Source: a virus
DNA: 64,000 nucleotides
Virus record (IMG/VR): IMGVR_UViG_3300045988_148900
Coordinates: 64,001-128,000 of that record
Direction: 5' to 3' (one strand)
Shown: in pieces, positions 1 through 64,000 of the stretch
Numbering within the stretch: the stretch's first letter is position 1
How the letters are laid out: each line of letters starts with the position of its first letter
The notes under the pieces: model-generated
What the model was told of the DNA's origin: nothing
Databases searched by the model: none
What the model saw: only the letters and a program-made list of their open reading frames with translations
Made by a program: the position numbers and the translations under genes

Positions 1-711
1 TGACTGTAACTCTCCTCTTGCAGCCCGAGCTATAAGAGACGAATCAAAATTAATCAAACAACCTGCCTCTGCCATGCTAATATAGCTGCGAATAAATTTA
101 CCCGACATGGAATACTGCGAAACGGAAATCGGCTGATTACTCTCTATTACTGAAATCTCCTCCGCAGACAACACACGCGCCGACTCGCCTGCCCAACGCC
201 ACTGAAAACCATTATGTGCAGGACGAAGCCCTCTACAACACCGACAAATACTCGAATGATTGGAACCAGTCTGTGACGCGGCCTCCACCGCACTCTCGAA
301 CTGACCAACCAAACGACCAGCATAGTCATACTGCCAAACAGCCTTGGCCCTAAGTAACCCTAATGCATGGCGATCCTCAGCGGACGCCGCGGCCCACGTA
401 AAACCAATGCCTCCAGAAACTACATTGTAACCAAACGACGGATTAGTAGCCTTATAGAAATCAATAAAGTAAACCTCCTCATGGGCCAAAGAATCCAACA
501 AACTGACCACATCATCCATCTCAAAACGACGTAGAACTCGATACTCCCAAAGCTCAGGAGAATACTTCTTACGAGCAGCAGCTACCCTAAACCCAGAATA
601 AGAACCCGAACGAAACCAACATGCGCGACGTCTACGCTCATCGATAGTTATTCCAATATACACCTTCTCCTCCGGAGAAATGTACATATATACAACACCT
701 CTGTACTGCAT
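1..711 (-). CDS. GIY-YIG homing endonuclease (C-terminus beyond left window edge)
   Basis: Absent from the ORF track because no stop lies inside the window. My translation from the ATG (cat at 709-711) stays open for 237 codons to nt 1: MQYRGVVYMYISPEEKVYIGITIDERRRRACW (GVVY-x10-YIG-x6-R core). Two NUMOD/IENR1-like repeats follow (VWQYDYAGRLVGQFESAVEAASQTG; VSQYSMSGKFIRSYISMAEAGCLIN). Confidence 0.75.
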   Translation of the reverse strand, partial: MQYRGVVYMYISPEEKVYIGITIDERRRRACWFRSGSYSGFRVAAARKKYSPELWEYRVLRRFEMDDVVSLLDSLAHEEVYFIDFYKATNPSFGYNVVSGGIGFTWAAASAEDRHALGLLRAKAVWQYDYAGRLVGQFESAVEAASQTGSNHSSICRCCRGLRPAHNGFQWRWAGESARVLSAEEISVIESNQPISVSQYSMSGKFIRSYISMAEAGCLINFDSSLIARAARGELQS

Positions 712-786
712 AAAAAAAATCTGCAACAACAGCACAGCGTCCATTCCATACTGAAGTTGCAGACAAAACCATTCAAGAAAGAATGG
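712..786 (-). terminator. two tandem hairpins between SWIM gene and homing endonuclease
   Basis: Minus strand: CCATTC-N6-GAATGG (786-769) then TTTTG. Next TCTGCAAC-N28-GTTGCAGA (763-720) followed by T8 (719-712), which abuts the endonuclease ATG. Confidence 0.45.
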
Positions 787-848
787 TGATGACTATATCA
801 ACGTATACACTAAAATGGACGACGTGCTAACGTTAAACTTAACTGAAA

Positions 849-856
849 CAAAGATA
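849..856 (-). promoter_or_regulatory. host-type -7 box TATCTTTG
   Basis: Minus-strand TATCTTTG matches the Bacteroidota sigma-A -7 consensus TAnnTTTG. It lies after the SWIM gene stop and upstream of the endonuclease. Confidence 0.3.
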
Positions 857-882
857 ACATCTCCGAAGACAAAAAACAAATT

Positions 883-1542
883 TTATAGATCAATCTTTAT
901 GCGTTTGGCGGCAGCAGCTATTGCATCTGTCACCTCTTTGACTTGATCCATATTATTGGACCAATACTTTCTTAAGAACTTTGAAATCGAAGGAACCCAA
1001 AAAGGCAACGCCATACAAATCGCTCTGCAGTGCTTGCAGCTCGACTTGACCAATCTTGGATTCCTTATCTTAGGATAAGAGACCCGCCACGAACCAAATG
1101 CTGCATAATTATACTTAACAGCAACATACTGAAAAAAATAATAAAATGCAGCACAAGAGCAGTACAGTTTTATCCCCGAGTCCAGCAGCAGCTTATTCAG
1201 GTTCGTCCGCTTATTAACAATCAAGTCCGGACTCAAAGGATTGAACTGCAAAATGACCGTATACTTCTTACCCGGAGTAGTGACAGAGTTGCACTGAAAG
1301 CGAAGCTCGTTGGCAGCAGCGTCAATGCTAATAAGGTCAATGCCGTTGACCATCATGGAACGCTTCTTGACCTTTAGGAACTCCGTCTCCGAAAGTATCT
1401 TCTTATAAGTCGTCGTAGAGAGCTTAGACTCCGGCTTCATCCGAGACGACGGCTTAGGAAGGGTGCTTCCACTTTTACGAGTGGACGCATACTTCCGAGT
1501 ATTAGCCTTCGTGAGGCGAATTGGTTTATTAACCTTTGCCAT
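883..1542 (-). CDS. SWIM-type zinc-finger protein
   Basis: 219 aa, ATG verified. Basic N-terminus, then CSCAAFYYF...CKHC, a CxC...CxH SWIM pattern. Confidence 0.6.
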   Translation of the reverse strand: MAKVNKPIRLTKANTRKYASTRKSGSTLPKPSSRMKPESKLSTTTYKKILSETEFLKVKKRSMMVNGIDLISIDAAANELRFQCNSVTTPGKKYTVILQFNPLSPDLIVNKRTNLNKLLLDSGIKLYCSCAAFYYFFQYVAVKYNYAAFGSWRVSYPKIRNPRLVKSSCKHCRAICMALPFWVPSISKFLRKYWSNNMDQVKEVTDAIAAAAKRIKIDL

Positions 1543-1553
1543 AAAAACTGCTT

Positions 1554-3122
1554 CTACTCGGGAATAGCGGACGGAGCACCCGCGTCGGCAGCTCCGGCGG
1601 CTAAAGCAGCCCCAGCAGCTATCTCCTCAGCATCCATGCCTGCAGACGCTGCAGCCTCTGCGGCATCAAATCCCGGAGGAGTGGGAACATCTCCCGACGC
1701 GGAAGATTCGGACTCCAAGAGCCCCTCAGCGGCAGCCTGCTCGCGGTCAATAGCGTCAAACTTATCGTTCACGTACTTGCGAATCTCCTCAAGCCAACTC
1801 TGAATGGAATGAAGATTGGACGTATCATCCAACAAAGACTCCAAAGACGAAATGCGAGCTAAAGCCTCCTCGCGTGTCTCACTCGCATTCAAAGTATCAA
1901 AGAAGGCATTCGAGAAATCTGCAAAATTGGTGAGCGTATCAACAACATCTGAATCCTCGGACGTAGGAAGCTTCACGAGACGGAAAAAAACATCCGACTG
2001 CTCCAGAACATCTGCCGTAGACCGAAACCAATGATTGATAGTATCCTCCATCAAAGACCTACAAGACGCTACCATGCGAGAGTAACGAATATCACCTCTA
2101 ATCAACGAAACCGTGTTGGAGTCAAGCTGCTGATTGAAATCGGCATACGTCTTAGGAAAACGCATGGCAAGAAAAACGCGCCCAAGAGTGTAATCCAAGT
2201 CGGCCATCTCCTTGATATCAAAGGACGGAATATCCGTCACAATCTCAGGCTTACCAACACCCTTGCGATGAGGATGTACGGGAATGCCATCATCGAAACT
2301 CGCATTAGGCGTCATGGTAGTCTGTAACGACAGAGAATCTGCATTCAAAGTCTGAGAAATGTCATCAATAATCTCCTGAGTCCGATCACCCTGAGACGTG
2401 CCAACGTCAACCGTAGCAAACCTAACAACTCGAGCAAGCTTCTGACGATAACTATACATCGACCGCTCAACAGCGTACAAGTCCTGAGCTACAGAACTTA
2501 TATTCTTTAACTGAATAGGCTCCGGAATAACCCTATACTTAATCTCCGACCAATCAATTCCGTCAACATCCTCGGAACTCATATCTGACGTGATAATCTC
2601 CAAAGACGACTTCGAGTAATTCAAGAAGACCAATACATTCTCAAGAACGTGCCCATTACTATCATAAATGATAATAGTACCATCCCGACGCATATAAATA
2701 CCAACGTCCTCAATAAATGGAACAAGCTTAGCCTTCTTCCGGCGGGCAACAGCATCATCATATGTATGCAGAACATACATAGACAACCCCGTCTTCAAAA
2801 GATCAATAGCAGTCCACTTAGCAATACCATTCAAGGCGTCGCATAAGTCAGAAACACGCTGCCGCAAGACAACACTCTTGATAGTATCCAAACCCGAAAC
2901 ATAGACAGGAGAACTACCTATACAAACATCGTCGGCAGTAATGTCAACCATCGAGTTGATGAAGTCATGAGTCTCAATAGCATCAGCAATCCCTCCAGTC
3001 TGATTCACCGTCGACGACTGACCGTTAATACCCGTGTAAGTCTTACGAAGCGTGACACCCGGAGCAATGCCAAGAGTCCTGCCAATCATCAAACCAAAAG
3101 CCTGCAACGCGCCAGTATACAT
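1554..3122 (-). CDS. probable portal protein
   Basis: 522-aa ORF downstream of terL with an acidic/Ala-rich C-terminal tail. Size and position fit a portal, but no diagnostic motif is readable by eye. Confidence 0.5.
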   Translation of the reverse strand: MYTGALQAFGLMIGRTLGIAPGVTLRKTYTGINGQSSTVNQTGGIADAIETHDFINSMVDITADDVCIGSSPVYVSGLDTIKSVVLRQRVSDLCDALNGIAKWTAIDLLKTGLSMYVLHTYDDAVARRKKAKLVPFIEDVGIYMRRDGTIIIYDSNGHVLENVLVFLNYSKSSLEIITSDMSSEDVDGIDWSEIKYRVIPEPIQLKNISSVAQDLYAVERSMYSYRQKLARVVRFATVDVGTSQGDRTQEIIDDISQTLNADSLSLQTTMTPNASFDDGIPVHPHRKGVGKPEIVTDIPSFDIKEMADLDYTLGRVFLAMRFPKTYADFNQQLDSNTVSLIRGDIRYSRMVASCRSLMEDTINHWFRSTADVLEQSDVFFRLVKLPTSEDSDVVDTLTNFADFSNAFFDTLNASETREEALARISSLESLLDDTSNLHSIQSWLEEIRKYVNDKFDAIDREQAAAEGLLESESSASGDVPTPPGFDAAEAAASAGMDAEEIAAGAALAAGAADAGAPSAIPE

Positions 3123-3142
3123 ACAATCTCCATTTAAAAACT

Positions 3143-3174
3143 CAAACCAAAAGCGGCGGCACTAAACCGCCGCT
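3143..3174 (-). terminator. rho-independent terminator
   Basis: Minus strand AGCGGCGG-TTTAGTG-CCGCCGCT (perfect 8-bp stem) followed by TTTGGTTTG. Confidence 0.6.
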
Positions 3175-3181
3175 ATGAAAA

Positions 3182-3874
3182 CTAACCTATAACATTCGTG
3201 TGGCACTTGCCGTCCAACTCACTGAACTTGGCGTTCATGCGAGAACGAATAACTGCCGACGGACGCTGACCACCTCCCGTAAAGGTCCGAGACTTAATAA
3301 TATCCGACGCAGACATCTTAGCAACCTCGCTGCCACGAACAAAAGAGCCAGAACGCTCCGCGATAAGCTGAGACATACTAACTCGCTCACCCGGAGCATG
3401 CGACCCCGACCGAACCGCAACAATGTCCGAAACACAACCGCCACCAAAAGAATCTGACGACGCGGACGCAGGAGAAACATCTACAACACCTGCAGCTACC
3501 GGATCAGGAAAAGAAGCCATAATATCATCATCCGATACAGACACACCCGGCATATCCATAACAGAATCATCGGGAACAACATCTGAAGCAAACGATGTGT
3601 CATCCGACATCACATCCGCCATAGACTCACCACCTACAACAGGCGATACTGCCGGAATATCAGGAACTACCGCCGGAGCGGAATCCATAACAATGTCTTC
3701 GGGAACACCATCCCCAGCAGCAACCGTCGGCGAAACAAAAACATCCGACTCAGAAGAAACCGCAACAACTTCATCTGCCGACGAAGAAACACCTGAAACA
3801 ACATCTACCGAAACATCGGCAGACACACGAGCACCTTCCGTAGAATGTGCAGCTTTACGAGCTCGTCTAACCAT
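3182..3874 (-). CDS. acidic Ser/Asp/Val-rich protein
   Basis: 230 aa, low complexity (VSSSADEVVAVSSESDVFVSP...). ATG at 3874 lies 19 nt downstream of the phage motif, and a terminator follows the stop. Confidence 0.6.
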   Translation of the reverse strand: MVRRARKAAHSTEGARVSADVSVDVVSGVSSSADEVVAVSSESDVFVSPTVAAGDGVPEDIVMDSAPAVVPDIPAVSPVVGGESMADVMSDDTSFASDVVPDDSVMDMPGVSVSDDDIMASFPDPVAAGVVDVSPASASSDSFGGGCVSDIVAVRSGSHAPGERVSMSQLIAERSGSFVRGSEVAKMSASDIIKSRTFTGGGQRPSAVIRSRMNAKFSELDGKCHTNVIG

Positions 3875-3885
3875 AATACAAAAAT

Positions 3886-3907
3886 AATTTAACGGATATA
3901 TAATTGC
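3886..3907 (-). promoter_or_regulatory. phage-specific promoter-like motif GCAATTATATATCCGTTAAATT
   Basis: Exact consensus copy on the minus strand between the terL stop (3919) and the ATG at 3874. Confidence 0.5.
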
Positions 3908-3918
3908 TTAACGGAATC

Positions 3919-5913
3919 TCAGTCCGACGGCGCATCCATAGCATTCAAGATGTCCCAAACACCTCCTCGACGACGAGAACGCTGACTCATAGCAACAACA
4001 TCAGACGAGGTGAAAGACGAGCCTGTAGACGCTCGACCTGCAATCAAATCTCGCATCCGAGAGCTACCAACATCTGGAACATCCTCCGCATAACCAGAAA
4101 CCCGCGAAACGCCATGCCGACGATCGAAGGACATCCCCTCATAACCAAGACGCTTCATCATGCCCTCAATGCTCGTAGCACCACAAAGATTTATGCGACC
4201 ATCGTACAAGCTACTAAGGTCGCCATCCTGCGTACAAACCGTCTCCGACAAAAAGAAGGCACCAATGCAAGTCTGGAACTGGTCGTCTGTAGAACCATCG
4301 CGCTTAACAACACGATGCTTCGCAATATCATGAACAGCCTCACGAATCTCGGTATCCTGACGCTCCAAATACTGCATATGAATACGAGCATCGACAACCA
4401 TAGAAAGCCAAAGCAAATGCGGAATATCCGAACTATCCAAAGACATGCGAATATTCGGTAAATCCAGCCGCTCACAGACATTTTGTCGTAGCTGGGCGGA
4501 CTGGAATGCGTCGGAACTGAAAACAACGATATTTAGCCGATCTGCAAGCCAATAAAGCAAATCCTCAACCTTGGAAATCTTAAGCATCCCCGGAAACTGA
4601 GGAGGAACAAGATCCAAGTTGAAAACCTCCGAATGCTCAGCACGACCATCATCCATGAAACCGTCAAAGCGAACACAACACAACGACGCATGGTCGCCCG
4701 TCAAGGACAAGTCAAGGCACAAAGCATGCGGCCTATCCGTATCCACAAACTTACGCTCATCGAAAACAGAATTCAAAGGAACATCATCCTGATCCGAAAC
4801 AACAATGCTATCCTGAACCAAAGGACATGCCCGTCGAAGAGAATCAGAATAACAAGCCTTAACAGCGTCATAGTTCGTAATAAAACCTCCCTTAGACGCC
4901 GTAGACCGCCCACAATGGTTCTGAATAGCCAAGTAGATATTCTTCTTAAACTGAGGCTGCAAGTCAACTGGTACCTTCTCAAAGAACGACTGTGCCTTAG
5001 GACGCGGTAAACCAATAGAGCGAAGTAACGTATCCTTATGGGCCTTGCTCTGAACAACACAAGGTGACAACTGCTGATAACCACAGAAAACCTCGAACAT
5101 CTTCTTAGAATAGTTCTGGGGACAAATCTTATATTGAACAGCCGTGACAACTCGAGCATACGGATCATGCTCAAACTCCTCTATCTTCTGCTCTATAAAG
5201 GAAGACGCATAAGAAGCTGAGGAAATATAACAAGTAAACGAGATCAGCTTACCTCCTTCGCGAGTGAAACGTGAATGCATACGGTCCTCCAACTGCTGAG
5301 CCAAACGCTGAACCTCTGTATACTCGGACAACATACCATTGCCAACACCACTCCTAAAGTTTGCCTCGTCAAGAATAGCCCCAACAACATTCAAACCAAT
5401 AGCATGACTCTCTCCTGACGCAAACTCTATAGAAAAATTGTTGCCAAACTGGATAGACGACTGGATATCCTTCCGACGCGGAAAATGATTCTGAAACCAC
5501 GGAGCGTTATCTATCATCTGACGAAGCTGCTTAAAACCAGAACGCTCCGCGGCCTTCATCGAAACCGAAAAGTATAAAAAGTAAATAGGAGTGCCACGCA
5601 AAATGCCAAAGTAGCTATACAAGTCGCCCTGCATAAACCACCGATACAACCGATAGCAAACAATCATATTAGCGTAGCTCGACTTGCCCGATCCCAGAGA
5701 CCCAGTCAATATCAGCGAATTAACATCAGAACTCGTCCGCTTAGCCTCCTCTAACCAAAAAGGATAGACTCCCTCCAATGCCATATACTGAGGATCGGTA
5801 AGAAACGTGTAGAAATCTACAAGCTCATCCTCCCCGGCACCCAAGAAGTCCTTGACCGCAGAAACCACAGACCCTCCACTACGCTGCTTAAGTATATCGT
5901 CTATCCGACCCAT
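3919..5913 (-). CDS. terL: terminase large subunit
   Basis: Walker A LTGSLGSGKSSY, Walker B GAILDEANF, and a C-terminal domain of nuclease size. The track start at 5934 is TTG. The first ATG is 5913 (MGRIDDILKQ). Confidence 0.85.
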   Translation of the reverse strand: MGRIDDILKQRSGGSVVSAVKDFLGAGEDELVDFYTFLTDPQYMALEGVYPFWLEEAKRTSSDVNSLILTGSLGSGKSSYANMIVCYRLYRWFMQGDLYSYFGILRGTPIYFLYFSVSMKAAERSGFKQLRQMIDNAPWFQNHFPRRKDIQSSIQFGNNFSIEFASGESHAIGLNVVGAILDEANFRSGVGNGMLSEYTEVQRLAQQLEDRMHSRFTREGGKLISFTCYISSASYASSFIEQKIEEFEHDPYARVVTAVQYKICPQNYSKKMFEVFCGYQQLSPCVVQSKAHKDTLLRSIGLPRPKAQSFFEKVPVDLQPQFKKNIYLAIQNHCGRSTASKGGFITNYDAVKACYSDSLRRACPLVQDSIVVSDQDDVPLNSVFDERKFVDTDRPHALCLDLSLTGDHASLCCVRFDGFMDDGRAEHSEVFNLDLVPPQFPGMLKISKVEDLLYWLADRLNIVVFSSDAFQSAQLRQNVCERLDLPNIRMSLDSSDIPHLLWLSMVVDARIHMQYLERQDTEIREAVHDIAKHRVVKRDGSTDDQFQTCIGAFFLSETVCTQDGDLSSLYDGRINLCGATSIEGMMKRLGYEGMSFDRRHGVSRVSGYAEDVPDVGSSRMRDLIAGRASTGSSFTSSDVVAMSQRSRRRGGVWDILNAMDAPSD

Positions 5914-6034
5914 ACATCTAAAGAAAAGCCCCAAAGGAGGAGGGCCTGCACTCCCTCACTCCCCGGAGCAATACACATCCATCAATCTAATCTACTATCT
6001 GGCGAAATCCTCGTGCAGAAGGACTATATAAAAA

Positions 6035-6559
6035 CTAAGAACGCAAGTCAGCCAAGAAGTCATTAAGACCCGATAAATGATCATACTCGTCCGCCTGAAT
6101 CTCCTTAACCAGCCGCTCCGTCGTGTAGTCACCCAAATCCCGAGACAAATCAATAATCCGCTGATAATGACGAATAGCGCACTCCTCGGACTCGATATTC
6201 TGCTCCAGTATAGGAACGAGCTCCGAAACATTCTCCGGCGTGTGATACTCACACTCAGCTGTCGACTGAATATTGGCAAAGTCGAAAATGTGCGTCGGAA
6301 CATACTGAAGCTCATTCATACGATTGAGAAGCTTCACAAAATGATCATCAAGCTCATCTTTAGCTGTAGCATTGAAAAACTCCTCGATATTGGCTCGCTC
6401 CTGACCCACAAGATAAGGAGAGACGACACGATAAGCGTAAAAAGCGAGAATTTCTTCTGCCGCTGCAATTTCGAGCTCATTGCAAATAGACAGACGAGAC
6501 TCGTCGGGCAAAATATCATCTAACGAGTCGGAAATATACGAAGCAAAATCCCTGACCAT
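6035..6559 (-). CDS. bacterioferritin-like (ferritin-like di-iron) protein
   Basis: C-terminal 174 aa of track ORF 6035..6865, starting at the ATG at 6559. The helices align by eye with Bfr: AAEEILAFYAY / KDELDDH / ESEECAIRHY / EIQADEYDHL (ExxH ligand motifs). Confidence 0.65.
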   Translation of the reverse strand: MVRDFASYISDSLDDILPDESRLSICNELEIAAAEEILAFYAYRVVSPYLVGQERANIEEFFNATAKDELDDHFVKLLNRMNELQYVPTHIFDFANIQSTAECEYHTPENVSELVPILEQNIESEECAIRHYQRIIDLSRDLGDYTTERLVKEIQADEYDHLSGLNDFLADLRS

Positions 6560-6601
6560 ATTATAAAAAGATATATCCGGTAAACCCACATTGAATTTAC
6601 T

Positions 6602-6615
6602 GGATATATAATTGA
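6602..6615 (-). promoter_or_regulatory. phage promoter-like motif copy (TCAATTATATATCCAGTAAATT)
   Basis: Minus-strand copy 42 nt upstream of the ATG at 6559 and just after the stop of gene 6630..7430. Confidence 0.4.
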
Positions 6616-6629
6616 TTGTCCCATGCAAG

Positions 6630-7430
6630 CTACAGGTCGGCAAACTCGTCGAAATCCGACACACCACTCGACGCAGGAGTAGAACTAACAGACTCCGCAA
6701 CACCCGGAATCGACGAATCGAAGCCATCAATAACAGGAGGTTCCGGTAGAGTAATACCAGCCGGAGCAGGCTCCAAATAATCAGCAGGCTCATCAGTAGC
6801 CTTAGGCTCAATAGCATCCTGACGAGGAGCAACCGTCTTGCCTTTAGGCTTACGAACCTTCTCATCCGGAACCGCAGTAGTCGACGTGCCTACAACATCG
6901 GCAGGCTGCACAGCCGAGAATTCATCATAAGAAACATGATCCTCCGAATCAGCGGAACCAGCAGGAGCGTCGAAGCCATTCTCCGAACCAAACTCACGCT
7001 CAATAATAGCTACGAAACGATCCTTCTCCTCACGAGTCTTGAGACTCGAGAAAAGAGCAAGCAACCGACGATCCTCAGGAGAGAACGTGTCCTCAGGGAA
7101 CAACGACTTGCCCTGAGCAATCTTAGCCTCCAACTTCACAACCTCAAGAACGCGCTTCATGAGAATGTCGTACTCAACAGAACACTCCACACGAGTAAGC
7201 GTAGGCAACTCCTCAACAAGAAGAGTGTTGTAACGCTCATCCAAAGCACGCATCAAAGACATGCTCTCCTCAGCCATACTATGCATCTTCTGCAACGCAG
7301 AACAAGCCATAGTAGAGACCCCAAGCTGAACCGCCCGAAGCGCAACTCCCTGAGCCTGCTCGGACTCCATACCAAGACGTACCAACTGCTCCAAGTTCAT
7401 AACAGGAGCCAAAGACTTATTATCCTCCAT
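6630..7430 (-). CDS. hypothetical protein
   Basis: 266 aa, ATG verified. Helical N-half and acidic Pro-rich C-half. Tightly packed between the sigma-like gene and the ferritin-like gene. Confidence 0.65.
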   Translation of the reverse strand: MEDNKSLAPVMNLEQLVRLGMESEQAQGVALRAVQLGVSTMACSALQKMHSMAEESMSLMRALDERYNTLLVEELPTLTRVECSVEYDILMKRVLEVVKLEAKIAQGKSLFPEDTFSPEDRRLLALFSSLKTREEKDRFVAIIEREFGSENGFDAPAGSADSEDHVSYDEFSAVQPADVVGTSTTAVPDEKVRKPKGKTVAPRQDAIEPKATDEPADYLEPAPAGITLPEPPVIDGFDSSIPGVAESVSSTPASSGVSDFDEFADL

Positions 7431-7439
7431 GAAAAAAAA

Positions 7440-8000
7440 CTAAATATTATTGCAAAAATCTACCATCATATCCAAAACAGCCTCCGTAGCCTCCAACTCC
7501 GACTGTCGCTTATGAAGACCACGCTGGCAAAACACAAGCAACGACGGCACTAAACGCCGCGGAACATCAATACGTGAGAAACCAGCATCGCCAGAAAGAT
7601 AAGGAAGCAAATCGGAAAGCTCCGACGGTACAATCTCCGGAACCTTACCCTTCGACGGCGAAACAGACTCAAGCCTATCTTCACGGTTCAATCTACGTAA
7701 CAAATTGCCAGCCTCATTGCGAATCATCGTATAAAGATAATTATACGGTGACATCGACTTATCGAAACGATCGTGACGCTCCATAATAGTCATCAAAGCC
7801 TGACTACGCAAATCGTCAAAGTCCTGATAATACTTGCCAAAGTGAGTATTCAAAACAATACTGATAACCTTGTGAATCTCGTCAAGCTCCCGAGACGTAA
7901 CCTCAGAAACAGGATGAAGATAAAACTGAAGAAGTATCTTCTTATCTATCGCAACACGAGCGGTAGAAGAACTGACAAGTATCTCTGACGAATCACACAT
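7440..8000 (-). CDS. sigma-70 region-2-like protein (gp55-like size and architecture)
   Basis: 186 aa. DDLRSQALMTIMERHDRFDKSMSPYNYLYTMIRNEAGNLLRR follows the sigma-70 region 2 pattern. No recognisable region-4 HTH. Confidence 0.55.
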   Translation of the reverse strand: MCDSSEILVSSSTARVAIDKKILLQFYLHPVSEVTSRELDEIHKVISIVLNTHFGKYYQDFDDLRSQALMTIMERHDRFDKSMSPYNYLYTMIRNEAGNLLRRLNREDRLESVSPSKGKVPEIVPSELSDLLPYLSGDAGFSRIDVPRRLVPSLLVFCQRGLHKRQSELEATEAVLDMMVDFCNNI

Positions 8001-8245
8001 GGCTGTAGTAACTTTTTAAGTAATCCAAAACTCGAAAACGTGTGGTCCTATCAGCTAAAGGCCACCAATAAACACACTTCAACTCCTCTTTATGAACATG
8101 AGGCTTACATCGGTAATCTACAGTAGTCCACGTGCGGGGCTTGAATGAACTCGTAAGATGCGGACGTGTAAACTCCTCTATGACATCGGACGTCTTTAAC
8201 AACGACGGCAACCAAAAAGGCCGTGTATCATCAAAAGATAAACAC
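7993..8245 (-). pseudogene. 3' part of a phage ORF split by the tnpB element
   Basis: Reading frame ...CLSFDDTRPFWLPSLLKTSDV...YYSHV* continues the frame of 9509..9630 once the element and one TSD copy are removed. Confidence 0.7.
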
Positions 8246-8271
8246 AGGTGATTATATACAATTCTACACTG
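8246..8271. repeat. terminal inverted repeat, tnpB 3' side (copy A)
   Basis: AGGTGATTATATACAATTCTACACTG. Includes the tnpB stop codon and is identical to the copy B repeat at 50837-50862. Confidence 0.8.
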
Positions 8272-9442
8272 CACATATTGGCGTTTCATCGACTTCGTAA
8301 CCTCCGTCTCCACGCCCATCGAACCGTCCCACCGACGGCAAAAACATCGCTAAACCCTCTCTCAAAATGTTGCTGGCGGCATTTAAGTCTCGGTCGTGGA
8401 CCGTACCACATTGTGGACACGCCCAAGTCCTATTGCCTAACGTAAGACCGTCGTTCTTGTAGCCGCAACACCCACAGGTCTTGCTACTCGGGAAGAAACG
8501 GTCGATCTTTAAAACCGTCTTACCCAACCAACGCGCCTTATATTCCAAGACACGAACGAACTCAAACCAACATACACTCTGGATGGATTTAGCTAATCTA
8601 TGGTTACCCATCATGCCCTTAACATTCAAGTCCTCGATAAAAATGGCTTGGTTCTCACCTAAAATACCGTTGACTGCATGATGGATAAAGTTATGAATTA
8701 AATTACGTTTCTTAGCATATAGTTTATTGATTTTTAATCTTATCTCCGCACGGCGACGACTGCCTTTCTGTCGTCTTGCTTCTATTTTCTGCAAGCGGGA
8801 TATCCGACGATCGATGACGTCCGCGAAACGCGGATTAGGTATCTTGCGACCGTCGGAGGTAACCACAAAGTCCTTCAAACCCAAGTCCAGCCCGACACAC
8901 TTGGACTGGCTTGTGATAGGCGTGGGTTTAAGCTCAGGAACACCCGTCTCGACAAGGCAACTCACCCAAAAGAGTCCGCAGCCGTCGCAACTTACCGTGA
9001 CGTTACGTAACTGACCCGCAAACCGACGATCCTGCTTATAGCGTACTAAACCAATCTTCGATAGTTTGATGTGACTACTTTCCTGATCGACACCACAATG
9101 GGTGGACGGAAAACGACATGATAGCTTGCTCCGATGCTTCGACTTAAACCTTGGAAAACCCTGATGCGTCCGGAAAAACATCCGGTAAGCACTATACATA
9201 TCTCGAACCGACTGAACCAAACAAACCGCAGGAACGTCATACAACCATGCGTACTCGGACTTCAGGCCCGTCATCAAGTTAATACATTCGAACTCCGACA
9301 AGGACGTCTTATCTGTCTTGTAAGCCTTAATCTTAATATCAAGCGTAGCATTATAAACAAACCGACAACAACCGAACGTCTGACGCAACATTGCCTGCTG
9401 CGTCTTGTTCGGATAAAGCCGATATTTATAAGCACGCTTCAT
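8264..9442 (-). CDS. tnpB: TnpB RNA-guided nuclease family protein
   Basis: 392 aa. RuvC triad contexts GLDLGLKD / FIEDLNV / HDRDLNAA, and zinc finger CGCCGY...CPQCG. ATG verified. Confidence 0.9.
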   Translation of the reverse strand: MKRAYKYRLYPNKTQQAMLRQTFGCCRFVYNATLDIKIKAYKTDKTSLSEFECINLMTGLKSEYAWLYDVPAVCLVQSVRDMYSAYRMFFRTHQGFPRFKSKHRSKLSCRFPSTHCGVDQESSHIKLSKIGLVRYKQDRRFAGQLRNVTVSCDGCGLFWVSCLVETGVPELKPTPITSQSKCVGLDLGLKDFVVTSDGRKIPNPRFADVIDRRISRLQKIEARRQKGSRRRAEIRLKINKLYAKKRNLIHNFIHHAVNGILGENQAIFIEDLNVKGMMGNHRLAKSIQSVCWFEFVRVLEYKARWLGKTVLKIDRFFPSSKTCGCCGYKNDGLTLGNRTWACPQCGTVHDRDLNAASNILREGLAMFLPSVGRFDGRGDGGYEVDETPICAV

Positions 9443-9446
9443 ATCA

Positions 9447-9454
9447 CAAAGATA
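9447..9454 (-). promoter_or_regulatory. host-type -7 box TATCTTTG upstream of tnpB
   Basis: Minus-strand TATCTTTG lies 4 nt before the tnpB ATG and matches TAnnTTTG. Confidence 0.35.
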
Positions 9455-9482
9455 GTTATTTATTTACATCTATGCAAGACGG

Positions 9483-9508
9483 TAGTGTAAAATTGTATGT
9501 AATCACCT
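9483..9508. repeat. terminal inverted repeat, tnpB 5' side (copy A)
   Basis: The reverse complement AGGTGATTACATACAATTTTACACTA matches the other end at 23/26. Confidence 0.8.
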
Positions 9509-9630
9509 AAACACAAACCAATACGCTGATGCGTAGTGTAATAATGCTCCGCGCGACATATCCAACGACATATAATCCTCCGCCGCCAACTACCAACACC
9601 ACTCAGAATACTCCAAACTATCCTCTTCAT
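9509..9630 (-). pseudogene. 5' part of the phage ORF split by the tnpB element
   Basis: ATG at 9630 (MKRIVWSILSGVG...HQRIGLCL) runs into the element. The track start at 9675 is TTG. The TSD sits in the same codon phase on both sides. Confidence 0.65.
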
Positions 9631-9701
9631 CTCACCTATGACAACCTTAACTTTTGACTGTATAAATCCCTCCAAAAACCAGTTTCCGAAGCACGACTCC
9701 T

Positions 9702-10724
9702 CTACCTATTTCCAGACCGCGTGCTCACAGTACGCTCTATTAACGACCTAAGCAAAACTTCAACACCTACCTCCGACCCCAAAGCCTGCTGAGCCAAAGG
9801 AGAAAAGAAGAACCCAAACAGAGTCTTACCCAAACCTGCCTTCTGAAGCCGAAACTCAACAGAACCCTCATCAGTAGTAGCGTAAATATTACGCAACAAC
9901 AAACCAACGGACATCCGAACATCTATAGTCGGATACAACAGCAACTCCGAAAGAAGAGACGACGGATCTGTACCCCCAGACTTCGAAAAGCAAGCAACAA
10001 TGAAATCACGGAACTTGAAGTAAGAACTATCCAAAGCACGCGGACCCGCAAGCTCATAGAACTGAAGAAGCTGAAGAGCATTACGCATATGACCCTCCGA
10101 CTTCATAGCCAAAATGTGAAGCTCGTCCGCAGACAACCGAGTACCACGACTCGCAGCGATCTTAGCAACATGAGCCTCAACCAACGGAAGAGGAATAGTA
10201 CTAATGTCGATATTCACACACCGAGACTTCAAAGTAGGCGAAATATCCTCCGTACCACAAAACATGAAAATAGTATTAGGAACACCCTCCTCAACCGTCT
10301 TCAAAAGAGCATCACTACTACTACGAGAAATGGCCTGAACCTCGTCCAAGACCACAACACGACGCCCTTCCGGCACTACCATAAGCTGCTCCTTAAGACG
10401 TCTAATCCCCTCAATATTGCCCACAACCGTACCATCAAGCTCCCAGTAAAGACTCGAGTTGGACGCAGAAGCCTCCTGACACCCAGCACACGCATTACAA
10501 ACGTCGTCCTTGTGCTTAAACTCCGTACAATTCATAGCTCTGCCAAAAATACGAGCTATGCTTGACTTCCCTGAACCGAAGCTTCCCTTCAAAAACAAGG
10601 CCCGGGCTGCAATCCCGTCAGCATGGGCTATACGCTTCAGAGTCGTAACAGCCAAATCCTGACCAACCATCTCGCCAAAGGTCTTCGGCCTATACAAATT
10701 AGCTAAATTCTGATCCTGCGCCAT
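9702..10724 (-). CDS. clamp-loader ATPase (DnaX/RFC-like)
   Basis: YRPKTFGEMVGQD, Walker A GSFGSGKSS, Zn module CTEF..C.AC.GC, Walker B VVVLDEV, SRC motif LKSRC. Confidence 0.8.
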   Translation of the reverse strand: MAQDQNLANLYRPKTFGEMVGQDLAVTTLKRIAHADGIAARALFLKGSFGSGKSSIARIFGRAMNCTEFKHKDDVCNACAGCQEASASNSSLYWELDGTVVGNIEGIRRLKEQLMVVPEGRRVVVLDEVQAISRSSSDALLKTVEEGVPNTIFMFCGTEDISPTLKSRCVNIDISTIPLPLVEAHVAKIAASRGTRLSADELHILAMKSEGHMRNALQLLQFYELAGPRALDSSYFKFRDFIVACFSKSGGTDPSSLLSELLLYPTIDVRMSVGLLLRNIYATTDEGSVEFRLQKAGLGKTLFGFFFSPLAQQALGSEVGVEVLLRSLIERTVSTRSGNR

Positions 10725-10727
10725 AAA

Positions 10728-11060
10728 CTACTCCTCCGGCTTGAACAAAGAATAAAGAAGATCTGCGTCCAAGGAAACCCAGAAATCTATATCAGCATCA
10801 TGAAAAACCTCCGAGTGCGATATCCACTCGTCCGTGTCATGGTAAACAACTTCAACGATAAAACCACTCGTGAGAAAAGCTAAAACCGAAGACCCAACAC
10901 GAGGATGTTGATCAGAAGGCTTATAAGAACGCACATCCGGACCGAAAAGATTCTCAAGGACCGCTATAACGCCTCGCCGACACGAACCATAACTCAGAAG
11001 CCGATCCAACTCCGAAAGCCTCCGGGCTATCCCATCAACAAATGAATCAAGCTGCTTCAT
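10728..11060 (-). CDS. hypothetical protein
   Basis: 110 aa, ATG verified. Preceded by a degenerate motif copy (GCAATTATAACTCC, 11083-11095). Confidence 0.6.
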   Translation of the reverse strand: MKQLDSFVDGIARRLSELDRLLSYGSCRRGVIAVLENLFGPDVRSYKPSDQHPRVGSSVLAFLTSGFIVEVVYHDTDEWISHSEVFHDADIDFWVSLDADLLYSLFKPEE

Positions 11061-11094
11061 TGCCTTAACCCAAAAAATATAGGAGTTATAATTG

Positions 11095-11862
11095 CTACTC
11101 CCTACCTAAACACTTGAATAACTTCTCAATATGAGATACAGCTGCACCCTCCTTAGAGTACATAAGATTACGCTTCTCGTTGGACCAAATAAGCTCCCAA
11201 CGCCCCCAATCCGGCTCCGTATACTCTGAAAGATAAACATCACAATGATTATCGTCTACCTGGGAACAGGCCCAACGGTAAAAAGCAGCATGATCAAAAG
11301 CATTAGACTTCCCATCGCCTGTCTTGTATCCTGAAACGCTGCGGTAAGGAATATCATTGTAAACCATTGATTCTGAGGGTATTACGAGATCTCTGTAGTC
11401 TCCGCTGAACAACTTGACGTCACGCATGCCGCTATGATACTTCATGGTGAACTGACGATAGATAGATGCACGGTTCCGGTCCTGATACATCTTCCCTGCG
11501 TAGCCCTGAAAGTAAGTGGCCTTAAAGGAGCAGCAGAAGCCAACATAAGCTATAAACCAAGACTGATACTCGTCCTTATGAGCCCGGATGTAAAGGTAAT
11601 CCTCCTTAGAAACCTCCTCCGGAAAGGTGTCTGCAGGAAAGCACCACTCACAGGTGCGCTCATCGAAGTAAACCTTCTCCTGAAGGTATTTGAACATGTC
11701 AACAATGACATGATTATACTCATTGCCCCAACGAGGACCACTCATGGCGGTAACAACATTGAAACCACCACCAAAGGCATCCACAAATAACTGATCCGGC
11801 GAACGCCTACGAGACTCCAAGATTGGAATTATCTGCTCAAGGATGCCTCCCTTGCTACCCAT
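11095..11862 (-). CDS. N6-adenine DNA methyltransferase (Dam/D12 class)
   Basis: FVDAFGGGFNV (FxGxG SAM motif) and YNDIPY (DPPY-type motif IV). The track start at 11871 is GTG and the ATG is at 11862. Confidence 0.75.
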   Translation of the reverse strand: MGSKGGILEQIIPILESRRRSPDQLFVDAFGGGFNVVTAMSGPRWGNEYNHVIVDMFKYLQEKVYFDERTCEWCFPADTFPEEVSKEDYLYIRAHKDEYQSWFIAYVGFCCSFKATYFQGYAGKMYQDRNRASIYRQFTMKYHSGMRDVKLFSGDYRDLVIPSESMVYNDIPYRSVSGYKTGDGKSNAFDHAAFYRWACSQVDDNHCDVYLSEYTEPDWGRWELIWSNEKRNLMYSKEGAAVSHIEKLFKCLGRE

Positions 11863-11894
11863 GTAAACCACTGTAAATCTGTGTTTTATAAAGT

Positions 11895-12494
11895 TTAACT
11901 GAACCTGAACTTCAAATTAGACAAAAACTGCTCCGTAAGATCATTAAAAGGCATGTCTGGAAACATTAACGTAACACGCTTCCCATAACTGCTGTAAAAC
12001 GACTGAACCTTAGAACCAGCACGAAGACCCGTGTTCGTCTCCTTGCCAAAGTCATTATCACAACAATAAGAAATATCATCAAACAAAGACAATACAATAT
12101 GAGTAGCTTTTCGATTGCCTGCCAAGGACGTAAAACCTAAGACATTACGATCCGGAAAACACAGCTTAGCAGACAGGTAATCAGAAACACCCTCAGTGAT
12201 AATAACAGAGCGATCCTGTAGATTTAATAACGAAAGACCTACAAGACCAAAATGATCTATAACCGTATCCTTAACCTTTGAACCAACGGAGCGCGTATAC
12301 CAAAAAGATACCCGCGCTCCAGATGGATTAGGAAGCCGCTCGATCACATCTACAGAAACACTCTCCGTAATAAGATTATTACGAACCTCAACACCTCCGC
12401 GAACCCCGCCCCACAACTCCAGCAACTGAAGCCACTGGTAGTTCTTAAGACGAAAGCCATCCGGAAGACGAATGTGATCAAGCGGCAAAAGCAT
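11895..12494 (-). CDS. Toprim-domain protein (DnaG-like)
   Basis: VIITEGVSDYLS ... YCCDNDFGKETNTG gives the Toprim E...DxD signature. Confidence 0.6.
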   Translation of the reverse strand: MLLPLDHIRLPDGFRLKNYQWLQLLELWGGVRGGVEVRNNLITESVSVDVIERLPNPSGARVSFWYTRSVGSKVKDTVIDHFGLVGLSLLNLQDRSVIITEGVSDYLSAKLCFPDRNVLGFTSLAGNRKATHIVLSLFDDISYCCDNDFGKETNTGLRAGSKVQSFYSSYGKRVTLMFPDMPFNDLTEQFLSNLKFRFS

Positions 12495-12499
12495 GACAA

Positions 12500-12808
12500 C
12501 TACTCTGACGCCTCGCCCGAAACCCCAGCAGCCTCAGCAGACGGCGAAACAATAGGCTCCAAATAATAGAACCCGCCCCAACGACTCCGAATCTTGAATA
12601 CGTCGCCGACGAGATGCTGAACCTTATTCTTGATGACACGCAAATTGCGAATCTCGACCTCTAACTTCGTGCACAAGTCCGTAACACTCACACGATCCCC
12701 AACAGGAACCTCCGTCAAAAGACGCCAGAAAGAAGCCTGCATGTGAGTAAGATCAACACTTACACCATCCTTCAAAACTACACTCTCACGATCTACACTT
12801 CTTGCCAT
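12500..12808 (-). CDS. winged-helix DNA-binding protein (OmpR/PhoB-type C-terminal domain-like)
   Basis: LTHMQASFWRLL..VSVTDL..RNLRVIKNKVQHLVG..IRSRWGGFYYL follows the Trans_reg_C pattern. Confidence 0.5.
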   Translation of the reverse strand: MARSVDRESVVLKDGVSVDLTHMQASFWRLLTEVPVGDRVSVTDLCTKLEVEIRNLRVIKNKVQHLVGDVFKIRSRWGGFYYLEPIVSPSAEAAGVSGEASE

Positions 12809-13133
12809 AATTTAAAACTTTTGTTAAAATAAAATCTATAAAGACATCTAAAATGGACTCCAAGCCTGCATAAGGACAGTACGGAAACCTAAGCTCACCA
12901 TACTGTGCGTCGCAAGACCCGCTAAGTAAGCCCTCAATCTGTAAAAACGAATCGTCTGAAACGCGTACAAGCCTAATGAAGCCAAAGACACCTAAATCGT
13001 CCCAGCCAAAACTTACACAACCACGAGTTGGGATGACAGGAGACAACAACGGCGACTGAGGCTGAACTATAAGGACATTCATCAGCTCCCACCGCAAACG
13101 ACGACGCAACTCGAACTCTAAATCAAAATCCAT
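12786..13133 (-). CDS. hypothetical protein
   Basis: 115 aa, ATG verified. A TACTTTTG box (13138-13145) lies just upstream. Confidence 0.5.
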   Translation of the reverse strand: MDFDLEFELRRRLRWELMNVLIVQPQSPLLSPVIPTRGCVSFGWDDLGVFGFIRLVRVSDDSFLQIEGLLSGSCDAQYGELRFPYCPYAGLESILDVFIDFILTKVLNYGKKCRS

Positions 13134-13175
13134 AACGCAAAAGTAAGTAGAATAAAATTGATAAACAAATTGTAT

Positions 13176-16028
13176 CTACCGCATTGACGCTAAAAAAGAC
13201 TTGCTAAGACACTCCTCGCACAACGTGAACCCTTTGCCGGAACCCACATCAAGCACTGCAGGACGGCCACAGCACTTACAAGAATGAAACTCACGAGAAC
13301 GCAAGGTAGTAACGCAATCAACTGCAGTACCCCTAAAAAGCTTGTTCGGGTGAACACGCTTCGGACGTAAAACCGCCTGAATGTAATACCACGGATTACA
13401 ACGCACCGGAATGACTAAGACACCCTTAGATCCTCCGCGACCGTCTGAGACGACCAATGGGGCGGAAAGCGGCCCAGACCTCAACATATATGGCTTATAC
13501 TTGTCTCCCTCCAAATGTAAGGTAGAACCGTCATACTTAGGAAGCACAAAAGACCAAACGTCCATAGGCAAATCCGACCGGAAAGAAAACAGATTCAAAT
13601 CATCCAACGAAATTGGAATATCAGAAACATCATCTGAAACCCCAAGAACCTCAAAGGACACACTACGGGAATTTAACCCCTGAAAGAACTGACTAACAGC
13701 CGAAACATCATTATAAGACCGAAACTCCAAGTCCACAAGCTGGCTCCCGCCAACATCCCAATGACTATCCGGATAACTCTGACCATAAAGAGAATTAACC
13801 TGCGACACCCGAATAAAAGAATCACAAAGACCCTGATTACACCTTAAAAGACTTGACGCAAAAAGATGCGACGTGGCGCGCGGATTTAGAATTCTGCCAT
13901 AGGACGTCCTCTTTAATCTGAAACGCAGAATATGGGCCGCCTCTGGCTTCTTGTGGGCCTTTATATCGTCGGCGGAGATGGTCGAAGGCAAAGAACGACG
14001 AGACGCAAGACCCGAACGCCCGCAGGCATGGCAATCTGAAACACGAACACCCGGAGAACCTGAAAGAAAACCATCAGATCCTAACGAGACATCCGCAAAC
14101 TGAAAGACCGGATTATTCGAAACCAAAAAAGACGAACAAACACCCCTACACGAATCGGTGCGCAAACACCGAGGCATGCTGAAATCCGGAAAACCTGACG
14201 ACGAAAGACCCTTACGCTCCTGATACCGACGAACGCCATCCAAGCTCGTATGAACCCAATGCAACAACGATATGTAACCATTAAATGAACGCTTATCGAA
14301 GAAGCCTGACTCATCACTACCAATCATAGTACGAAGAGACTTAAAGAAAGGCAAGTCGCGTAAAGACCGCAGCTTATACAAGTTCGAACCCGACGCAACC
14401 TCCCGATGAAGCAACGGAGTCAGACGACGACCAAAGGACACCAAAGCCTGCTCAAGCAGCGTGCTATAACGATAACCATTAACCTCAAAGCGAACACCAA
14501 GCTCGTCCGTGAACCGAGAATACCACTCAGTCGAAATCCACTGACCGTCGTCAAAACTAAGACGAGCAGCGCGCTTCTCAATACACTCCAAAGGCGTCAA
14601 CGGATACTGAACCAAAGGCGTAGCCTTAAACCGTATAGGTAACTTGCCCCCACGACTTGCAGCATACGTAAGCCAACGCTTCGTGAAGCCATAAAGCCAC
14701 TGCCAGTCCGACTCCTCCTCGTAACCCGAAAGAACAAGACCAATCTTAATATCCAAGCAACCCCTATGAATCATGAAGCGCATATAAGACTCCAAAGCCT
14801 CCTCCGAAAGACCCTTATTATAAAGACTGTTCCATATCCGAGGACTAACACCCTCAATAGGAGCCGTGCCGCGACGAAAACCTAAGGCGAAAAGAAGCTC
14901 CATAGCATCTTCATCCTTCCCAAGCTCCTCCATGCGCATATTGCTGAACGTAACCGTAGGAAACACATCCTGAACCTTAGCTACCGTGCCCTTCCAATCC
15001 GTCAAATAGTTGAGATTATAGGCGGCGAGCTTAACCGTATCCGACGCACTCCGAAGCTTAGCAACACGCGCCATAGAAACAATGGTATCCTGAGACTCCT
15101 CCTGTAAGCCACCCGCAAGATGACCCTCAGCACAGAAAGAACAGTTGCCCGCAAAACCACAACCCTCGGCGGCCGAAACCATAGCCAAATTGGTATTACC
15201 ACCATTGCCGCGAATATAACCCGCAGCAGCCCCAAGCAAACCCTCAGGCTTGGACGAACCCAGACAGAAAGTAGCATGATCTGGAGCATCTGCACGAACA
15301 CGACATGTAGACACAATCCTATTACCGCACCACTCAAAAGAATAAGACTGCGGCTGGTAAAAACAAAAAGAACCTTGACTATACCATAAGTAATTCAAAT
15401 ATTGATCCACCGTAGTAGTAGACCGTGGAAAAGAACCCATAGCGTCAAAAAGAAGCTTCTCGTCCCACGTCTGACCCAAATACATGAAGTCTAAGTAACT
15501 ATAACGACCGTCACCAAGAGACCCAAACAAAACATCAGCATAAACAACAGACGCACCTCCCGCATAAATAAGAGGAACATCGGTACGACCATTCCGCTCC
15601 GTGTACGACAACGGAATAGGCTTATCGCACCTGCTGAACGTAGCAAGCATCCACGGAACAACCGGAATCTCATAAAGACACGAAATACTAAAACCAACAA
15701 TGTCAAAATGAGACGGATCGAGATGAGACGAAATACCAATAGCATAAGGAACCTGCTCCTTATCATACCAGCGTATATCATCCCTATGCGGTAGAAACGC
15801 AAAGTCTATAAATACGCCCGGACAGCAAGTCTTAACCCAGTCGAGCAAGACCGTAGGAGTCATCGAATGAGTCTTATCAAAAGACGACGACGGAAAGACT
15901 ATAAGCAACTTCAGATTAGAAGCAGCATAAGCGTCCATAGACATCAGACCTGCATCCGGGTTGTAAAACTCACACCCGTCATGCAAGACTGACTTGTAAC
16001 TCTCTATAAACCGCTCGCTACGTGTCAC
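13176..16028 (-). CDS. large radical-SAM-like protein (TIGR03960-type layout) with C-terminal extension
   Basis: 950 aa. AEGCGFAGNCSFCAEG gives a CX5CX2C cluster. FDIVGFSISCLYE..PLIYAGGASV lies upstream. GTAPIEGVSPRIWNSLYNKGLSEE / IKIGLVLSGYEEESDW / FKATPLVQYPLTP lie downstream. C-terminal CKCCG..CEEC ribbon. GTG start overlaps the upstream TGA. Confidence 0.7.
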   Translation of the reverse strand: MTRSERFIESYKSVLHDGCEFYNPDAGLMSMDAYAASNLKLLIVFPSSSFDKTHSMTPTVLLDWVKTCCPGVFIDFAFLPHRDDIRWYDKEQVPYAIGISSHLDPSHFDIVGFSISCLYEIPVVPWMLATFSRCDKPIPLSYTERNGRTDVPLIYAGGASVVYADVLFGSLGDGRYSYLDFMYLGQTWDEKLLFDAMGSFPRSTTTVDQYLNYLWYSQGSFCFYQPQSYSFEWCGNRIVSTCRVRADAPDHATFCLGSSKPEGLLGAAAGYIRGNGGNTNLAMVSAAEGCGFAGNCSFCAEGHLAGGLQEESQDTIVSMARVAKLRSASDTVKLAAYNLNYLTDWKGTVAKVQDVFPTVTFSNMRMEELGKDEDAMELLFALGFRRGTAPIEGVSPRIWNSLYNKGLSEEALESYMRFMIHRGCLDIKIGLVLSGYEEESDWQWLYGFTKRWLTYAASRGGKLPIRFKATPLVQYPLTPLECIEKRAARLSFDDGQWISTEWYSRFTDELGVRFEVNGYRYSTLLEQALVSFGRRLTPLLHREVASGSNLYKLRSLRDLPFFKSLRTMIGSDESGFFDKRSFNGYISLLHWVHTSLDGVRRYQERKGLSSSGFPDFSMPRCLRTDSCRGVCSSFLVSNNPVFQFADVSLGSDGFLSGSPGVRVSDCHACGRSGLASRRSLPSTISADDIKAHKKPEAAHILRFRLKRTSYGRILNPRATSHLFASSLLRCNQGLCDSFIRVSQVNSLYGQSYPDSHWDVGGSQLVDLEFRSYNDVSAVSQFFQGLNSRSVSFEVLGVSDDVSDIPISLDDLNLFSFRSDLPMDVWSFVLPKYDGSTLHLEGDKYKPYMLRSGPLSAPLVVSDGRGGSKGVLVIPVRCNPWYYIQAVLRPKRVHPNKLFRGTAVDCVTTLRSREFHSCKCCGRPAVLDVGSGKGFTLCEECLSKSFLASMR

Positions 16029-16402
16029 CGCTTATTGAAGTGATAAGATAAACCATAGAGCCCATTACATGGACTATCATCCAAAGTGTAGCCATAATCC
16101 CACATGGTGTTAATCTGAGCCTGCGTAGGATAACCAACACACATAGGATGACGATAAGAGGCATCAACCTGAACAGAAATATAACCTCGCTGAGTCATGT
16201 AATCATCCGGATGAGGAACAAAGGGAAAACGCTGCTGAGCAATGCATCTATGAAGAGACATTATGCTAACCGCTATGAGCTCCGAGGTATCACCATCCTC
16301 CGGCCTGTAGTACAGCACATTGCCATCCGGAGCAACCCAAAACTCGTTACGAATCCGACGCTCCGCCTCTAATAACCACTCGTCCTCAACACCCGTACCC
16401 AT
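16025..16402 (-). CDS. hypothetical protein
   Basis: 125 aa, ATG verified. Its stop overlaps the next gene's start (GTGA). Confidence 0.6.
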   Translation of the reverse strand: MGTGVEDEWLLEAERRIRNEFWVAPDGNVLYYRPEDGDTSELIAVSIMSLHRCIAQQRFPFVPHPDDYMTQRGYISVQVDASYRHPMCVGYPTQAQINTMWDYGYTLDDSPCNGLYGLSYHFNKR

Positions 16403-16420
16403 CTCCTAAGCTTAAAAAAA

Positions 16421-16933
16421 CTACATATCCGACAAGTCGTAATCGCACGGCACGTAACCCCGAGACTCCAAAGCTGCGGCCATACGCGCCGCGCGCTCCA
16501 TAGGCCAGTCATAACCCACAGTCTTCGGCAGAAGAAGCCACGCGGAAGACAACAACGTGTAAACCTCAGACTCGAAATCCACAGAACCGTCCGTCGGCCG
16601 AGAAAGCATGTACATGTAATGACCATCGGCGGACTTCCCAACCGACCGTCCGTAAGCATAAACGTTAACTACAAGACAATTTACATCGCCGAGACCATGC
16701 AACGTAGCATCTGAACTCTGAGGACTCCGACGAACCAAAACCCTGAGCTCGCAACCATCCTGATATTCATCGTACTGACGCTCATCAAGATATCGATAAG
16801 CGTCTCTACGAATGCAATAAGGGTCATCGAAGGCAAGAACGCCGCAGATGCTACTGTCATCATCCGCACGGCTAATAGTCATGTTAGGACATACAGAAAG
16901 CCGCGCCAAACACATTCCAAAATCGTTTTTCAT
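16421..16933 (-). CDS. hypothetical protein
   Basis: 170 aa, ATG verified. Preceded by a variant motif (GAGATTATATACCATTTTAAT, 16947-16958 core). Confidence 0.6.
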   Translation of the reverse strand: MKNDFGMCLARLSVCPNMTISRADDDSSICGVLAFDDPYCIRRDAYRYLDERQYDEYQDGCELRVLVRRSPQSSDATLHGLGDVNCLVVNVYAYGRSVGKSADGHYMYMLSRPTDGSVDFESEVYTLLSSAWLLLPKTVGYDWPMERAARMAAALESRGYVPCDYDLSDM

Positions 16934-16982
16934 AGCACATTAAAATGGTATATAATCTCCAAAACTAAAATAGCTTCAACAA

Positions 16983-17372
16983 TCAACAACACATGGCTCG
17001 ACGTAAGCTCGAACGTAAGATATCGCAGCGAAGATCGTAATTCGGACACCAGCGATCACTGACTGCATCGAGTGTCATCAAGCGGTTACGCGGAACCCCC
17101 TTAGGACTACGTGACAAGTAACGTACTGAGCAATAAACATAGCACACAGAGTAACCAAAGCGTACACGATAGATGCTACCACGAAGGCAATCCCTATCGG
17201 GCTGCTTATCATAACCATGCAAACCGCAAACGCACTTCACGGTAGCAGCAACCCCATGACCCGGAAAGCCTGCGGATATACATGTGGAGATAACAGAGCG
17301 GAGGATAGACTTCTCACTCTTAAACTCACTCCCTAACAAAGCAGGCGATAAAACTCTCGACAAAGATTCCAT
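16983..17372 (-). CDS. hypothetical Cys-rich protein
   Basis: 129 aa, ATG verified. First gene after a strong terminator and a TATCTTTG box. Confidence 0.55.
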   Translation of the reverse strand: MESLSRVLSPALLGSEFKSEKSILRSVISTCISAGFPGHGVAATVKCVCGLHGYDKQPDRDCLRGSIYRVRFGYSVCYVYCSVRYLSRSPKGVPRNRLMTLDAVSDRWCPNYDLRCDILRSSLRRAMCC

Positions 17373-17391
17373 CTCGTAGCTAATTATACCA

Positions 17392-17399
17392 CAAAGATA
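17392..17399 (-). promoter_or_regulatory. host-type -7 box TATCTTTG
   Basis: Minus-strand TATCTTTG lies 19 nt upstream of the ATG at 17372 and directly after the terminator at 17451-17487. Confidence 0.4.
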
Positions 17400-17450
17400 A
17401 AAACGTTAAATTAATAAAACAAATAAAAACCATGGAAAATTGCTTCTATC

Positions 17451-17487
17451 GCAAAAAAAGATGGATGGAGACATACGACTCCATCCA
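17451..17487 (-). terminator. rho-independent terminator
   Basis: Minus strand GGATGGAG-TCGTATGT-CTCCATCC (perfect 8-bp stem) followed by ATCTTTTTTTG. Confidence 0.7.
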
Positions 17488-17541
17488 CCATCGACTACAT
17501 TTGCAAAGCTCCTAAAAGGAAGCTACTACCATAAACGTAAA

Positions 17542-19863
17542 CTAATCCTTCTTAGGCTCGTAAGACTCCGGAGAAACATCAATACTCGGATAAGCTGCCT
17601 TAGCGGCATTAACGATCTTCTTAACAAGACCCGCAACATCAAGGTCGCCGGAATACCAAGTAGGTTTCTCCGTCATCTTATTCGCGTAAGCAATAGCCGC
17701 ACGGGCGCGGGCAAGACTGTTCAGAGGATAGTGACACTTGCCGTCATTCACATCCGGAGAATCCTTCGGGAAAACACAATCCGTCCGAGGAGCATCGGCA
17801 GAATCATTAACTGCAACCACATTAAACCCGTCGAAGTAAGAATTCAGAATGCGAACTGCGGCAGCAATAGTATCTGAAGCGTCGCCTCCAAAAGCCTCAA
17901 AATCGCCAAGCAAGTCCTTAAGTTCCGAAAGACCCGGCGTGGGAACTTTCCACGAAGCTACAGTAGCATCACCATCAAAAACCGAGATATGAGCCACATT
18001 AAGTTTACCATTCAAGGCAGACCGCAAACCCAAATTGGTGCTCTCAAAGTCAAATTTGACACCGCCAGACTCTACGGGAATAAACACCTCGATAGAACCA
18101 TCCCCAGCCTGATCGAAGGTATAACCTTCTCCGTGGAGAAGCAAAAGCAAATCTGTCATATCAATACCCGGATCATCTGACGAGTCTACAACCCACTTCA
18201 TCGAAGAAGCATAGTAAGGATCATCTTTATGCTCCTCGACAAAAGACTTAGCCTGTGCCAGATTGTGGTCGTAATCCTCCTTGATCAACTCGGAAATTGA
18301 ATGATTCTTACCATTGGGCGAAAAATACTCAATCCCATACAGATCACGACCCTTCTCATCCTGCTTGCCAAGACTACCCAAATAACCAATGGTCTGACCA
18401 AGAGACATCAAATCCACACCATCCCAGTTAATCGTATCGGATGTCTTCGCCCAATCGGCATCCTGATAAGGATTCACAACACCCGGACGAACAAACTCCG
18501 GTGTAAGACCCGACTCCGAAACATAAACACTATCCGAAACCTTCGCCGAATCCGACACGCCAATATTAGCCTTCTTTACACTCTGAACAACATCGATAAA
18601 GTCATAGGCATCATCTGCTGCCTGCACAAACCAAAGAAGTGCCAAAAGAGACTCAACCTTCTTGTAAAAGTCAAAAGGTACGACAGTTTCATAAGGATCA
18701 GAATCTGCATCTGACGGATTCTCGTAAGAGTAGAATACAATCTTATCCGGATACAACGAAATATGACCCTCATTGCCGTCGCCAAGCTTGTAGTAACCGG
18801 AAACAAGGTCCTTGGTATCATCCTCGACTGTAAAAGCACTATCCTCATGAAGACGCTTAGAAACTGTATCGAACCACAACGAACGATCGATATCTCCTGA
18901 TACTGAAATCTTAGTATCTCCGTCGGAAACAGCAGAGACACCAACCCGTTGGCCCTGATACCACCGAGTAGGGGTCGAGTCTTCAACCTTCCCAAGCGAC
19001 GCCAAATCACCATACACATGTGACGCCTTAGCGTCAATGCCGTAATCGAAACCACGACGCTTGCCATCCGACGTCCGAGCCTCAACCGTAATCTTAGGCT
19101 CCTTGTCCTTACTGTAAGCCTTAACACTCACAATAGCACCTCCGAGGTCCTTCAAATCCAAAGTAATACCCTTAATCTCTGCGGGCTTACCGGAAACCTT
19201 GAAGTTCTCCTTCACAAGCTTCAAAGCACCCGAAATCTTAGAAAGATCAGAAGCCTTCGAATCCGAAACCTTAGCGCGCTGAACAGGCTTGCCTACACGC
19301 TGACCTCCGTCCACCTTCGAAATATAATCCCGACCCCGAGTGACTCCAGAACCCGAAGGACGAGCATGATTGACAGGACGACCCAAACGCTCTCCAGACA
19401 TATAACGAACAGGAGAACCACCATTCCGATTCTTGGCGTCCACATACACCGCATCAGACACCTTCAAGTCCTCCAGCTTATCTACATCCTCCCCGGCATG
19501 CTTCTGTAAGACGTCAATAAACCGACGGAACTTATTGAGCTTCTCGCCAGCCTCCTTGCCAGAAATACCCAAGAAACGAGCCAAGTCTCCCATCTCTGAC
19601 TCTGACAAATTACGCTTACTCGAACCCTCAACTACCACGGACTCCCCGTCCAAGTACACATCCACATAGACAAAAGGAGCATCCGGCTTCTCGCCCGTGT
19701 AAATACGATACCCATCACGACGAGGCATAACCGTAACAAAAGACTCAAGACCCGCCTTACGCAAAGCACCCTCAAGGTACTCCTTAAGACGCTCGTTGGA
19801 GTCACAAACACGAGAATAGCTGTCACATACAACCTCCTCGAAAAAACCACCCTGTTTACCCAT
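17542..19863 (-). CDS. large hypothetical protein (possibly virion-associated)
   Basis: 773 aa from the ATG at 19863. The track start at 19890 is TTG. No motif recognised by eye. Confidence 0.65.
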   Translation of the reverse strand: MGKQGGFFEEVVCDSYSRVCDSNERLKEYLEGALRKAGLESFVTVMPRRDGYRIYTGEKPDAPFVYVDVYLDGESVVVEGSSKRNLSESEMGDLARFLGISGKEAGEKLNKFRRFIDVLQKHAGEDVDKLEDLKVSDAVYVDAKNRNGGSPVRYMSGERLGRPVNHARPSGSGVTRGRDYISKVDGGQRVGKPVQRAKVSDSKASDLSKISGALKLVKENFKVSGKPAEIKGITLDLKDLGGAIVSVKAYSKDKEPKITVEARTSDGKRRGFDYGIDAKASHVYGDLASLGKVEDSTPTRWYQGQRVGVSAVSDGDTKISVSGDIDRSLWFDTVSKRLHEDSAFTVEDDTKDLVSGYYKLGDGNEGHISLYPDKIVFYSYENPSDADSDPYETVVPFDFYKKVESLLALLWFVQAADDAYDFIDVVQSVKKANIGVSDSAKVSDSVYVSESGLTPEFVRPGVVNPYQDADWAKTSDTINWDGVDLMSLGQTIGYLGSLGKQDEKGRDLYGIEYFSPNGKNHSISELIKEDYDHNLAQAKSFVEEHKDDPYYASSMKWVVDSSDDPGIDMTDLLLLLHGEGYTFDQAGDGSIEVFIPVESGGVKFDFESTNLGLRSALNGKLNVAHISVFDGDATVASWKVPTPGLSELKDLLGDFEAFGGDASDTIAAAVRILNSYFDGFNVVAVNDSADAPRTDCVFPKDSPDVNDGKCHYPLNSLARARAAIAYANKMTEKPTWYSGDLDVAGLVKKIVNAAKAAYPSIDVSPESYEPKKD

Positions 19864-20055
19864 AACAGCTGAAATATAGAAATAAAACAATAACTACTTC
19901 TGACGACCGGAACTACGACGATTCGCAGGGTAACGACCCGGAACACTCGAACCAATATCCGACATCCGAGTAACACCGTCGGAACAATCCTGCGCCTTCA
20001 TAGGATAATCCCCATACTGATCGATGTAGATAGCCTCGTAACGGGAATTGTCATC

Positions 20056-20919
20056 CTAGAGAAAACCCTCCTGAAACAAAGACAAGGCGACATCATCATA
20101 GTTTATTTTTTGATCTGCAGACTCTACGGCCGAAAATAACAACGTAGGCTTGCCGGACGCTGCATCTACTGCTACTACATGAACAAAACCTGCGTCTGCG
20201 TAAATGTCGCCCGAACGAGGTGTATCTCCCGTCACAAACTTAGGAACCCCGGCATTATCTACACGAATAAGTCCATTCGTATACCCATCGCCAAGAGGAG
20301 CTACAACAAAATAAGCCTTATCGCCATAAACACCATCAAGCATAGGATCGCCGAACTCCTTACGAAGATCGCGCGCAGCACCCTCCAAGAAGTCATTGGC
20401 AAAATCCTGACCAACGCTATCTGAAACACCATACTTGCGCGACGCGTCCCCCTCAAACTCAGCGTAACTATAGGCTACATCGGAATCCGGATAATCCCCA
20501 TACTTCTCCATGTAAGCATCCTCGTAGTACTCCGAGTCCTCCGGAAGAGCATCCTCGTCCAAAAGAATCTCCGCAACACTGGCATTATCCTCATGGCTGA
20601 AGTAAACCTCGTCAAGAACTTCGACGGCACCCGACTTACCGTAAACCTTCACCAAATAAACACTCCCCGGAATAACCGTAACATCTGCATCCGTAGACGC
20701 AGGACAAAAAGTACTATACGGCTTACCATTACCGTCCACACGAACCACAGCCTCAGAGACCCCAGAAGTGTGAGGAACACCCAAAAAGTAAAAGGTATCA
20801 CCGTACTTGTTTTTATACGGGAACCCAAACTCCTGCATGAGGCGATCGGCCTCCGACAAGACATCAGCCTCCGACAGCTGAATATCGCTCAACGACATAT
20901 CCTCTACAAACGAACTCAT
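20056..20919 (-). CDS. hypothetical protein with internal duplication
   Basis: 287 aa. Two repeats of about 85 aa (EFGFPYKNKYGDTFYFLGVP... / EFGDPMLDGVYGDKAYFVVAP...). A TAACTTTG box lies at 20948-20955. Confidence 0.65.
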   Translation of the reverse strand: MSSFVEDMSLSDIQLSEADVLSEADRLMQEFGFPYKNKYGDTFYFLGVPHTSGVSEAVVRVDGNGKPYSTFCPASTDADVTVIPGSVYLVKVYGKSGAVEVLDEVYFSHEDNASVAEILLDEDALPEDSEYYEDAYMEKYGDYPDSDVAYSYAEFEGDASRKYGVSDSVGQDFANDFLEGAARDLRKEFGDPMLDGVYGDKAYFVVAPLGDGYTNGLIRVDNAGVPKFVTGDTPRSGDIYADAGFVHVVAVDAASGKPTLLFSAVESADQKINYDDVALSLFQEGFL

Positions 20920-20979
20920 AACTATACAAATTTTTGTTTTGACAAAGCAAAGTTAATTAAAATAGTGCAAACGTCCAAA

Positions 20980-21792
20980 TCATCGCTGCTCCTTAGGCAT
21001 CCGGGCCAGCTTAACATCATTCTTAAAAGGATTCAAGACGGACAACGTGAACTTGGAGCCACTCTTACCTGCAGACCCGGAAACATTCAAAAGAAAACCA
21101 TGATCCATATCATGCGACGGAACATAGGTCATCTGAAGCTCATAATCACCCGACACCGGATTGGCCGAAACATACTTGAGAAAATCCTTGCCCTTAAAGC
21201 TGTCCGTAAGAGGCTTGTTGACAACCCGAGACTGAAGATCCTCCAAGGCCGCCTTATCCTCCGCGGAAAGACGCCCATCCTCCTGACGCGACGAAGCCTT
21301 ACCCAACGCCTCTATGAATGACTTGTAAGCCGACCAATCCAAAGCAAGAATAATAGGCATCGAAAAAGTCATAGACGACAAAGACGCATCGGTGACTCCT
21401 GACGCACCCAAAAGATAAAAACCCTCCGGAAGCTTACAAGACCCATAACCAATCATGGTCGTCTTCGTAGCATCTAAAGCACTCTTAGCGTCCGCCTCCT
21501 TAAGCAAAGAATCGATAGCCTTCTTCTGCTTCTCGTCCCAATCCCTGTCAGCCTCAAGCTCCTTACGGATGGACTCCCAGATGCCCCAAATACCTAAACC
21601 CCCAAGAAGACTCTTGCCAACAGCTCGACGAAAATCCTTAAACTCACTCTTCAAGGCCCGACCAATAGCACTACCCTTTGGCTTATCACCCGACGCATCT
21701 ACAACAGAAAGGCTGTCCAAAATGCGAACCGCATCCTCGACAGACAAATCCGAGTCAAAACCCGAAACACACTCATAGAAATTATCTCCCAT
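20980..21792 (-). CDS. hypothetical protein
   Basis: 270 aa, ATG verified, on the coding strand. Confidence 0.65.
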   Translation of the reverse strand: MGDNFYECVSGFDSDLSVEDAVRILDSLSVVDASGDKPKGSAIGRALKSEFKDFRRAVGKSLLGGLGIWGIWESIRKELEADRDWDEKQKKAIDSLLKEADAKSALDATKTTMIGYGSCKLPEGFYLLGASGVTDASLSSMTFSMPIILALDWSAYKSFIEALGKASSRQEDGRLSAEDKAALEDLQSRVVNKPLTDSFKGKDFLKYVSANPVSGDYELQMTYVPSHDMDHGFLLNVSGSAGKSGSKFTLSVLNPFKNDVKLARMPKEQR

Positions 21793-21797
21793 ACAAA

Positions 21798-22415
21798 CTA
21801 CCTCCTACGAGACTGACGCAACTTTCTATAAAACGGCATGACATCATAGTAACGAAGACGATCAGACCCTAACTTATCAAAAGCAAGATCCAAAGCAGAA
21901 GACCATAAAGACTGAGACATCTCCGGATAGGGAATCTTGCTAAGCTCCGAACGAGTCTGATAAACCATCCAACGCCTCTTCGCATCCGGAGAAACGCCCG
22001 ACGAAACACTACGAGAAGGTGACGACGGACGAGAAGACGACAAGGACTCAGCAAAACTGCCAAAGTCGCCAACACGCGGCGAAACAACAGGATCAAAATC
22101 TATATCCGTGCCATCCTTCGGGAAAGAATGATAACCATCACTCCCATCCTCCGGAAACAAATCCTCAACAAGCCAAGCGGTATCCGTCTCTCCGCGAAAA
22201 CGGTAAGTGACACCATCAATCTCAACCAAAGAACCTACAGAACCACTCGACGCATCCAAAACCTCATCCGACGTCAAAAGTGCAAAAGCCGACGAGTCCG
22301 AAACACGGCAGAGACTATAAACAACGCCACCACGAACACCATCCGAACGCAACGACGAAAGACCCCGACGACGACACTCCGACGCACTCAATCCCGAAAG
22401 AAGCTCTATGACCAT
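21798..22415 (-). CDS. hypothetical protein
   Basis: 205 aa. The ATG at 22415 lies 20 nt downstream of an exact phage motif copy. Confidence 0.6.
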   Translation of the reverse strand: MVIELLSGLSASECRRRGLSSLRSDGVRGGVVYSLCRVSDSSAFALLTSDEVLDASSGSVGSLVEIDGVTYRFRGETDTAWLVEDLFPEDGSDGYHSFPKDGTDIDFDPVVSPRVGDFGSFAESLSSSRPSSPSRSVSSGVSPDAKRRWMVYQTRSELSKIPYPEMSQSLWSSALDLAFDKLGSDRLRYYDVMPFYRKLRQSRRR

Positions 22416-22427
22416 GAAGCTACGTTA

Positions 22428-22449
22428 AATTTAACGGATATATAATTGC
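22428..22449 (-). promoter_or_regulatory. phage promoter-like motif GCAATTATATATCCGTTAAATT
   Basis: Exact consensus copy on the minus strand, directly downstream of the terminator at 22464-22496. Confidence 0.5.
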
Positions 22450-22463
22450 TTATGCCGCAGACG

Positions 22464-22496
22464 AAAAAACTGCCGAAATGGAGAAGATCTCGGCGG
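22464..22496 (-). terminator. rho-independent terminator
   Basis: Minus strand CCGCCGAG-N11-TTCGGCAG (imperfect 8-bp stem) followed by T6. Confidence 0.5.
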
Positions 22497-22542
22497 AAAC
22501 AAAAACATAAAAACAAAAAAAAGAAGCCTAAAGGCGCATAAC

Positions 22543-23757
22543 CTACTGCTGCATGAGAACCGACCGAACGCAGTAAACAGCGTCGCCCAAATCTACAACA
22601 AGACTACTCGACGAACAGCTGTACTTCGTGTCTGCAGTGCTCTTCGACAGAACACCCAACAGAACCGGAATGGAGACAACAATAGCTCCGCCCGAACTCT
22701 GACCCAACTTGTATGCAAACGTATACTTCGCGTCCTCGCCATCCTTACGATGGGCCGTGACAACAAAGTCATTTGGATTGAAATCTACACGAACCGTGTC
22801 CGTAAAGTAATCCAAAGAACCGATAACCGTAAGAAGCTGACGGAAGGCACCATCCTCAACAAGAACAGACTGGTCATACAAAAAAGCACTCTTAAAAAGA
22901 GGACTCATGAAACGACCAACAGCCTCACCCGACGTGTAAGCAAAACGAAGATAATGAGAACCACCGAAATTCATCGACATGTGATCATCCGAAAAACAAG
23001 CCGAAGTGTCGCCGTCATTCGTCGCCGCAAGGGTGGACACCACGTCTACTAAAATGCGTGACAAAATACAGTCGTGGGACCCAAAGAAAGACTTCATGCG
23101 ACCCAAGATGGACCCGATGTTGATATATGAGTACCCATCACGCGTAATCAGCTGACGCTCCGACGTACGCTCCGAGTAGGCAAGCAACGACGAAAACGTC
23201 AGGAGATTCCGACGAATATGATCCCCGTCCAGCTTATCGGTCATCTGCTCGTACTGAAAATCATAAACAGACGCGTCGAAAGGCTGAGTCTCAACATAAA
23301 CCAAGTTGCCCGAAAAATAAGCATACAACCCCGGCTGACCAGAACCAGACGACGCATCCTGAGACACCAAGACAAGATGAGCCACAACGTTCCCGAAAAG
23401 CTTCTTCAGGTGAACAATAGGAATGGAAAAACCACGAAGAGTCTTGCCAGACGAATTCACAAAACGATACACAAGCTGATAAGCCGAATTGTCGTACTTG
23501 ACATAAACCCAATCCGCCGTAGCGTAAAGGTAAACATTCTTCCCAGACAACGACGCAGCGAGCTTCGACAGACAATCCAAAACATGAAGCATCGGCGTAG
23601 CCTCAAGCTTCGGAAGCGAAACATAACTCTCGTAAGGAAGACCTGACGTAACCTCCGAAATGCCGGAAATCACCTGATCAACACCATCGCCATCCAAACC
23701 ATCCAAAGGTGACATAGGATCGAAACCCGACGAACTCAAATCCTCAACATTGCTCAT
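22543..23757 (-). CDS. possible DnaN-like sliding clamp
   Basis: 404 aa. The C-terminal third (VRVDFNPNDFVVTAHRKDGEDAKYTFAYKLGQSSGGAIVVSIPVLLGVLSKS...VVDLGDAVYCVRSVLMQQ) parallels E. coli DnaN domain III by eye. Clamp-loader genes are present nearby. Confidence 0.4.
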   Translation of the reverse strand: MSNVEDLSSSGFDPMSPLDGLDGDGVDQVISGISEVTSGLPYESYVSLPKLEATPMLHVLDCLSKLAASLSGKNVYLYATADWVYVKYDNSAYQLVYRFVNSSGKTLRGFSIPIVHLKKLFGNVVAHLVLVSQDASSGSGQPGLYAYFSGNLVYVETQPFDASVYDFQYEQMTDKLDGDHIRRNLLTFSSLLAYSERTSERQLITRDGYSYINIGSILGRMKSFFGSHDCILSRILVDVVSTLAATNDGDTSACFSDDHMSMNFGGSHYLRFAYTSGEAVGRFMSPLFKSAFLYDQSVLVEDGAFRQLLTVIGSLDYFTDTVRVDFNPNDFVVTAHRKDGEDAKYTFAYKLGQSSGGAIVVSIPVLLGVLSKSTADTKYSCSSSSLVVDLGDAVYCVRSVLMQQ

Positions 23758-23779
23758 ATAAAATAAAAGTTAAAATTAA

Positions 23780-24688
23780 CTACTTGCCCTTCTTCTGAAC
23801 GGACGCAGCACCAAGAATACCATCACAGTAACTAACAACATCGTCTGGAGCAACCATACGCAAAGCGTCCATAAAACTCAAGTCCTCACCTCCGCTGCTA
23901 TTACGAAGCAACTCCAAAAGAGTATCGTAACTCATAATAGACGGATCGGAAGAGGTAACCGACTCCGTCTTAAAACCCGAAACCGAAAAAATATCCGACG
24001 CGGAACGTGCCACAGAGACCTCCAAAAGACTATGCCGTATCGAGTCGTTCTCTACTTCAACGTAAACAGCCTTCGGAACCCTATCCGACGTGGAAACACG
24101 ACGGTTCCGAAACAAACTACCCGGACGAACAACAGTGATACGATCATTAACAACATAGTCGGCATACTCGACATGATCATGACCAAGTAAGACCAAAGCA
24201 GGAGACGAACAACCAACAAGGTCGGAAACCGAAACCGTAAAACGACCATCCTTCTGCTCCAAGAAACCGTGATAAACCAAAAGCTGAGGCTTATCTCGTG
24301 TCTCCAAAGGAAGCTGGCCGCCAACATAGCAGTCCGGATAAGACACAACCGTGTTATCCATAAAGCCTACAACCCCCGACGCGCCCAGCGTGTACAAGGC
24401 ACAACGCTTAGCGTTCTCGTCCGCCCTATATAACATATCATGATTACCCCACACACATAGGGCGGTATAACGGCACCCGGACAGAACATCCATAACACCA
24501 TTCACCGCCTCATAAGGAACCGTAGCCTTATCGAATATATCACCACCAAGAAGAAGTGTAGCATCTAACTCGTTGGCCTTAGCAACACACCACCGAAGCT
24601 TCTGCAACACGTCATCCAAAGGATTGCCCGTCCGAACAGCACAAACCGTGTTAATATGTAAATCCGTGACAAAAAGAAACCTGCTCAT
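23780..24688 (-). CDS. sbcD: SbcD/Mre11-type nuclease (metallophosphoesterase)
   Basis: FVTDLH, GGDIFD, WGNHD and LLGHDH phosphoesterase motifs. Confidence 0.85.
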   Translation of the reverse strand: MSRFLFVTDLHINTVCAVRTGNPLDDVLQKLRWCVAKANELDATLLLGGDIFDKATVPYEAVNGVMDVLSGCRYTALCVWGNHDMLYRADENAKRCALYTLGASGVVGFMDNTVVSYPDCYVGGQLPLETRDKPQLLVYHGFLEQKDGRFTVSVSDLVGCSSPALVLLGHDHVEYADYVVNDRITVVRPGSLFRNRRVSTSDRVPKAVYVEVENDSIRHSLLEVSVARSASDIFSVSGFKTESVTSSDPSIMSYDTLLELLRNSSGGEDLSFMDALRMVAPDDVVSYCDGILGAASVQKKGK

Positions 24689-24691
24689 AGG

Positions 24692-25015
24692 CTAAACAAG
24701 CGTATCTGCATCAACCCCAAAAATACCAAAAAGGTCTGAAATCTCCCTATAGGTAATACAAGGACCACTAAAATCCATAGTAGTACTTTCGTCCCGGAAA
24801 ACACGAACAAAGTTCTCGCCACCCGGAAAGGTGACGACAAACTCAACGCGAACCGTCGTAAAGTCAGGAAGACAGTACTCTAAAATGAAGTCCCGACCAT
24901 CTCTAATCAACTTGAAGTCACACCCATACTCCTCAGACAGAAGACGAACCAACAAAAGAGCCCGATCAAAATTAGACCCGCCAATGAAAGAACTCGAAAA
25001 ACTACCAAAAGTCAT
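24692..25015 (-). CDS. hypothetical protein
   Basis: 107 aa, ATG verified. Confidence 0.55.
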   Translation of the reverse strand: MTFGSFSSSFIGGSNFDRALLLVRLLSEEYGCDFKLIRDGRDFILEYCLPDFTTVRVEFVVTFPGGENFVRVFRDESTTMDFSGPCITYREISDLFGIFGVDADTLV

Positions 25016-25017
25016 AA

Positions 25018-25221
25018 CTAACCCTCCAACTTTGACTCCAACTCAAAATAATAACCAAAAGTATGCTCTTCCGGGACCCCAACGGCGGTAGCTAACTCGC
25101 ATAAGCACCCGTCTAAAGGATCACACACGTCATATAGAGAACAAGACTGACCACAAACGAAATCAGGACTATTACGAAGAACATGACGGACGCCGTCAAT
25201 CTCTACAACTACACGATCCAT
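25018..25221 (-). CDS. hypothetical protein
   Basis: 67 aa from the ATG at 25221. The track start at 25227 is TTG. Confidence 0.5.
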   Translation of the reverse strand: MDRVVVEIDGVRHVLRNSPDFVCGQSCSLYDVCDPLDGCLCELATAVGVPEEHTFGYYFELESKLEG

Positions 25222-25281
25222 AAGCAAATACCAATATCTACAACCACGAACCTTGTGAACATAAAGAACAAGACCGTAACA

Positions 25282-26004
25282 TCACAACTTAACTACACTA
25301 CGAACTACACGTATCTCAACATGACACGCGCCGCGCAAGTCAAAACCACGAGCCTGAAGCTCCTCCAAAAGCTCTCGAGAACTAATCCCAGAAAAAAGAG
25401 GATTGACAGCCTCCTTGGACTCCAAAGGAGCCGTACCGTCAACTGAAAGCTCCGTGGTGACACGCGGGGCCGAAACTGGAGGCAAAGACGAAGAATCAGC
25501 CGCAGTCGCCGACAAAGGCTTCAAGTTCTTCGGAATAGACACACCTGAAACAGGAACGCCATTCCGGGCAACAACGCGACGAGACGGAACATGTAAAGAA
25601 AGACCATCCCGAACTGCCTTATTCCGCAACGCCGCAGCGCGGGACTTATTACGAGCCTGCGCGTAAGAAGTACAACACGACTTGCACCAACCCTTATGAC
25701 CATCCCTATTACGAGGATCTGGCGAAAACTCCGACAGTGGCTTCACTGTCTGACAACGAGCACAAAGCTTGATATTCTGGGCACGCATATCTGCCCTCGA
25801 CAACAAACCTAAAGCATCCCCACTCAACGACGAAACCGACGGCGTAGAACGAGAACCGCACGCCCGACGAGACGACGAACGATTGCAAGCACGCTGGCAA
25901 TCCTTACACCAGCACTGAAGACCATCCTTATTCTTGCTCGACCGCGAAAAGCTACTAACAGGCAGAACTCGACCACAATGAGAACACCGCATTACATCAC
26001 TCAT
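25282..26004 (-). CDS. protein with duplicated CxxC...CxxC zinc-ribbon modules
   Basis: CSHCGRVLPVSSF..KDGLQCWCKDC and CARCQTVKPLSEF..RDGHKGWCKSC. Confidence 0.6.
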   Translation of the reverse strand: MSDVMRCSHCGRVLPVSSFSRSSKNKDGLQCWCKDCQRACNRSSSRRACGSRSTPSVSSLSGDALGLLSRADMRAQNIKLCARCQTVKPLSEFSPDPRNRDGHKGWCKSCCTSYAQARNKSRAAALRNKAVRDGLSLHVPSRRVVARNGVPVSGVSIPKNLKPLSATAADSSSLPPVSAPRVTTELSVDGTAPLESKEAVNPLFSGISSRELLEELQARGFDLRGACHVEIRVVRSVVKL

Positions 26005-26045
26005 GACAACACTATATTAAAATCATGGAAACAGCTCCACAACGA

Positions 26046-26053
26046 CAAAGATA
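26046..26053 (-). promoter_or_regulatory. host-type -7 box TATCTTTG
   Basis: Minus-strand TATCTTTG about 40 nt upstream of the ATG at 26004. Confidence 0.35.
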
Positions 26054-26093
26054 ATTAATGTTATTTAATTGTCAAAATGTAGAGGCCATAAAA

Positions 26094-26318
26094 CTACACA
26101 ACTTGATCACCCCAGTACCTACTGACGCGACTCAACTTCTTACCGCACCGACTACAACACTTGTAGAAAACAGGTACAACACGCTTCTTACAAGGAGAAC
26201 CACCAAAGGTAGTACTCGTAGACCAATGCGAAGCCCGACAACCACTCGAACGACGACGGGTAGTAAACACGTAAGCCACCTTATGACCAAAAAGACAACA
26301 CCACAACCTTCTAAACAT
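26094..26318 (-). CDS. small zinc-ribbon protein (DUF1660-like)
   Basis: 74 aa. WCCLFGHK...CSRCGKK resembles the LFGHKW...CxRCG pattern of DUF1660 prophage proteins. Confidence 0.5.
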   Translation of the reverse strand: MFRRLWCCLFGHKVAYVFTTRRRSSGCRASHWSTSTTFGGSPCKKRVVPVFYKCCSRCGKKLSRVSRYWGDQVV

Positions 26319-26330
26319 AACCCATGAAAA

Positions 26331-26720
26331 TCACTCACCCAAAATAGCGTCCTCAAGAGCTCGAGAAACAACGGGATGAAGAGCAATAGTATCCGAGGAC
26401 AAATCGCAAACGTAATCCAACAAAGTCTCTGAACTCAAAACAACACGCTCCCAAGCACCACACATGCGGGAAATCCGTGAACGAACAAAAGCCTCGAAAA
26501 CAAGACGATTGTCAACATCAGCCTCATCGCAACACTCCTCAGCAGCAAGCATGCGCCGAAGACGAAGCAACTCCTGCTTGGCTGGATCGTTGGCATCCCA
26601 AGAAACCCACTCATCCGAAAAATCCCAACGAGACGCGTAAAGGGCATCCAGAACACTAAAGAAACTATAAATACAATCAAAGTCGTCCTTAGACGGACGA
26701 GCCAAACTTACTCCTTTCAT
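26331..26720 (-). CDS. hypothetical protein
   Basis: 129 aa, ATG verified. Confidence 0.6.
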   Translation of the reverse strand: MKGVSLARPSKDDFDCIYSFFSVLDALYASRWDFSDEWVSWDANDPAKQELLRLRRMLAAEECCDEADVDNRLVFEAFVRSRISRMCGAWERVVLSSETLLDYVCDLSSDTIALHPVVSRALEDAILGE

Positions 26721-26759
26721 AAAAAAAGATTAAACGTTGGAACATTAACGCATAAACAT

Positions 26760-26786
26760 AAAAAAACGACGCCCGAAAAAGACGTC
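26760..26786 (-). terminator. rho-independent terminator abutting the IS right end
   Basis: Minus strand GACGTC-TTTTTCG-GGCGTC followed by GTTTTTTT. It starts 1 nt after the IS end. Confidence 0.5.
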
Positions 26787-26796
26787 TTGACATACT

Positions 26797-26816
26797 CCCA
26801 CGGCTAAAGCCGCGGG
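26797..26816 (-). repeat. IS right-end subterminal hairpin
   Basis: CCCGCGGC TTTA GCCGTGGG on the tnpB sense strand. It straddles the tnpB stop codon. Confidence 0.7.
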
Positions 26817-27934
26817 ATTCTTGACTCAGACATGGCCGCCACCGAGGTGGGCTTACTACCACTAATCAACGCGTCCATGCCCGAACGCCGAATGTTTAAC
26901 GCTGCGTTGAGATCACGATCATGATGCGTTCCGCACTGCGGACAAAGCCATGAACGGTCAACCAACCGAAGCTCTTTATTAACGTACCCGCATCCACTGC
27001 ACAGCTTGCTACTCGCAAACCACTTATCGACATGCACAACGTTCGTGTTGTACTTAGTAGCTACGAACTCCAAGCGCGACACGAATGATGCGTGGCTGAG
27101 ATCCGAAACCTTACGGCCCCATAAGCGACGCATACCATCAAGGATCAACGTCTCCAAGCAGATCGTAGAATAACACTGACAAAGATCATGCGCTAAGCGC
27201 CACTGATAATCGTCACGATGGTTGCTGATCCCACGATAGAGCCTGCTGAGTTCAAGACGCCGACGGCGGTGGTTATTTGAGCCTTTGACGGATTGGCTCA
27301 ACCGCCGATGCGCCTTACGGATATCACGAAGCGTCTGCTTAAAGAATTGAGGGTTCTCGTAACTGCGCCCGTCGGATAACGTCAAATACGTCTTCAAGCC
27401 AAAGTCAATGCCTACAACCGCACCATCATGTGTCGTGTTGCTGGATTCTACCTTAGCGTCGGTTACGACGTACAACCAAAAGTCGCCGCACGGAGCACGC
27501 TTAACGCGAACCGTCTTTATCGCACCATCAAAATTACGGGATTTATGAAATTTATAAGTCTTCTTAAGTCTGTTGATTGTGAAGCAATTGCCGTCTATCT
27601 TATACCCATAATGCAGCTTATAGGCAAAGGATTGAAAATCCGCGGCACATCGGAACTTAGGCGGCCGCTTGGCAAGCTTCTTGAAGAAACGTTGGTACGC
27701 AGCAGCAAGTCGCTGCAACACCTCAATGCTATTGTGTGAGTACAATAGATGCCGCTTGATGCGCTTTGTAAAATGCTTCTGCATGTCAACCGTTGAAACG
27801 TACTTGCCATACATACGGTAGTATCTACGTTGAAGCGCAAGTGCGTGGTTCCATACAAACGCACACTCCCGAAGCATCCGGTCCAACCATACGGTCCGAT
27901 GTGTCTTGTAGAGTTTGTATTTGTATGTCAACAT
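26804..27934 (-). CDS. tnpB: TnpB (IS605 OrfB family)
   Basis: 376 aa. GIDFGLKT / ...LETLILDG... / HHDRDLNAALNI, and zinc finger CSGCGY..CPQCG. A TATATTTG box lies at 27954-27961. Confidence 0.9.
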   Translation of the reverse strand: MLTYKYKLYKTHRTVWLDRMLRECAFVWNHALALQRRYYRMYGKYVSTVDMQKHFTKRIKRHLLYSHNSIEVLQRLAAAYQRFFKKLAKRPPKFRCAADFQSFAYKLHYGYKIDGNCFTINRLKKTYKFHKSRNFDGAIKTVRVKRAPCGDFWLYVVTDAKVESSNTTHDGAVVGIDFGLKTYLTLSDGRSYENPQFFKQTLRDIRKAHRRLSQSVKGSNNHRRRRLELSRLYRGISNHRDDYQWRLAHDLCQCYSTICLETLILDGMRRLWGRKVSDLSHASFVSRLEFVATKYNTNVVHVDKWFASSKLCSGCGYVNKELRLVDRSWLCPQCGTHHDRDLNAALNIRRSGMDALISGSKPTSVAAMSESRIPRL

Positions 27935-27973
27935 TACTGTACTCTTTATGCCACAAATATAAGAATAAAATAC

Positions 27974-27981
27974 TATCTTTG
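27974..27981 (+). promoter_or_regulatory. host-type -7 box TATCTTTG upstream of tnpA
   Basis: Plus-strand TATCTTTG lies 12 nt before the ATG at 27994. Confidence 0.4.
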
Positions 27982-27993
27982 CAAATAAAAACT

Positions 27994-28392
27994 ATGCGTA
28001 CACGTTGGCAGACGAATAAAGGCTCCGTCTATAATGTAGCCTATCATATCATCTGGTGCCCCAAGTACCGGAGGAAAGTTCTTACAGGAGATATTGCCGA
28101 GCGCTTCAAGGCTTTGCTCTATGAACAAGCCGCCAAGTTCGGATGGGTTATCGAGTCGCTGGAGGTCATGCCTGATCATGTACATCTATCCATTAAGGCT
28201 AATCCTATTGATCCGGTTGCGCGGATTGTGGCACAGCTTAAGGGCTACACGTCACACATGCTGCGGCTTGAATTTCCGTCGCTTCAGACGCGCATGCCGA
28301 CCCTCTGGACGCGATCCTATTACGTCGAGACGATAGGACACATTTCAGAGGATACGATACGTCGATATATTGAGGATCAGAAGAAAAAGTAG
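27994..28392 (+). CDS. tnpA: IS200-type Y1 (HUH) transposase TnpA
   Basis: 132 aa from the ATG at 27994: MRTRWQTNKGSVYNVAYHIIWCPKYRRKVL..MPDHVHLSI..YTSHMLR..LWTRSYYVETIG (HUH motif HVH and catalytic Tyr region). The upstream part of the track ORF is rejected. Confidence 0.9.
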   Translation: MRTRWQTNKGSVYNVAYHIIWCPKYRRKVLTGDIAERFKALLYEQAAKFGWVIESLEVMPDHVHLSIKANPIDPVARIVAQLKGYTSHMLRLEFPSLQTRMPTLWTRSYYVETIGHISEDTIRRYIEDQKKK

Positions 28393-28403
28393 GCTGCATT
28401 CAT

Positions 28404-28423
28404 CCCATGCCTAAAGGCATGGG
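28404..28423 (-). repeat. IS left-end subterminal hairpin
   Basis: CCCATGCC TTTA GGCATGGG, a perfect 8-bp stem with the same loop and orientation as the right-end hairpin. Confidence 0.7.
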
Positions 28424-28465
28424 CTTTCTGCAGCTTTAATTCGTAAACTATACAAAACAAAGACG

Positions 28466-28783
28466 CTAACGCTCCGGCGCCCCAAGCTCGCTGAAGCCCC
28501 CGAAAGGAATCGAGAAACCACGCTCCAAAGGACCTACAAGAGTGACAACAACATCTGTGCCGTCGGGCCGACACTTGCCGTAACAACCACCGAAGATAGG
28601 AACGGCACGCTGGCATAAACAAGGAGAATCCCGAAAGACACAAACACTGCACCAGCAGTAAGGCAACGCCGTAACCTCCGACGAATCCGTAGGACGCAAC
28701 AAATATAAATCCGACGCGCGCGTAACCGCATAAATGTTACCGCACAACGCAAAACGACCTCCGGCTGGAACGAAACCTCTCAT
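28466..28783 (-). CDS. hypothetical Cys-rich protein
   Basis: 105 aa from the ATG at 28783 (MRGFVPAGG...). The track start at 28810 lies inside the promoter-like motif. Confidence 0.55.
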   Translation of the reverse strand: MRGFVPAGGRFALCGNIYAVTRASDLYLLRPTDSSEVTALPYCWCSVCVFRDSPCLCQRAVPIFGGCYGKCRPDGTDVVVTLVGPLERGFSIPFGGFSELGAPER

Positions 28784-28790
28784 GGTATCC

Positions 28791-28804
28791 GGATATATAA
28801 TTGA
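28791..28804 (-). promoter_or_regulatory. phage promoter-like motif copy (TCAATTATATATCCGGATACC)
   Basis: Core AATTATATATCC on the minus strand, 7 nt before the ATG at 28783. Confidence 0.4.
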
Positions 28805-28822
28805 CGGCAACTGAAACAGACT

Positions 28823-29554
28823 CTACTCGTCTAAGGGCAAGCAAGACGGCTCTACTGACAGGGAGGCAACAGGAATACCCGTCAAACGAGCATCGTGGTA
28901 CCAGCATAAGTCGTAAGACGACGATAAGGACAAAAAGCCCGGCGACGCGGCATCTACCACTAACACGGAGGAGTCAAGAGTAATGCAAACCTCCGTAACA
29001 TCCAAAGAGAGAGCACACGAGGGAACAGCCCAACCATACAACACACTAAACTCCTTAAGCAGACACCTGCGGCCCGAAAAAACACGACCCGTAAGAACTC
29101 CATTCTCCGAAATCCAAACACTACCTACAGACCACCCAGAACTCTTAACAGGATGAAGCTCTAAAGACAAGTTACCCAGACGACGAATAAGAGTAAAACG
29201 ACAAGTAAAAGCGTCAGTAACGTAAGGACGAAAAGAGTAAAAGGACCGATCCCGGAAACAACTGCTATAGCGTATGTGCTGAAAAACACCCGAGCCGCAT
29301 TCATTCCACATGGAGTCCTCGAACGTCAAAGGACTAAACGGACAATAAGAACGCGCCCGAGACACATAGTCAAGCAAAATACCAACATCGCTATAACTCT
29401 CACTAAAGCTATCTACCAAAGACAAAATAGCCAAAGCAGAACTACGCAAAGCCGCATTAAACGAATCGTTGAAAGCAAGACCGCTAAGGTCGAACTCCTG
29501 ACGCGCGTAAGACGTAAAACCGCCCGACGAACGTACTACAACATCAGTATCCAT
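28823..29554 (-). CDS. hypothetical protein
   Basis: 243 aa, ATG verified. Confidence 0.6.
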   Translation of the reverse strand: MDTDVVVRSSGGFTSYARQEFDLSGLAFNDSFNAALRSSALAILSLVDSFSESYSDVGILLDYVSRARSYCPFSPLTFEDSMWNECGSGVFQHIRYSSCFRDRSFYSFRPYVTDAFTCRFTLIRRLGNLSLELHPVKSSGWSVGSVWISENGVLTGRVFSGRRCLLKEFSVLYGWAVPSCALSLDVTEVCITLDSSVLVVDAASPGFLSLSSSYDLCWYHDARLTGIPVASLSVEPSCLPLDE

Positions 29555-29562
29555 ACCAACAA

Positions 29563-30153
29563 CTATTTAACACGATGGGCAACACCGTCACTTATCTCGT
29601 AACAACGATCACACATGTCATCCGTCAAACGAGCGTCATGCGAAATCAACAAAATATCAAAATCAAAATCAGAGCATACCTTACGAACAAAAGACAAAAA
29701 ACGACCATAATGAGACGCACTGACCTGAGTCCACTGCTCGTCCAAAAACATAACACGACGGCTACCAAGCTTCAAGATCAAGTACAACGTGAAAACGAAG
29801 CTCACAACCGTAATAACACCACCACTCTGAGCAGTCGTCAAATCGCTAACGCAACCGTTACCGTAGTCCAGAACGAAGCAACCTCCGTCACTATCATAAA
29901 CAACCTTAGCATCCAAACCAAAGATGCTCTGAACTCCTACAGTAGCCAAGTCCTCGCACTGACGCAAACTCGAACACGTAAGCAACTCCTTAGCCTGACG
30001 TAAGTAATCCTTGCAACTCTGACATAACGTAAGCTCCGACGATAAAGAAGCACGCTGACGCTGGTAGCTATCAAGACGACTCGAACTCGACGACGCTAAC
30101 TCCCTGCAACGCCGATAAGACGAAAGAAAGGAACTATAACGGGACAAATCCAT
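29563..30153 (-). CDS. SbcC/Rad50-like ATPase, C-terminal lobe
   Basis: Signature-like AQSGG, Walker B RVMFLDEQW, H-loop LLISHD. Confidence 0.7.
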   Translation of the reverse strand: MDLSRYSSFLSSYRRCRELASSSSSRLDSYQRQRASLSSELTLCQSCKDYLRQAKELLTCSSLRQCEDLATVGVQSIFGLDAKVVYDSDGGCFVLDYGNGCVSDLTTAQSGGVITVVSFVFTLYLILKLGSRRVMFLDEQWTQVSASHYGRFLSFVRKVCSDFDFDILLISHDARLTDDMCDRCYEISDGVAHRVK

Positions 30154-30162
30154 AACCTAACC

Positions 30163-30543
30163 CTAAAAGTCGTCAGAACCAGCAGACGCAAAAGACCCGG
30201 AAGCACCCCCAACCCCGCCTGACGGAACGGACGGAGAACCAACCGACGGAACACCCACAACAACTGTCTCCGACGCATCTGACGACGACAAAGACGCAAA
30301 CTCACGCTCCCAAGACTCTATCTCCGATAAACGACTCGACAACTCACCCTCCAAACGAACACGATCCGAATCCAAACGCGACAACTCACTCTCCAAAGAC
30401 TCAACACTCGGACAAGAATCAAAACCAAGACTTATACACAACTCCGAAATCCGACCGTCAAGCTGACTCAAACGACCCTCAGCATCCCGAAGCTTCTGCT
30501 CAACAACTGACCGACGACGAGCTATCTCCACTAAATCAACCAT
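30163..30543 (-). CDS. coiled-coil protein (middle piece of the split SbcC/Rad50 locus)
   Basis: 126 aa from the ATG at 30543. Heptad-like LSQLDGRISEL...LESELSRLDSDRVRLEGELSSRLSEIE, with a Ser/Gly/acidic tail. Confidence 0.55.
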   Translation of the reverse strand: MVDLVEIARRRSVVEQKLRDAEGRLSQLDGRISELCISLGFDSCPSVESLESELSRLDSDRVRLEGELSSRLSEIESWEREFASLSSSDASETVVVGVPSVGSPSVPSGGVGGASGSFASAGSDDF

Positions 30544-30578
30544 AAAAAAAGATATATTAAAAATTAAAAACCAAAACA

Positions 30579-31778
30579 CTATACGTCCGACGAACTGCAA
30601 CCCAAAGAACCGCCACACAACGGACAAACAGCCGACGACGTCAAGACACGAAGACCTTCTATATGAGACGAAACGTCACCCCGGGAACGAAGCAAACCAA
30701 GAAGATCGGACAAAACACCACGACGTGACGAAATACTAACCATAGAACGACAGACAGACGAACAAACACCGTAAGACGAAACACCAACCCCAAGACTCGA
30801 AACAACTCCCGACAACGACGAACGACAAGAAACACTGCTCCGCAAAGACAACAAAAGGGAAATACGAGCAAGAAGAAGGCCGTAAGAACCGTCAGAACCT
30901 AAGTCAAAATAATAGCTCGTATAAGCTGATAAAACACGACGACCGCAAGAAAGGTAAGACAATAAAAAAACGCGACTCGAAGCAATACCTCGAAAATAAG
31001 AAACCCCTACAACGCGACGACAAACGGACGAAAGACTATCAAAACAAGACAAGCAAGACCTATAACCACAGACAACCCGAAACAACGACGAACGACGACC
31101 CAAAAGCAACAACAGCTGATAAACACAAGACCGACGTGACGAAACCGTGCCCAAAGACGATAACATATCCGATACAACCGAAAACAACGACGACCCAGAC
31201 GATAAGCAACCACGAAAACCCTCCAAAACAGCACGCTCCGTGTCAACCAAACTAGCCAACATACTCAAACCTCCCCGAAGCTCCGACGAACGACGACGAA
31301 GACCGTCTACGCACAAACCTAAGTCGTCCAAACCACGACCACTACCCAAGAACTCGCGAACCCTACTCTGACTATAACTCAATAACAACGGACTACGAAA
31401 CTGAGGCCAGAAACTCAACGAAACGATATCGCTACCGCTGCCCAAACTCCCGAAGCCAAGAAACGACGAAACACAACCCGGAACGTCGCGGCCAGGCTTA
31501 TCGTAAACAACACCGTCCAACTCGTAACGAGCACCAACCTTATTCCCCTTGACAACCCGAAGAACAGGACCAGCAACGCTGAAACGAACGCTAACGATAC
31601 TACAAGAACAACCCCACCGAACGCAACGACTACTCCACCGATTAGTAAAAGCACTAACCAAACCCCGGAACATACTACTCTTACCGCTGTAACTCTCACC
31701 TCGAACAACCGTAAGACCCCGAACGCCTATACGAACATCGCGGCAAGCCAAGTAATCCTTAACTATCAGATCAACCAT
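30579..31778 (-). CDS. SbcC/Rad50-like ATPase, N-terminal lobe plus coiled-coil arm ending at a CxxC hook
   Basis: Walker A VVRGESYSGKSSMF. A long S/R/L/V/G-rich arm follows. Ends ...SAVCPLCGGSLGCSSSDV (CxxC zinc-hook-like). Confidence 0.7.
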   Translation of the reverse strand: MVDLIVKDYLACRDVRIGVRGLTVVRGESYSGKSSMFRGLVSAFTNRWSSRCVRWGCSCSIVSVRFSVAGPVLRVVKGNKVGARYELDGVVYDKPGRDVPGCVSSFLGFGSLGSGSDIVSLSFWPQFRSPLLLSYSQSRVREFLGSGRGLDDLGLCVDGLRRRSSELRGGLSMLASLVDTERAVLEGFRGCLSSGSSLFSVVSDMLSSLGTVSSRRSCVYQLLLLLGRRSSLFRVVCGYRSCLSCFDSLSSVCRRVVGVSYFRGIASSRVFLLSYLSCGRRVLSAYTSYYFDLGSDGSYGLLLARISLLLSLRSSVSCRSSLSGVVSSLGVGVSSYGVCSSVCRSMVSISSRRGVLSDLLGLLRSRGDVSSHIEGLRVLTSSAVCPLCGGSLGCSSSDV

Positions 31779-31784
31779 AAAACT

Positions 31785-32051
31785 CTACAAATAGAGATAC
31801 AACCAGGAGAAACGACGACGAAGCCGTAAACTAACACGACGATTAAAAAGCTCCTCGTGAACTACAAACGACGCGTAATCAGACGAAGCGACATACACGA
31901 AGTCAACGGCGCCAACAAGGCGACGATAAACACGCAGGCCAAACAAACGCCAGTAAACATAATACTTAATATGACCCCTATAAGGAGAAACCGAAGAACC
32001 ATCGGGCGGACGACAAACAACACTCGCAAAAACAAGATCACTTATTACCAT
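31785..32051 (-). CDS. hypothetical protein
   Basis: 88 aa from the ATG at 32051 (MVISDLVFASV...). The upstream part of the track ORF crosses the repeat array and is rejected. Confidence 0.45.
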   Translation of the reverse strand: MVISDLVFASVVCRPPDGSSVSPYRGHIKYYVYWRLFGLRVYRRLVGAVDFVYVASSDYASFVVHEELFNRRVSLRLRRRFSWLYLYL

Positions 32052-32132
32052 AGACGAAAAATTTGTAAACAAATCAACGTAAAACAAAAAATACACCGCA
32101 AAGCACGAAGCATGCCTCCTACAAAAAAAAAC

Positions 32133-32315
32133 GGATATAGAATTGCTCCAAGCGGAAAAACTAAACTCTAAAATTCTGGATATAGAATTGCTCCAAGCAT
32201 GCATAAACACCCTAAAACAAGAAGCTATACACAAAATTCAGGATATAGAATTGCTGAAAGCAGAAACTAAAACAACACACAACAGATAAATCTCGGATAT
32301 AGAATTGCTGAAAGC
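32133..32315 (-). repeat. four direct copies of GCTT(TC/GG)AGCAATTCTATATCC (variant of the phage motif)
   Basis: Copies at 32133-32153, 32178-32198, 32241-32261 and 32295-32315. Start-to-start spacing is 45, 63 and 54 bp. Confidence 0.85.
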
Positions 32316-32419
32316 AGGCACTAAACAACACATAAATACCTGAAGCTGCACTTCATATAAACGCCGAAAGGCGCAGAAAACCAAAAGAATAGCTTGTTGA
32401 TGGTGCCCAAAGGCTACGC

Positions 32420-32460
32420 CAGAAGCACTCAAAAACCAGAAGCACTCAAAAACCAGAAGC
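32420..32460. repeat. 17-bp tandem repeat, 2.4 copies
   Basis: Plus strand CAGAAGCACTCAAAAAC twice, followed by CAGAAGC. Confidence 0.85.
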
Positions 32461-32470
32461 GAGGAAACAG

Positions 32471-32520
32471 CCCCAGACACCCGGACCCACACCCCCGGGC
32501 CCACCGCCCCCTAAAATCCC
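32471..32520 (-). other. G-tract cluster (G-quadruplex-capable) on the coding strand
   Basis: Minus strand GGGATTTTAGGGGGCGGTGGGCCCGGGGGTGTGGGTCCGGGTGTCTGGGG has seven runs of at least 3 G within 50 nt. Confidence 0.6.
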
Positions 32521-32521
32521 T

Positions 32522-32556
32522 AAAAGAAAAGAGCTCATCTAATAATAGATAAGCTC
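32522..32556 (-). terminator. rho-independent terminator after the recA-like gene
   Basis: Minus strand GAGCTTATC-TATTATTA-GATGAGCTC (9-bp stem, 1 mismatch) followed by TTTTCTTTT. Confidence 0.6.
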
Positions 32557-32595
32557 CTAAAATCTACATTTACGTATCTTTTGGCATATGCGTGA

Positions 32596-33672
32596 TCATA
32601 GCTCCTGAATCACCCCGTCAGAATCTACCGGAATCTCTGGAGAGGAGACAACTGACGTCATAGGGGAATATCCCGCAACGGACTCAGACGTGCCTCCCGT
32701 ACGCATAAACTCATACAACCGAGAGACAGACTCCTTCGGCATGCCATAGAGCTTCTTCTGACCAACGTACTTCTCGTCCGCCCACGGCATAAAGTAAGAA
32801 ACACCTGACTTCCGAATAACGCCTGACTCCAAGGCCATATCAATAACCGCGTAACGCTTGTCAACACCACGACCAAAAACCAGCTTCACCTTCTTCCGTA
32901 CAAACGGCTTGCAAAACTTATTCTTCGTAGTCTCCATGTAAAGCTCAACACCGAAAATCTCGTCAGGATTAGACGTCTCCGAACTCGGATCATCCTTCAA
33001 CTTCGTACCAACGGAAAGCTTCGTAATAATGTCAGGGACGTGCTGAGCCGCAAATCCGCCCGCCTGACGCTCTTTCGGAGCGTAAGGGTTAGACATACCC
33101 ATCTGAAGATTCGCACGCGCGTGAAACAGCCACAAAGACGAAATATTGGCATCCGCAAACCAGTTCTTAATAGCAGGCAGCAAATTCGCCTCCTGAAGAG
33201 CCTTGACACCCGGACGGCAGTCCCGAACAGACAGATTCTTGTCCGAATAAGCGGCAACCTCCGACATACTATCAATAATAACCAAACGGAAACCCCCATC
33301 ATCACTGAGAACCTTGCAAACGTCCTCAAGCTGACCATAATCACGAACCGTAAGATGGACCAATAAACCATCCATCTTAAACTTAGCCAAACCGAAAGCG
33401 GTAATCTGAGAGTCATTCCAAGCACGCTCCGTATCAATAATAGCAACCTTATAACCCTGACGACAGAAGCTACGAGCGATCTGGGCCGATATGGAAGACT
33501 TGCCACAGCCCGCGACCCCCCATAAGCCCAGAGAATAACCTACTGGTACTCCACCACCCCAAATCTCATTCAAGGCATCAATCCCTGAATCAATAAAGGT
33601 ATCAGGATTATCAACCCCATACTTCGCCAAAACATCCGACAAGGACAAACCTTCCTTCTCCTTTTTTGCCAT
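32596..33672 (-). CDS. RecA-family recombinase/ATPase (UvsX/Sak4/RadA-like)
   Basis: Walker A GVAGCGKSS and Walker B LVIIDSMS. 358 aa. Confidence 0.75.
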   Translation of the reverse strand: MAKKEKEGLSLSDVLAKYGVDNPDTFIDSGIDALNEIWGGGVPVGYSLGLWGVAGCGKSSISAQIARSFCRQGYKVAIIDTERAWNDSQITAFGLAKFKMDGLLVHLTVRDYGQLEDVCKVLSDDGGFRLVIIDSMSEVAAYSDKNLSVRDCRPGVKALQEANLLPAIKNWFADANISSLWLFHARANLQMGMSNPYAPKERQAGGFAAQHVPDIITKLSVGTKLKDDPSSETSNPDEIFGVELYMETTKNKFCKPFVRKKVKLVFGRGVDKRYAVIDMALESGVIRKSGVSYFMPWADEKYVGQKKLYGMPKESVSRLYEFMRTGGTSESVAGYSPMTSVVSSPEIPVDSDGVIQEL

Positions 33673-33777
33673 AAACTTAAGTTGTTAAATAATTATTGAA
33701 ATGAACCCCGAAACGAGGAGCGTGCAGTCTACACGCTTTTAATTTAGAATCTTCAAACCTTTTGACCAAAATTAGCC

Positions 33778-33821
33778 CCTAAATTTAAGCTCCACCCATT
33801 GGGAAAAAGTGGAAATTTAGG
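33778..33821. repeat. imperfect 44-nt inverted repeat upstream of the recA-like gene
   Basis: CCTAAATTT..TCCAC-N13-GTGGA-AATTTAGG. Confidence 0.5.
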
Positions 33822-33836
33822 ATAATCTGATTGCTT

Positions 33837-33986
33837 TTATAAATCTGAGAAGAACAACCAATCGTCATCCTCGATACATACCGACGGAGTAACAACACCT
33901 TCTTCTGAAGGTGAGGAAAGCACACTATCTGTATCTACAGGAGCTCCTGTAGCCTCGCTATTCACTTCCTTGACCATAACATACAT
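33837..33986 (-). CDS. possible small acidic protein (49 aa)
   Basis: Below the ORF-track size cutoff. My translation is MYVMVKEVNSEATGAPVDTDSVLSSPSEEGVVTPSVCIEDDDWLFFSDL*. The ATG lies 35 nt downstream of a motif variant. Confidence 0.3.
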   Translation of the reverse strand: MYVMVKEVNSEATGAPVDTDSVLSSPSEEGVVTPSVCIEDDDWLFFSDL

Positions 33987-34021
33987 GATGATAAAAAGTT
34001 AGACGCTCGTTGTAAGCACTC

Positions 34022-34035
34022 GGATATATAACCAA
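34022..34035 (-). promoter_or_regulatory. phage promoter-like motif, variant (TTGGTTATATATCCGAG)
   Basis: Core TTATATATCC on the minus strand between the RuvC-like gene's stop and the small ORF. Confidence 0.3.
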
Positions 34036-34107
34036 CCCGCTCCAGAAGCCTGCCTACAAACACATAAAACCACCATCCTAAACCACGAGGAACAAACCCA
34101 CGCATCA

Positions 34108-34734
34108 CTACTCCATGTACCAGCGATTACACAACTGGTAAGTATTCTTATACTCACCACGAAGAATCATATAACCTATATAAGCCAAGATGACCGCAGA
34201 CGCCTCGTCATGATTCAAGCGCAATCCATACTGAGCATCCACCCAGTCCACAATCATCCGCTTACCCTCCTCCTTAGAAATCTTATGAGGAGGCTCCTCT
34301 GGTATCTCGCCTTTCTTGGGCCTTTTCTTGGCTTTCTTTGGCCTTACAATTGAATTGATAGCTGTGGGCGGGATAAGATAAAATGGAACGCTGTGGGCAT
34401 CTTCCGGTGCGTCGTAGGACGAAGCTGACAATACCGACTCAAACTCCGTGTACATCATGCACTGCAAAGGAAGAAGATACGGACCCGATTGGGAACTAAG
34501 TGCACTATATTCCATGAACACAGCATCAAGCCTCACAGCATACTCATCAACCCACTCCTTAATAGCTCGTGCATGCCACACAGCAGCCGGAAAAGAATTG
34601 GAAAACTGAAAAATTGTACCCTCCTTATGAACCTTAGGAACGGAAATAGACGTAGTCGCTATTACTCCATCCTCGGAATCCAATAGACACACCCCCGTCC
34701 GACTAAAAGAACCATCGATACTCATCACTATCAT
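34108..34734 (-). CDS. RuvC-like Holliday junction resolvase
   Basis: SIDGSFSRTG, FMEY and HDEASAVILAY follow the RuvC/RNase H-fold catalytic pattern. Confidence 0.65.
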   Translation of the reverse strand: MIVMSIDGSFSRTGVCLLDSEDGVIATTSISVPKVHKEGTIFQFSNSFPAAVWHARAIKEWVDEYAVRLDAVFMEYSALSSQSGPYLLPLQCMMYTEFESVLSASSYDAPEDAHSVPFYLIPPTAINSIVRPKKAKKRPKKGEIPEEPPHKISKEEGKRMIVDWVDAQYGLRLNHDEASAVILAYIGYMILRGEYKNTYQLCNRWYME

Positions 34735-34745
34735 AGCTCATCAAA

Positions 34746-34778
34746 TTAAAAACCGGAGCACCATCGCTGGCACTCCGG
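34746..34778 (-). terminator. rho-independent terminator
   Basis: Minus strand CCGGAGTGCC-N6-GGTGCTCCGG (6+2 bp stem) followed by TTTTTAATTT. Confidence 0.5.
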
Positions 34779-34806
34779 CACTACACAACAAATATGCTAA
34801 CTCAAA

Positions 34807-35751
34807 TCAGAAGCCACCGTCAATAGGCATGTCACCAAAGGAGTCGTCAATAGGAGTAGCCTCCTCGAAGCCTATAGGACCCGGCATCTGACCAAAAGGC
34901 TGCGACCCTCCCATAGGTGCTCCAGCAGGTGCAGGACCTCCGTAAGATGGTGTCGGAGCACCTCCAACCGGAGGAATAGGCTGACCAGTATAAATCGGCT
35001 GACCCGACTGAGACGGAACACCCGCAGCCTGACCGTAACCTGACGACGGATAAGGCTGAACAGGAGTACCCTGAGGAAGCGAACCCCCATGATAGGGCAT
35101 CGCCGTCGGTGCCTGAGACGGCATCGGAGGAAGCTGCTGAGCAGGAGCCGACGCAGGAACACCCTGCGGACCAACACCACCCGCCTGAGACGACAACCAT
35201 TTACGATAGTTCTCTACCGACTGACTCGTAGTGGCGTCAACCTCCTGAAACAGACGGTCGATAACCTCCGGCTGTGCGCGAAGCTGCTCAAGACGCTGAG
35301 CAATACCCGGAGTAATGTTGAAACCAGCGAGCGTGTACTTCAAGGACGAGACATCCTTCCCGTCCTTATTCTTCCGAGTCTCCTTCGTGAAAGAAACCGC
35401 CTGTGCCTGCGGATTGACCTCCCAAGCACGCAGGTAATCCTGATACTGACTCTGAGTCAGACGAATGTACTCAACCGTGATAGACTCCGAACGAAGCGTA
35501 GCCTGAACAGACTGAATATCCGTATCCAAACGAGCTACCAAAAGAAAGTAGTAATTCGTCGGATTGAGCTTAAACTCAATCATCGACTCCTGATCGACCT
35601 CTACAGACCCGAAACCTGAAACATAAGCAATCTGCTTAGCCAGAACGTCCCGAACAAGAGGAATGAAATAGCCCGTATAACCCGGACCAATGTCGCATCG
35701 CTTGATGCCAAGAGTCGGAATACTCTCACCGAACCCTAATCTCTGTGCCAT
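34807..35751 (-). CDS. SSB-like protein with Q/P/G-rich linker and acidic C-terminal tip
   Basis: 314 aa. The C-terminal linker is rich in P, Q and G. It ends IDDSFGDMPIDGGF, like SSB tails (DDDIPF). Confidence 0.5.
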   Translation of the reverse strand: MAQRLGFGESIPTLGIKRCDIGPGYTGYFIPLVRDVLAKQIAYVSGFGSVEVDQESMIEFKLNPTNYYFLLVARLDTDIQSVQATLRSESITVEYIRLTQSQYQDYLRAWEVNPQAQAVSFTKETRKNKDGKDVSSLKYTLAGFNITPGIAQRLEQLRAQPEVIDRLFQEVDATTSQSVENYRKWLSSQAGGVGPQGVPASAPAQQLPPMPSQAPTAMPYHGGSLPQGTPVQPYPSSGYGQAAGVPSQSGQPIYTGQPIPPVGGAPTPSYGGPAPAGAPMGGSQPFGQMPGPIGFEEATPIDDSFGDMPIDGGF

Positions 35752-35761
35752 GTAATAATGA

Positions 35762-35776
35762 AAAATTAAAAGTTAA
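35762..35776 (-). promoter_or_regulatory. AT-rich upstream motif TTAACTTTTAATTTT
   Basis: The identical 15-mer occurs at 50726-50740. Both lie 7-10 nt before an ATG. Confidence 0.25.
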
Positions 35777-35794
35777 CTACCCAAATCTACGTAC

Positions 35795-36184
35795 CTACTG
35801 CCGCCAATTGTTAGTATATCTCGTCCGCTGAATCAACTCGAAATCTGCCCGCAACTCATTCAAACGTGCTAAGTAAACAAGAACTGCGTTGAGCCGCTCC
35901 TTAAAAGCCTTCTGAATGGCTACGACAGGACCACCTGATAAAACCATCTGAATAGACGAAAGCTCTGAAATGAGCTTGCTGCGCAACCTAACAAGCAAGT
36001 ACTCTGTACTCATGACTATATCATTCTTAGCCGACAAGGATAAGCCCATATTGCCTAACTTATCCAACTCACTGTCAAGCTGAGAAAAAAGCCCACTCAA
36101 CATACGCTCCTGAGCCTCGAACTTCTGCTGACAACTCCTAAGAGCATCAACAACTGAAATCTTAGCTGACCCACTACTCTCCAT
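35795..36184 (-). CDS. hypothetical coiled-coil protein
   Basis: 129 aa, ATG verified. Confidence 0.6.
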   Translation of the reverse strand: MESSGSAKISVVDALRSCQQKFEAQERMLSGLFSQLDSELDKLGNMGLSLSAKNDIVMSTEYLLVRLRSKLISELSSIQMVLSGGPVVAIQKAFKERLNAVLVYLARLNELRADFELIQRTRYTNNWRQ

Positions 36185-36464
36185 CGGAACCCGTCAACTC
36201 TACGACCACAACACCTCGACCATCCGACCGCCGAGTAGGCAGACACGGAAACATTGCACAAGCAAACTTATCATAAGCAAAAGCGCATGGACATGTTCCA
36301 TCCGAACGCACTTCACAAGCCTCATCCAAATGAAGTGTAAAAGTCTTGCCAAGTACACTCAAGCAATCATAATGAGCCAACAACTCGTAGTCCAACTTAA
36401 AGGGCTCCTCTATAGAAATAGAGGCACACGCTTCTACAGACTTCAATACCTTAACCTCTGACAT
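36174..36464 (-). CDS. hypothetical protein
   Basis: 96 aa from the ATG at 36464. The track start at 36470 is TTG. Confidence 0.5.
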   Translation of the reverse strand: MSEVKVLKSVEACASISIEEPFKLDYELLAHYDCLSVLGKTFTLHLDEACEVRSDGTCPCAFAYDKFACAMFPCLPTRRSDGRGVVVVELTGSDGE

Positions 36465-37146
36465 CTCCAAAATAGTTTCGTTTCAACAAATGCATATAAA
36501 ACCATAACTGACTCAAGTCCCTAAAATGCTTCCGGAAAAAAGGAGAAACAGAACGCGACGCCTCAACCGCACCTACAATACTCGGACGCAAACTGCTCTC
36601 CAATCTAACCTTAGCACGACGATAGTAAACCGAGTCGACGGCACTCAATACACGTATAATAAAAGTGTCCATACTCGCACTAACATGGCCTACGGACGTA
36701 ACCCAACACTCCTGAATAAAACGAGGCAAGAACCTAACACTCCCATACAGGTCGAATAACTCCGTAAAACGAGACGCCTCATCCTCGTAACAACGACCCG
36801 TGAACATGAAGTCCAAACACTCATCTATAAAAGAAGATCCATCAGAAGCCAGCGTCTTTAACGAACGCTTACGGGAACCAAAGACGCGCTGTGCGAAACC
36901 CAAAACCTCACGTCGAATAACATCTTCTGACCATACCTCGTCGAAAATCTGACGCGAAATGAAAATACAATCAGAATAATCAAAATCTAAAGACTCCCGC
37001 TCCGAACGTGACTTGATGTCACGATACTGAATGAAAGACGACGAAATAACAGCATTAGGACCTACAACACTGTAACCCGGAAATAAAAAAGGCAGAATAC
37101 GAAAGTAATCCGACTGCCCTAAAGAGATAACCCTTACGTTGCCCAT
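36451..37146 (-). CDS. hypothetical protein
   Basis: 231 aa, ATG verified. Confidence 0.6.
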   Translation of the reverse strand: MGNVRVISLGQSDYFRILPFLFPGYSVVGPNAVISSSFIQYRDIKSRSERESLDFDYSDCIFISRQIFDEVWSEDVIRREVLGFAQRVFGSRKRSLKTLASDGSSFIDECLDFMFTGRCYEDEASRFTELFDLYGSVRFLPRFIQECWVTSVGHVSASMDTFIIRVLSAVDSVYYRRAKVRLESSLRPSIVGAVEASRSVSPFFRKHFRDLSQLWFYMHLLKRNYFGDVRG

Positions 37147-37149
37147 GAT

Positions 37150-37332
37150 TTAGAACGACACGTAGACCACCCATAGCAAAAATGCCAGAAACCCAAGAGC
37201 TATGATAAAAGCAGCGACGCTCAACCAACCGCTCTCGACCTCAGCGTCGTCGCGCCGACGAACATACGGTGAATAGTACTCATCCCTATAGGGATCATCA
37301 TTCCGCCTGAAAAAATCACGCCAGTTACCCAT
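37150..37332 (-). CDS. small membrane protein
   Basis: 60 aa with a C-terminal hydrophobic helix, WLSVAAFIIALGFLAFLLWVVYV. Confidence 0.5.
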   Translation of the reverse strand: MGNWRDFFRRNDDPYRDEYYSPYVRRRDDAEVESGWLSVAAFIIALGFLAFLLWVVYVSF

Positions 37333-37334
37333 AT

Positions 37335-37751
37335 CTACTCTATTTTAGATGCCAATGACAACAACGAAATCTCCGTCTTGGACCCACCAACGGCCAACAA
37401 ACGAAGCGTATCGGAAAACTCTAAATGTTGAACAGCACTCGAAAAAGACCTGTCACTACCCATGAAGTCCTTCTCGGAATGAACGGACGTCAAAGATAGC
37501 GGTGTCTTAACAACCTCCGTAAAACGGCTTAACAGCACAGGGTCTACAATATCCAAAGACGAATAACAATCCACCATAGGATTCTCCTCTATGAACTTAA
37601 GCAACATGGAAAGCATCTGACCCGAAAAAGTGCTAATGTCACCCAAGACAATAGACGAACCCGGAACGTAAGCATCCACAAAATCCCGCAAGCCCTGAAC
37701 ATTACTCACGAAATTAATAAACCTACTTCTATCGCGAACAAGCAGCTTCAT
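37335..37751 (-). CDS. possible clamp-loader accessory subunit (delta'-like fragment)
   Basis: LLKFIEENPMVDCYSSLDIVDPVLLSRFTEVV resembles the LLKtLEEPP...SRC segment of delta'/RFC small subunits. No P-loop. Confidence 0.35.
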   Translation of the reverse strand: MKLLVRDRSRFINFVSNVQGLRDFVDAYVPGSSIVLGDISTFSGQMLSMLLKFIEENPMVDCYSSLDIVDPVLLSRFTEVVKTPLSLTSVHSEKDFMGSDRSFSSAVQHLEFSDTLRLLAVGGSKTEISLLSLASKIE

Positions 37752-37933
37752 GACTGAGCACTATCGGAAGCATCGAAATCTAAAAAGTGAAGTAAGGCTT
37801 CCTTACAGGAATACCAAATCATACAGCCTACGACCAGCAAGGAGAACACACCTATACACCCCACCAAGCACAAGGATAAAACCGTGAGAAGCAACTCCCA
37901 CCACGACAACCCATCCGGCAAAAACTCTACCAT
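37748..37933 (-). CDS. small membrane protein
   Basis: 61 aa with hydrophobic stretch WWELLLTVLSLCLVGCIGVFSLLVVGCMIWY. ATGA overlap with the next gene. Confidence 0.5.
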   Translation of the reverse strand: MVEFLPDGLSWWELLLTVLSLCLVGCIGVFSLLVVGCMIWYSCKEALLHFLDFDASDSAQS

Positions 37934-37936
37934 GCA

Positions 37937-38533
37937 CTAATCAACAATAGACAACACCAAACGAACTGCAACATCGGCAAGACCATCTAAGTTGGAAACA
38001 AGCAAGCTCTTCTGCTGAAAGCTCGTCAAGTCAAACTCCTGACGAAGAGGATCAACAACACCCATGTATACTGCCGAAATAAACGTACCTTCAGACAGAC
38101 AGCGAGTAGCTCCATAAATGCCCTGTAAGACACTATCATAAACAACCGCCGACGTTCGAGGCCACAACTTAACAGCCTCAGAAACATCCTTAGTCAAACC
38201 GAGACCACCCACAACAGGAACGTAATCTACTCTAAAATCCGCAGGCGTCGAAAGAGAATAAGAGCAAGCGTCAATAGAATGAAGAACAGACCCCACAACA
38301 ATCTTGCCCAAAACGCTATCATCAGGCAACGTCATTGGAGCATAACCGACGCGAATAACAATATCGTAGCATCTGGCAAGCTCGGACGACGTGTAAGCAC
38401 AAGCATCAAGAGCTAACCACCCAACAGACTCTACGCGCCAGTAAATGCCCGAAAGACGAGAATCCGCCAAGAACAAATCCCGAAGCAAAACACGCTCGTA
38501 CTCAGACGAGACTACAAATAAAACTCTAAACAT
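37937..38533 (-). CDS. hypothetical protein
   Basis: 198 aa from the ATG at 38533. The track start at 38539 is GTG. Confidence 0.55.
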   Translation of the reverse strand: MFRVLFVVSSEYERVLLRDLFLADSRLSGIYWRVESVGWLALDACAYTSSELARCYDIVIRVGYAPMTLPDDSVLGKIVVGSVLHSIDACSYSLSTPADFRVDYVPVVGGLGLTKDVSEAVKLWPRTSAVVYDSVLQGIYGATRCLSEGTFISAVYMGVVDPLRQEFDLTSFQQKSLLVSNLDGLADVAVRLVLSIVD

Positions 38534-38542
38534 AGCCACACA

Positions 38543-38770
38543 TTATCTATCCATTATCTTTTTTCGTATCTCCTCGCAACGCTCGTAAAAAACGACGGAT
38601 GCTCCATCTGAACTGAGAATCTTCTTAGCAACAGAACCATCTATACTGCCGGGACCATACAAGTCCGAGTCCTTCAAAATAATAGGATTATCATCAGCAT
38701 CGAAAACTCTACTCAATGCCTCCCGCGTATGATCAGAATCCACGACCTCCTTATAAAAATCTTTGGCCAT
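38543..38770 (-). CDS. hypothetical protein
   Basis: 75 aa, ATG verified. Confidence 0.5.
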   Translation of the reverse strand: MAKDFYKEVVDSDHTREALSRVFDADDNPIILKDSDLYGPGSIDGSVAKKILSSDGASVVFYERCEEIRKKIMDR

Positions 38771-38796
38771 AACTATCGAATATTAAAATAACTCCA

Positions 38797-38955
38797 CTAA
38801 TCAAGCAACTCATCTGCCTGCCACTTCTTGAAAAACCTACGACGCGACCGACTCAAAAAACGCTTCAAACCATTCCCCTTCTTCTTTCGAACATGTTTCA
38901 CCCACTCCCGAAGAAGCTTCTGATGATTTAATCTTAATGATGTCCTACGTTCCAT
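38797..38955 (-). CDS. small basic protein
   Basis: 52 aa from the ATG at 38955 (MERRTSLRLNHQKLLREWVKHVRKKKG...). Arg/Lys-rich. Confidence 0.4.
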   Translation of the reverse strand: MERRTSLRLNHQKLLREWVKHVRKKKGNGLKRFLSRSRRRFFKKWQADELLD

Positions 38956-39009
38956 AAGAACAAAAATAACAAAAAAACTCTGAAAACCCAAGAAGAATGA
39001 CCAACAAGG

Positions 39010-39969
39010 TCATTCTTCCGGACAAGGCGTATTAACAACACGCCGACTCAACGCCTGACAGAACTCCAAGTTAGGAACAGAGAAAACACTCTGACCCCAC
39101 GCGGCAAGCTGATCAAGCTGCGACAAAATGAGAGCCTCAATCGTAGCCGGATCACACGGAGCACCCCACTCCTTCCGACCATGATGACTGTAGATACAAT
39201 GCACAATTCGATCCAAAAGACCCTTCGAAAGCATAGAACCGTATTCCTGTACAAACACCTCCGCACTCTGAACCGAATGAGGACGCAACATCAAATCCTC
39301 CTCGTACTCGAAAGTATCCGAGTTGTACTCAAACAGTTTGCCATAGTCATGATACAAAGCCGCAAACGTCAGAACGAACAGATCCACATTCCACGGAAAC
39401 CACTTCCGAAGCCCATGAATAAATGTCAGAATCTGATAGGTGTGGTTAGCTAACCCGCCTGCCCAATTGTCATGAAAACGCTTAGCAGCAGGCATCGTAG
39501 AATAGGACTCATATAAAGCCGGAAGCTTCTCGAACAACACAGCAACCATCTTCTCGCGGACGGTCTCCGGAGCACGGACAGCCCCAGACTCGTCGGCCTG
39601 CGGAAGCCACGCCGAAAGCAACGCACGCAGAACCCCCGAGAACTTCTCGTAAGACGGAATTGGATTCACAAAGCAAGCCCACGCAGGATACTGCGACTGA
39701 AGCTTCGCGTCCTTCTGAAAACAACCCAAGTCACCAGCAATACGTGACTCGTCAAACCCTATGAAGCCCTTCGCGTTAGGCTCCGGAATACCATCGAAAA
39801 GAATGAGAACATGATCAGACAGCCGATCGGTACATTCCCACAAGTAACACTGCTTCTGAACCAACTCCGAGTCCACAAGCTGAAGAATGTTATAAGGCTT
39901 GCCATTAGACGACATGGCCGACGTACACTCCCGAACGTAATAAGCTACATAAGCTCCCGAATCTGACAT
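39010..39969 (-). CDS. HD-domain phosphohydrolase with N-terminal OB-like domain (YhaM-like)
   Basis: GKPYNILQLVDSE (OB-like), ALYHDYGK (HD) and HCIYSHHG. Confidence 0.65.
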   Translation of the reverse strand: MSDSGAYVAYYVRECTSAMSSNGKPYNILQLVDSELVQKQCYLWECTDRLSDHVLILFDGIPEPNAKGFIGFDESRIAGDLGCFQKDAKLQSQYPAWACFVNPIPSYEKFSGVLRALLSAWLPQADESGAVRAPETVREKMVAVLFEKLPALYESYSTMPAAKRFHDNWAGGLANHTYQILTFIHGLRKWFPWNVDLFVLTFAALYHDYGKLFEYNSDTFEYEEDLMLRPHSVQSAEVFVQEYGSMLSKGLLDRIVHCIYSHHGRKEWGAPCDPATIEALILSQLDQLAAWGQSVFSVPNLEFCQALSRRVVNTPCPEE

Positions 39970-39998
39970 GATAAAATGAAAATTAAATTCAACAATAT

Positions 39999-40029
39999 AC
40001 CGTAGCCAGCCGACTACGGTACAAAGATA
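39999..40029 (-). promoter_or_regulatory. TATCTTTG -7 box followed by a 5'-leader hairpin
   Basis: Minus-strand TATCTTTG (40029-40022), then ACCGTAG-N8-CTACGGT (40020-39999). About 50 nt upstream of the ATG at 39969. Confidence 0.35.
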
Positions 40030-40064
40030 GTAAAATTAAATTAAAAGCGCAAGAAAAAGTTGTA

Positions 40065-40367
40065 TTAAATGTTCGCATGGTAGACCGGAGTGGAACCGTC
40101 GAAAGCCGAAACAATAGATAACTGCTCCTCGATAGAGAGGTCATCGAAAGACCTAACAATACTACAGTGACCACCAACAACGGAACTACAGTCCTCTACG
40201 AAGATGTCCGGACACCCATTAAGACCCTCATCACGGACCCCGACGACAAGTGTGCTCGAAACCAGAAAACTCGTGCCTACCGGAAAGCTCAGAAGCAACC
40301 TGCGCCAGTCAGACACATAATCGACATAGACCTTCTGGAAAACACCTAAAAGAGACTCCTTTTTCAT
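40065..40367 (-). CDS. hypothetical protein
   Basis: 100 aa from the ATG at 40367 (MKKESLLGVF...). The track start at 40454 overlaps the HAD gene. Confidence 0.5.
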   Translation of the reverse strand: MKKESLLGVFQKVYVDYVSDWRRLLLSFPVGTSFLVSSTLVVGVRDEGLNGCPDIFVEDCSSVVGGHCSIVRSFDDLSIEEQLSIVSAFDGSTPVYHANI

Positions 40368-40390
40368 TGTAACAGATATTTGACATCGAA

Positions 40391-40861
40391 TTAGTAGTTG
40401 CCATCCGCAGGCTGGAACACTGTACATCCGTACTCCCGCCACATGGCGACGCAAGCCTTCCTATCCTCGAAGACTATAGTATGTGCAAGAGGTACTCCTC
40501 GACGAAGAAGCTCCTCGGCAAACTCACGCTTCAAAACATGATCAGGACGAAAGTCGTTATTCCCACGACAGAAAATGTCGCACTCACAAGGAAGACCCTG
40601 CTTCCGAAGCCACTCCCGAGTGGCAGGAATAAACCGCTGAGGACGACCTGTACAAACAATGCAATGATAACCCCCAAGAGGCGTGTCGCGTCCTAAATCT
40701 ACAAGAGAACGCACAACATGAATCACAGATTCGATAGGTGCGTCATCACCCACAGCAGCATAGAAAGAATCGTAATCCTTCTTATTGCCCTGAATAAAGT
40801 GAAGCCTATGACTCAAATCTGCAACCGTGCCGTCTAAGTCTAAAATTAAGTAACGAACCAT
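40391..40861 (-). CDS. HAD-superfamily phosphatase (T4 Pnk 3'-phosphatase-like)
   Basis: LILDLDGTV (DxDxT), CTGRP, CRGNNDFRPDHVLK and FEDR. Confidence 0.65.
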   Translation of the reverse strand: MVRYLILDLDGTVADLSHRLHFIQGNKKDYDSFYAAVGDDAPIESVIHVVRSLVDLGRDTPLGGYHCIVCTGRPQRFIPATREWLRKQGLPCECDIFCRGNNDFRPDHVLKREFAEELLRRGVPLAHTIVFEDRKACVAMWREYGCTVFQPADGNY

Positions 40862-40923
40862 AGTTGTAGTAATTAATGTATCACAATGATAGTAAAATTA
40901 ATCTAAACCGCAAAATGAAACAC

Positions 40924-40949
40924 AAAAAAAGTGCCTCACAAGAGGTACT
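40924..40949 (-). terminator. rho-independent terminator
   Basis: Minus strand AGTACCTC-TTGT-GAGGCACT (1 mismatch) followed by T7. Confidence 0.55.
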
Positions 40950-40972
40950 TAAACAGACAAACACAAAGGGCA

Positions 40973-42292
40973 TCAAAAAGTATAAGTACAACTACTGTCC
41001 TCCGTAGGAGACACACCAACTATCGACGATCGGGTATCCCCATCAGTCAATGGATATAACTCTACTCTTGAACCAGCAGGCATAGAATAGGTCTCAGAGC
41101 GACTGCCTGAAATATTATTGATAATGGACACAGACACCGCAAGAGTAGAAGCTGGAGCCTGTGGTAATGCCGACAACCGTAACGTAGGAAGAACTCCTGT
41201 AGAAGAACTCTGCAAAAGTCCCCTAATAGTCACAGTGGTTTTAACTGCCTCCCCTGCCTGAACCACATTAACTCTGCCTAACAGACCAAAATCAGGTAAA
41301 TTATATGAATACACATCCAAATAGCCTGTCCGATCTTGCCCAGTAGTATTAGCAGACCCAGACCTTACAAGAACCTGACTCTGAGTTGCACTATAAAATG
41401 GATTCTGGCTATCAACAACGAGCCAAGAAGTAGCAGACGTAAAGGTAACAGGAATAAACCTACTTGAAGTATCTAAACTCCCGGACGTAAAAGTGCAGAT
41501 ACCCGTATAATGAGCATACCCATACTGAGAAGACGCGGCCGCAGACGTTAACCGTGGACCATTCCAAGAAACGCGACTTATATCAGAGATGCCTACAACC
41601 GAATTAGCCTCCTGTTGCAACCCTGTTATAATATCACTGCCGGACCCAGAAATGGCATTCTCGGTAGCAGCATCTAAAGAAGTGGTGGAAATGCCAATAG
41701 TAAAAGTCAAGTTGGAATAAGACGGAGTAATAGTAGTGCCTAAGGAACTAAATAAACAAGACTTCGTAGTATTATTACCATTTGCCGTCCATGCTGCATC
41801 TGACGCAGAACCAGAATAAGATATCATCCGATAATACTCACTCGGATCATTCTCCCATAAGACACCTCCAACATAAAATGTGTCACCGATAGCCTCAACC
41901 TCCGTAGTAACCACAGCTCCAGAGGCATAAGTATCAGTTCTATCCTTGAAAACATCAAGAGTCAACGCAAGATTACATACACCAGCAGGAAATGTGAAAG
42001 AAGATGCAGAATCCACAATATTACCGTTGCAAACTAAAAAAGCACCCTTAATCTTAAGAGGACCATAGGTGGTGCTAACAATAGGATCAATGCCCGACTG
42101 AGCAATCTCTATCACAGCATTACCTCCCGGATGATTCGGAGTGACAACAATATTCATAACACGAGACGATCCCGTGTTATTAGCAGTAGTATAAACCTTA
42201 ATCGGCTGACTCTTAACAACAGGGTCCCACTCTATAGTAACCTTATCGGAGGCATCTGAACCCCACGGAAAGGAAGACGACGTAATAGCCAT
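40973..42292 (-). CDS. BACON/Ig-like domain-containing virion protein
   Basis: 439 aa. The N-terminal segment ...TTANNTGSSRVMNIVVTPNHPGGNAVIEIAQSG follows the BACON pattern (N.tg..R...i.v......v.i.Q.g). Confidence 0.55.
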   Translation of the reverse strand: MAITSSSFPWGSDASDKVTIEWDPVVKSQPIKVYTTANNTGSSRVMNIVVTPNHPGGNAVIEIAQSGIDPIVSTTYGPLKIKGAFLVCNGNIVDSASSFTFPAGVCNLALTLDVFKDRTDTYASGAVVTTEVEAIGDTFYVGGVLWENDPSEYYRMISYSGSASDAAWTANGNNTTKSCLFSSLGTTITPSYSNLTFTIGISTTSLDAATENAISGSGSDIITGLQQEANSVVGISDISRVSWNGPRLTSAAASSQYGYAHYTGICTFTSGSLDTSSRFIPVTFTSATSWLVVDSQNPFYSATQSQVLVRSGSANTTGQDRTGYLDVYSYNLPDFGLLGRVNVVQAGEAVKTTVTIRGLLQSSSTGVLPTLRLSALPQAPASTLAVSVSIINNISGSRSETYSMPAGSRVELYPLTDGDTRSSIVGVSPTEDSSCTYTF

Positions 42293-42296
42293 AATA

Positions 42297-44600
42297 CTAA
42301 CTCTGTTTTTCTAATGTGAACAAGTCGTTCGAAGCAATATAAGCATCCTCTATACCCTCAGCTGCGCCTACAAGAAAATCATTAGAGTCGGACGTTACCA
42401 ACTGAGACCCATCAGAAACCTTAAAGTAAATAGCCTCCTTAGACCCTCCAATAGGCATATCGATGGTGTATTTTTTTGATACAGCAGACGCCTGATCTGC
42501 TCCGACATATACATATACAGGAATACCATCCTGTGTAATAACAACACTCTGAGACACGGCTCCACTATAAGACGCCGTGACAGTTATACTCCGCTTATCC
42601 ATAGACTGATTCTCCGCAGCAGTAACTGTAGTGCCCGACAAAGCGAAACCTGACGCAGAACCAGACAAAGTAGGAGTAACAGACTCCGTCTCTACAATAC
42701 CTGACGAACCGGACGAATATACTGAGGTCTTACTCCTACTACACGAAGCTGAAATCGTAGAAGACCCACCCCCGTAACCAATAGTTGTAGGATCAGCCGA
42801 AATAGATATACCCCAAGCACCATAAGTATAACTCTCAATCTTGTTCTCAGCCTGAGTTAAATCAGCAGAATCTGTAAGAGCACCTACCGTCACAGTCAAA
42901 ACTCCGGACAAAGCTGAACCTACAACAATGCCACGGTCGGACGCGACCACAACACCCGCCCACAAATAAGAGGCTGACGGCTCCCAAGAAAAACCTGTGC
43001 CAGAAATAGACCAAGCTACTCGGGACGCATCTTGCAACTCTCCTACATAAGCTGAAGAATAGGTGGCCCGGCAAGTTGCGAAATGACGCCCTCCAGACGC
43101 CGGAAAACTACCATCAAAGGCAGCACCTCCTGCACTTGAGTATATCTTAACTGACTCTATCTCATTCGCTGCCTGATAAACATCTACAGTATCTGTAGCA
43201 GTGCGACCGCTGTAGGTGGCCGTAACAGTAAGCTCCCCAACCTTCGTTCGAACCTTTTCTGTAAACCCAAGAGTCGAAGCTGTGACTGGATCGGAGTAAG
43301 CATAAGTGACGTCGGCATACTGTGGAACCGTCTCTGAAGTGTAATCACCCGATGTATAATAAGTACGCTTCTTCTGAGTACAAGACGGATTACCCGAAGA
43401 TACAGTACCACCAGAAGCAGGAATATCTGCAACCGTAAGACTTACAGCCAAATTGGTGTAAGAATAATGAGTTATCGAGTTAGACGCCTGATAAACCGTA
43501 GCTGTGGCAGCACCACTCTGACCATTCATCGTAACGGTGGCCGTCAAGGCACCAATCTCTGTCTTGGCCTTCGCTGTAGTGCCTAAAGAAGGGGCTGATA
43601 CTGGATCAGAATAAGTAACCGTACCACCTGAAGTCAAAGGCGAAAGTTCCTGAGTAGCTCCAGAAGAATAACTCTGAACTCGAGACTGAGAATAAGTTAC
43701 AATACCTGAAGATACGGTTCCTCCCGAAGCCGGAATGTCCGAAACCGACAAAGAAACAACAGGCACGCCATAAGTAATCGTCGTAGCTTCATTCTTCGCC
43801 TGCGTAAACGTCACAGAAGTCTCTAAGCCTGAATACTTAGCTATCAAATCTGCCGTTCTAACCGAACCTACCTCTGTGCCTCGAGTGAATACATCTATCA
43901 CTACATAAGTAGACTCTAATTTCCTTGCAGACATCATGTCTAAATCAGTCGAAACCCACTGGGTATCCAGCATTGGAGCCAAAGAACGAGTGCCGCTGGT
44001 ATAAGTCGCATACAACTGACACCAGTAATTGTACATTCCTGCTGCGGAAATATTGAGCTTTAAGTCTTTGTCTCCAATCTCTCTAATCGCTAAAGAAGTG
44101 ACACCATTGGCAGCCTGAGAAATAACAACAGTCGATGACACAACCTGACCATCAAACGTATTAGAGTAGACCCCCGTGACCGTAATCTGACGAACTGTAC
44201 CAGAAACTGCGCCTCTATTCTCGGCCGTTACCACATCTCCTGAAATAGAAAAACCATCGGCAGAACCAGACAAAGTGGGAACTACCGTCTCGCTACTGAC
44301 CTGAACACCATTCCTGTAGGTTGCAAGGACTCCGCTGACCCTCGACGTGCCTCCTCCGACTCCAAGCATAGACGCAGAAGCGTTTAAAGTAAAAGCATAA
44401 GTATAAACCGCCTTCTCCTGAGTCACGCTAACAGTACAAACACCACCAAAAGCATTCTTAACCAATAAAGATGCAGTCCTATCTGACGTGGAAATATTCT
44501 CATCCGCAACAACCGTAACTAACTGACTGCCCGAATTGGACGGAGCAGACGCCGTCCAAGAACCCCCATCTGAAAACTCGCCTGAAACCAAATATGCCAT
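42297..44600 (-). CDS. multi-repeat BACON/Ig-like surface protein
   Basis: 767 aa with about 7 repeats ending (V/F/L)(T/Y/S)Q(A/E/D). Two near-duplicate modules of about 95 aa (VSLSVSDIPASGGTVSSG...VYQASN / VSLTVADIPASGGTVSSG...VYQAAN). Confidence 0.65.
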   Translation of the reverse strand: MAYLVSGEFSDGGSWTASAPSNSGSQLVTVVADENISTSDRTASLLVKNAFGGVCTVSVTQEKAVYTYAFTLNASASMLGVGGGTSRVSGVLATYRNGVQVSSETVVPTLSGSADGFSISGDVVTAENRGAVSGTVRQITVTGVYSNTFDGQVVSSTVVISQAANGVTSLAIREIGDKDLKLNISAAGMYNYWCQLYATYTSGTRSLAPMLDTQWVSTDLDMMSARKLESTYVVIDVFTRGTEVGSVRTADLIAKYSGLETSVTFTQAKNEATTITYGVPVVSLSVSDIPASGGTVSSGIVTYSQSRVQSYSSGATQELSPLTSGGTVTYSDPVSAPSLGTTAKAKTEIGALTATVTMNGQSGAATATVYQASNSITHYSYTNLAVSLTVADIPASGGTVSSGNPSCTQKKRTYYTSGDYTSETVPQYADVTYAYSDPVTASTLGFTEKVRTKVGELTVTATYSGRTATDTVDVYQAANEIESVKIYSSAGGAAFDGSFPASGGRHFATCRATYSSAYVGELQDASRVAWSISGTGFSWEPSASYLWAGVVVASDRGIVVGSALSGVLTVTVGALTDSADLTQAENKIESYTYGAWGISISADPTTIGYGGGSSTISASCSRSKTSVYSSGSSGIVETESVTPTLSGSASGFALSGTTVTAAENQSMDKRSITVTASYSGAVSQSVVITQDGIPVYVYVGADQASAVSKKYTIDMPIGGSKEAIYFKVSDGSQLVTSDSNDFLVGAAEGIEDAYIASNDLFTLEKQS

Positions 44601-44606
44601 AGCAAA

Positions 44607-45116
44607 CTAAGCCCATGTGGCATCTACCGTTACATCCAAAACTGATGATGTAATCCCTGTGTCAAAAGTACAAGTCACAGAACCTCCCGGAATATAAGTA
44701 CTCGCAGGACATACATCAACAACAAAGCAATAATGACTCAAAACATCCGTACTTGATTCAGCATTCTTCTTCAACTGAAAACAAATAAAAGAATCCGGAT
44801 GAGAAGAGTCAAAATACCAACGCCACTCATGAGCATCATAACTATTAATGCCCTCATCCGTCACTGACTGGCTAAAAGAAACATCGACTGACGGATAACA
44901 CTCTATCTCAACACAAGCCCGACGATCCATAACATCCACCGAAACAGAAGAGCTGCTCAAAGAAACAGAATCATCCGGAACAGGAACATCAGATGGCTTG
45001 TTAAGCAATACACTACAAGTGATATAATAATCACACGTAGGAATGGAAATGCACGACGCGTAAGGATTCACAAGCCCCGACGCATACTGAAACTTATTTA
45101 CAACAACATCTGCCAT
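44607..45116 (-). CDS. hypothetical protein
   Basis: 169 aa, ATG verified. Confidence 0.6.
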   Translation of the reverse strand: MADVVVNKFQYASGLVNPYASCISIPTCDYYITCSVLLNKPSDVPVPDDSVSLSSSSVSVDVMDRRACVEIECYPSVDVSFSQSVTDEGINSYDAHEWRWYFDSSHPDSFICFQLKKNAESSTDVLSHYCFVVDVCPASTYIPGGSVTCTFDTGITSSVLDVTVDATWA

Positions 45117-45119
45117 AAC

Positions 45120-45503
45120 CTACACCCTAATATCTAACAACTCATCCGTATGAACAACAGACGCAGTATCGAAAGACGACCCAACATAATGAATGCCGCA
45201 TGTTAAAACACCCGGAGCCAGATAACGCAAAAAATCAGGAGTCATAATCAAACTCCAAGACTCGCGACCCCGAACAATATAAGCACCCGAATCACCCTTC
45301 TTGCGATCCGACTCCGGAACAAAACCGCGACTATAATCCACAACCCATAAGCGAGTACTCAACTGCGACGTGTAAACACAAACCTCAATATCGTAATCCC
45401 GAACGTAAACAACATCAGAGCACTTATGAAGCGTGAAAGATAAATAAATATCCTCCTGACGATAAAAACGCCCTAAAGAACTATGGAACACATCACAACC
45501 CAT
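45120..45503 (-). CDS. hypothetical protein
   Basis: 127 aa from the ATG at 45503 (MGCDVFHSSL...). The longer track ORF would read through the promoter-like motif. Confidence 0.55.
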   Translation of the reverse strand: MGCDVFHSSLGRFYRQEDIYLSFTLHKCSDVVYVRDYDIEVCVYTSQLSTRLWVVDYSRGFVPESDRKKGDSGAYIVRGRESWSLIMTPDFLRYLAPGVLTCGIHYVGSSFDTASVVHTDELLDIRV

Positions 45504-45528
45504 GAATAGACCTCCGGAATGATTTGTG

Positions 45529-45542
45529 GGATATATAATTGC
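45529..45542 (-). promoter_or_regulatory. phage promoter-like motif copy (GCAATTATATATCCCACAAAT)
   Basis: Exact 14-nt core on the minus strand, 25 nt before the ATG at 45503. Confidence 0.45.
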
Positions 45543-45621
45543 ATAACCCAAAAGACACCCTAAAAGAAAAGACCCCAGAGTGAAAACCACTCCAGAGCCT
45601 CATGACTAAAGAACGCACAAA

Positions 45622-46437
45622 TTAAAACTGCTTGCCGCCATTACGGAAACTGCGACACTCATTGTAAAGCATCTTAGCCTTCACGTGCCACAAGAAATCC
45701 CACGAATTGGCCGCCATCCAACGATCCAAAAAGCGCAACGCCAAGCCTAAACGATTCGACGCCGGAATACCCATCCCAAACAAGATGCGATAAAACTCAC
45801 AAGCACAATCCGTAGGATGAGACGAAGCAAAAGCTGCCTTATAAGTGGCGTCGCACAAATAAGGCGAAACTCGAGCGACCTCCAAGGATCCCGTATTTGC
45901 CAGTAAAACATCGCCCCCCGAAAGCTCCCGAAGATAACCCGTACTGCTATTGACACACAAATACTTACTGCCAATCAAATCCAACGTGTAAATAGCTACA
46001 TCCGCAAGCTCCTCCTGAGGAGTGCCCTTCAAAAACTCCTCGTAAGCCGACTTATACACAGGAACAATAGAGTCAGTAAATGAAATAATTCTGTCCGGAT
46101 CAACAGTCGAACCAGAAGACACTCCATCTGCAAGCTCCTCGGACGACACGAGACGACGCATAAACAGATCCTCGAAAGACGTACTACCCGACGAAACCTT
46201 CTCCGGATGACGACGATAGACCTCAACGACCTCCGACATCTCACAAACAATCATAGCCATATTACGAGACGTCGGCCAGTCCTGCTCCCAGAAGCCATGT
46301 GAAGAGCTAATGCTATAGCACCAATCTGCAAGACGCAGAAACTCGACATCTGTAACAGAATAAGGTGCAGGCGAAGCATCCTCATACGAACGACTCTCGA
46401 AATCCGTAAGAACAGACGTAAATAATTTATTTTTCAT
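45622..46437 (-). CDS. MazG-like nucleotide pyrophosphohydrolase domain protein
   Basis: MAMIVCEMSEVVEVYRR and ELADVAIYTLDLIG match the MazG EXXE/helix patterns. The ATG is at 46437 and the track start is GTG. Confidence 0.5.
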   Translation of the reverse strand: MKNKLFTSVLTDFESRSYEDASPAPYSVTDVEFLRLADWCYSISSSHGFWEQDWPTSRNMAMIVCEMSEVVEVYRRHPEKVSSGSTSFEDLFMRRLVSSEELADGVSSGSTVDPDRIISFTDSIVPVYKSAYEEFLKGTPQEELADVAIYTLDLIGSKYLCVNSSTGYLRELSGGDVLLANTGSLEVARVSPYLCDATYKAAFASSHPTDCACEFYRILFGMGIPASNRLGLALRFLDRWMAANSWDFLWHVKAKMLYNECRSFRNGGKQF

Positions 46438-46449
46438 GAACACTTGTTG

Positions 46450-46701
46450 TTAAAAAGCCGAACAACTCGAACCCGAACTTACCCACCCATTAGGCGTAAA
46501 CCGAACCCAAAAAACAAAAGGTAAATCCGGAATGGTAAAGCAGACAACCGTAGCAACAAGACGACCATCTGGTGCATAATCGCGCTCCGTCTTAGCATGC
46601 TCTAAACGACGCCCCAAATAAAAACCAGAGCAAACATGCTGTATGATAGACGCCTCGCTAATACCGCGCATACGCTTATGAGGAAAGCCCTGCTTAACCA
46701 T
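46450..46701 (-). CDS. hypothetical protein
   Basis: 83 aa from the first ATG at 46701. The track start at 46758 is TTG, so the true start is uncertain. Confidence 0.4.
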   Translation of the reverse strand: MVKQGFPHKRMRGISEASIIQHVCSGFYLGRRLEHAKTERDYAPDGRLVATVVCFTIPDLPFVFWVRFTPNGWVSSGSSCSAF

Positions 46702-46765
46702 GCAACAATAAACGTAAAAAGCCGAGACACAATATCCCGGCTCTCTGGAAACAAACAAAAAACGC

Positions 46766-46966
46766 CTACTGTGATAACAGCTCCTTCAGCTGAGCAAGAC
46801 TCATGCGAAAAGCATAAGGACCCTCGGAATCATCTGCATAGCCTACAAACCATACCTTATCCGCAGCAAGCCCCTGACTATTAAAAACCGATAGCATATT
46901 AATAGGAGAAACCTGAGACTCTGAAACCTCACTACCAGACGACGCGCGTGAAACAGTATCTGCCAT
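46766..46966 (-). CDS. hypothetical protein
   Basis: 66 aa from the ATG at 46966 (MADTVSRASS...), 16 nt downstream of a motif copy. Confidence 0.5.
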   Translation of the reverse strand: MADTVSRASSGSEVSESQVSPINMLSVFNSQGLAADKVWFVGYADDSEGPYAFRMSLAQLKELLSQ

Positions 46967-46982
46967 AACCAATCAATTTAAC

Positions 46983-46996
46983 GGATATATAATTAC
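46983..46996 (-). promoter_or_regulatory. phage promoter-like motif copy (GTAATTATATATCCGTTAAATT)
   Basis: Minus strand, immediately after the terminator at 46995-47036. Confidence 0.45.
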
Positions 46997-47036
46997 AAAA
47001 ATGGTGCCGGAGAAACCTCGTAAGAAACCCGGCACC
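46995..47036 (-). terminator. hairpin terminator
   Basis: Minus strand GGTGCCGG-N18-CCGGCACC (perfect 8-bp stem) followed by ATTTTTG. Confidence 0.5.
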
Positions 47037-47176
47037 TCAAATGCTAAAATACTGCGTCTGGGAAAGAATCAACTACAAGAAATCCAACGCAGCTGCTGAA
47101 ATCGTATCTCACGACAAAAACCCAGCTTAAAATATCATCACTAACATTTCAACATGAGTGATGTCTCGTATACGTA

Positions 47177-47205
47177 AGAAAAAGCTCCTGATATGAATCA
47201 GGAGC
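47177..47205 (-). terminator. rho-independent terminator
   Basis: Minus strand GCTCCTGAT-TCAT-ATCAGGAGC (perfect 9-bp stem) followed by TTTTTCT. Confidence 0.65.
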
Positions 47206-47247
47206 CCACACTACAACAATATGGATCGAACTCGCCTAAGTCCATCC
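47177..47247 (-). ncRNA. candidate short phage transcript (motif to terminator)
   Basis: The promoter-like motif (47248-47261) is followed by ATGGA-N15-TCCAT and then the 9-bp-stem terminator. I found no ORF longer than about 6 codons. Confidence 0.25.
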
Positions 47248-47261
47248 GGATATATAATTGC
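47248..47261 (-). promoter_or_regulatory. phage promoter-like motif copy (GCAATTATATATCCGGATGG)
   Basis: Exact 14-nt core, 15 nt after the ligase stop. No protein gene follows it. Confidence 0.45.
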
Positions 47262-47276
47262 TACATTGAGCCAAAC

Positions 47277-48617
47277 CTACTCCCGAGGCAGACTCCGAAG
47301 ATAGGTGGCATCATAAATGCACTCCGACGCCGCCTTATCATTGCGGAAACGAATTAACTGTGGATTACGCAAGTGATAATACTTATCTAACCCGCACCCC
47401 TGAAGCTCTGCCACCATACCCATAAACTCTGGATTAAGCCGAGCAACACCCGCGTCCAAAACAGTAGCACGCTGCGACAAATGACCACTCAAAGGCAGAA
47501 CTGCAAACAGCTGAGAATGCTCTCTACCATCCTCGTCGCGGCAAACAATACTAAGATCCAACTGTGTAATACAAGACGCAGGACCGGAGCCTCCAGAAAC
47601 AAAGACATCAAAAGTATCATCAAGAACCTGTGGCGAGATGTCAGTACCAATGCGATGCTTCAACTTAACCCACACATCCTTAGAACGAGAACCCTTAGAG
47701 TTATAAAAAGCATCCCCATTATGAAACACAACACCCTCACCACCCCGGTTGAGAATAGAATCCAAAAAGGAAATCTTCTCGAATCGAGACCCAAGCACGC
47801 GAGGAATAGCACGCGCATTGACACCCGCGCGACGCAACATGTCTACACAAGACGAATAAGCATCCCAACCCTCATGAATAGGACGGTTGAGGTAATTACG
47901 ACGCCCAAAATACAAAGGACAGATAACGTTGAAAGTCAACATGTCGCGCCCCAAATGCTCCCGAAACCAAACCTGACAACGACGCGCGTCATCAGGAGAC
48001 ATAGAAAGCAACTCGTCAATAACCCCATCCTCAGTGCCGCAATCAATACCAGCCGACTTTGCATCCTGTAAAGTGCCATTCAAGGTCAACTCAACGTCAA
48101 CTGCAATGATAGTATCAGACGGAAAATTGTGATTGCTCCAAATCATAGGAGTGTAATCGATAATAGAACAGTCATCATTGATCCCACGACCAAAGATAAA
48201 CCAATCCAACGAACCCCCCATCGTATAAGACATCAATAACGCCCGAACGCCCTTAATCTTCTCCGTAGCCAACCACGCGGTAGAATCAAGGACAACATTT
48301 CTATCCTCCTCCGAAAGATCACTAAACCGAGAACATAGACAGAAGCTATCAATGCGCAAAGCATACCACACACACGGATGGACTATCTCCTTAATAGCTG
48401 ACAAATCCAAGACCTGTAGGCAAACAGGCTTTGATACAGAGTAACCCTTCTGAATCAAAGCCTTCTCGAACTCCGCAAGATAACGCAAGGCGCGCTGATA
48501 ATCCGCTATGACAACCTTCCCCCCACGACCCGACGGCTGAAGCAACGACGACAAAAATGACGGCTGATATAAAGCCTGCTTAGACGCCCATAAACGCTCG
48601 TAATCTGCCTTGACCAT
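47277..48617 (-). CDS. ATP-dependent nucleic-acid ligase (nucleotidyltransferase superfamily)
   Basis: Motif I TEKIKGVRAL (K-x-K-G-x-R), motif III IIAVDVEL, motif IV GGEGVVFH, motif V VWVKLKHR. Confidence 0.7.
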   Translation of the reverse strand: MVKADYERLWASKQALYQPSFLSSLLQPSGRGGKVVIADYQRALRYLAEFEKALIQKGYSVSKPVCLQVLDLSAIKEIVHPCVWYALRIDSFCLCSRFSDLSEEDRNVVLDSTAWLATEKIKGVRALLMSYTMGGSLDWFIFGRGINDDCSIIDYTPMIWSNHNFPSDTIIAVDVELTLNGTLQDAKSAGIDCGTEDGVIDELLSMSPDDARRCQVWFREHLGRDMLTFNVICPLYFGRRNYLNRPIHEGWDAYSSCVDMLRRAGVNARAIPRVLGSRFEKISFLDSILNRGGEGVVFHNGDAFYNSKGSRSKDVWVKLKHRIGTDISPQVLDDTFDVFVSGGSGPASCITQLDLSIVCRDEDGREHSQLFAVLPLSGHLSQRATVLDAGVARLNPEFMGMVAELQGCGLDKYYHLRNPQLIRFRNDKAASECIYDATYLRSLPRE

Positions 48618-48620
48618 ATA

Positions 48621-48830
48621 TTAAAAGTTTTTCCAAATAAGCAAAATACCATTATAAGTGCTACAGAACGCTACGGCGACTAAAATTACAGAAGCCATGA
48701 AATCAACGGAGTTGAAGTAGCTCTGACGGAACAACCCAAAGAATAAAACCCCAGCAGCCCCAAACAATAAAAGACCACAGACGAATAGCAAGAAGCCAAG
48801 AAAAAGCTCTGAGACAAATCGAATAACCAT
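48621..48830 (-). CDS. small membrane protein (two hydrophobic helices)
   Basis: 69 aa: LFLGFLLFVCGLLLFGAAGVLFFGLF and VILVAVAFCSTYNGILLIW. Confidence 0.55.
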   Translation of the reverse strand: MVIRFVSELFLGFLLFVCGLLLFGAAGVLFFGLFRQSYFNSVDFMASVILVAVAFCSTYNGILLIWKNF

Positions 48831-48835
48831 AGCTG

Positions 48836-49198
48836 TTACCTCCTAAGACACCCAACACACTTCAAAACCGTTCGTAGCTCGTCTGCAGAAGTCACCGTAC
48901 CTTCAAATACGGTAGCTAACCCACCAAAATCCGCCGCATCATAATAGTCACTTGCCAAAATCAGACAATAATGACCCCACGGACTACCCCCTGTATTCCC
49001 ATCCTCGATGAGAACAAAAAAGCCTCCGCTGTAGTCAAAAGCAGAACAGTGCGCCACTATATCAGCATAGCCACAATTCAAACCATCAGTAGCCACTAAC
49101 AGCTCATCCACATCCCGAAGATCCTTCGGAACCGGAACAATACCTGTCTCATCGTAAAACTGCCTCTCATTAGAGGTAGCTACATCCAACCAATCCAT
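48836..49198 (-). CDS. hypothetical protein
   Basis: 120 aa, ATG verified. Confidence 0.6.
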   Translation of the reverse strand: MDWLDVATSNERQFYDETGIVPVPKDLRDVDELLVATDGLNCGYADIVAHCSAFDYSGGFFVLIEDGNTGGSPWGHYCLILASDYYDAADFGGLATVFEGTVTSADELRTVLKCVGCLRR

Positions 49199-49204
49199 GA
49201 AAAA

Positions 49205-50128
49205 TTACTTCTTTAGAGTCTTCTTCTGCTTAACAGCCTCCTTACGGACCGTATCCATAGCATCCTGAACAACACCCTGAATATCACCACCCGTTACAGA
49301 AACCATCTGATCCTTATCGAACGCCGGACGCATCCAATCATCAAACAAACGATAACGTCTATGCCATTCCGGATTATAATAAAACCCACCTAAAGAGGTG
49401 TTAGAAATAACATGAACATCATGCTCCTCTGCAATAACCATCAAGGACTGCACAAAGGAACCAACATCAAGTAAAGACATGCTCTTAGCCAGACTCGACG
49501 AAAGACCTACATGAATATAAGTGAGATGTGGAGCTAACTCCGTAAAGACATCTAACGCGGCCCCAATGTCTGAAATCGGGTTGAGGTCCAACCACGTTAA
49601 GAAACGAGCCGTATGGAGAGATTTGAGACCATCAACGAGGACCGAACGAGGCGACGCTCCTACGCGCTGACCAAGCATGGCAGGAAGAGTCGTGCCGAAA
49701 GAAACAATGCCGCGACGAATACCAAGCATCGCAGCATAACCCGGATACTCCTTAGCCCAATCAAGATGATCCGTAACAAAAGTCGCCGGAACACCCATAG
49801 CATTACACAACGAGAAAGAACGACCTGTAAGCTCCAGAAGCTCTTCTCGCATAGGGTCCGCAACCATAGAGAAGAAGACACCACCATTAGCCCGAAGATC
49901 ATCAAGATTCTCCACAAGCTCCTTCTCAAAAACATGATAAGCATCCTCCGTGTTCTTAAAGCACCGCTTCAAAACAGGAGACAACACAGGAGTGTCTAAC
50001 CCAATGTTAGACTCGCTGTTAAACCAGCAAGCAGACGTCCGCTTCCCAAAAGAGTAAAAGTCACACGCCCAAGAAGTGTAATCGCAACCGACACCAACCG
50101 TCTTATGTAAAGCCTTATTGGAACCCAT
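49205..50128 (-). CDS. hypothetical protein
   Basis: 307 aa, ATG verified. No motif recognised. Confidence 0.65.
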   Translation of the reverse strand: MGSNKALHKTVGVGCDYTSWACDFYSFGKRTSACWFNSESNIGLDTPVLSPVLKRCFKNTEDAYHVFEKELVENLDDLRANGGVFFSMVADPMREELLELTGRSFSLCNAMGVPATFVTDHLDWAKEYPGYAAMLGIRRGIVSFGTTLPAMLGQRVGASPRSVLVDGLKSLHTARFLTWLDLNPISDIGAALDVFTELAPHLTYIHVGLSSSLAKSMSLLDVGSFVQSLMVIAEEHDVHVISNTSLGGFYYNPEWHRRYRLFDDWMRPAFDKDQMVSVTGGDIQGVVQDAMDTVRKEAVKQKKTLKK

Positions 50129-50190
50129 AATATTAAACCAAACAAATGAAAAACATTACCAACTTCAACGTACGACAGCACATAAAATCG

Positions 50191-50718
50191 TCAATGAGTT
50201 GCAAACCAGTCGCGAATGAAGTCAAACACCTCGCCAAAGAAGGGAAGAACAGACGAAACAGCCTCCTTTTTGTCGGGAGTAGCAAGGTTCCATATAAACA
50301 TAACCGTTATATAGACAAACCAAAAGCCAAAGCAATAAAGCAACCGAGCCTTCAAGACCTCCCACCGAAGACCTAAATAACTAACCGAAAAATAGTACTT
50401 AATAGGAATAGCCATCGGCACAGCAAAGGTGAAAAGAGCATAAAGAATAACCGACAGGATAACTCCAACCGTACACTGATCTGCCGTAAGGCACGTATCT
50501 GCGTCAAGAATAGGATAACACGAAATACCCCAAAGCAAGAACGACAACAAGGCAAAAATAACCAGCGAACCAGACTCTACAACAATATTGAAAAGAATCT
50601 TGAAAAGAGAAGAAAGAACCCCACCAATACCAGACGACTGCTTCTTTGAGGACTCCTCATGCAAGAGAGCTAACACTGCATCATCAAAACCACTCTTGGC
50701 CTTAGCTTTAGCAAACAT
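50191..50718 (-). CDS. polytopic membrane protein
   Basis: 175 aa with about 4 hydrophobic segments. ATG verified. Confidence 0.6.
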   Translation of the reverse strand: MFAKAKAKSGFDDAVLALLHEESSKKQSSGIGGVLSSLFKILFNIVVESGSLVIFALLSFLLWGISCYPILDADTCLTADQCTVGVILSVILYALFTFAVPMAIPIKYYFSVSYLGLRWEVLKARLLYCFGFWFVYITVMFIWNLATPDKKEAVSSVLPFFGEVFDFIRDWFATH

Positions 50719-50725
50719 AGAATTG

Positions 50726-50740
50726 AAAATTAAAAGTTAA
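50726..50740 (-). promoter_or_regulatory. AT-rich upstream motif TTAACTTTTAATTTT
   Basis: Identical to 35762-35776. Lies 7 nt before the ATG at 50718. Confidence 0.25.
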
Positions 50741-50798
50741 ACACCTACTTAAGTCACTGCAAATGTATGTTAATTAATTTAATCTATCAAATAAAATT

Positions 50799-50823
50799 AA
50801 AAAAAAGTGACCCGAATGTCACT
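50799..50823 (-). terminator. rho-independent terminator
   Basis: Minus strand AGTGAC-ATTCGG-GTCACT followed by T8. Confidence 0.6.
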
Positions 50824-50836
50824 TTTAATTACATGT

Positions 50837-52099
50837 AGGTGATTATATACAATTCTACACTGCATATATTGGCGTTTCACCGACTTCGTAACCTCCGTCT
50901 CCACGCCCCTCAAACCGCCCCACCGACGGCAGTATCTCCACTAAACCCGCACGCAAAATGTTGATGGCGGCATTTAAGTCACGGTCGTGGACCGTACCAC
51001 ATTGTGGACACGTCCAAGATCGGTCCTTAAGTGTAAGACCATCGTTCTTATAACCGCAACAACCACAAGTCTTGCTGCTCGGGAAGAAACGGTCGATCTT
51101 TAAAACCGTCTTACCAAGCCACCGCGCCTTGTAATCCAAGACACGAACAAACTCGGACCAACAAATGTTTTGAATGGATTTAGCCAAACTGTGATTACCC
51201 ATCATACCCTTAACATTCAAGTCCTCGATAAACACGGCTTGGTTCTCACCCAGTATCGAGTTGACTGTATGATGGATAAAGTTATTAATCAAATTACGTT
51301 TCTTAGCATATAACTTATTGATTTTAAGTCTTATCTCCGCACGGCGTCTACTGCCTTTCTGGCGGCGGGACTCGATCTTCTGCAGACGCGATATGCGGCG
51401 ATCTATAACATCCGCGAAACGCGGATTAGGTATCTTACGTCCATCGGATGTAACTATGAAGTCCTTCAACCCCAAGTCAAGACCAACGCACTTAGACTGG
51501 CTTGTGATAGGCGCGGGTTTAAGCTCAAGAACACCCGTCTCCACAAGACAACTAACCCAATAACGTCCGCAACCATCGCAGCTCACCGTGATGTTACGTA
51601 ACTGCCCTTTGAACCGACGATCTTGCTTATATTTAATCAAACCGATTTTCGGCAATTTAATGTGACGCGTTTCTTGGTCTACAGAGCAGAAGGGAACCGA
51701 AAATCTACACGATAATTTACTACGATGTTTGGACTTAAACTTTGGGTAACCCTGCTTGATCTTAAAGAATTGCTGATAAGCACTATCCATGTCATAGACT
51801 GCCTGCGGCAGACATACATGCGGAACAACACGCAACCACTCATGCTCTTCCTTAAGACCTGTAATTAACTTGATGCAGTCGAACTTAGACAACGTCGTCT
51901 TATCCGCCTCATATGCCTTTATCTTAGCAGCAAGTGTGGCGTTATAAATGAACCGACAACAATCGAACGACTGACGCAACATCGCCTCCTGCGTCTTGTT
52001 CGGATAAAGTCGGTATTTATAGGCACGCTTCATGATGCTAATATAGTTGTTTATTTACGTCTATGCAAGCTGTTAGTGCAAAATTGTATGTAATCACCT
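50837..52099 (-). mobile_element. tnpB-only element with TIRs and 6-bp TSD (copy B, 1263 bp)
   Basis: Same ends as copy A (50837-50862 and 52074-52099, 22/26 as inverted repeats). Flanked by direct ACATGT at 50831-50836 and 52100-52105. Confidence 0.8.
50855..52033 (-). CDS. tnpB: TnpB RNA-guided nuclease family protein
   Basis: 392 aa. About 85% identical to the copy A protein by eye. RuvC D/E/D contexts and the zinc finger are intact. Confidence 0.9.
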   Translation of the reverse strand: MKRAYKYRLYPNKTQEAMLRQSFDCCRFIYNATLAAKIKAYEADKTTLSKFDCIKLITGLKEEHEWLRVVPHVCLPQAVYDMDSAYQQFFKIKQGYPKFKSKHRSKLSCRFSVPFCSVDQETRHIKLPKIGLIKYKQDRRFKGQLRNITVSCDGCGRYWVSCLVETGVLELKPAPITSQSKCVGLDLGLKDFIVTSDGRKIPNPRFADVIDRRISRLQKIESRRQKGSRRRAEIRLKINKLYAKKRNLINNFIHHTVNSILGENQAVFIEDLNVKGMMGNHSLAKSIQNICWSEFVRVLDYKARWLGKTVLKIDRFFPSSKTCGCCGYKNDGLTLKDRSWTCPQCGTVHDRDLNAAINILRAGLVEILPSVGRFEGRGDGGYEVGETPIYAV

Positions 52100-52343
52100 A
52101 CATGTATTTCTGCTCCCAAGCTTCAAGAGCTGATTCTAACTCAGGAGGAATTAATTCTGAACGATCGATATCCCTAATCGTAGTCAGAAAAGACTCAATG
52201 CTACTAACCAAAGGACGAGTATCTGTCAACAACTGAGCCTCAGCAAGATCAACAGCCTTCAAGCAATCGAATCTGTCAAACTTGCCAGAAGTATGCAGAA
52301 GAATAAACTCCTCAGCATCTGAACTATAAGGACGACGTTTCAT
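52098..52343 (-). CDS. hypothetical protein
   Basis: 81 aa. The present TAG stop is built from the last 2 nt of the element plus the first TSD base. The pre-insertion sequence would give TAA at the same codon. Confidence 0.6.
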   Translation of the reverse strand: MKRRPYSSDAEEFILLHTSGKFDRFDCLKAVDLAEAQLLTDTRPLVSSIESFLTTIRDIDRSELIPPELESALEAWEQKYM

Positions 52344-53157
52344 CGGAGACTACCATGAAGTATTTACCCAACTTGTTCTTGGAGATGAAAGCCTGAAAGG
52401 CCGGATCATCATCCTCTACATCCGGAACCTCAAAAACATAATCAAAGAAGGTCTTCACCTCCGGCTCCAAGCCTGAACGCATTTTTATATAGGCTCGTAA
52501 ACTCTTCCGAAACTCAGCAGGCTCCGTGTTCCGTAACTGAGAAACAACCTCAAAGCACTTCTTAGCTACTCGAGCATCCGACCATACGGTAAGGTCGGAA
52601 TCCAAGGAAGCATCCTGAACAGAATACAAAGCCATCCGAAGAAGAGTGGAATCCCCATGAGCCTCTTCCATAGCATCAATAGACAACTTACGACCATCGG
52701 CACTATAACCCTTAACACCACCACGAATACCATCAAGAAGCCGATTCTTAACGCACCCACGGACATAAGTCTCAAAAGATACATGTGTCGAATTGGCATA
52801 CCGATCGATCAATGTCATATACGGAATGCCGTCGGCTGCTGCTTTGGCATAGTCACCATCAAAATAGTACTTCTTGCCGTTATAACGACACTTAGGCTGT
52901 AAGTACTGCTGGTAGAAGATGTAGACCAAATCGGACCAGTCTCCACCAAAGGTAGGCCAGAAACGATGGATGTCCATCTCGATAGCATCCTGAATGAGCT
53001 TAAACATGTAGGCCCGAAGGTCCTCTAAAGACATGTCGTAGCTGCCAATGCCACGACGACCTAAGCAATGAACCCAGATATTCTTCTCGGTATACCCTAA
53101 GCCCATCAACTCAACCTCCGTATGACCACGGAGAAACTGATACGATTCCTGATTCAT
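52324..53157 (-). CDS. hypothetical protein (weak sigma region-2-like segment)
   Basis: 277 aa. SFETYVRGCVKNRLLDGIR loosely resembles sigma region 2.3-2.4. Otherwise unassigned. Confidence 0.55.
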   Translation of the reverse strand: MNQESYQFLRGHTEVELMGLGYTEKNIWVHCLGRRGIGSYDMSLEDLRAYMFKLIQDAIEMDIHRFWPTFGGDWSDLVYIFYQQYLQPKCRYNGKKYYFDGDYAKAAADGIPYMTLIDRYANSTHVSFETYVRGCVKNRLLDGIRGGVKGYSADGRKLSIDAMEEAHGDSTLLRMALYSVQDASLDSDLTVWSDARVAKKCFEVVSQLRNTEPAEFRKSLRAYIKMRSGLEPEVKTFFDYVFEVPDVEDDDPAFQAFISKNKLGKYFMVVSDETSSL

Positions 53158-53247
53158 GTTGTGTAGTATAGAGCTGCCAGCAACATCGCCGACAGCACCA
53201 CAAAACTACAAAATAGAATTCAAAAAAACAAAGAAAAGTTGCTAAAA

Positions 53248-54414
53248 CTATGACACTTTCTTCTTAGAACCGCCGAGAGGCAAGCTAAACACCTTCGATA
53301 AGTCTCCCGTAACTGACAACTCGTCAAGAACATTCATGACATCAGCAGGAATGCCAAAAAAGTCGCAAACATCTAAAGAGCCAAAGAAATCGCCCGAAAC
53401 ATCCTCCTCGACAAACTCGACGGACGAAAAAACCGACGACGGCCAATCGTCAAAGATCAAATCAAACCTATCGCTCTCTACGGACTCCCGAATAAAAGCA
53501 TCTGGAGAAACACGACAGGTGCGTAAGGAGCACACAGGAACACCCTCCATAAGACCTACAATAAGACCATCTAAAATGTAAGCCAACGTGTCCTTAAAGA
53601 ACATCTTAAAGGCATCCGGGAAAACCAAACGACGAACATTAGCAGGCAAACCACAACGCAAGGCATTCACGAACTTCATAGTATACTCCCGGATGAGATC
53701 CACAACACCTATGAAAAGCGTAGAACATGGCCACTCGGACTGGATAGTATACGCCAAAGGAGAACCCGGAGTCTGAGTTAAAGAAACACCATCCAAAGCA
53801 CGACAAAGAGTCTTCATGACCCACACCTCCCACTCAGACGACACTACACCAACATGGGAATGTGTGCCCCTATCAAAAATACCTCGAAGCAAATCATTCG
53901 AAACGTCAATGCCAAGCTGGAATCCAAAGTCATACGGATGAACGACACTTAAATTAAGGCTCCCTAACAGGCAATCAATAATATCACTGGCATGTACCCC
54001 ATAAAGAAACGACGTCTGCAACTTAGCATGCTTAGTAGTGTCACCATACAAAACTAAGTTCTCAAGAAGAGCCTTGAAGCCCTCAACTGAATCAATACGA
54101 CCATCACCAAAAAGAACCGAAAAGATGACATTATGAGTAGCCGTAAACATTACCACCCAAGTACCACGATCCGGATAATCATCAGACGGATCAGGAGTGA
54201 AAAAGCCTATACTCCCAGCAGATAAGTACCGAAACGCCCGAACCCCATCGACATCTGCCTCGAAATAATCCATAACAGAACTGTTCAACCCATCAGAATG
54301 AGCGATAAACCAGTCGGAAACCTTCTTCATCTGAGCCTGAACAGAATCTAAGGTGAAGTCCTCCTTAAACAGAAAGCAACACCCGTCCACCGGACGACTT
54401 GCAAGATCACTCAT
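53248..54414 (-). CDS. hypothetical protein
   Basis: 388 aa from the ATG at 54414 (MSDLASRPVDG...). 8-nt ATGAGTGA overlap with the upstream stop. Confidence 0.6.
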   Translation of the reverse strand: MSDLASRPVDGCCFLFKEDFTLDSVQAQMKKVSDWFIAHSDGLNSSVMDYFEADVDGVRAFRYLSAGSIGFFTPDPSDDYPDRGTWVVMFTATHNVIFSVLFGDGRIDSVEGFKALLENLVLYGDTTKHAKLQTSFLYGVHASDIIDCLLGSLNLSVVHPYDFGFQLGIDVSNDLLRGIFDRGTHSHVGVVSSEWEVWVMKTLCRALDGVSLTQTPGSPLAYTIQSEWPCSTLFIGVVDLIREYTMKFVNALRCGLPANVRRLVFPDAFKMFFKDTLAYILDGLIVGLMEGVPVCSLRTCRVSPDAFIRESVESDRFDLIFDDWPSSVFSSVEFVEEDVSGDFFGSLDVCDFFGIPADVMNVLDELSVTGDLSKVFSLPLGGSKKKVS

Positions 54415-55336
54415 TAGACGGCAAGAAATTAAGAACAACAGGCGACAACGAGTTACCCCACTCCACGGACGTAGACCGAAGATGAACCAATAATGACTCC
54501 ACAAAAGCATCCGTGAACTTCGACATAGTACTTTCGAGAGTATAAAGAGTATGTGCCTCAAAAGCCTTATCGAAACGACGATAAACAGACTCGTACATCA
54601 AACGCAAAAAACGAAGCATCATCATAACCTCCTCCGGATGAGTGTCAAGCCGCAACTCAGAGTAAGTGCTATAAAACAAAGGACAAACCTTCTCCATGAA
54701 AAAGTCTAACCCCTCCAAAGACGACGAACCAGCATCCATAGGAACTCTAAAGGTAGACATCAGACCAAAGAAATTAACCATCGAGAGCACACTGAAATAC
54801 TCAGCGCATACCTCTGCGCATACCACAGCATTGGCATTGGCCAATGCAGGAATACACACATCCGGAGCAGCAGTAGCCTCAAGATTTATATTCCTGAAAA
54901 CCCTACTCGTCCTGCCTCGCAAACGAGAACGGTAAACATCCTCCTGATGGCCCATGATATCACGATAAGAACCCCCGGAAACCCACCGCCGAAGCGTATG
55001 AAGATATTTCAAAGGCTCAGAACCCGAATGATGGAACTCAAAAATAAAGTAACCCCTATTGCACTTCAGTAAAACACGCCAAAAAACAAACTCAGACGAT
55101 TCCGGCGAGCTAAGCGTATACTTCCGAGCCCAGATGCCCTCTTGAGGTAAACAGACAAAATTACCCACATGTAAGCCCGCAATGGGCATGGAATCCTCAC
55201 TGCAATTAGCCGCCTCCCACCGAAGAACATCGAGCATCTCTGCAATAATAACATCCCGAGAAGTCGATAAGTCCCAACGACGATAAATATCACACCTAAA
55301 AGGATATGATCCTAAAACCTCTTCGCACATGACCAT
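54407..55336 (-). CDS. hypothetical protein
   Basis: 309 aa, ATG verified. Confidence 0.65.
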   Translation of the reverse strand: MVMCEEVLGSYPFRCDIYRRWDLSTSRDVIIAEMLDVLRWEAANCSEDSMPIAGLHVGNFVCLPQEGIWARKYTLSSPESSEFVFWRVLLKCNRGYFIFEFHHSGSEPLKYLHTLRRWVSGGSYRDIMGHQEDVYRSRLRGRTSRVFRNINLEATAAPDVCIPALANANAVVCAEVCAEYFSVLSMVNFFGLMSTFRVPMDAGSSSLEGLDFFMEKVCPLFYSTYSELRLDTHPEEVMMMLRFLRLMYESVYRRFDKAFEAHTLYTLESTMSKFTDAFVESLLVHLRSTSVEWGNSLSPVVLNFLPSNE

Positions 55337-55353
55337 TAAAAATGATTGTTAAA

Positions 55354-55572
55354 TTAATCGTCGGCGCATAAAGCCTTGCCGCGACGACCTCGGTGGTATC
55401 CACGTAAAGAAGCAAGCTCCTCAAGACGAGAACAACGCTCGCGAACAGAGGCAAGATACAAACCCAACTCCTCAGCAGTCATGAAAAAAGTGTAATTATC
55501 GCTCTTAGTCCAAATACTCTGCGCCATAGACTCTGCAATACCCGGAGCCTCCCTCTCTGCACCAAAACTCAT
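55354..55572 (-). CDS. hypothetical protein
   Basis: 72 aa from the ATG at 55572. The track start is TTG. Confidence 0.5.
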   Translation of the reverse strand: MSFGAEREAPGIAESMAQSIWTKSDNYTFFMTAEELGLYLASVRERCSRLEELASLRGYHRGRRGKALCADD

Positions 55573-55581
55573 AAACAACTC

Positions 55582-56163
55582 CTAAAAGTTAACACCCACA
55601 TTAAGAGTCCAAGCATACTTATCATCGAACCGAATGCCTCCCAGACCCACCTTATACTTCTGCCGGAAATCCAAGCCCACAAAGCCTGTCTGTGTCCGGA
55701 AATCCAAACTCGTGCCCACCATAACCCACGGCGTAAGCAACCGAGGCTTGGAAACAACCTCACGGACAGTCATAACCTCCTTAAATAAAGGAACAATGTC
55801 TGCCGACGCTGCCTGAATCTCATTCTCGGAAACAACACACCGAACCTTAAAAGTCCCCGTCGTATCTGTACTGAAGTCCAACTCATAATGATATCGAGCA
55901 AAGTACTTCGACAAGACGGCAACGGTGTCAACCGGAACATAGACGGGAACACCAACCGTATCAACCCGCAAAGGACTGCCCTTATCAATGAAAACCGGAG
56001 TCGGCTTGTCGAAAGTAATCTTCACAGGAACACCCGGAAGATACTTCACGACCGTAGACTCCGTAACACTTACTGAACGAACCCCAAGATAGTAACCACT
56101 ACCAAAAAGTAGGGCTAAACCCAGAAGCACGCAGACAAACTCCCATATATTACTACGTTTCAT
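55582..56163 (-). CDS. membrane-anchored protein
   Basis: 193 aa with an N-terminal signal-anchor, MKRSNIWEFVCVLLGLALLFGSGYYL. Confidence 0.6.
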   Translation of the reverse strand: MKRSNIWEFVCVLLGLALLFGSGYYLGVRSVSVTESTVVKYLPGVPVKITFDKPTPVFIDKGSPLRVDTVGVPVYVPVDTVAVLSKYFARYHYELDFSTDTTGTFKVRCVVSENEIQAASADIVPLFKEVMTVREVVSKPRLLTPWVMVGTSLDFRTQTGFVGLDFRQKYKVGLGGIRFDDKYAWTLNVGVNF

Positions 56164-56194
56164 GTAGTAAGTAAACGTAAACTACAACACTAAA

Positions 56195-56437
56195 TTACAC
56201 CATCAACCTCAAACCACCCTCTGTCATACCTAAAGCGTACTCTCTGGCTTCGATATCAGATAACCCAGAAGCAATAGCAGAATCAAACCACCCCCAGAAA
56301 TACTCCTGAATTTCAGGACTCCAAGACATAATACACTTATCAATACAATCCATATACATGAGATTAAAAACAAGACCCGAAACTCCCAAGACAGAAGAAT
56401 CAGGTCCTGAATAATATGACAATAAAAGGCTACTCAA
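56195..56437 (-). CDS. hypothetical protein
   Basis: 80 aa. TTG start in an 8-nt overlap (TTGAGTAG) with the upstream stop. No upstream in-frame ATG. Confidence 0.4.
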   Translation of the reverse strand: MSSLLLSYYSGPDSSVLGVSGLVFNLMYMDCIDKCIMSWSPEIQEYFWGWFDSAIASGLSDIEAREYALGMTEGGLRLMV

Positions 56438-56969
56438 AAGTCATAACCAAAGGCTCCGGATACCCAACAGTAAAATTATAAGATTGAACCGCCGTGACAT
56501 CCTTCAAAGCCTTGATGGTTATCTCATGCTTACGAGTAACACCGTAAGTGGCCATAGCATACGCCTCCAGCTTAGACAGGAAGTCTTTAAGCTGAACACA
56601 CGTAAGTATGACTTGAGAACCATCGAAGCCATAGAGTGTAAACTCAACATCATCAGCTGAGTCCTGAGCCTGCAGCCGGAACAAAGACCGAGACGACTTA
56701 CCAAGCCAAAGATTAACCCCATTAACACTACAAGTGTTTACCTCCTCGCTACTATCATAAGCATAGAGACCCGCAAGGGCTACCGCCTTTGCATCCTCTA
56801 AGATAATTACCGGATCACGAAGAACAGGACGACCATCCTCATCCTCTACAATCTCCTTACCTTTAGACTGACCATCCAACAGCGACTGCCACTCCTCATC
56901 CGTAAGCTCTATGCCATTTTTAATCTTGACGTCGTAAAAACCACCGTCGCCTTTCTTCCACCACATCAT
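56430..56969 (-). CDS. tail-fibre-associated protein (DUF4376-like)
   Basis: 179 aa. The N-terminus ...IELTDEEWQSLLDGQSKGKEIVEDEDGRPVLRDP is typical of fibre-neighbour proteins. Lies downstream of the tail fibre. Confidence 0.4.
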   Translation of the reverse strand: MMWWKKGDGGFYDVKIKNGIELTDEEWQSLLDGQSKGKEIVEDEDGRPVLRDPVIILEDAKAVALAGLYAYDSSEEVNTCSVNGVNLWLGKSSRSLFRLQAQDSADDVEFTLYGFDGSQVILTCVQLKDFLSKLEAYAMATYGVTRKHEITIKALKDVTAVQSYNFTVGYPEPLVMTFE

Positions 56970-57008
56970 AACTATGTAAATTTTTTAACAATCACCCTGT
57001 ATTAACGT

Positions 57009-57227
57009 CTATGCTATTCCTAACTTCGTCTTCAGCTGAGCAATAAAGTCTACATCCTCAAGCAACTCGTCAGCCGACTTTACCCCGATATTTGTACGAG
57101 CCTGTTGCTTTTGAACATCTGTTAGATCTTGACTTACATTATATCTTACAGAATCAAAATGCAAGTCTGTGGCACTAACAGCTGTGAACTGTTTAGTACT
57201 TATATTATAGGAAAATTGACTAACCAA
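57009..57227 (-). CDS. orphan fibre-motif ORF (no ATG)
   Basis: 72 codons containing LTDVQKQQARTNIGV, the module-initial motif of the tail fibre. The only candidate start is TTG. Confidence 0.3.
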   Translation of the reverse strand: MVSQFSYNISTKQFTAVSATDLHFDSVRYNVSQDLTDVQKQQARTNIGVKSADELLEDVDFIAQLKTKLGIA

Positions 57228-57256
57228 ACTAACACCACTCCAAGCATTAAAGTATA

Positions 57257-60200
57257 TTATATTATATTATTAGAATAGACTGATTTAAGAAATACAGAAG
57301 CTTTTGAATAACTCTCAGGAGTATTGGTTAAAACTATACCATTGGCATTCTCAACAACGGCAGCCGTAGAATCATCCAAAATCGTACCCAGTAAAGAATA
57401 ATCTACCTGTACGAAGTCTAAACCTATATTAGATAAGACCGTATTTTTTTGAGTATCAGTAAGATTCTGACCTTCACTATACCTTACAACATCAGTAGCA
57501 TAACCAGCCGAAATCAAAGAAAGTTTTTTGCTGGTATGAGATAAAGTCAGAACAAACCAAACTCTTGCGTTAAACTCGCTGACAAAAGTAGTAGTAACAG
57601 TATTAGAACTACCCACAAAATACAAAGATGGCGCATTATTTCCATCCGGGACGTTCTCTAAAAACACACCTTTAGCGGTCAGTAACTTATTATAAGTACT
57701 ATCATCCAACGTAGAGCCAATCAGTGAATAGTCTACGTGCACCAAAGGAAGCCCGATATTAGACAGGGCCATGTCTTTTTGAGTATTGGTTAGATTCTGA
57801 TTCAAATTACTTACTACTAACTTTGATGTCTGAACTAAGCTAAGTGTCTTATTCGGAATGTTCAAAACAAAATAATTTATATCCTGAAAATTCTCGATAG
57901 AAGAAAAAGTAATAGTACTGACTAATTTTGACCCAACAGTAAATACTACTGAGCGTATGTAATCATCAGGAGTATTAGTCAAGATAATCCCTTTGGCATT
58001 TACAAGCTGAGACAGTCTATCGTCGGATAAAGTAGTCGCTAATTCAGAGTAATCTACAATGACAAAATCAAGACCTATATTAGACAAAGCCGTATCCTGC
58101 TGCGATGTGGTTAAATTCTGAACCTCGGCGTATCTTACCGAACCTCCATAAGTTAAACCGGAACTTAGACCTGACAATAATTTTGTAGACTTGTTAAGTG
58201 CGAATATAGAATACGTATTTCCCGTAACAAAGCTTACGAAGATACAAGACCCAGATGTATTATTGCCTTTAATGAAAACCGTCGGATTCCTGTAATCGGA
58301 TGGTGTATCAACTAAAACAATACCTCGGGCATTATCAACAACTGCAAGCATCTCGTCCGACAGTGTAGTACCCAAAAGAGAGTACGGAATTCTAACAAGA
58401 TCAATACCTATGTTGCCCAAGGCTTTATTCTTATTATCATCAGAAACACTACTCTGATCACGATCAAAAGAAACCGCACTCGGATCGTATAAGTATGCGA
58501 AACTCGAAGTAATAACCCCGGTCGCCTCATTGACATTCAAAGCCGTACAGAAACTGTTGCTGAACTGTCCGTAAAAACGACGGCTACCACCTGACGTGAT
58601 AGAAAAATTATAGAGTAAGCCTGTCTCCTGCACCAATAAGGCGGTGGCCGAAAGACGTGCGGCTTTCTCATCGTCCGAAACAGCATCCGAGGAACCAATA
58701 GCAGACTCCGAGATCACATGAACCTTCCAACCTAAATTCTCGAACGCCTGTGATTGTTGTGCACCCGACAAAGAAGTAAGACGATCAAACCTGAGGGCTC
58801 CTGGATCATTTAAAAACAAATTACCATTAAAAACAAATGTTTTCGACGCCTTCTTATAGGAACAATATAAAGCCAAAGTATTAGACCACAGGCTATAAAA
58901 AATAGGCTCGGGTACACTCGCAAAATTGGAAGATGTGAAAATATGATTATCTGCATTATATATACCCACGCCAGTATTAGTACCATCAACAGTCAGTAAA
59001 ACAGCAGCTCCTGCCAGTAACTTAGCATCCTCCTCATCCGTGAGAACGACAGACGTTGCACCCTCCGGGAATTTTAATACAACCAAGTCTAAACCTAAGT
59101 TTGACCAAGCCTGCTCCTGCTGCGCACTCGTCAAAGCTGGATTTTGGACGGTAAAATGCAAGCTCAAAGCATCTTGAAAATTGTAGCTATTAAGAGCAGA
59201 CACCACGCCCGTAGATCGTGTAATAGATAGTATCGCAATAATAGAATTAGACACAGAACGAGTGAAAGTAATCCTATTCGAATCTAAAGTCCCCAATAAA
59301 AACAAATCCCCCGTATCAGTAAACAGAAGAACCTTAGAAGCAGCTACCTGTTCTATTTCCTCCGCCGATAAAGTAGACCCTAAAAAGCTACTATCCGTAA
59401 CATAGACCTTCATGCCTAAGTTGGCAAACGCCTGTGCCTGTTCAGTAGCAGACAGAGTCTGCATTTTTATAGATACCGCATTAGGATCTATGAAACTTGC
59501 CGAAGTAAGAAAACGAAATAGTTTAGTGGACTTAGTGTAAATACACTGTAAAATATATCTGTTGTTTCTTACTGCCCAAAAACTTACTTGATCCCCTCCT
59601 TGATAGTCACTAAAATATATTTTAGTAAGTACCTCTTTGCCCGCAGCTACCGTGCCACGCAAGATAACTCCTTTACACGACAACAATCTATCCTCCTGAT
59701 CATCGGTAAGTGTCGCCTGACCATTGACAAGATCGATAATCATCAGGTCAGCACCTATATTTTCCAATGCTTGATTCTGAGCCGAAAGACTCAAAGACTG
59801 GGCAATATCCGTCCTAACCACCTTCGAGGCAAAATCAGCAGACGTGACATGATCATTGATGCGCGCCTGAAGATCAACAGAAAGACAATCCCAGTCAATG
59901 GAATTCTTAAGAACCGTGGCATGGATGACATTATTCTCGTCTATAGAAATCTGAATCCGATCGCCAATAGAACCAACATATTCCTTGACAAAGGCACTAA
60001 CCGGAATACTCGTGGTAGTACCATCAGCATTATCAAACTCAATGCTCTCGGTCTCTGCGTTATAACGTAAGGCCAGCTGCTCGATAGGCAAGTCAATCTC
60101 TACAGACGCACCAGCAAGAGTCGTGAACGTAATCTTATAAGACGACGAATCGTAAGCCGGAAGACCTACACAAGTATTAAGCAACTCGCGAATGTCAGCA

Positions 60201-60979
60201 TGAGAAGTAGACGACGTATTATGAATAGATATGCTCTCCGTAACAGACTCCAAAGACGCCTTCTTACTCAACTCCTCCGTAACAGACGCCTGTGACATGA
60301 TAAGATTAGAACTATTACCAGTCGTATCTACAACAGCATCAACACCAACCTTCTGGAGAAGCTCCTCAGTAACGGCATTCTGAGACAGGACAGCAGTAGT
60401 ACTGTTACCCGGACCCTGAACAATCTCAAAAATATCAACCTGATCTGCAATATACTGCTTGAGGTTATCCGTAGTGACAAAACCACTCAGAAAATCTATA
60501 ACCTCAGGAAGCGTGTCGATGCTCAAATCAGGAACTGCCGTAAACGAGTCAATAGTATAATCAAGATTCTGTGACAGCTCCGTGGAATTGAACGTCTTAT
60601 ACTTCATCTCCCCAATAGCCCCAACCTGAGAAATAAAGAGTAAGTCCTTCTCGTAAAGATAAGACACCGTAAGCAAGATAGGATAATATCCGGCAGCCCG
60701 CAAGGACAAAACCAAAATGCTATTCTCCTGCCCAAGAACGACTGACAAATAAAAAGCATCTGAAACCCCCGAAGCCATAGGCTCCGAGTCTACAACACCA
60801 TCTACGCTCCGATAAACATCATACATGACAGAACTGCCAAACGACTGACATATACGAAGTAATACCGACTTCTCCTGAAAGGACAATGAAAGTGATTGGG
60901 CTGTAGAAGCAACTAAACCCGCAACGGCACTCATCTGAGCAACAGGACTCTCCAAGGGACGATAAGTTACAAGAGACAT
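57257..60979 (-). CDS. modular tail fibre protein
   Basis: 1240 aa from the ATG at 60979. Eight tandem modules each begin L(T/S)xxQ(K/Q)xxAxxN(I/L)G (e.g. LTDTQKNTVLSNIGLDF). The N-terminal region has (S/T)Q(N/A)(A/S)VTEEL repeats. Confidence 0.8.
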   Translation of the reverse strand: MSLVTYRPLESPVAQMSAVAGLVASTAQSLSLSFQEKSVLLRICQSFGSSVMYDVYRSVDGVVDSEPMASGVSDAFYLSVVLGQENSILVLSLRAAGYYPILLTVSYLYEKDLLFISQVGAIGEMKYKTFNSTELSQNLDYTIDSFTAVPDLSIDTLPEVIDFLSGFVTTDNLKQYIADQVDIFEIVQGPGNSTTAVLSQNAVTEELLQKVGVDAVVDTTGNSSNLIMSQASVTEELSKKASLESVTESISIHNTSSTSHADIRELLNTCVGLPAYDSSSYKITFTTLAGASVEIDLPIEQLALRYNAETESIEFDNADGTTTSIPVSAFVKEYVGSIGDRIQISIDENNVIHATVLKNSIDWDCLSVDLQARINDHVTSADFASKVVRTDIAQSLSLSAQNQALENIGADLMIIDLVNGQATLTDDQEDRLLSCKGVILRGTVAAGKEVLTKIYFSDYQGGDQVSFWAVRNNRYILQCIYTKSTKLFRFLTSASFIDPNAVSIKMQTLSATEQAQAFANLGMKVYVTDSSFLGSTLSAEEIEQVAASKVLLFTDTGDLFLLGTLDSNRITFTRSVSNSIIAILSITRSTGVVSALNSYNFQDALSLHFTVQNPALTSAQQEQAWSNLGLDLVVLKFPEGATSVVLTDEEDAKLLAGAAVLLTVDGTNTGVGIYNADNHIFTSSNFASVPEPIFYSLWSNTLALYCSYKKASKTFVFNGNLFLNDPGALRFDRLTSLSGAQQSQAFENLGWKVHVISESAIGSSDAVSDDEKAARLSATALLVQETGLLYNFSITSGGSRRFYGQFSNSFCTALNVNEATGVITSSFAYLYDPSAVSFDRDQSSVSDDNKNKALGNIGIDLVRIPYSLLGTTLSDEMLAVVDNARGIVLVDTPSDYRNPTVFIKGNNTSGSCIFVSFVTGNTYSIFALNKSTKLLSGLSSGLTYGGSVRYAEVQNLTTSQQDTALSNIGLDFVIVDYSELATTLSDDRLSQLVNAKGIILTNTPDDYIRSVVFTVGSKLVSTITFSSIENFQDINYFVLNIPNKTLSLVQTSKLVVSNLNQNLTNTQKDMALSNIGLPLVHVDYSLIGSTLDDSTYNKLLTAKGVFLENVPDGNNAPSLYFVGSSNTVTTTFVSEFNARVWFVLTLSHTSKKLSLISAGYATDVVRYSEGQNLTDTQKNTVLSNIGLDFVQVDYSLLGTILDDSTAAVVENANGIVLTNTPESYSKASVFLKSVYSNNII

Positions 60980-60999
60980 GCGCAACACAATTATTTAAC

Positions 61000-61013
61000 G
61001 GATATATAATTGC
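61000..61013 (-). promoter_or_regulatory. phage promoter-like motif copy (GCAATTATATATCCGTTAAATA)
   Basis: Exact 14-nt core, 20 nt before the tail fibre ATG and just after the terminator at 61046-61074. Confidence 0.5.
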
Positions 61014-61045
61014 TACCCCACCCTACAGACATTAAAACATAACTA

Positions 61046-61074
61046 ACAAAAGCAGACCACATTAAAGTGATCTG
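61046..61074 (-). terminator. rho-independent terminator
   Basis: Minus strand CAGATCAC-TTTAAT-GTGGTCTG (8 bp including one G-U pair) followed by CTTTTGTT. Confidence 0.5.
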
Positions 61075-61088
61075 TAACTCCTACGTAA

Positions 61089-61343
61089 CTAACTCTCCTG
61101 TCGCATCCGTCGAAGAACTTCCTGCCACTCGCAATCCATGTCGCGCCAATAGGTATAACCCTCCGGAGTCATACAAAACTGAAAGGCCTCGAGAATGTAA
61201 AAAGGAGGCCGACTGACCGGATCACAAACATAGGAATGAAAAGACTGACGACCCAAATTAAACGTGAACTTCTCGAAAGCTCCTCGATCCTTCAGAAAGG
61301 ACTCAAATGCAATAACAAATCTGTTGTTAACAAGCATGACCAT
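61089..61343 (-). CDS. hypothetical protein
   Basis: 84 aa, ATG verified. Confidence 0.55.
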   Translation of the reverse strand: MVMLVNNRFVIAFESFLKDRGAFEKFTFNLGRQSFHSYVCDPVSRPPFYILEAFQFCMTPEGYTYWRDMDCEWQEVLRRMRQES

Positions 61344-61467
61344 TAATAGCTAACCCAAGTGAATGTCAACAAAAAGCATCGGCGTGAAGACAGTATTAAA
61401 CAAATAAGCAATATCCTAACAGTGAGCCGACTCGACAACTCGGATGATACGTAAAACTCTAAAATGC

Positions 61468-61938
61468 CTACTCAACGTGAATTTGAATCCCACGACCAGA
61501 ATCCCACGTAGACTTCAAAAGAGAGTACAACTTCTTAAACGTCTCACTGCTCTGCATGACTGCACCTACAACCGTATTGCGACCCACAAGAATACAACCA
61601 TCCGTATCCTCCGGATAATTGCCGATATGAATGAGAATGCCCTCAAAGCCCGGAACCCCTACCAAACGTGGCAAGTAACCATCACAGAACGAATACTGAG
61701 CACGCTGAGAATACTTAGGTGACTTAACGTTCAATGTGACAGAATAAGTACCACGAGGAATAGCTGTCTTACCATAAACCTTCTTCGAAGCAATCTCCGA
61801 CTCTGACATGTCAGCGGTAAGACCCCTATCCACATCCTCCATCGTGTCGCAGAAAAACTCACCATCGACATACAATTTCCCGATGGTATACTTCGGTCCC
61901 TTAAAATGCCGATCCAAAAACAAATGCAAGTCTTCCAT
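61468..61938 (-). CDS. DUF5675-like protein (possible cell-wall-active enzyme)
   Basis: 156 aa. YTIGKLYVDGEFFCDTMED and GILIHIGNYPEDTDGCILVG. The H..G...D.GC segment is reminiscent of YkuD-type catalytic motifs. Confidence 0.45.
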   Translation of the reverse strand: MEDLHLFLDRHFKGPKYTIGKLYVDGEFFCDTMEDVDRGLTADMSESEIASKKVYGKTAIPRGTYSVTLNVKSPKYSQRAQYSFCDGYLPRLVGVPGFEGILIHIGNYPEDTDGCILVGRNTVVGAVMQSSETFKKLYSLLKSTWDSGRGIQIHVE

Positions 61939-61943
61939 ATCCT

Positions 61944-62561
61944 CTATTCACTAAATGTTGCTGATATGCCATAGAAACCAACCGCCTTGCCATAACACAA
62001 GGCCACACGTGCAAGATGATCTACACCCGGAGGAGTCGTAGGCTTATTAAGTGTTAAAGCCACAGATACATCCCACACTCCAGCAGTAGAAGACTCAGCA
62101 TAAGTAATAGCTCCTACTGAAACCCAGTAATCAGAAGCCACAAGCGCAGGTGCATGGCGCACAAAAGTAGTGCCGAGATCGTAGATAGAAGCTGACAACG
62201 TATCAACATGAGCTAAAAAATTGGGATATGATACTGTGAACTTAGCAACCTGCGTGGATGGATTATCACTATAAACATGCACATACTTATTCGACGCCGT
62301 ACCTGTAATAACAACACCACCCTGTGTGAAGGTTAAAACCGACGGTGTAAAACCAGACGGAGGACTCGTCAAGTCAAAAGTGAGACGCATCGTGCGGGTA
62401 TAAGACGTCAGATTATCTGTATACGACAAGGAAACAGACTTATTAAGAACATCCTGTGACGGGACGACCGTCACAACATCATCCGTACCATCATTCCATG
62501 GAATAGATAATGGCCCAGTGACCGATAAAACCTTAGCTTGTTTAACTATTCTTTGTGACAT
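61944..62561 (-). CDS. hypothetical protein (tail-module neighbourhood)
   Basis: 205 aa from the ATG at 62561 (MSQRIVKQAKV...). 20-nt overlap with the upstream gene. Confidence 0.55.
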   Translation of the reverse strand: MSQRIVKQAKVLSVTGPLSIPWNDGTDDVVTVVPSQDVLNKSVSLSYTDNLTSYTRTMRLTFDLTSPPSGFTPSVLTFTQGGVVITGTASNKYVHVYSDNPSTQVAKFTVSYPNFLAHVDTLSASIYDLGTTFVRHAPALVASDYWVSVGAITYAESSTAGVWDVSVALTLNKPTTPPGVDHLARVALCYGKAVGFYGISATFSE

Positions 62562-64000
62562 ACAAATAATCCGTTGAAGATCCATACCTACCGTATACCA
62601 AGTTCGTCGGGTAATAACCATCTGACGGACGGAAATAAGTCCCAGTACCTACTGCCGTAAGACGATAGTACACCTGTACCGCAACAGTCGACTCCCAGAA
62701 CTGCGGAACCCACCTATCCGACGACGCTACCCAAGAGTTAAAACCACTCTCAATAGTCATAGTATAATCCCCGGAAACCGCCTCCAAAAGACTGGAAATA
62801 GGAATTGCAATAGCAACCTGAGCCCCACCACTACTCAAAACAAGAATAGAGTTTGACTCAATAGTCCGAGTATGACCATCGTAGGACAATACCAATGTCG
62901 CCTTCGCGTAACTTGCATAAATAGACTCCCACTCACTCGTGGGAACTACAAAGTATAAACTACCAAACTCTGTAAAACCGCGACCAGTGCGATAAACACT
63001 AAAATGGTAAATTTTATTTGATAAATTAACATTGTTGCTGAAGGTGACCGTAATGGCGTTGTCGTACTCCACATATGAAGAGCCCCCACTTGAAATCACA
63101 CGCCGCGTATAACTAAGTGTTCCCGGATAAAGACACGTCGAACCACCTGTAACAACCATACCATTAACAGCGGTATCCTTTACCGCCTTATAATGATTCG
63201 ACGCAGAAAGAGAGCTTCCCACAGAAACATCGAAATCATCTACAGAAATAGTAGTATCTACTGTCTTAGTATAACCAGAAACGTATGTCAAAACTCCATG
63301 AAGAATGAACTGATAGCGCACAACGGCATCATAAGGCTCAAGCAAAATAGAAGTCTGGACAGGACGCGAACTACCACCTGCATCCAGATCCAAATAATAC
63401 AAGGATGACTGCTCATCGTAAGTATTAGCATCCCGGGTGATATGACCCGCATCTAAGGCATAATATGACATAGCAGCCGTATAGGTAGCATGAAGACTAA
63501 AGTAAGCACCGAAGGATGCCTCAGGGACTGCTGGAACATTCTCGTCCGCAATAATAGGGCTGGCGCAAGTCAAAACATAATCTACACCGCCAACATCATT
63601 AGCCTCCGTAGTTAACCCAAGACCACTCCCATCAAAGACCATGGGATAATCCGAAAATGGATGAGAAGCCGATACTGACACTGCGAAGCCTTCCGGAAGC
63701 GTGACATCTGAACCTATATAAGCCTTCTCGATACTCCCATCTGTGTAAACCTTCTCCACATAGGGCCTATGAAACCGACAAGTGTAATTATACTGCCTAT
63801 TGTAGGCATAACGCAACTTCCGAGAAGCATGGGACGGGGACGCCATAGGCTCCTGATTCAGCAAAGGCGCAAACTGATCATCATTGCTACTCGTAAGCGA
63901 ATAAGCCTCGTAACGTATCCAACCCCAATTGCTGAAAGTAACAGCACCCTGTGAAACCGTAGTCGACGCCCGAAGCTGACCCTGCTGAACCCAAATCTCC
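62542..64000 (-). CDS. hypothetical virion protein (N-terminus beyond right window edge)
   Basis: The track start at 63864 is TTG. My translation of 63865-64000 in the same frame has no stop (…EIWVQQGQLRASTTVSQGAVTFSNWGWIRYEAYSLTSSNDDQFAPL…), so the gene continues past the window. Confidence 0.6.
   Translation of the reverse strand, partial: EIWVQQGQLRASTTVSQGAVTFSNWGWIRYEAYSLTSSNDDQFAPLLNQEPMASPSHASRKLRYAYNRQYNYTCRFHRPYVEKVYTDGSIEKAYIGSDVTLPEGFAVSVSASHPFSDYPMVFDGSGLGLTTEANDVGGVDYVLTCASPIIADENVPAVPEASFGAYFSLHATYTAAMSYYALDAGHITRDANTYDEQSSLYYLDLDAGGSSRPVQTSILLEPYDAVVRYQFILHGVLTYVSGYTKTVDTTISVDDFDVSVGSSLSASNHYKAVKDTAVNGMVVTGGSTCLYPGTLSYTRRVISSGGSSYVEYDNAITVTFSNNVNLSNKIYHFSVYRTGRGFTEFGSLYFVVPTSEWESIYASYAKATLVLSYDGHTRTIESNSILVLSSGGAQVAIAIPISSLLEAVSGDYTMTIESGFNSWVASSDRWVPQFWESTVAVQVYYRLTAVGTGTYFRPSDGYYPTNLVYGRYGSSTDYLYVTKNS

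Follow-up and report, generated by a model that had tools for sequence, protein, structure and literature searches.

The four tandem repeats at positions 32133–32315 most probably represent a stack of four phage-specific promoters, a reading to which we give a probability of about 70%, and this stack would close a terminator-to-promoter cassette that is found twice per genome. The repeats lie in a stretch of 64,000 nucleotides, referred to here as the window, in which all long open reading frames (ORFs) are on the minus strand; the features described below are on that strand. The array sits in a 544-bp island between the stop codon (32596) of a RecA/UvsX-like gene, whose terminator precedes it, and the ATG (32051) of an 88-residue gene that is followed by a split Rad50/SbcC-like ATPase, in agreement with the context given in an initial annotation of this DNA. 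That annotation left a choice between stacked promoters, an iteron-type replication origin and a protein-titration array. The first option is favoured by a core that the repeats have in common with single gene-proximal sites, by their gene-matched orientation, by the preceding terminator, by the presence of a phage sigma-like gene and by a syntenic distant clade in which one copy is enough. Missing from the annotation were the separate class of candidate promoters, the larger cassette, its two occurrences per genome and the lack of conservation of the repeat spacing.

The repeat unit is a 21-mer, GCTT(TC/GG)AGCAATTCTATATCC, present in four exact copies in direct orientation on the minus (coding) strand, as first reported. 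Along the direction of transcription, the first two copies (32295–32315 and 32241–32261) read GCTTTCAGCAATTCTATATCC, each with a TTTA 20 nt 5′ of TATATCC. The other two (32178–32198 and 32133–32153) read GCTTGGAGCAATTCTATATCC; the third has its TTTA 19 nt 5′ of TATATCC, and the fourth, nearest the genes, is followed by a run of nine T and AGGAGG, with an ATG 19 nt past the motif. In the window, a search for the 15-mer core with up to two mismatches returned 10 minus-strand sites and none on the other strand, against 0.06 expected, and none of 100 shuffled sequences contained as many. The one-base difference noted earlier between the core of the array (ATTCTATATCC) and that of the phage-wide motif (ATTATATATCC) is real. 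The (A/G)AATTT segment said to follow every copy is found after three of the four (GAGATTT, TGAATTT and AGAATTT), and the fourth has a T-run instead. Similarly, the start-to-start spacings along transcription (54, 63 and 45) are all multiples of nine in this window, but the rule does not extend to relatives, in which the repeats are irregularly spaced (42, 44, 49, 55, 62, 153 and 156 nt) and lack helical phasing; we therefore read it as a by-product of recent duplication. The island is non-coding, as had been proposed, since relatives differ in it by non-triplet indels (7 nt between L122 and L124), by a varying number of 17-nt repeats and by the frame-breaking spacings of 42, 44, 49, 55 and 62 nt.

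Reading from recA, the cassette is ordered as terminator, G-rich tract, 17-nt repeats, small hairpin and four promoter-like copies. Its first element is the intrinsic terminator hairpin of the RecA/UvsX-like gene (32529–32558), with a 13-bp stem followed by TTCTTTT. The G-rich tract (32471–32520) has seven runs of at least three G and is the only canonical G-quadruplex motif on either strand of the 64-kb window; the window's most G-rich 60-mer (52% G vs a mean of 27%) falls here. Then come 2.5 copies of a 17-nt tandem repeat (32419–32460), variable in number among relatives, which carries GCTTCTGG boxes; 4 of the window's 12 GCTTC[AT]GG boxes are inside the island. The small GC hairpin CTGCGCCTTTCGGCG (32362–32376), followed by TTTATAT, precedes each sub-array in relatives and, in L119 and L121, has been duplicated along with two motif copies.

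The extended form of the motif found in the array, termed C class, was detected in only four IMG/VR contigs, which belong to the close clade, and each of them holds exactly two arrays. The second cassette lies ~55 kb further along the direction of transcription, after an M23 metallo-endopeptidase gene in the structural-gene region, and consists of the same terminator sequence, a G-rich tract, hairpins and 2–4 C-class copies plus one copy of the A class described below. The two cassettes align over ~475 bp with 69% identity; the intergenic regions upstream of recA and upstream of the second cassette have no significant similarity. In these four close contigs, the C class appears to be used only in stacks, in two cassettes per genome. 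The recA-side array contains the start of contig IMGVR_UViG_3300045988_146455 and the end of contig IMGVR_UViG_3300045988_119172, the pattern that a repeat would produce by breaking an assembly; the duplicated cassette breaks the assemblies of this phage. One of the array-terminated contigs also carries an artefactual G-run (L120 7500–7531).

Between the array and the first conserved gene downstream is a candidate 22-codon mini-ORF (MLRALRCIFCFTLICLQIFRLW; 32045–32113), whose stop overlaps the ATG at 32051 (ATGGTAA). It begins about as far past the last motif as start codons usually do at A-class sites; its lack of conservation in L119 makes its status doubtful. The first conserved gene (31785–32051) encodes 88 residues without a family match, including a WRLFGL.VYRR segment common to a diverged counterpart in L119. 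It is followed by the N-terminal half of the Rad50/SbcC-like protein (30579–31778), with a GESYSGKS Walker A motif and a C-terminal CPLCGG hook, by a coiled-coil ORF (30163–30627) and by an ABC-type C-terminal ATPase half (29563–30153). The N-terminal half has no match in the PDB, and its assignment is based on its Walker A and CPLCGG hook motifs and on the adjoining ABC-type half. At least three ORFs make up the split ATPase; CPLCGG is zinc-hook-like, and 30579–31778 has low-complexity sequence rich in S, L, V, R, G and C in place of a coiled coil, with 69% G/T at codon position 2. The last gene of the unit (28823–29554) encodes a Tad3-like domain protein, whose N-terminal domain matches Pfam Tad3 (E = 8e-13); Tad3 is an inhibitor of type I Thoeris.

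The RecA/UvsX-like gene itself spans 32596–33672, and the window also encodes a RuvC-like protein (34108–34734), a T4-type portal (1554–3122) and a large terminase (3919–5934) whose best hits are about 26% identical. Megablast of positions 30000–36000 against 50,697 reference phage records gave no DNA-level match, and the whole window has no tRNAs. Three TnpB (IS605 OrfB-like) genes are present (8264–9442, 26804–27934 and 50855–52033), two of them 82% identical to each other; the one at 26804–27934 is missing from L119 and L121, which marks it as an insertion polymorphism. In L131, a reverse-oriented element (5100–6309), possibly another TnpB, is found directly past the recA stop, at the cassette start. 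Strand asymmetry is extreme over the whole window, with all genes on one strand, and the third codon positions of most genes are about 45% T, 32% G, 15% C and ~6% A (up to 17%).

Outside the array, the phage-wide motif occurs in the window as eight exact single copies, termed A class, all on the minus strand. Taken together, 12 exact sites and one degenerate site are all on the coding strand, at gene boundaries and intergenic. A candidate ATG is found 7–42 nt past the motif at six of the eight exact A-class sites and 35 nt past it at the degenerate site (34022). Counted over the motif sites as a promoter class, seven have an ATG at 7–42 nt, five of them at 16–25 nt. So short a distance leaves no space for a separate −10 element and start site, which suggests that the motif itself is the core promoter. 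Three A-class sites (61010, 45539 and 22446) have a terminator hairpin 25–45 nt upstream of them, and the array has one at ~225 nt, so the motif is unlikely to act inside upstream transcripts. One A-class motif (28791–28801) is just 7 nt before an ATG (28783), an arrangement that would give a leaderless mRNA unless the true start is further downstream (ATG 28731). Another, at 47258–47248, heads an ORF-free gap of 304 nt (46973–47276), in which it is followed by the hairpin GGATGGACTTAGGCGAGTTCGATCC and a strong terminator (about 47206–47175), with a second terminator before the next A-class motif (46993). The region 47005–47247 folds with z = −3.5, and the gap has no Rfam or tRNA match; the layout suggests that the site at 47258 may head a small RNA of ~70 nt.

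The A and C classes were compared using 19–49 unique A sites and 41–45 unique C sites from the window and its relatives, under two motif definitions. They are separated by three covarying differences, one of which is the one-base variant of the initial annotation. The A-class consensus is nGCAATTATATATCC(G/A)T(T/A)AAAT, also written GCAATTATATATCC(G/A)T(T/A)AAAT, and that of the C class is TTTA-N~6-tGCTTnnAGCAATTCTATATCCnnn(a/t)TTTT. TTT[AG] is found 19–21 nt upstream of TATATCC at 28 of 45 unique C sites and 9 of 49 A sites, against a background of 6%. The C class is a distinct, real class, marked by a −33-like TTTA 19–21 nt upstream of TATATCC and by a downstream T-run. Given this enrichment, its geometry is bipartite and host-promoter-like, with a different −7-type box; in the A class, the proximal box stands alone.

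The window also carries signals of its host. Bacteroidota promoters have the consensus TTTG at −33 and TAnnTTTG at −7, and Bacteroides leaders are SD-less, most 5′ UTRs being ~23 nt long (PMC7366714). The sequence TTTG-N19–21-TAnnTTTG has 11 exact matches in the window, all on the coding strand, vs 1.5 expected; three are intragenic, the others are at 849–880, 13138–13169, 17392–17423, 20948–20979, 26046–26076, 27954–27985, 50760–50791 and 53201–53232, and most of the 11 are directly upstream of genes. SD cores precede start codons less often than background would predict (4 of 45 genes, vs 14%). This depletion and the promoter enrichment suggest a host from the Bacteroidota. The enriched consensus further indicates that the phage has a set of host-type promoters besides its own motif, which points to a host-dependent gene class under putative host-type control. 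A search for the host via TnpB in GTDB genomes returned only matches of 26–36% identity, in unrelated phyla.

The array is conserved in close relatives (at least 92% RecA identity, ~90–94% DNA identity): the recA-side array has 4–5 copies in every one of them whose assembly spans the island, the opposite of the absence or non-conservation that the initial annotation had allowed for. Over both cassettes, close relatives have 2–5 C-class copies per array, and L066 has one extra, identical 54-bp unit. In a more distant clade with 61% RecA identity, each of the 11 loci retains the terminator and a G-rich tract, the latter with another sequence, and carries exactly one copy of GTGCAATTCTATATCC(G/A)TATTTTTG ahead of the gene that follows; the single copy is at the same place and its flanks have diverged. 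One copy in a syntenic clade implies that multiplicity modulates the function and does not define it. In both clades, a G-rich tract (52–58% G) of differing sequence stays between the terminator and the C-class site (in L122, about 7470–7545). The relatives come from metagenome assemblies and include contigs labelled human-gut metagenome. A full-text literature search for the motif matched only unrelated primers.

A candidate reader of the motif is encoded in the window. The phage sigma-like protein (7440–8000; 186 residues) matches Pfam Sigma70_r2 with E = 1.2e-8. Only five clusters of relatives, among which the region-2 residues are invariant, were found in 5.8 billion proteins, which indicates a lineage-specific protein. 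Comparison with PHROGs and the PDB gave no significant match (best PDB E-value 0.76), and an AlphaFold model built from a five-sequence alignment was unusable (pLDDT 47). In a third clade, with a sigma-like protein 55% identical to that of the window, this protein and GCAATTATATATC(C/T) co-occur at an orthologous position: a site GGGGTGGTGGCAATTATATATCT about 20 nt before a giant gene matches the window site at 61010. The 61%-RecA clade has the motif as well. It is this co-occurrence that makes the sigma-like protein a candidate reader. Directly after its gene is that of a 266-residue protein without a family match (6630–7430), whose position is kept in the third clade (L161 9481–10206) and which is a candidate sigma partner. 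As for a phage RNA polymerase, DxDGD, the catalytic motif of multisubunit polymerases, occurs in no coding-strand frame of the window, and the window ORFs scanned have no match to the Pfam RNA-polymerase families; a polymerase encoded outside the window may also be the reader.

In the model that we favour, the C-class copies would restart transcription past the RecA/UvsX terminator and drive a unit of ~3.5 kb, comprising the 88-residue gene, the split Rad50/SbcC-like ATPase and the Tad3-like gene. The invariant AGCAATT(A/C)TATATCC would serve as the start-site-proximal element, a putative counterpart of the Bacteroidota −7 box, with transcription predicted to start 0–16 nt past the motif. Its reader would be the core RNA polymerase of the host, loaded with the phage sigma-like protein. 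To this element, the C class would add the −33-like TTTA at the host-type spacing of 19–21 nt, the GCTTnn extension and a T-rich initial region; the A class would function without a −33-like element. Stacking of 2–5 copies would multiply the frequency of initiation, making for a presumably strong promoter, and the copy number would drift through unequal recombination. The footprint of a sigma70-type holoenzyme is longer than 45–63 bp, and since the repeats are spaced at just these distances, neighbouring copies may compete and not add. The model gives the conserved G-rich tract no role.

Base composition changes sharply at the island. The coding-strand G+T content reaches 0.73 at 30501–31500, the highest value of any 1-kb segment (z = 3.1), vs 0.585–0.61 just upstream of the island, and the downstream operon (28823–31778) is the region of highest coding-strand G+T in the window. 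The largest upward step between adjacent 2-kb segments in the whole window, +0.097, is at ~32550; the largest at A-class and host-type sites is +0.078. In 13 of 13 related loci, which include the second cassette and the distant clade, the maximum G+T step is within a few hundred nt (up to ~600) of the C-class site or sites. The rise is local, extending over about 3.5 kb. Heavy transcription exposes the non-template strand to deamination, and the step is consistent with unusually heavy transcription of the unit. Codon position 3 is already saturated genome-wide (71–80% G/T), and the G+T excess is in positions 1 and 2; as these carry the step, it could reflect weakly constrained proteins and not stronger transcription-linked mutation, and weak protein constraint could add to it.

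The same rise can be read in terms of replication. In what we regard as an unlikely alternative, the island would be a transcription-primed origin or R-loop initiation zone, in which the stacked promoters make primers and the G-rich tract and AT-rich array aid unwinding. The G+T rise of ~3.5 kb on the displaced strand could then reflect single-strand exposure. The array and the next 80 nt have a GC content of 0.33–0.34, vs 0.46 for the window, as would suit unwinding, though intergenic DNA is generally AT-rich. The only G-quadruplex motif of the window is in the island, at a conserved position; the cassette is found among recombination and replication genes (RecA/UvsX, RuvC-like and Rad50-like), and exactly two cassettes per genome would make two origins. 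However, a bidirectional origin should leave a skew shift tens of kb long, and no long-range shift is present: G+T is 0.619 far downstream vs 0.610 upstream, and cumulative GC skew, one of the checks for an origin suggested initially, is monotonic with no inflection at the island. The G-rich tract is upstream of the promoters, behind the terminator, and would be absent from the array transcripts, unlike the G-rich primers of the CSBII and ColE1 type. The second cassette lies in the structural-gene region, after the M23 peptidase gene. Finally, such an origin is compatible with promoter function, to which it adds another. A broader version, to which we give similarly little credence, regards the cassette as a multi-role initiation zone for replication and recombination, combining a terminator-insulated G-quadruplex tract with stacked phage-sigma promoters that open the duplex. 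If true, it would explain why the G-rich tract is conserved and why strand composition steps up locally, and gut Bacteroidota phages would have an origin architecture not described before, at two places in each ~130-kb genome.

More doubtful still is a regulator-binding or titration array, in which the repeats are operator-like sites for an activator, a repressor or as a sigma sink, and transcription starts elsewhere. The extra GCTT-type boxes upstream, which include the island's third of all GCTTC[AT]GG boxes in the window, would fit this idea, as would the 15-nt invariant stretch of the motif, which exceeds most −10-type elements in length. Against it, the A-class copies are too near start codons (as little as 16–25 nt) for a separate promoter downstream, the island has no exact host-type −7 box (TAnnTTTG) that could be the real promoter, and no MotA-like or other activator family was recognised among the ORFs scanned. 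The T4 MotA box itself, suggested by a TGCTT resemblance, was rejected: the spacing to any −10-like element is wrong, no MotA-like protein was found, and GCTT is absent from the site of the distant clade.

An iteron-type origin, where the repeats bind an oligomerising replication initiator as in lambda ori or plasmid origins, we consider highly improbable. The island, AT-rich and non-coding with its four direct 21-nt repeats, has the look of one, but neither the spacing of the repeats (42–156 nt across relatives), nor their phasing, nor their multiplicity is conserved, the syntenic clade making do with a single copy. The motif is not unique to the locus, its core recurring at eight single gene-proximal sites and in a second array; the skew has no inflection, and none of the genes beside the island was recognised as an initiator. 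Least credible of all is a structured RNA, small-RNA array or CRISPR-like array, despite the repeat-spacer-like layout in a non-coding island: there is no Rfam match (the island at a relaxed threshold and the whole window), the array folds no better than shuffled sequence (z = −1.7; 9 of 200 shuffles fold as well), the ‘spacers’ of 24, 42 and 33 nt are unequal and similar to one another, and no terminators separate the units in this window.

The placement of tandem promoters behind a terminator is familiar, and the stacked-promoter cassette would most likely be a new example of it, not an element of a new kind, in an undescribed gut phage lineage. The early promoters A1, A2 and A3 of T7, located at the genome end, belong to the host sigma70 type and differ in sequence. 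The array resembles them in placing same-orientation promoter-like sites within a few hundred bp, ahead of one downstream unit and after a transcription stop or boundary; it differs in that near-identical units of a lineage-specific motif are used, genome-internally, at two loci and in variable copy number. In T4, a truncated phage sigma, gp55, reads the late promoters by recognising a single −10-type box, TATAAATA. The small sigma-region-2 protein of the window and the A class, a single AT-rich box near the presumed start site without a −35 element, recall this system, as do the UvsX-like and Rad50-like recombination genes and the T4-type portal. Compared with T4 late promoters, the box has another sequence and, at 15 invariant nt, greater length, a −33-like element is part of the C class, and the predicted host belongs to the Bacteroidota; coupling through gp33 and gp45 belongs to the T4 system. 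The primary origin of T7 has the tandem promoters phi1.1A and phi1.1B and an AT-rich region, and oriF and oriG of T4 have a promoter and an unwinding element. The cassette shares with these origins promoter-like sites followed by AT-rich DNA near replication and recombination genes; unlike them, the array is not accompanied by a long-range skew change, and initiation at it is only postulated.

The PeSL cassettes of T4-type phages are numerous short elements that flank variable ORFs and contain early promoters of the host type (PMC2839356, PMC4122927). They are similar in that a terminator stem-loop and promoter or promoters form one conserved intergenic cassette repeated in the genome. In both cases repeats are substrates for recombination, seen here as copy-number changes and as assembly breaks in two contigs. 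Unlike PeSL cassettes, that of the window phage is ~500 bp long, includes a G-rich tract and 2–5 phage-type promoter-like sites, and has only two copies. Bacteroidota sigma-A promoters (PMC7366714) resemble the C class in geometry (in the phage, TTTA, N19–21, TATATCCG) and in short, SD-less 5′ leaders, and differ in the −7 box, which in the phage is TAtaTCC, not TAnnTTTG, inside a 15-nt invariant block absent from host promoters.

These results give a first sequence-level picture of transcription in an uncultured lineage of ~130-kb human-gut phages, which appears to use three kinds of promoter: the host Bacteroidota type, the A class and the bipartite C class. The co-occurrence of stacked candidate promoters and a sharp, conserved rise in strand bias makes the cassette a candidate natural readout of transcription-associated mutation. 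The motif and the 186-residue sigma-like protein form a testable pair and, if confirmed, would be a possible orthogonal expression part for Bacteroidota.

Follow-up and report, generated by a model that had tools for sequence, protein, structure and literature searches.

Within the 64,000 nucleotides of gut phage DNA analyzed here (the window, part of a 134.6-kb genome), one 1263-bp element, designated copy B, carries tnpB as its single gene and has no transposase gene of its own (Table 1). Read on the minus strand, it consists of a left terminal inverted repeat, tnpB with an overlapping predicted omegaRNA, and a right terminal inverted repeat, with the tnpB stop codon placed 18 nt from the right end. 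A first-pass annotation of this DNA had reported a second element of equal length and with the same ends, copy A, and the two indeed align with zero indels, the homology being limited exactly to AGGTGATT...AATCACCT and stopping at the repeats. The ACATGT direct repeats listed on both sides of copy B were present, whereas the inverted repeat, given there as 18 nt, is 24 nt with two mismatches and can be extended to ~29 nt.

Table 1. Coordinates of copy B, its surroundings and its sister element in the window
Feature	Position	Strand	Remarks
Copy B, complete non-autonomous element, 1263 bp	50837..52099	-	Gapless against copy A; empty sites in L001-L003
Left terminal inverted repeat	52076..52099	-	tnpB-strand sequence AGGTGATTACATACAATTTTGCAC; consensus as in IS1595-type transposon ends
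Right terminal inverted repeat	50837..50860	-	tnpB-strand sequence GTGTAGAATTGTATATAATCACCT; includes the tnpB stop codon
Target site duplication (TSD) ACATGT, left-end side	52100..52105		Base 52100 is the T of the present TAG stop
TSD ACATGT, right-end side	50831..50836		Doubles as nt 1-6 of the predicted guide
tnpB, 392 aa	50855..52033	-	RuvC triad D186, E270, D352 and C4 zinc finger intact
Predicted omegaRNA scaffold, ~175 nt	50837..51010	-	Overlaps the tnpB 3' end; 5' limit approximate
Predicted guide, ACATGTAATTAAAAGTGACA	50817..50836	-	Duplicated target plus right flank; deduced from the scaffold end
81-aa phage gene	52098..52343	-	Stop remade by the insertion, TAA to TAG
Intrinsic terminator of the upstream phage gene	50795..50826	-	Kept in L001-L003; 10 nt downstream of copy B
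Copy A, sister element, 1263 bp	8246..9508	-	tnpB at 8264-9442; flanked by AAACAC at 8240-8245 and 9509-9514

Copy B had been placed between the last codon of the 81-aa phage gene and the terminator of that gene, with a TAG stop composed of element and TSD bases that replaced an earlier TAA. This is what we found. The gene now ends in K-Y-M-TAG, a stop whose T (52100) is contributed by the duplicated target and whose AG (52099-52098) belongs to the element. In-silico removal of the element together with one ACATGT makes the stop read TAA. Two related phages with empty sites (L002 and L003) do read TAC ATG TAA at this place, the L002-type empty site being GGAGAT followed by ACATGTAATTAAAAGTGACC. 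The terminator was also present, although slightly shifted from the 50799-50823 given earlier, as a 9-bp stem followed by a T run (50826-50803, minus strand); it would stop read-through transcripts 30-40 nt beyond the right end of copy B. The element is oriented in the sense of the phage operon and in the same direction as all phage genes, so that read-through could transcribe tnpB.

The copy B protein has the Pfam domains HTH_OrfB_IS605, OrfB_IS605 and Cas12f1-like_TNB, and it matches the NCBIfam model guided_TnpB (325 bits) and ISDra2 TnpB structures (E = 6e-65). Its triad residues D186/E270/D352 align with D191/E278/D361 of the ISDra2-numbered structure, and C323/C326/C342/C345 align with the zinc finger of that structure. 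Copies A and B agree in all of these catalytic and zinc-binding residues; the first-pass annotation had noted that both keep the triad and the zinc finger. It had also assumed purifying selection, and the two tnpB genes gave a dN/dS of 0.12 (dN 0.115, dS 0.93) rather than a value near 1. To judge from these sequences, TnpB is intact and under strong purifying selection, and its nuclease activity, its TAM and its role in homing are putative. The window holds three intact tnpB genes, the number counted before, and a fourth lies ~2 kb past the left window edge in the same genome.

The repeats of copy B belong to a larger family. Together with a 6-bp TSD, the same repeats bound elements of 2.4-4.9 kb that contain IS1595-family DDE transposase genes, in phages as well as in Bacteroidales chromosomes, and they also bound miniature elements of 170-335 bp and tnpB-only elements with at least three unrelated TnpB lineages. 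The consensus ends are AGGTGATTATATACaATTTTACAC for TnpB elements, AGGTgATTATATACaATTTTACAC for miniature elements and aGGtAATTATATACtAcTTTACAC for transposase elements. The IS1595 family is characterized by an ISXO2-like DDE transposase and is kin to IS1 and eukaryotic Merlin. The transposase bounded by the repeats matches Pfam PF12762 (E = 1e-43) and NCBIfam NF033547 (198 bits versus a cutoff of 75), and the autonomous partners show the IS1595 transposase domain plus a weak match to an N-terminal zinc ribbon. On phage contigs, 16 repeat pairs with a perfect 6-bp TSD flank transposase genes, and L255 and L259 have ends that match those of copy B at all but one of 24 positions. A close phage relative (L202) carries an IS1595-type transposase element at 15963-18454 with the TSD TAATTT. 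A 6-bp TSD was also found at all four independent sites in Bacteroidales chromosomes, where the homologs are annotated as IS1595 family transposase (Parabacteroides faecis or Alistipes ihumii).

Altogether, 34 independent sites of this repeat family have a perfect 6-bp TSD, 21 of them around transposase genes, with a target preference of WWT-N6-AWW. In the window itself, the 18-mer of the repeat occurs four times with at most one mismatch, versus 0.04 expected (looser search with three mismatches). This count and the 34 insertion sites exclude chance. A scan of a genome collection for the 18-mer gave 50 matches, mostly lone ones without partner repeat or adjoining element that are probably chance or promoter-like; apart from three miniature elements and one phage-like MAG contig, none looked genuine.

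We consider it very likely that copy B is a non-autonomous element in which a TnpB/omegaRNA cargo is enclosed by ends of an IS1595 lineage, that it is mobilized in trans, that it takes its guide from the flank and that its nuclease has a homing role. The mobilization would be due to an IS1595-family DDE transposase, as the shared ends and TSD length suggest. On the other hand, we found no IS1595 transposase in the window and the 17 kb past its two edges (together 81 kb of the 134.6-kb genome), no contig as large as this genome occurred among those of the close transposase homologs listed, and the TSD of described IS1595 members is 7-9 bp, usually 8 bp (PMC12561309). Short inverted repeats starting from (A)GG, A/T-rich targets and frequent passenger genes make the autonomous partners similar to the described family, from which the 6-bp TSD at 34 sites and the lack of a transposase in copy B depart. 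A further point against our reading is that only ~7 of 22 distinct tnpB-element loci retain a TSD, so that simple transposition is not the sole process acting on them.

The first-pass annotation had called for a survey of related phages for presence or absence of the two copies. Among the closest relatives, whose flanks are 90-97% identical, both loci are empty, with a single 6-mer at each. Copies at other sites were detected in related genomes, including L202 (where a 234-aa gene and the portal gene flank the copy), L067 (near window position 61274), L021 and L006. Neither locus had relatives among deposited phage genomes in a BLAST search, which gave only short tnpB matches, and the ten largest window proteins had no match in PHROGs. 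Since the closest relatives are empty at both loci, the insertions must be recent. These data also bear on the possibility that copy B is an immobile relic, whose nuclease was co-opted by the phage, for example for the exclusion of competitors, and whose repeats are leftovers. The strong purifying selection on tnpB, the co-orientation with phage genes and the lack of a transposase within the 81 kb are consistent with such a relic, but it is at odds with the empty sites in close relatives, the copies at other sites and the preservation of the TSD and both repeats, and we regard it as unlikely.

We predicted an omegaRNA that covers the 3' end of tnpB. Its helices are located at 51010-50993, 50930-50914 and 50907-50871 (plus an inner helix), followed by a terminal hairpin (50868-50860 pairing with 50852-50844) and the tail ATCACCT. 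Synonymous differences fall to 0.16-0.27 across the last 56 tnpB codons. In a covariation analysis of six helices and 30 pairs, scored on the same alignment from which the structure had been predicted, 99.3% of cells were paired and 39 cells were changed on both sides, and none of 500 shuffles matched this result. No Rfam family was hit at gathering or relaxed thresholds.

In the last omegaRNA hairpin, both the 3' arm and the tail are contributed by the right repeat. Folding revealed such a repeat-using terminal hairpin in all four TnpB clades, not at the opposite end, and in one of 12 folded ends of transposase elements (the right end of L211). Its position is homologous to that of the terminal hairpin in relatives that lack the repeat (L143 and L160), and the elements end at the same column. 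The scaffold thus ends at the element boundary, which implies that the guide would be the adjoining flank. The guide predicted in this way matches the empty sites of L002 and L003 at 19 of 20 positions.

Prediction of a TAM from the flanks, also proposed in the first-pass annotation, did not succeed, as comparison of insertion sites disclosed no conserved motif beyond the target preference of the transposase. The bases 5' of the TSD in tnpB elements (GGTTT, GAAAT, GGGTT, GAAAC, GTTAT, TTTAT and GGTAT) look suggestive, but the same bias occurs at the sites of transposase elements and miniature elements, and hence it reflects the preference of the transposase and was rejected as a TAM. The lack of a TAM-like motif specific to tnpB elements at the insertion flanks counts against our reading, in which the nuclease would cut empty sites.

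With the guide RNA in view, we also considered whether TnpB might move the element itself, the right repeat being a fixed guide that directs cutting of both ends, with staggered cuts producing the TSD. The repeat (~18-24 nt) is similar in length to a guide, the same repeat accompanies very different TnpBs, and no transposase was seen in the 81 of 134.6 kb covered. However, the repeat aligns with the last hairpin and the tail of scaffolds from relatives that lack it, which places the guide beyond the repeat, insertion sites are unlike the repeat, and the same repeat and 6-bp TSD surround transposase genes and miniature elements free of tnpB. A repeat that serves as the guide for TnpB to cut its own ends was therefore rejected, and movement by TnpB itself is very unlikely.

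The IS200/IS605 elements have asymmetric ends whose subterminal hairpins lie on one strand, transpose as single strands without leaving scars and recognize a fixed target motif, which is at the same time the TAM. If copy B were an ordinary tnpB-only member of this group (IS1341 type), it would have been moved as single-stranded DNA by a Y1 TnpA. Its protein is a typical TnpB, and a Y1 tnpA is encoded at 27995-28392, inside an IS605-type element of the window (26.8-28.4 kb). Copy B further resembles the IS1341 group and ISDra2 in protein family, catalytic residues, an omegaRNA over the gene 3' end and a guide derived from the flank. However, the TnpB of the IS605-type element is only 29% identical to that of copy B, and the two elements have no end sequence in common. 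The copy B family has 24-nt repeats, variable 6-bp TSDs and single-copy empty sites, and a stable hairpin is formed only at the right end of copy B, whereas this repeat is missing from those TnpB relatives at 40-50% identity whose ends are asymmetric. Terminal inverted repeats and TSDs are absent from IS200/IS605 elements, which insert beside a fixed motif of 4-5 nt (PMC13565253). Membership of copy B in this group is thus highly improbable.

Copies A and B share 80.5% DNA identity and 82% protein identity; 69 of 392 residues differ (17.6%, against about 15% in the first-pass annotation). Their equal lengths without indels might suggest a segmental duplication within the phage genome, but this can practically be dismissed: identity between the two loci falls to 20-34% in the 100 nt outside each TSD, the 6-bp TSDs themselves differ, dS (0.93) far exceeds the divergence among related phage genomes, and the copy A protein is closer to that of the L021 copy (92%; another phage, another site) than to copy B. 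The divergence, the unrelated flanks and the empty sites at both loci show that copies A and B are independent, recent insertions by element lineages already diverged elsewhere. Thus, of the earlier view of two old or independent insertions and no recent duplication, the independence and the lack of duplication held and the old age did not. Copy A interrupts a small conserved ORF.

For the non-autonomous, trans-mobilized element that we favor, the following course could be envisaged. IS1595-family transposons of this repeat lineage reside in the chromosomes of Bacteroidota and in their phages and generate 6-bp TSDs, and the DDE transposase could be supplied by a host IS copy or by an autonomous one, whether carried by this phage or by another that co-infects. 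Copy B was inserted at ACATGT, between a T and an A, behind the last codon of the 81-aa gene and before its terminator. Over the last ~170 nt of tnpB the omegaRNA would overlap the gene, with the right repeat supplying the 3' arm of its final hairpin, and every transposition would provide the nuclease with a new guide. The nuclease would most likely cut element-free copies of the same phage locus in co-infecting relatives, and the cut might then be repaired by recombination, with the element copied across (homing), or it might harm the competing phage.

Several known systems show partial similarity to copy B. Free-standing homing endonuclease genes of phages likewise place a nuclease between conserved genes, are patchy in close relatives and are proposed to cut the element-free allele; in contrast to them, recognition by copy B would rely on an RNA guide that changes with every transposition, homing being a predicted role here. 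In eukaryotes, Fanzor1 genes are carried by DDE transposons (Bao and Jurka, 2013; PMC3627910). They are also TnpB-type nuclease cargo of transposons that have inverted repeats, make TSDs and are often non-autonomous, but copy B is from a prokaryotic virus, its TnpB is compact and canonical (392 aa), and it belongs to a different transposon superfamily.

The closest precedent is the description of DDE-associated TnpB transposons and of solo TnpBs with the same ends, the latter being taken as mobilized in trans in that study (Altae-Tran et al., 2023, PNAS; PMC10691335). As in these transposons, tnpB of copy B lies within symmetrical inverted repeats, with its 3' end within 250 bp of the element end. 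The differences are that tnpB and the transposase never share one repeat pair here (none among 80 transposase loci and L202, and the tnpB elements contain no second gene), that the partner is of the IS1595 family, and that at least three unrelated TnpB lineages have the same ends, in phage genomes. A later review named IS630, ISL2 and IS1031 as partners of TnpB (PMC13565253). An IS1595 partner is not named in the main text of PMC10691335 or in PMC13565253, and a literature search for TnpB together with IS1595 returned nothing relevant. The general kind of element is therefore known, and the pairing of TnpB with IS1595-type ends is apparently new.

The usual partners of TnpB are transposases with scar-free excision, and this explains why TnpB has been proposed to restore the donor site. 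With a cut-and-paste DDE partner, it has been argued, this role would be pointless. Here, a DDE family appears to have recruited TnpB repeatedly, only in non-autonomous copies and mostly in phages, which suggests that TnpB is of use in another way, probably through homing among phages that co-infect a cell. One short sequence would have two uses, as the transposase site and as a guide-RNA hairpin. Going further, we tentatively suggest that unrelated TnpB/omegaRNA modules were grafted at least three times into one IS1595-type lineage, with the repeat becoming the last guide-RNA hairpin, to give a two-stage selfish phage element; this is possible, although we lean against it. In the first stage, a borrowed DDE transposase would seed new sites and thereby rewrite the guide; in the second, the nuclease would spread the insertions by cutting uninterrupted alleles during co-infection.

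For annotation, these observations imply that phage genes encoding TnpB alone should not automatically be assigned to IS200/IS605. Copy B also offers a compact 392-aa putative nuclease with a defined scaffold end and with natural pairs of guide and target, in the form of occupied and empty alleles.

Copies A and B, two elements with tnpB on the minus strand (392 aa) as the sole gene, align without gaps over their full 1263 bp, and the limits of similarity coincide exactly with AGGTGATT...AATCACCT. The full inverted repeat is 24 nt long (AGGTGATTAYATACAATTYTRCAC); allowing one mismatch, its 18-nt end sequence has four matches in the window, the chance expectation being 0.04 for a looser search allowing three mismatches. 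The equal length, common ends and direct ACATGT flanks that the first-pass annotation had described for copy B were all recovered, and copy B has the orientation of every window gene. TnpB showed the Pfam domains HTH_OrfB_IS605, OrfB_IS605 and Cas12f1-like_TNB and matched NCBIfam guided_TnpB along its whole length; ISDra2 TnpB itself matched at E = 6e-65. Retention of the RuvC triad and the zinc finger was also confirmed, as D186, E270 and D352 align with D191, E278 and D361 of an ISDra2-numbered TnpB structure and the four cysteines with its zinc finger.

Coordinates of the two tnpB elements and of other features in the window
Feature	Position	Strand	Details
Copy A	8246-9508	tnpB on minus	1263 bp
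Target-site duplication of copy A	8240-8245 and 9509-9514		AAACAC
Copy B	50837-52099	tnpB on minus	1263 bp
Target-site duplication of copy B	50831-50836 and 52100-52105		ACATGT
Terminator of gene 52098-52343	50826-50803	minus	9-bp stem, then T run (terminator scan)
Gene split by copy A	7993-8245 and 9509-9675		small, conserved
ORF starting in copy A	7993-8319	minus	108 codons
IS605-type unit	26804-28392		tnpB 26804-27934 (minus), divergent from Y1 tnpA-like ORF ~27995-28392 (plus)
Lone repeat-like sequence	16938-16961	minus	TGGAGATTATATACCATTTTAATG, 6 mismatches to the 24-mer
GGATATATAATTGC motif	3883-3912, 6591-6620, 22425-22454, 45518-45547, 46972-47001, 60989-61018		intergenic, before genes
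Four more motifs of GGATATATAATTGC type	32126-32325

Copy B sits between the stop codon of gene 52098-52343 (minus strand) and the terminator of that gene. Its final codons encode K-Y-M and are followed by TAG, of which the T comes from the duplicated target (base 52100) and the AG from the outermost two positions of the element; in silico removal of copy B and one ACATGT gives a TAA stop. Three related phage contigs (L001-L003), whose neighbouring 277-aa protein is 95-96% identical, have an uninterrupted locus B, which in L002 and L003 reads TAC ATG TAA and runs on into the same terminator. Both the composite TAG replacing an ancestral TAA and the insertion between last codon and terminator, as previously proposed, were thus borne out.

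The first-pass annotation had regarded the two copies as old or independent insertions under purifying selection and not as a recent duplication. They are 80.5% identical in DNA and 82% in protein, and the proteins are indeed diverged, with 69 differences (17.6% of 392 residues) rather than the roughly 15% estimated earlier. Purifying selection was supported by the Nei-Gojobori comparison of the tnpB genes (dN = 0.115, dS = 0.93, dN/dS = 0.12). Duplication within this genome was rejected, since the 100 nt outside the duplications are unrelated between loci A and B and the copy A protein is closer to a copy at another site in another phage (L021, 92% identity) than to copy B. The survey of relatives found empty sites at both loci (L001-L003 for B; L004-L006 for A, with one GTGTTT), which argues against old residents. 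Considering the high dS, the unrelated flanks, the empty sites and the L021 similarity together, the copies inserted independently and fairly recently, from lineages that had diverged elsewhere; independence stood and old age did not.

IS200/IS605 elements have neither inverted repeats nor target duplication (PMC13565253) and were rejected as the mover of copy B, which has both. In the phage L202, which is syntenic with the window phage, we identified a 2492-bp element (15963-18454) near a closely related TnpB; it has ends GGGTAATTATATATAATTTTACAC and AGGTAACTATATATTATTTTGCAC and TAATTT flanks. Its products are a KilA-N protein and a protein of 305 aa that matches Pfam DDE_Tnp_IS1595 (E = 1e-43) and, at 198 bits against a cutoff of 75, the NCBIfam model for IS1595 family transposases. 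Among 80 viral loci with relatives of this transposase, the gene lay between two repeat copies at 34, of which 16 had perfect 6-bp duplications, and some element ends differed from those of copy B at one of 24 positions. Homologues of either of two queried phage transposases (74-90% identity) are annotated as IS1595 family transposases from Parabacteroides faecis and Alistipes ihumii and lie on contigs up to 1.5 Mb, and four independent Bacteroidales chromosomal contexts showed the same ends with a perfect 6-bp duplication. Over all element classes, 34 independent sites with perfect 6-bp duplications shared the target preference WWT|N6|AWW, to which copies A and B both conform. No tnpB was present in any transposase element examined, and no IS1595 transposase was found in the 81 of 134.6 kb of this genome that were covered (window plus 17 kb; ENA ERZ28616900 scaffold_155). 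We therefore place copy B, as a non-autonomous member, in this IS1595-type lineage and infer from the shared ends that it is moved in trans. Described IS1595 members make duplications of 7-9 bp, usually 8 bp (PMC12561309), in contrast to the 6 bp of this lineage.

Scanning viral contigs with the 18-mer gave 65 loci. Among these, the repeat delimits tnpB-only elements of 1259-1351 bp in four TnpB groups (80-100%, ~60%, ~45% and ~21% identical to copy B) and also gene-less miniature elements (185-335 bp). A Chryseobacterium chromosome and MAGs of Alistipes and Gastranaerophilales likewise contain miniature elements, there with 6-bp duplications. Of 80 TnpB relatives drawn from viral contigs, 79 lacked the repeat, the exception being a clade II copy (L122, 61% identical); the remainder were 39-46% identical, and where pairs of related copies allowed mapping, their elements ended ~35-160 nt beyond the stop and had no inverted repeats. 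Repeat-bearing TnpBs occupied three separate positions in a neighbour-joining tree, a placement that hints at repeated capture, albeit by a crude method.

Of 22 distinct tnpB-element loci, only ~7 still have the duplication; transposase-bearing elements seem to have retained it more often (16 of 34 repeat-pair loci, 4 of 4 chromosomal sites). The tnpB elements without it (L013/L062/L066, L017/L025, L007/L046, L021, L067) include three groups with a common left flank and a differing right, guide-side flank; in L067, the element plus 40 nt stands in place of 92 nt of the window (61275-61366). A truncated copy (L003 142-306, L032 1036-1200) retains the left repeat and the first 33 tnpB codons before unrelated sequence, with a TnpB of only 30% identity 1.5 kb beyond. 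A family of miniature elements of ~330 bp (L027, L056, L046 13994-14328, L019, L260) may contain a piece of an omegaRNA scaffold, because ~89 nt match the right end of the 407-aa TnpB group at 78-81% identity. In seven unrelated phage contigs (L010, L011, L033, L035, L037, L061, L064), a perfect 18-mer and, at the other end, a degenerate inverted partner enclose cassettes of 1767-1875 bp whose products, judged from translations alone, look like membrane proteins and an endolysin; more inverted sequence lies outside, and a duplication is lacking.

Synonymous differences between copies A and B were 0.4-0.8 over most of tnpB, with dips to ~0.3 at codons 1-28 and 225-280, and fell to 0.16-0.27 in the last 56 codons without a drop in the non-synonymous proportion. 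An alignment of 18 distinct 215-nt tails from the two closest TnpB groups folded into six helices, with 99.3% of 540 cells paired and 39 changed on both sides, although this was scored on the alignment from which the structure was predicted; none of 500 shuffles matched the observed pairing and covariation, and sliding the partners reduced pairing to 25-59%. In the terminal hairpin, TATATGCAG (50868-50860) pairs with TTGTATATA (50852-50844), the second arm lying inside the right repeat and being followed by ATCACCT. Equivalent hairpins were predicted in all four TnpB groups, and not at the opposite element end or at 11 of 12 transposase-element ends folded (exception, the L211 right end). Two repeat-free relatives (L143, L160) have their terminal hairpin and TAGTTCAC in the same alignment columns as the copy B hairpin and tail and end at that same position; the repeat itself was dropped as a guide candidate on this alignment. 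The right repeat is thus the predicted scaffold end, which would make the flank the guide, and that of copy B should be ACATGTAATTAAAAGTGACA. This prediction from the 3' flank, which the first-pass annotation had proposed, matches the empty sites of L002 and L003 at 19 of 20 positions. The accompanying TAM prediction, run on the insertion flanks of tnpB elements, identified none, the bases 5' of the duplication showing only the bias common to all sites of this transposon family; speculatively, most insertion sites would accommodate a short W-rich TAM with a final T.

Donor restoration has been proposed for TnpB in IS605, and does not obviously apply here because cut-and-paste transposition breaks the donor site (PMC13565253). 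The strong purifying selection on tnpB, its orientation along the phage genes, its variable presence among near-identical phages and the match of the guides to the empty allele suggest that the nuclease might instead act by homing into, or damaging, co-infecting relatives without the insertion.

A 2023 survey of TnpB diversity described TnpBs with DDE transposases, all with inverted terminal repeats, and some solo TnpBs with the same ends, read by its authors as mobilisation in trans (PMC10691335); a later review named the partners IS630, ISL2 and IS1031 (PMC13565253). The general kind is thus already known. The features that appear to be new are the IS1595 partner, for which the literature gave no relevant report of a pairing with TnpB; the 6-bp duplication; the strict split of nuclease and transposase into separate elements; ends shared by several unrelated TnpB lineages; a right repeat with two functions; and the phage setting.

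Copy A disrupts a small conserved gene: deleting it with one AAACAC restores an ORF of ~123-138 codons, unbroken across the site in L004, L005 and L006. The N-terminal piece now extends 16 codons into the element. The ORF starting in copy A has its ATG inside the right end, overlaps the last tnpB codons in another frame and continues into the C-terminal part of the split gene; the gene caller also reported it in the ENA contig of this genome (L207 3224-3550), and it could be a route for expressing the downstream fragment. A third 1263-bp repeat-bounded copy (L207 12519-13781), ~2 kb outside window position 1, is flanked by TTCAGA and AAATAT without duplication. With the IS605-type unit, whose TnpB is 29% identical to that of copy B and which has no end sequences in common with copies A and B, the genome has at least four tnpB genes.

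None of the ten largest window proteins had a PHROG family match, and this phage is poorly charted: identifying matches across the window, L202 and L207 were limited to weak T4-like portal, Gp23 and Gp53 matches, plus a sigma-70 region 2 protein, a clamp loader and a RecA-like protein. Its relatives have an intein-containing clamp-loader gene with NUMOD-type endonuclease genes close by. The lone repeat-like sequence immediately precedes the start codon of gene 16421-16933 and may be either a promoter or the relic of an element end. The GGATATATAATTGC motif is probably a phage promoter, and its core, AATTnTATAT on the gene strand, is similar to the core of the element's inverted repeat.
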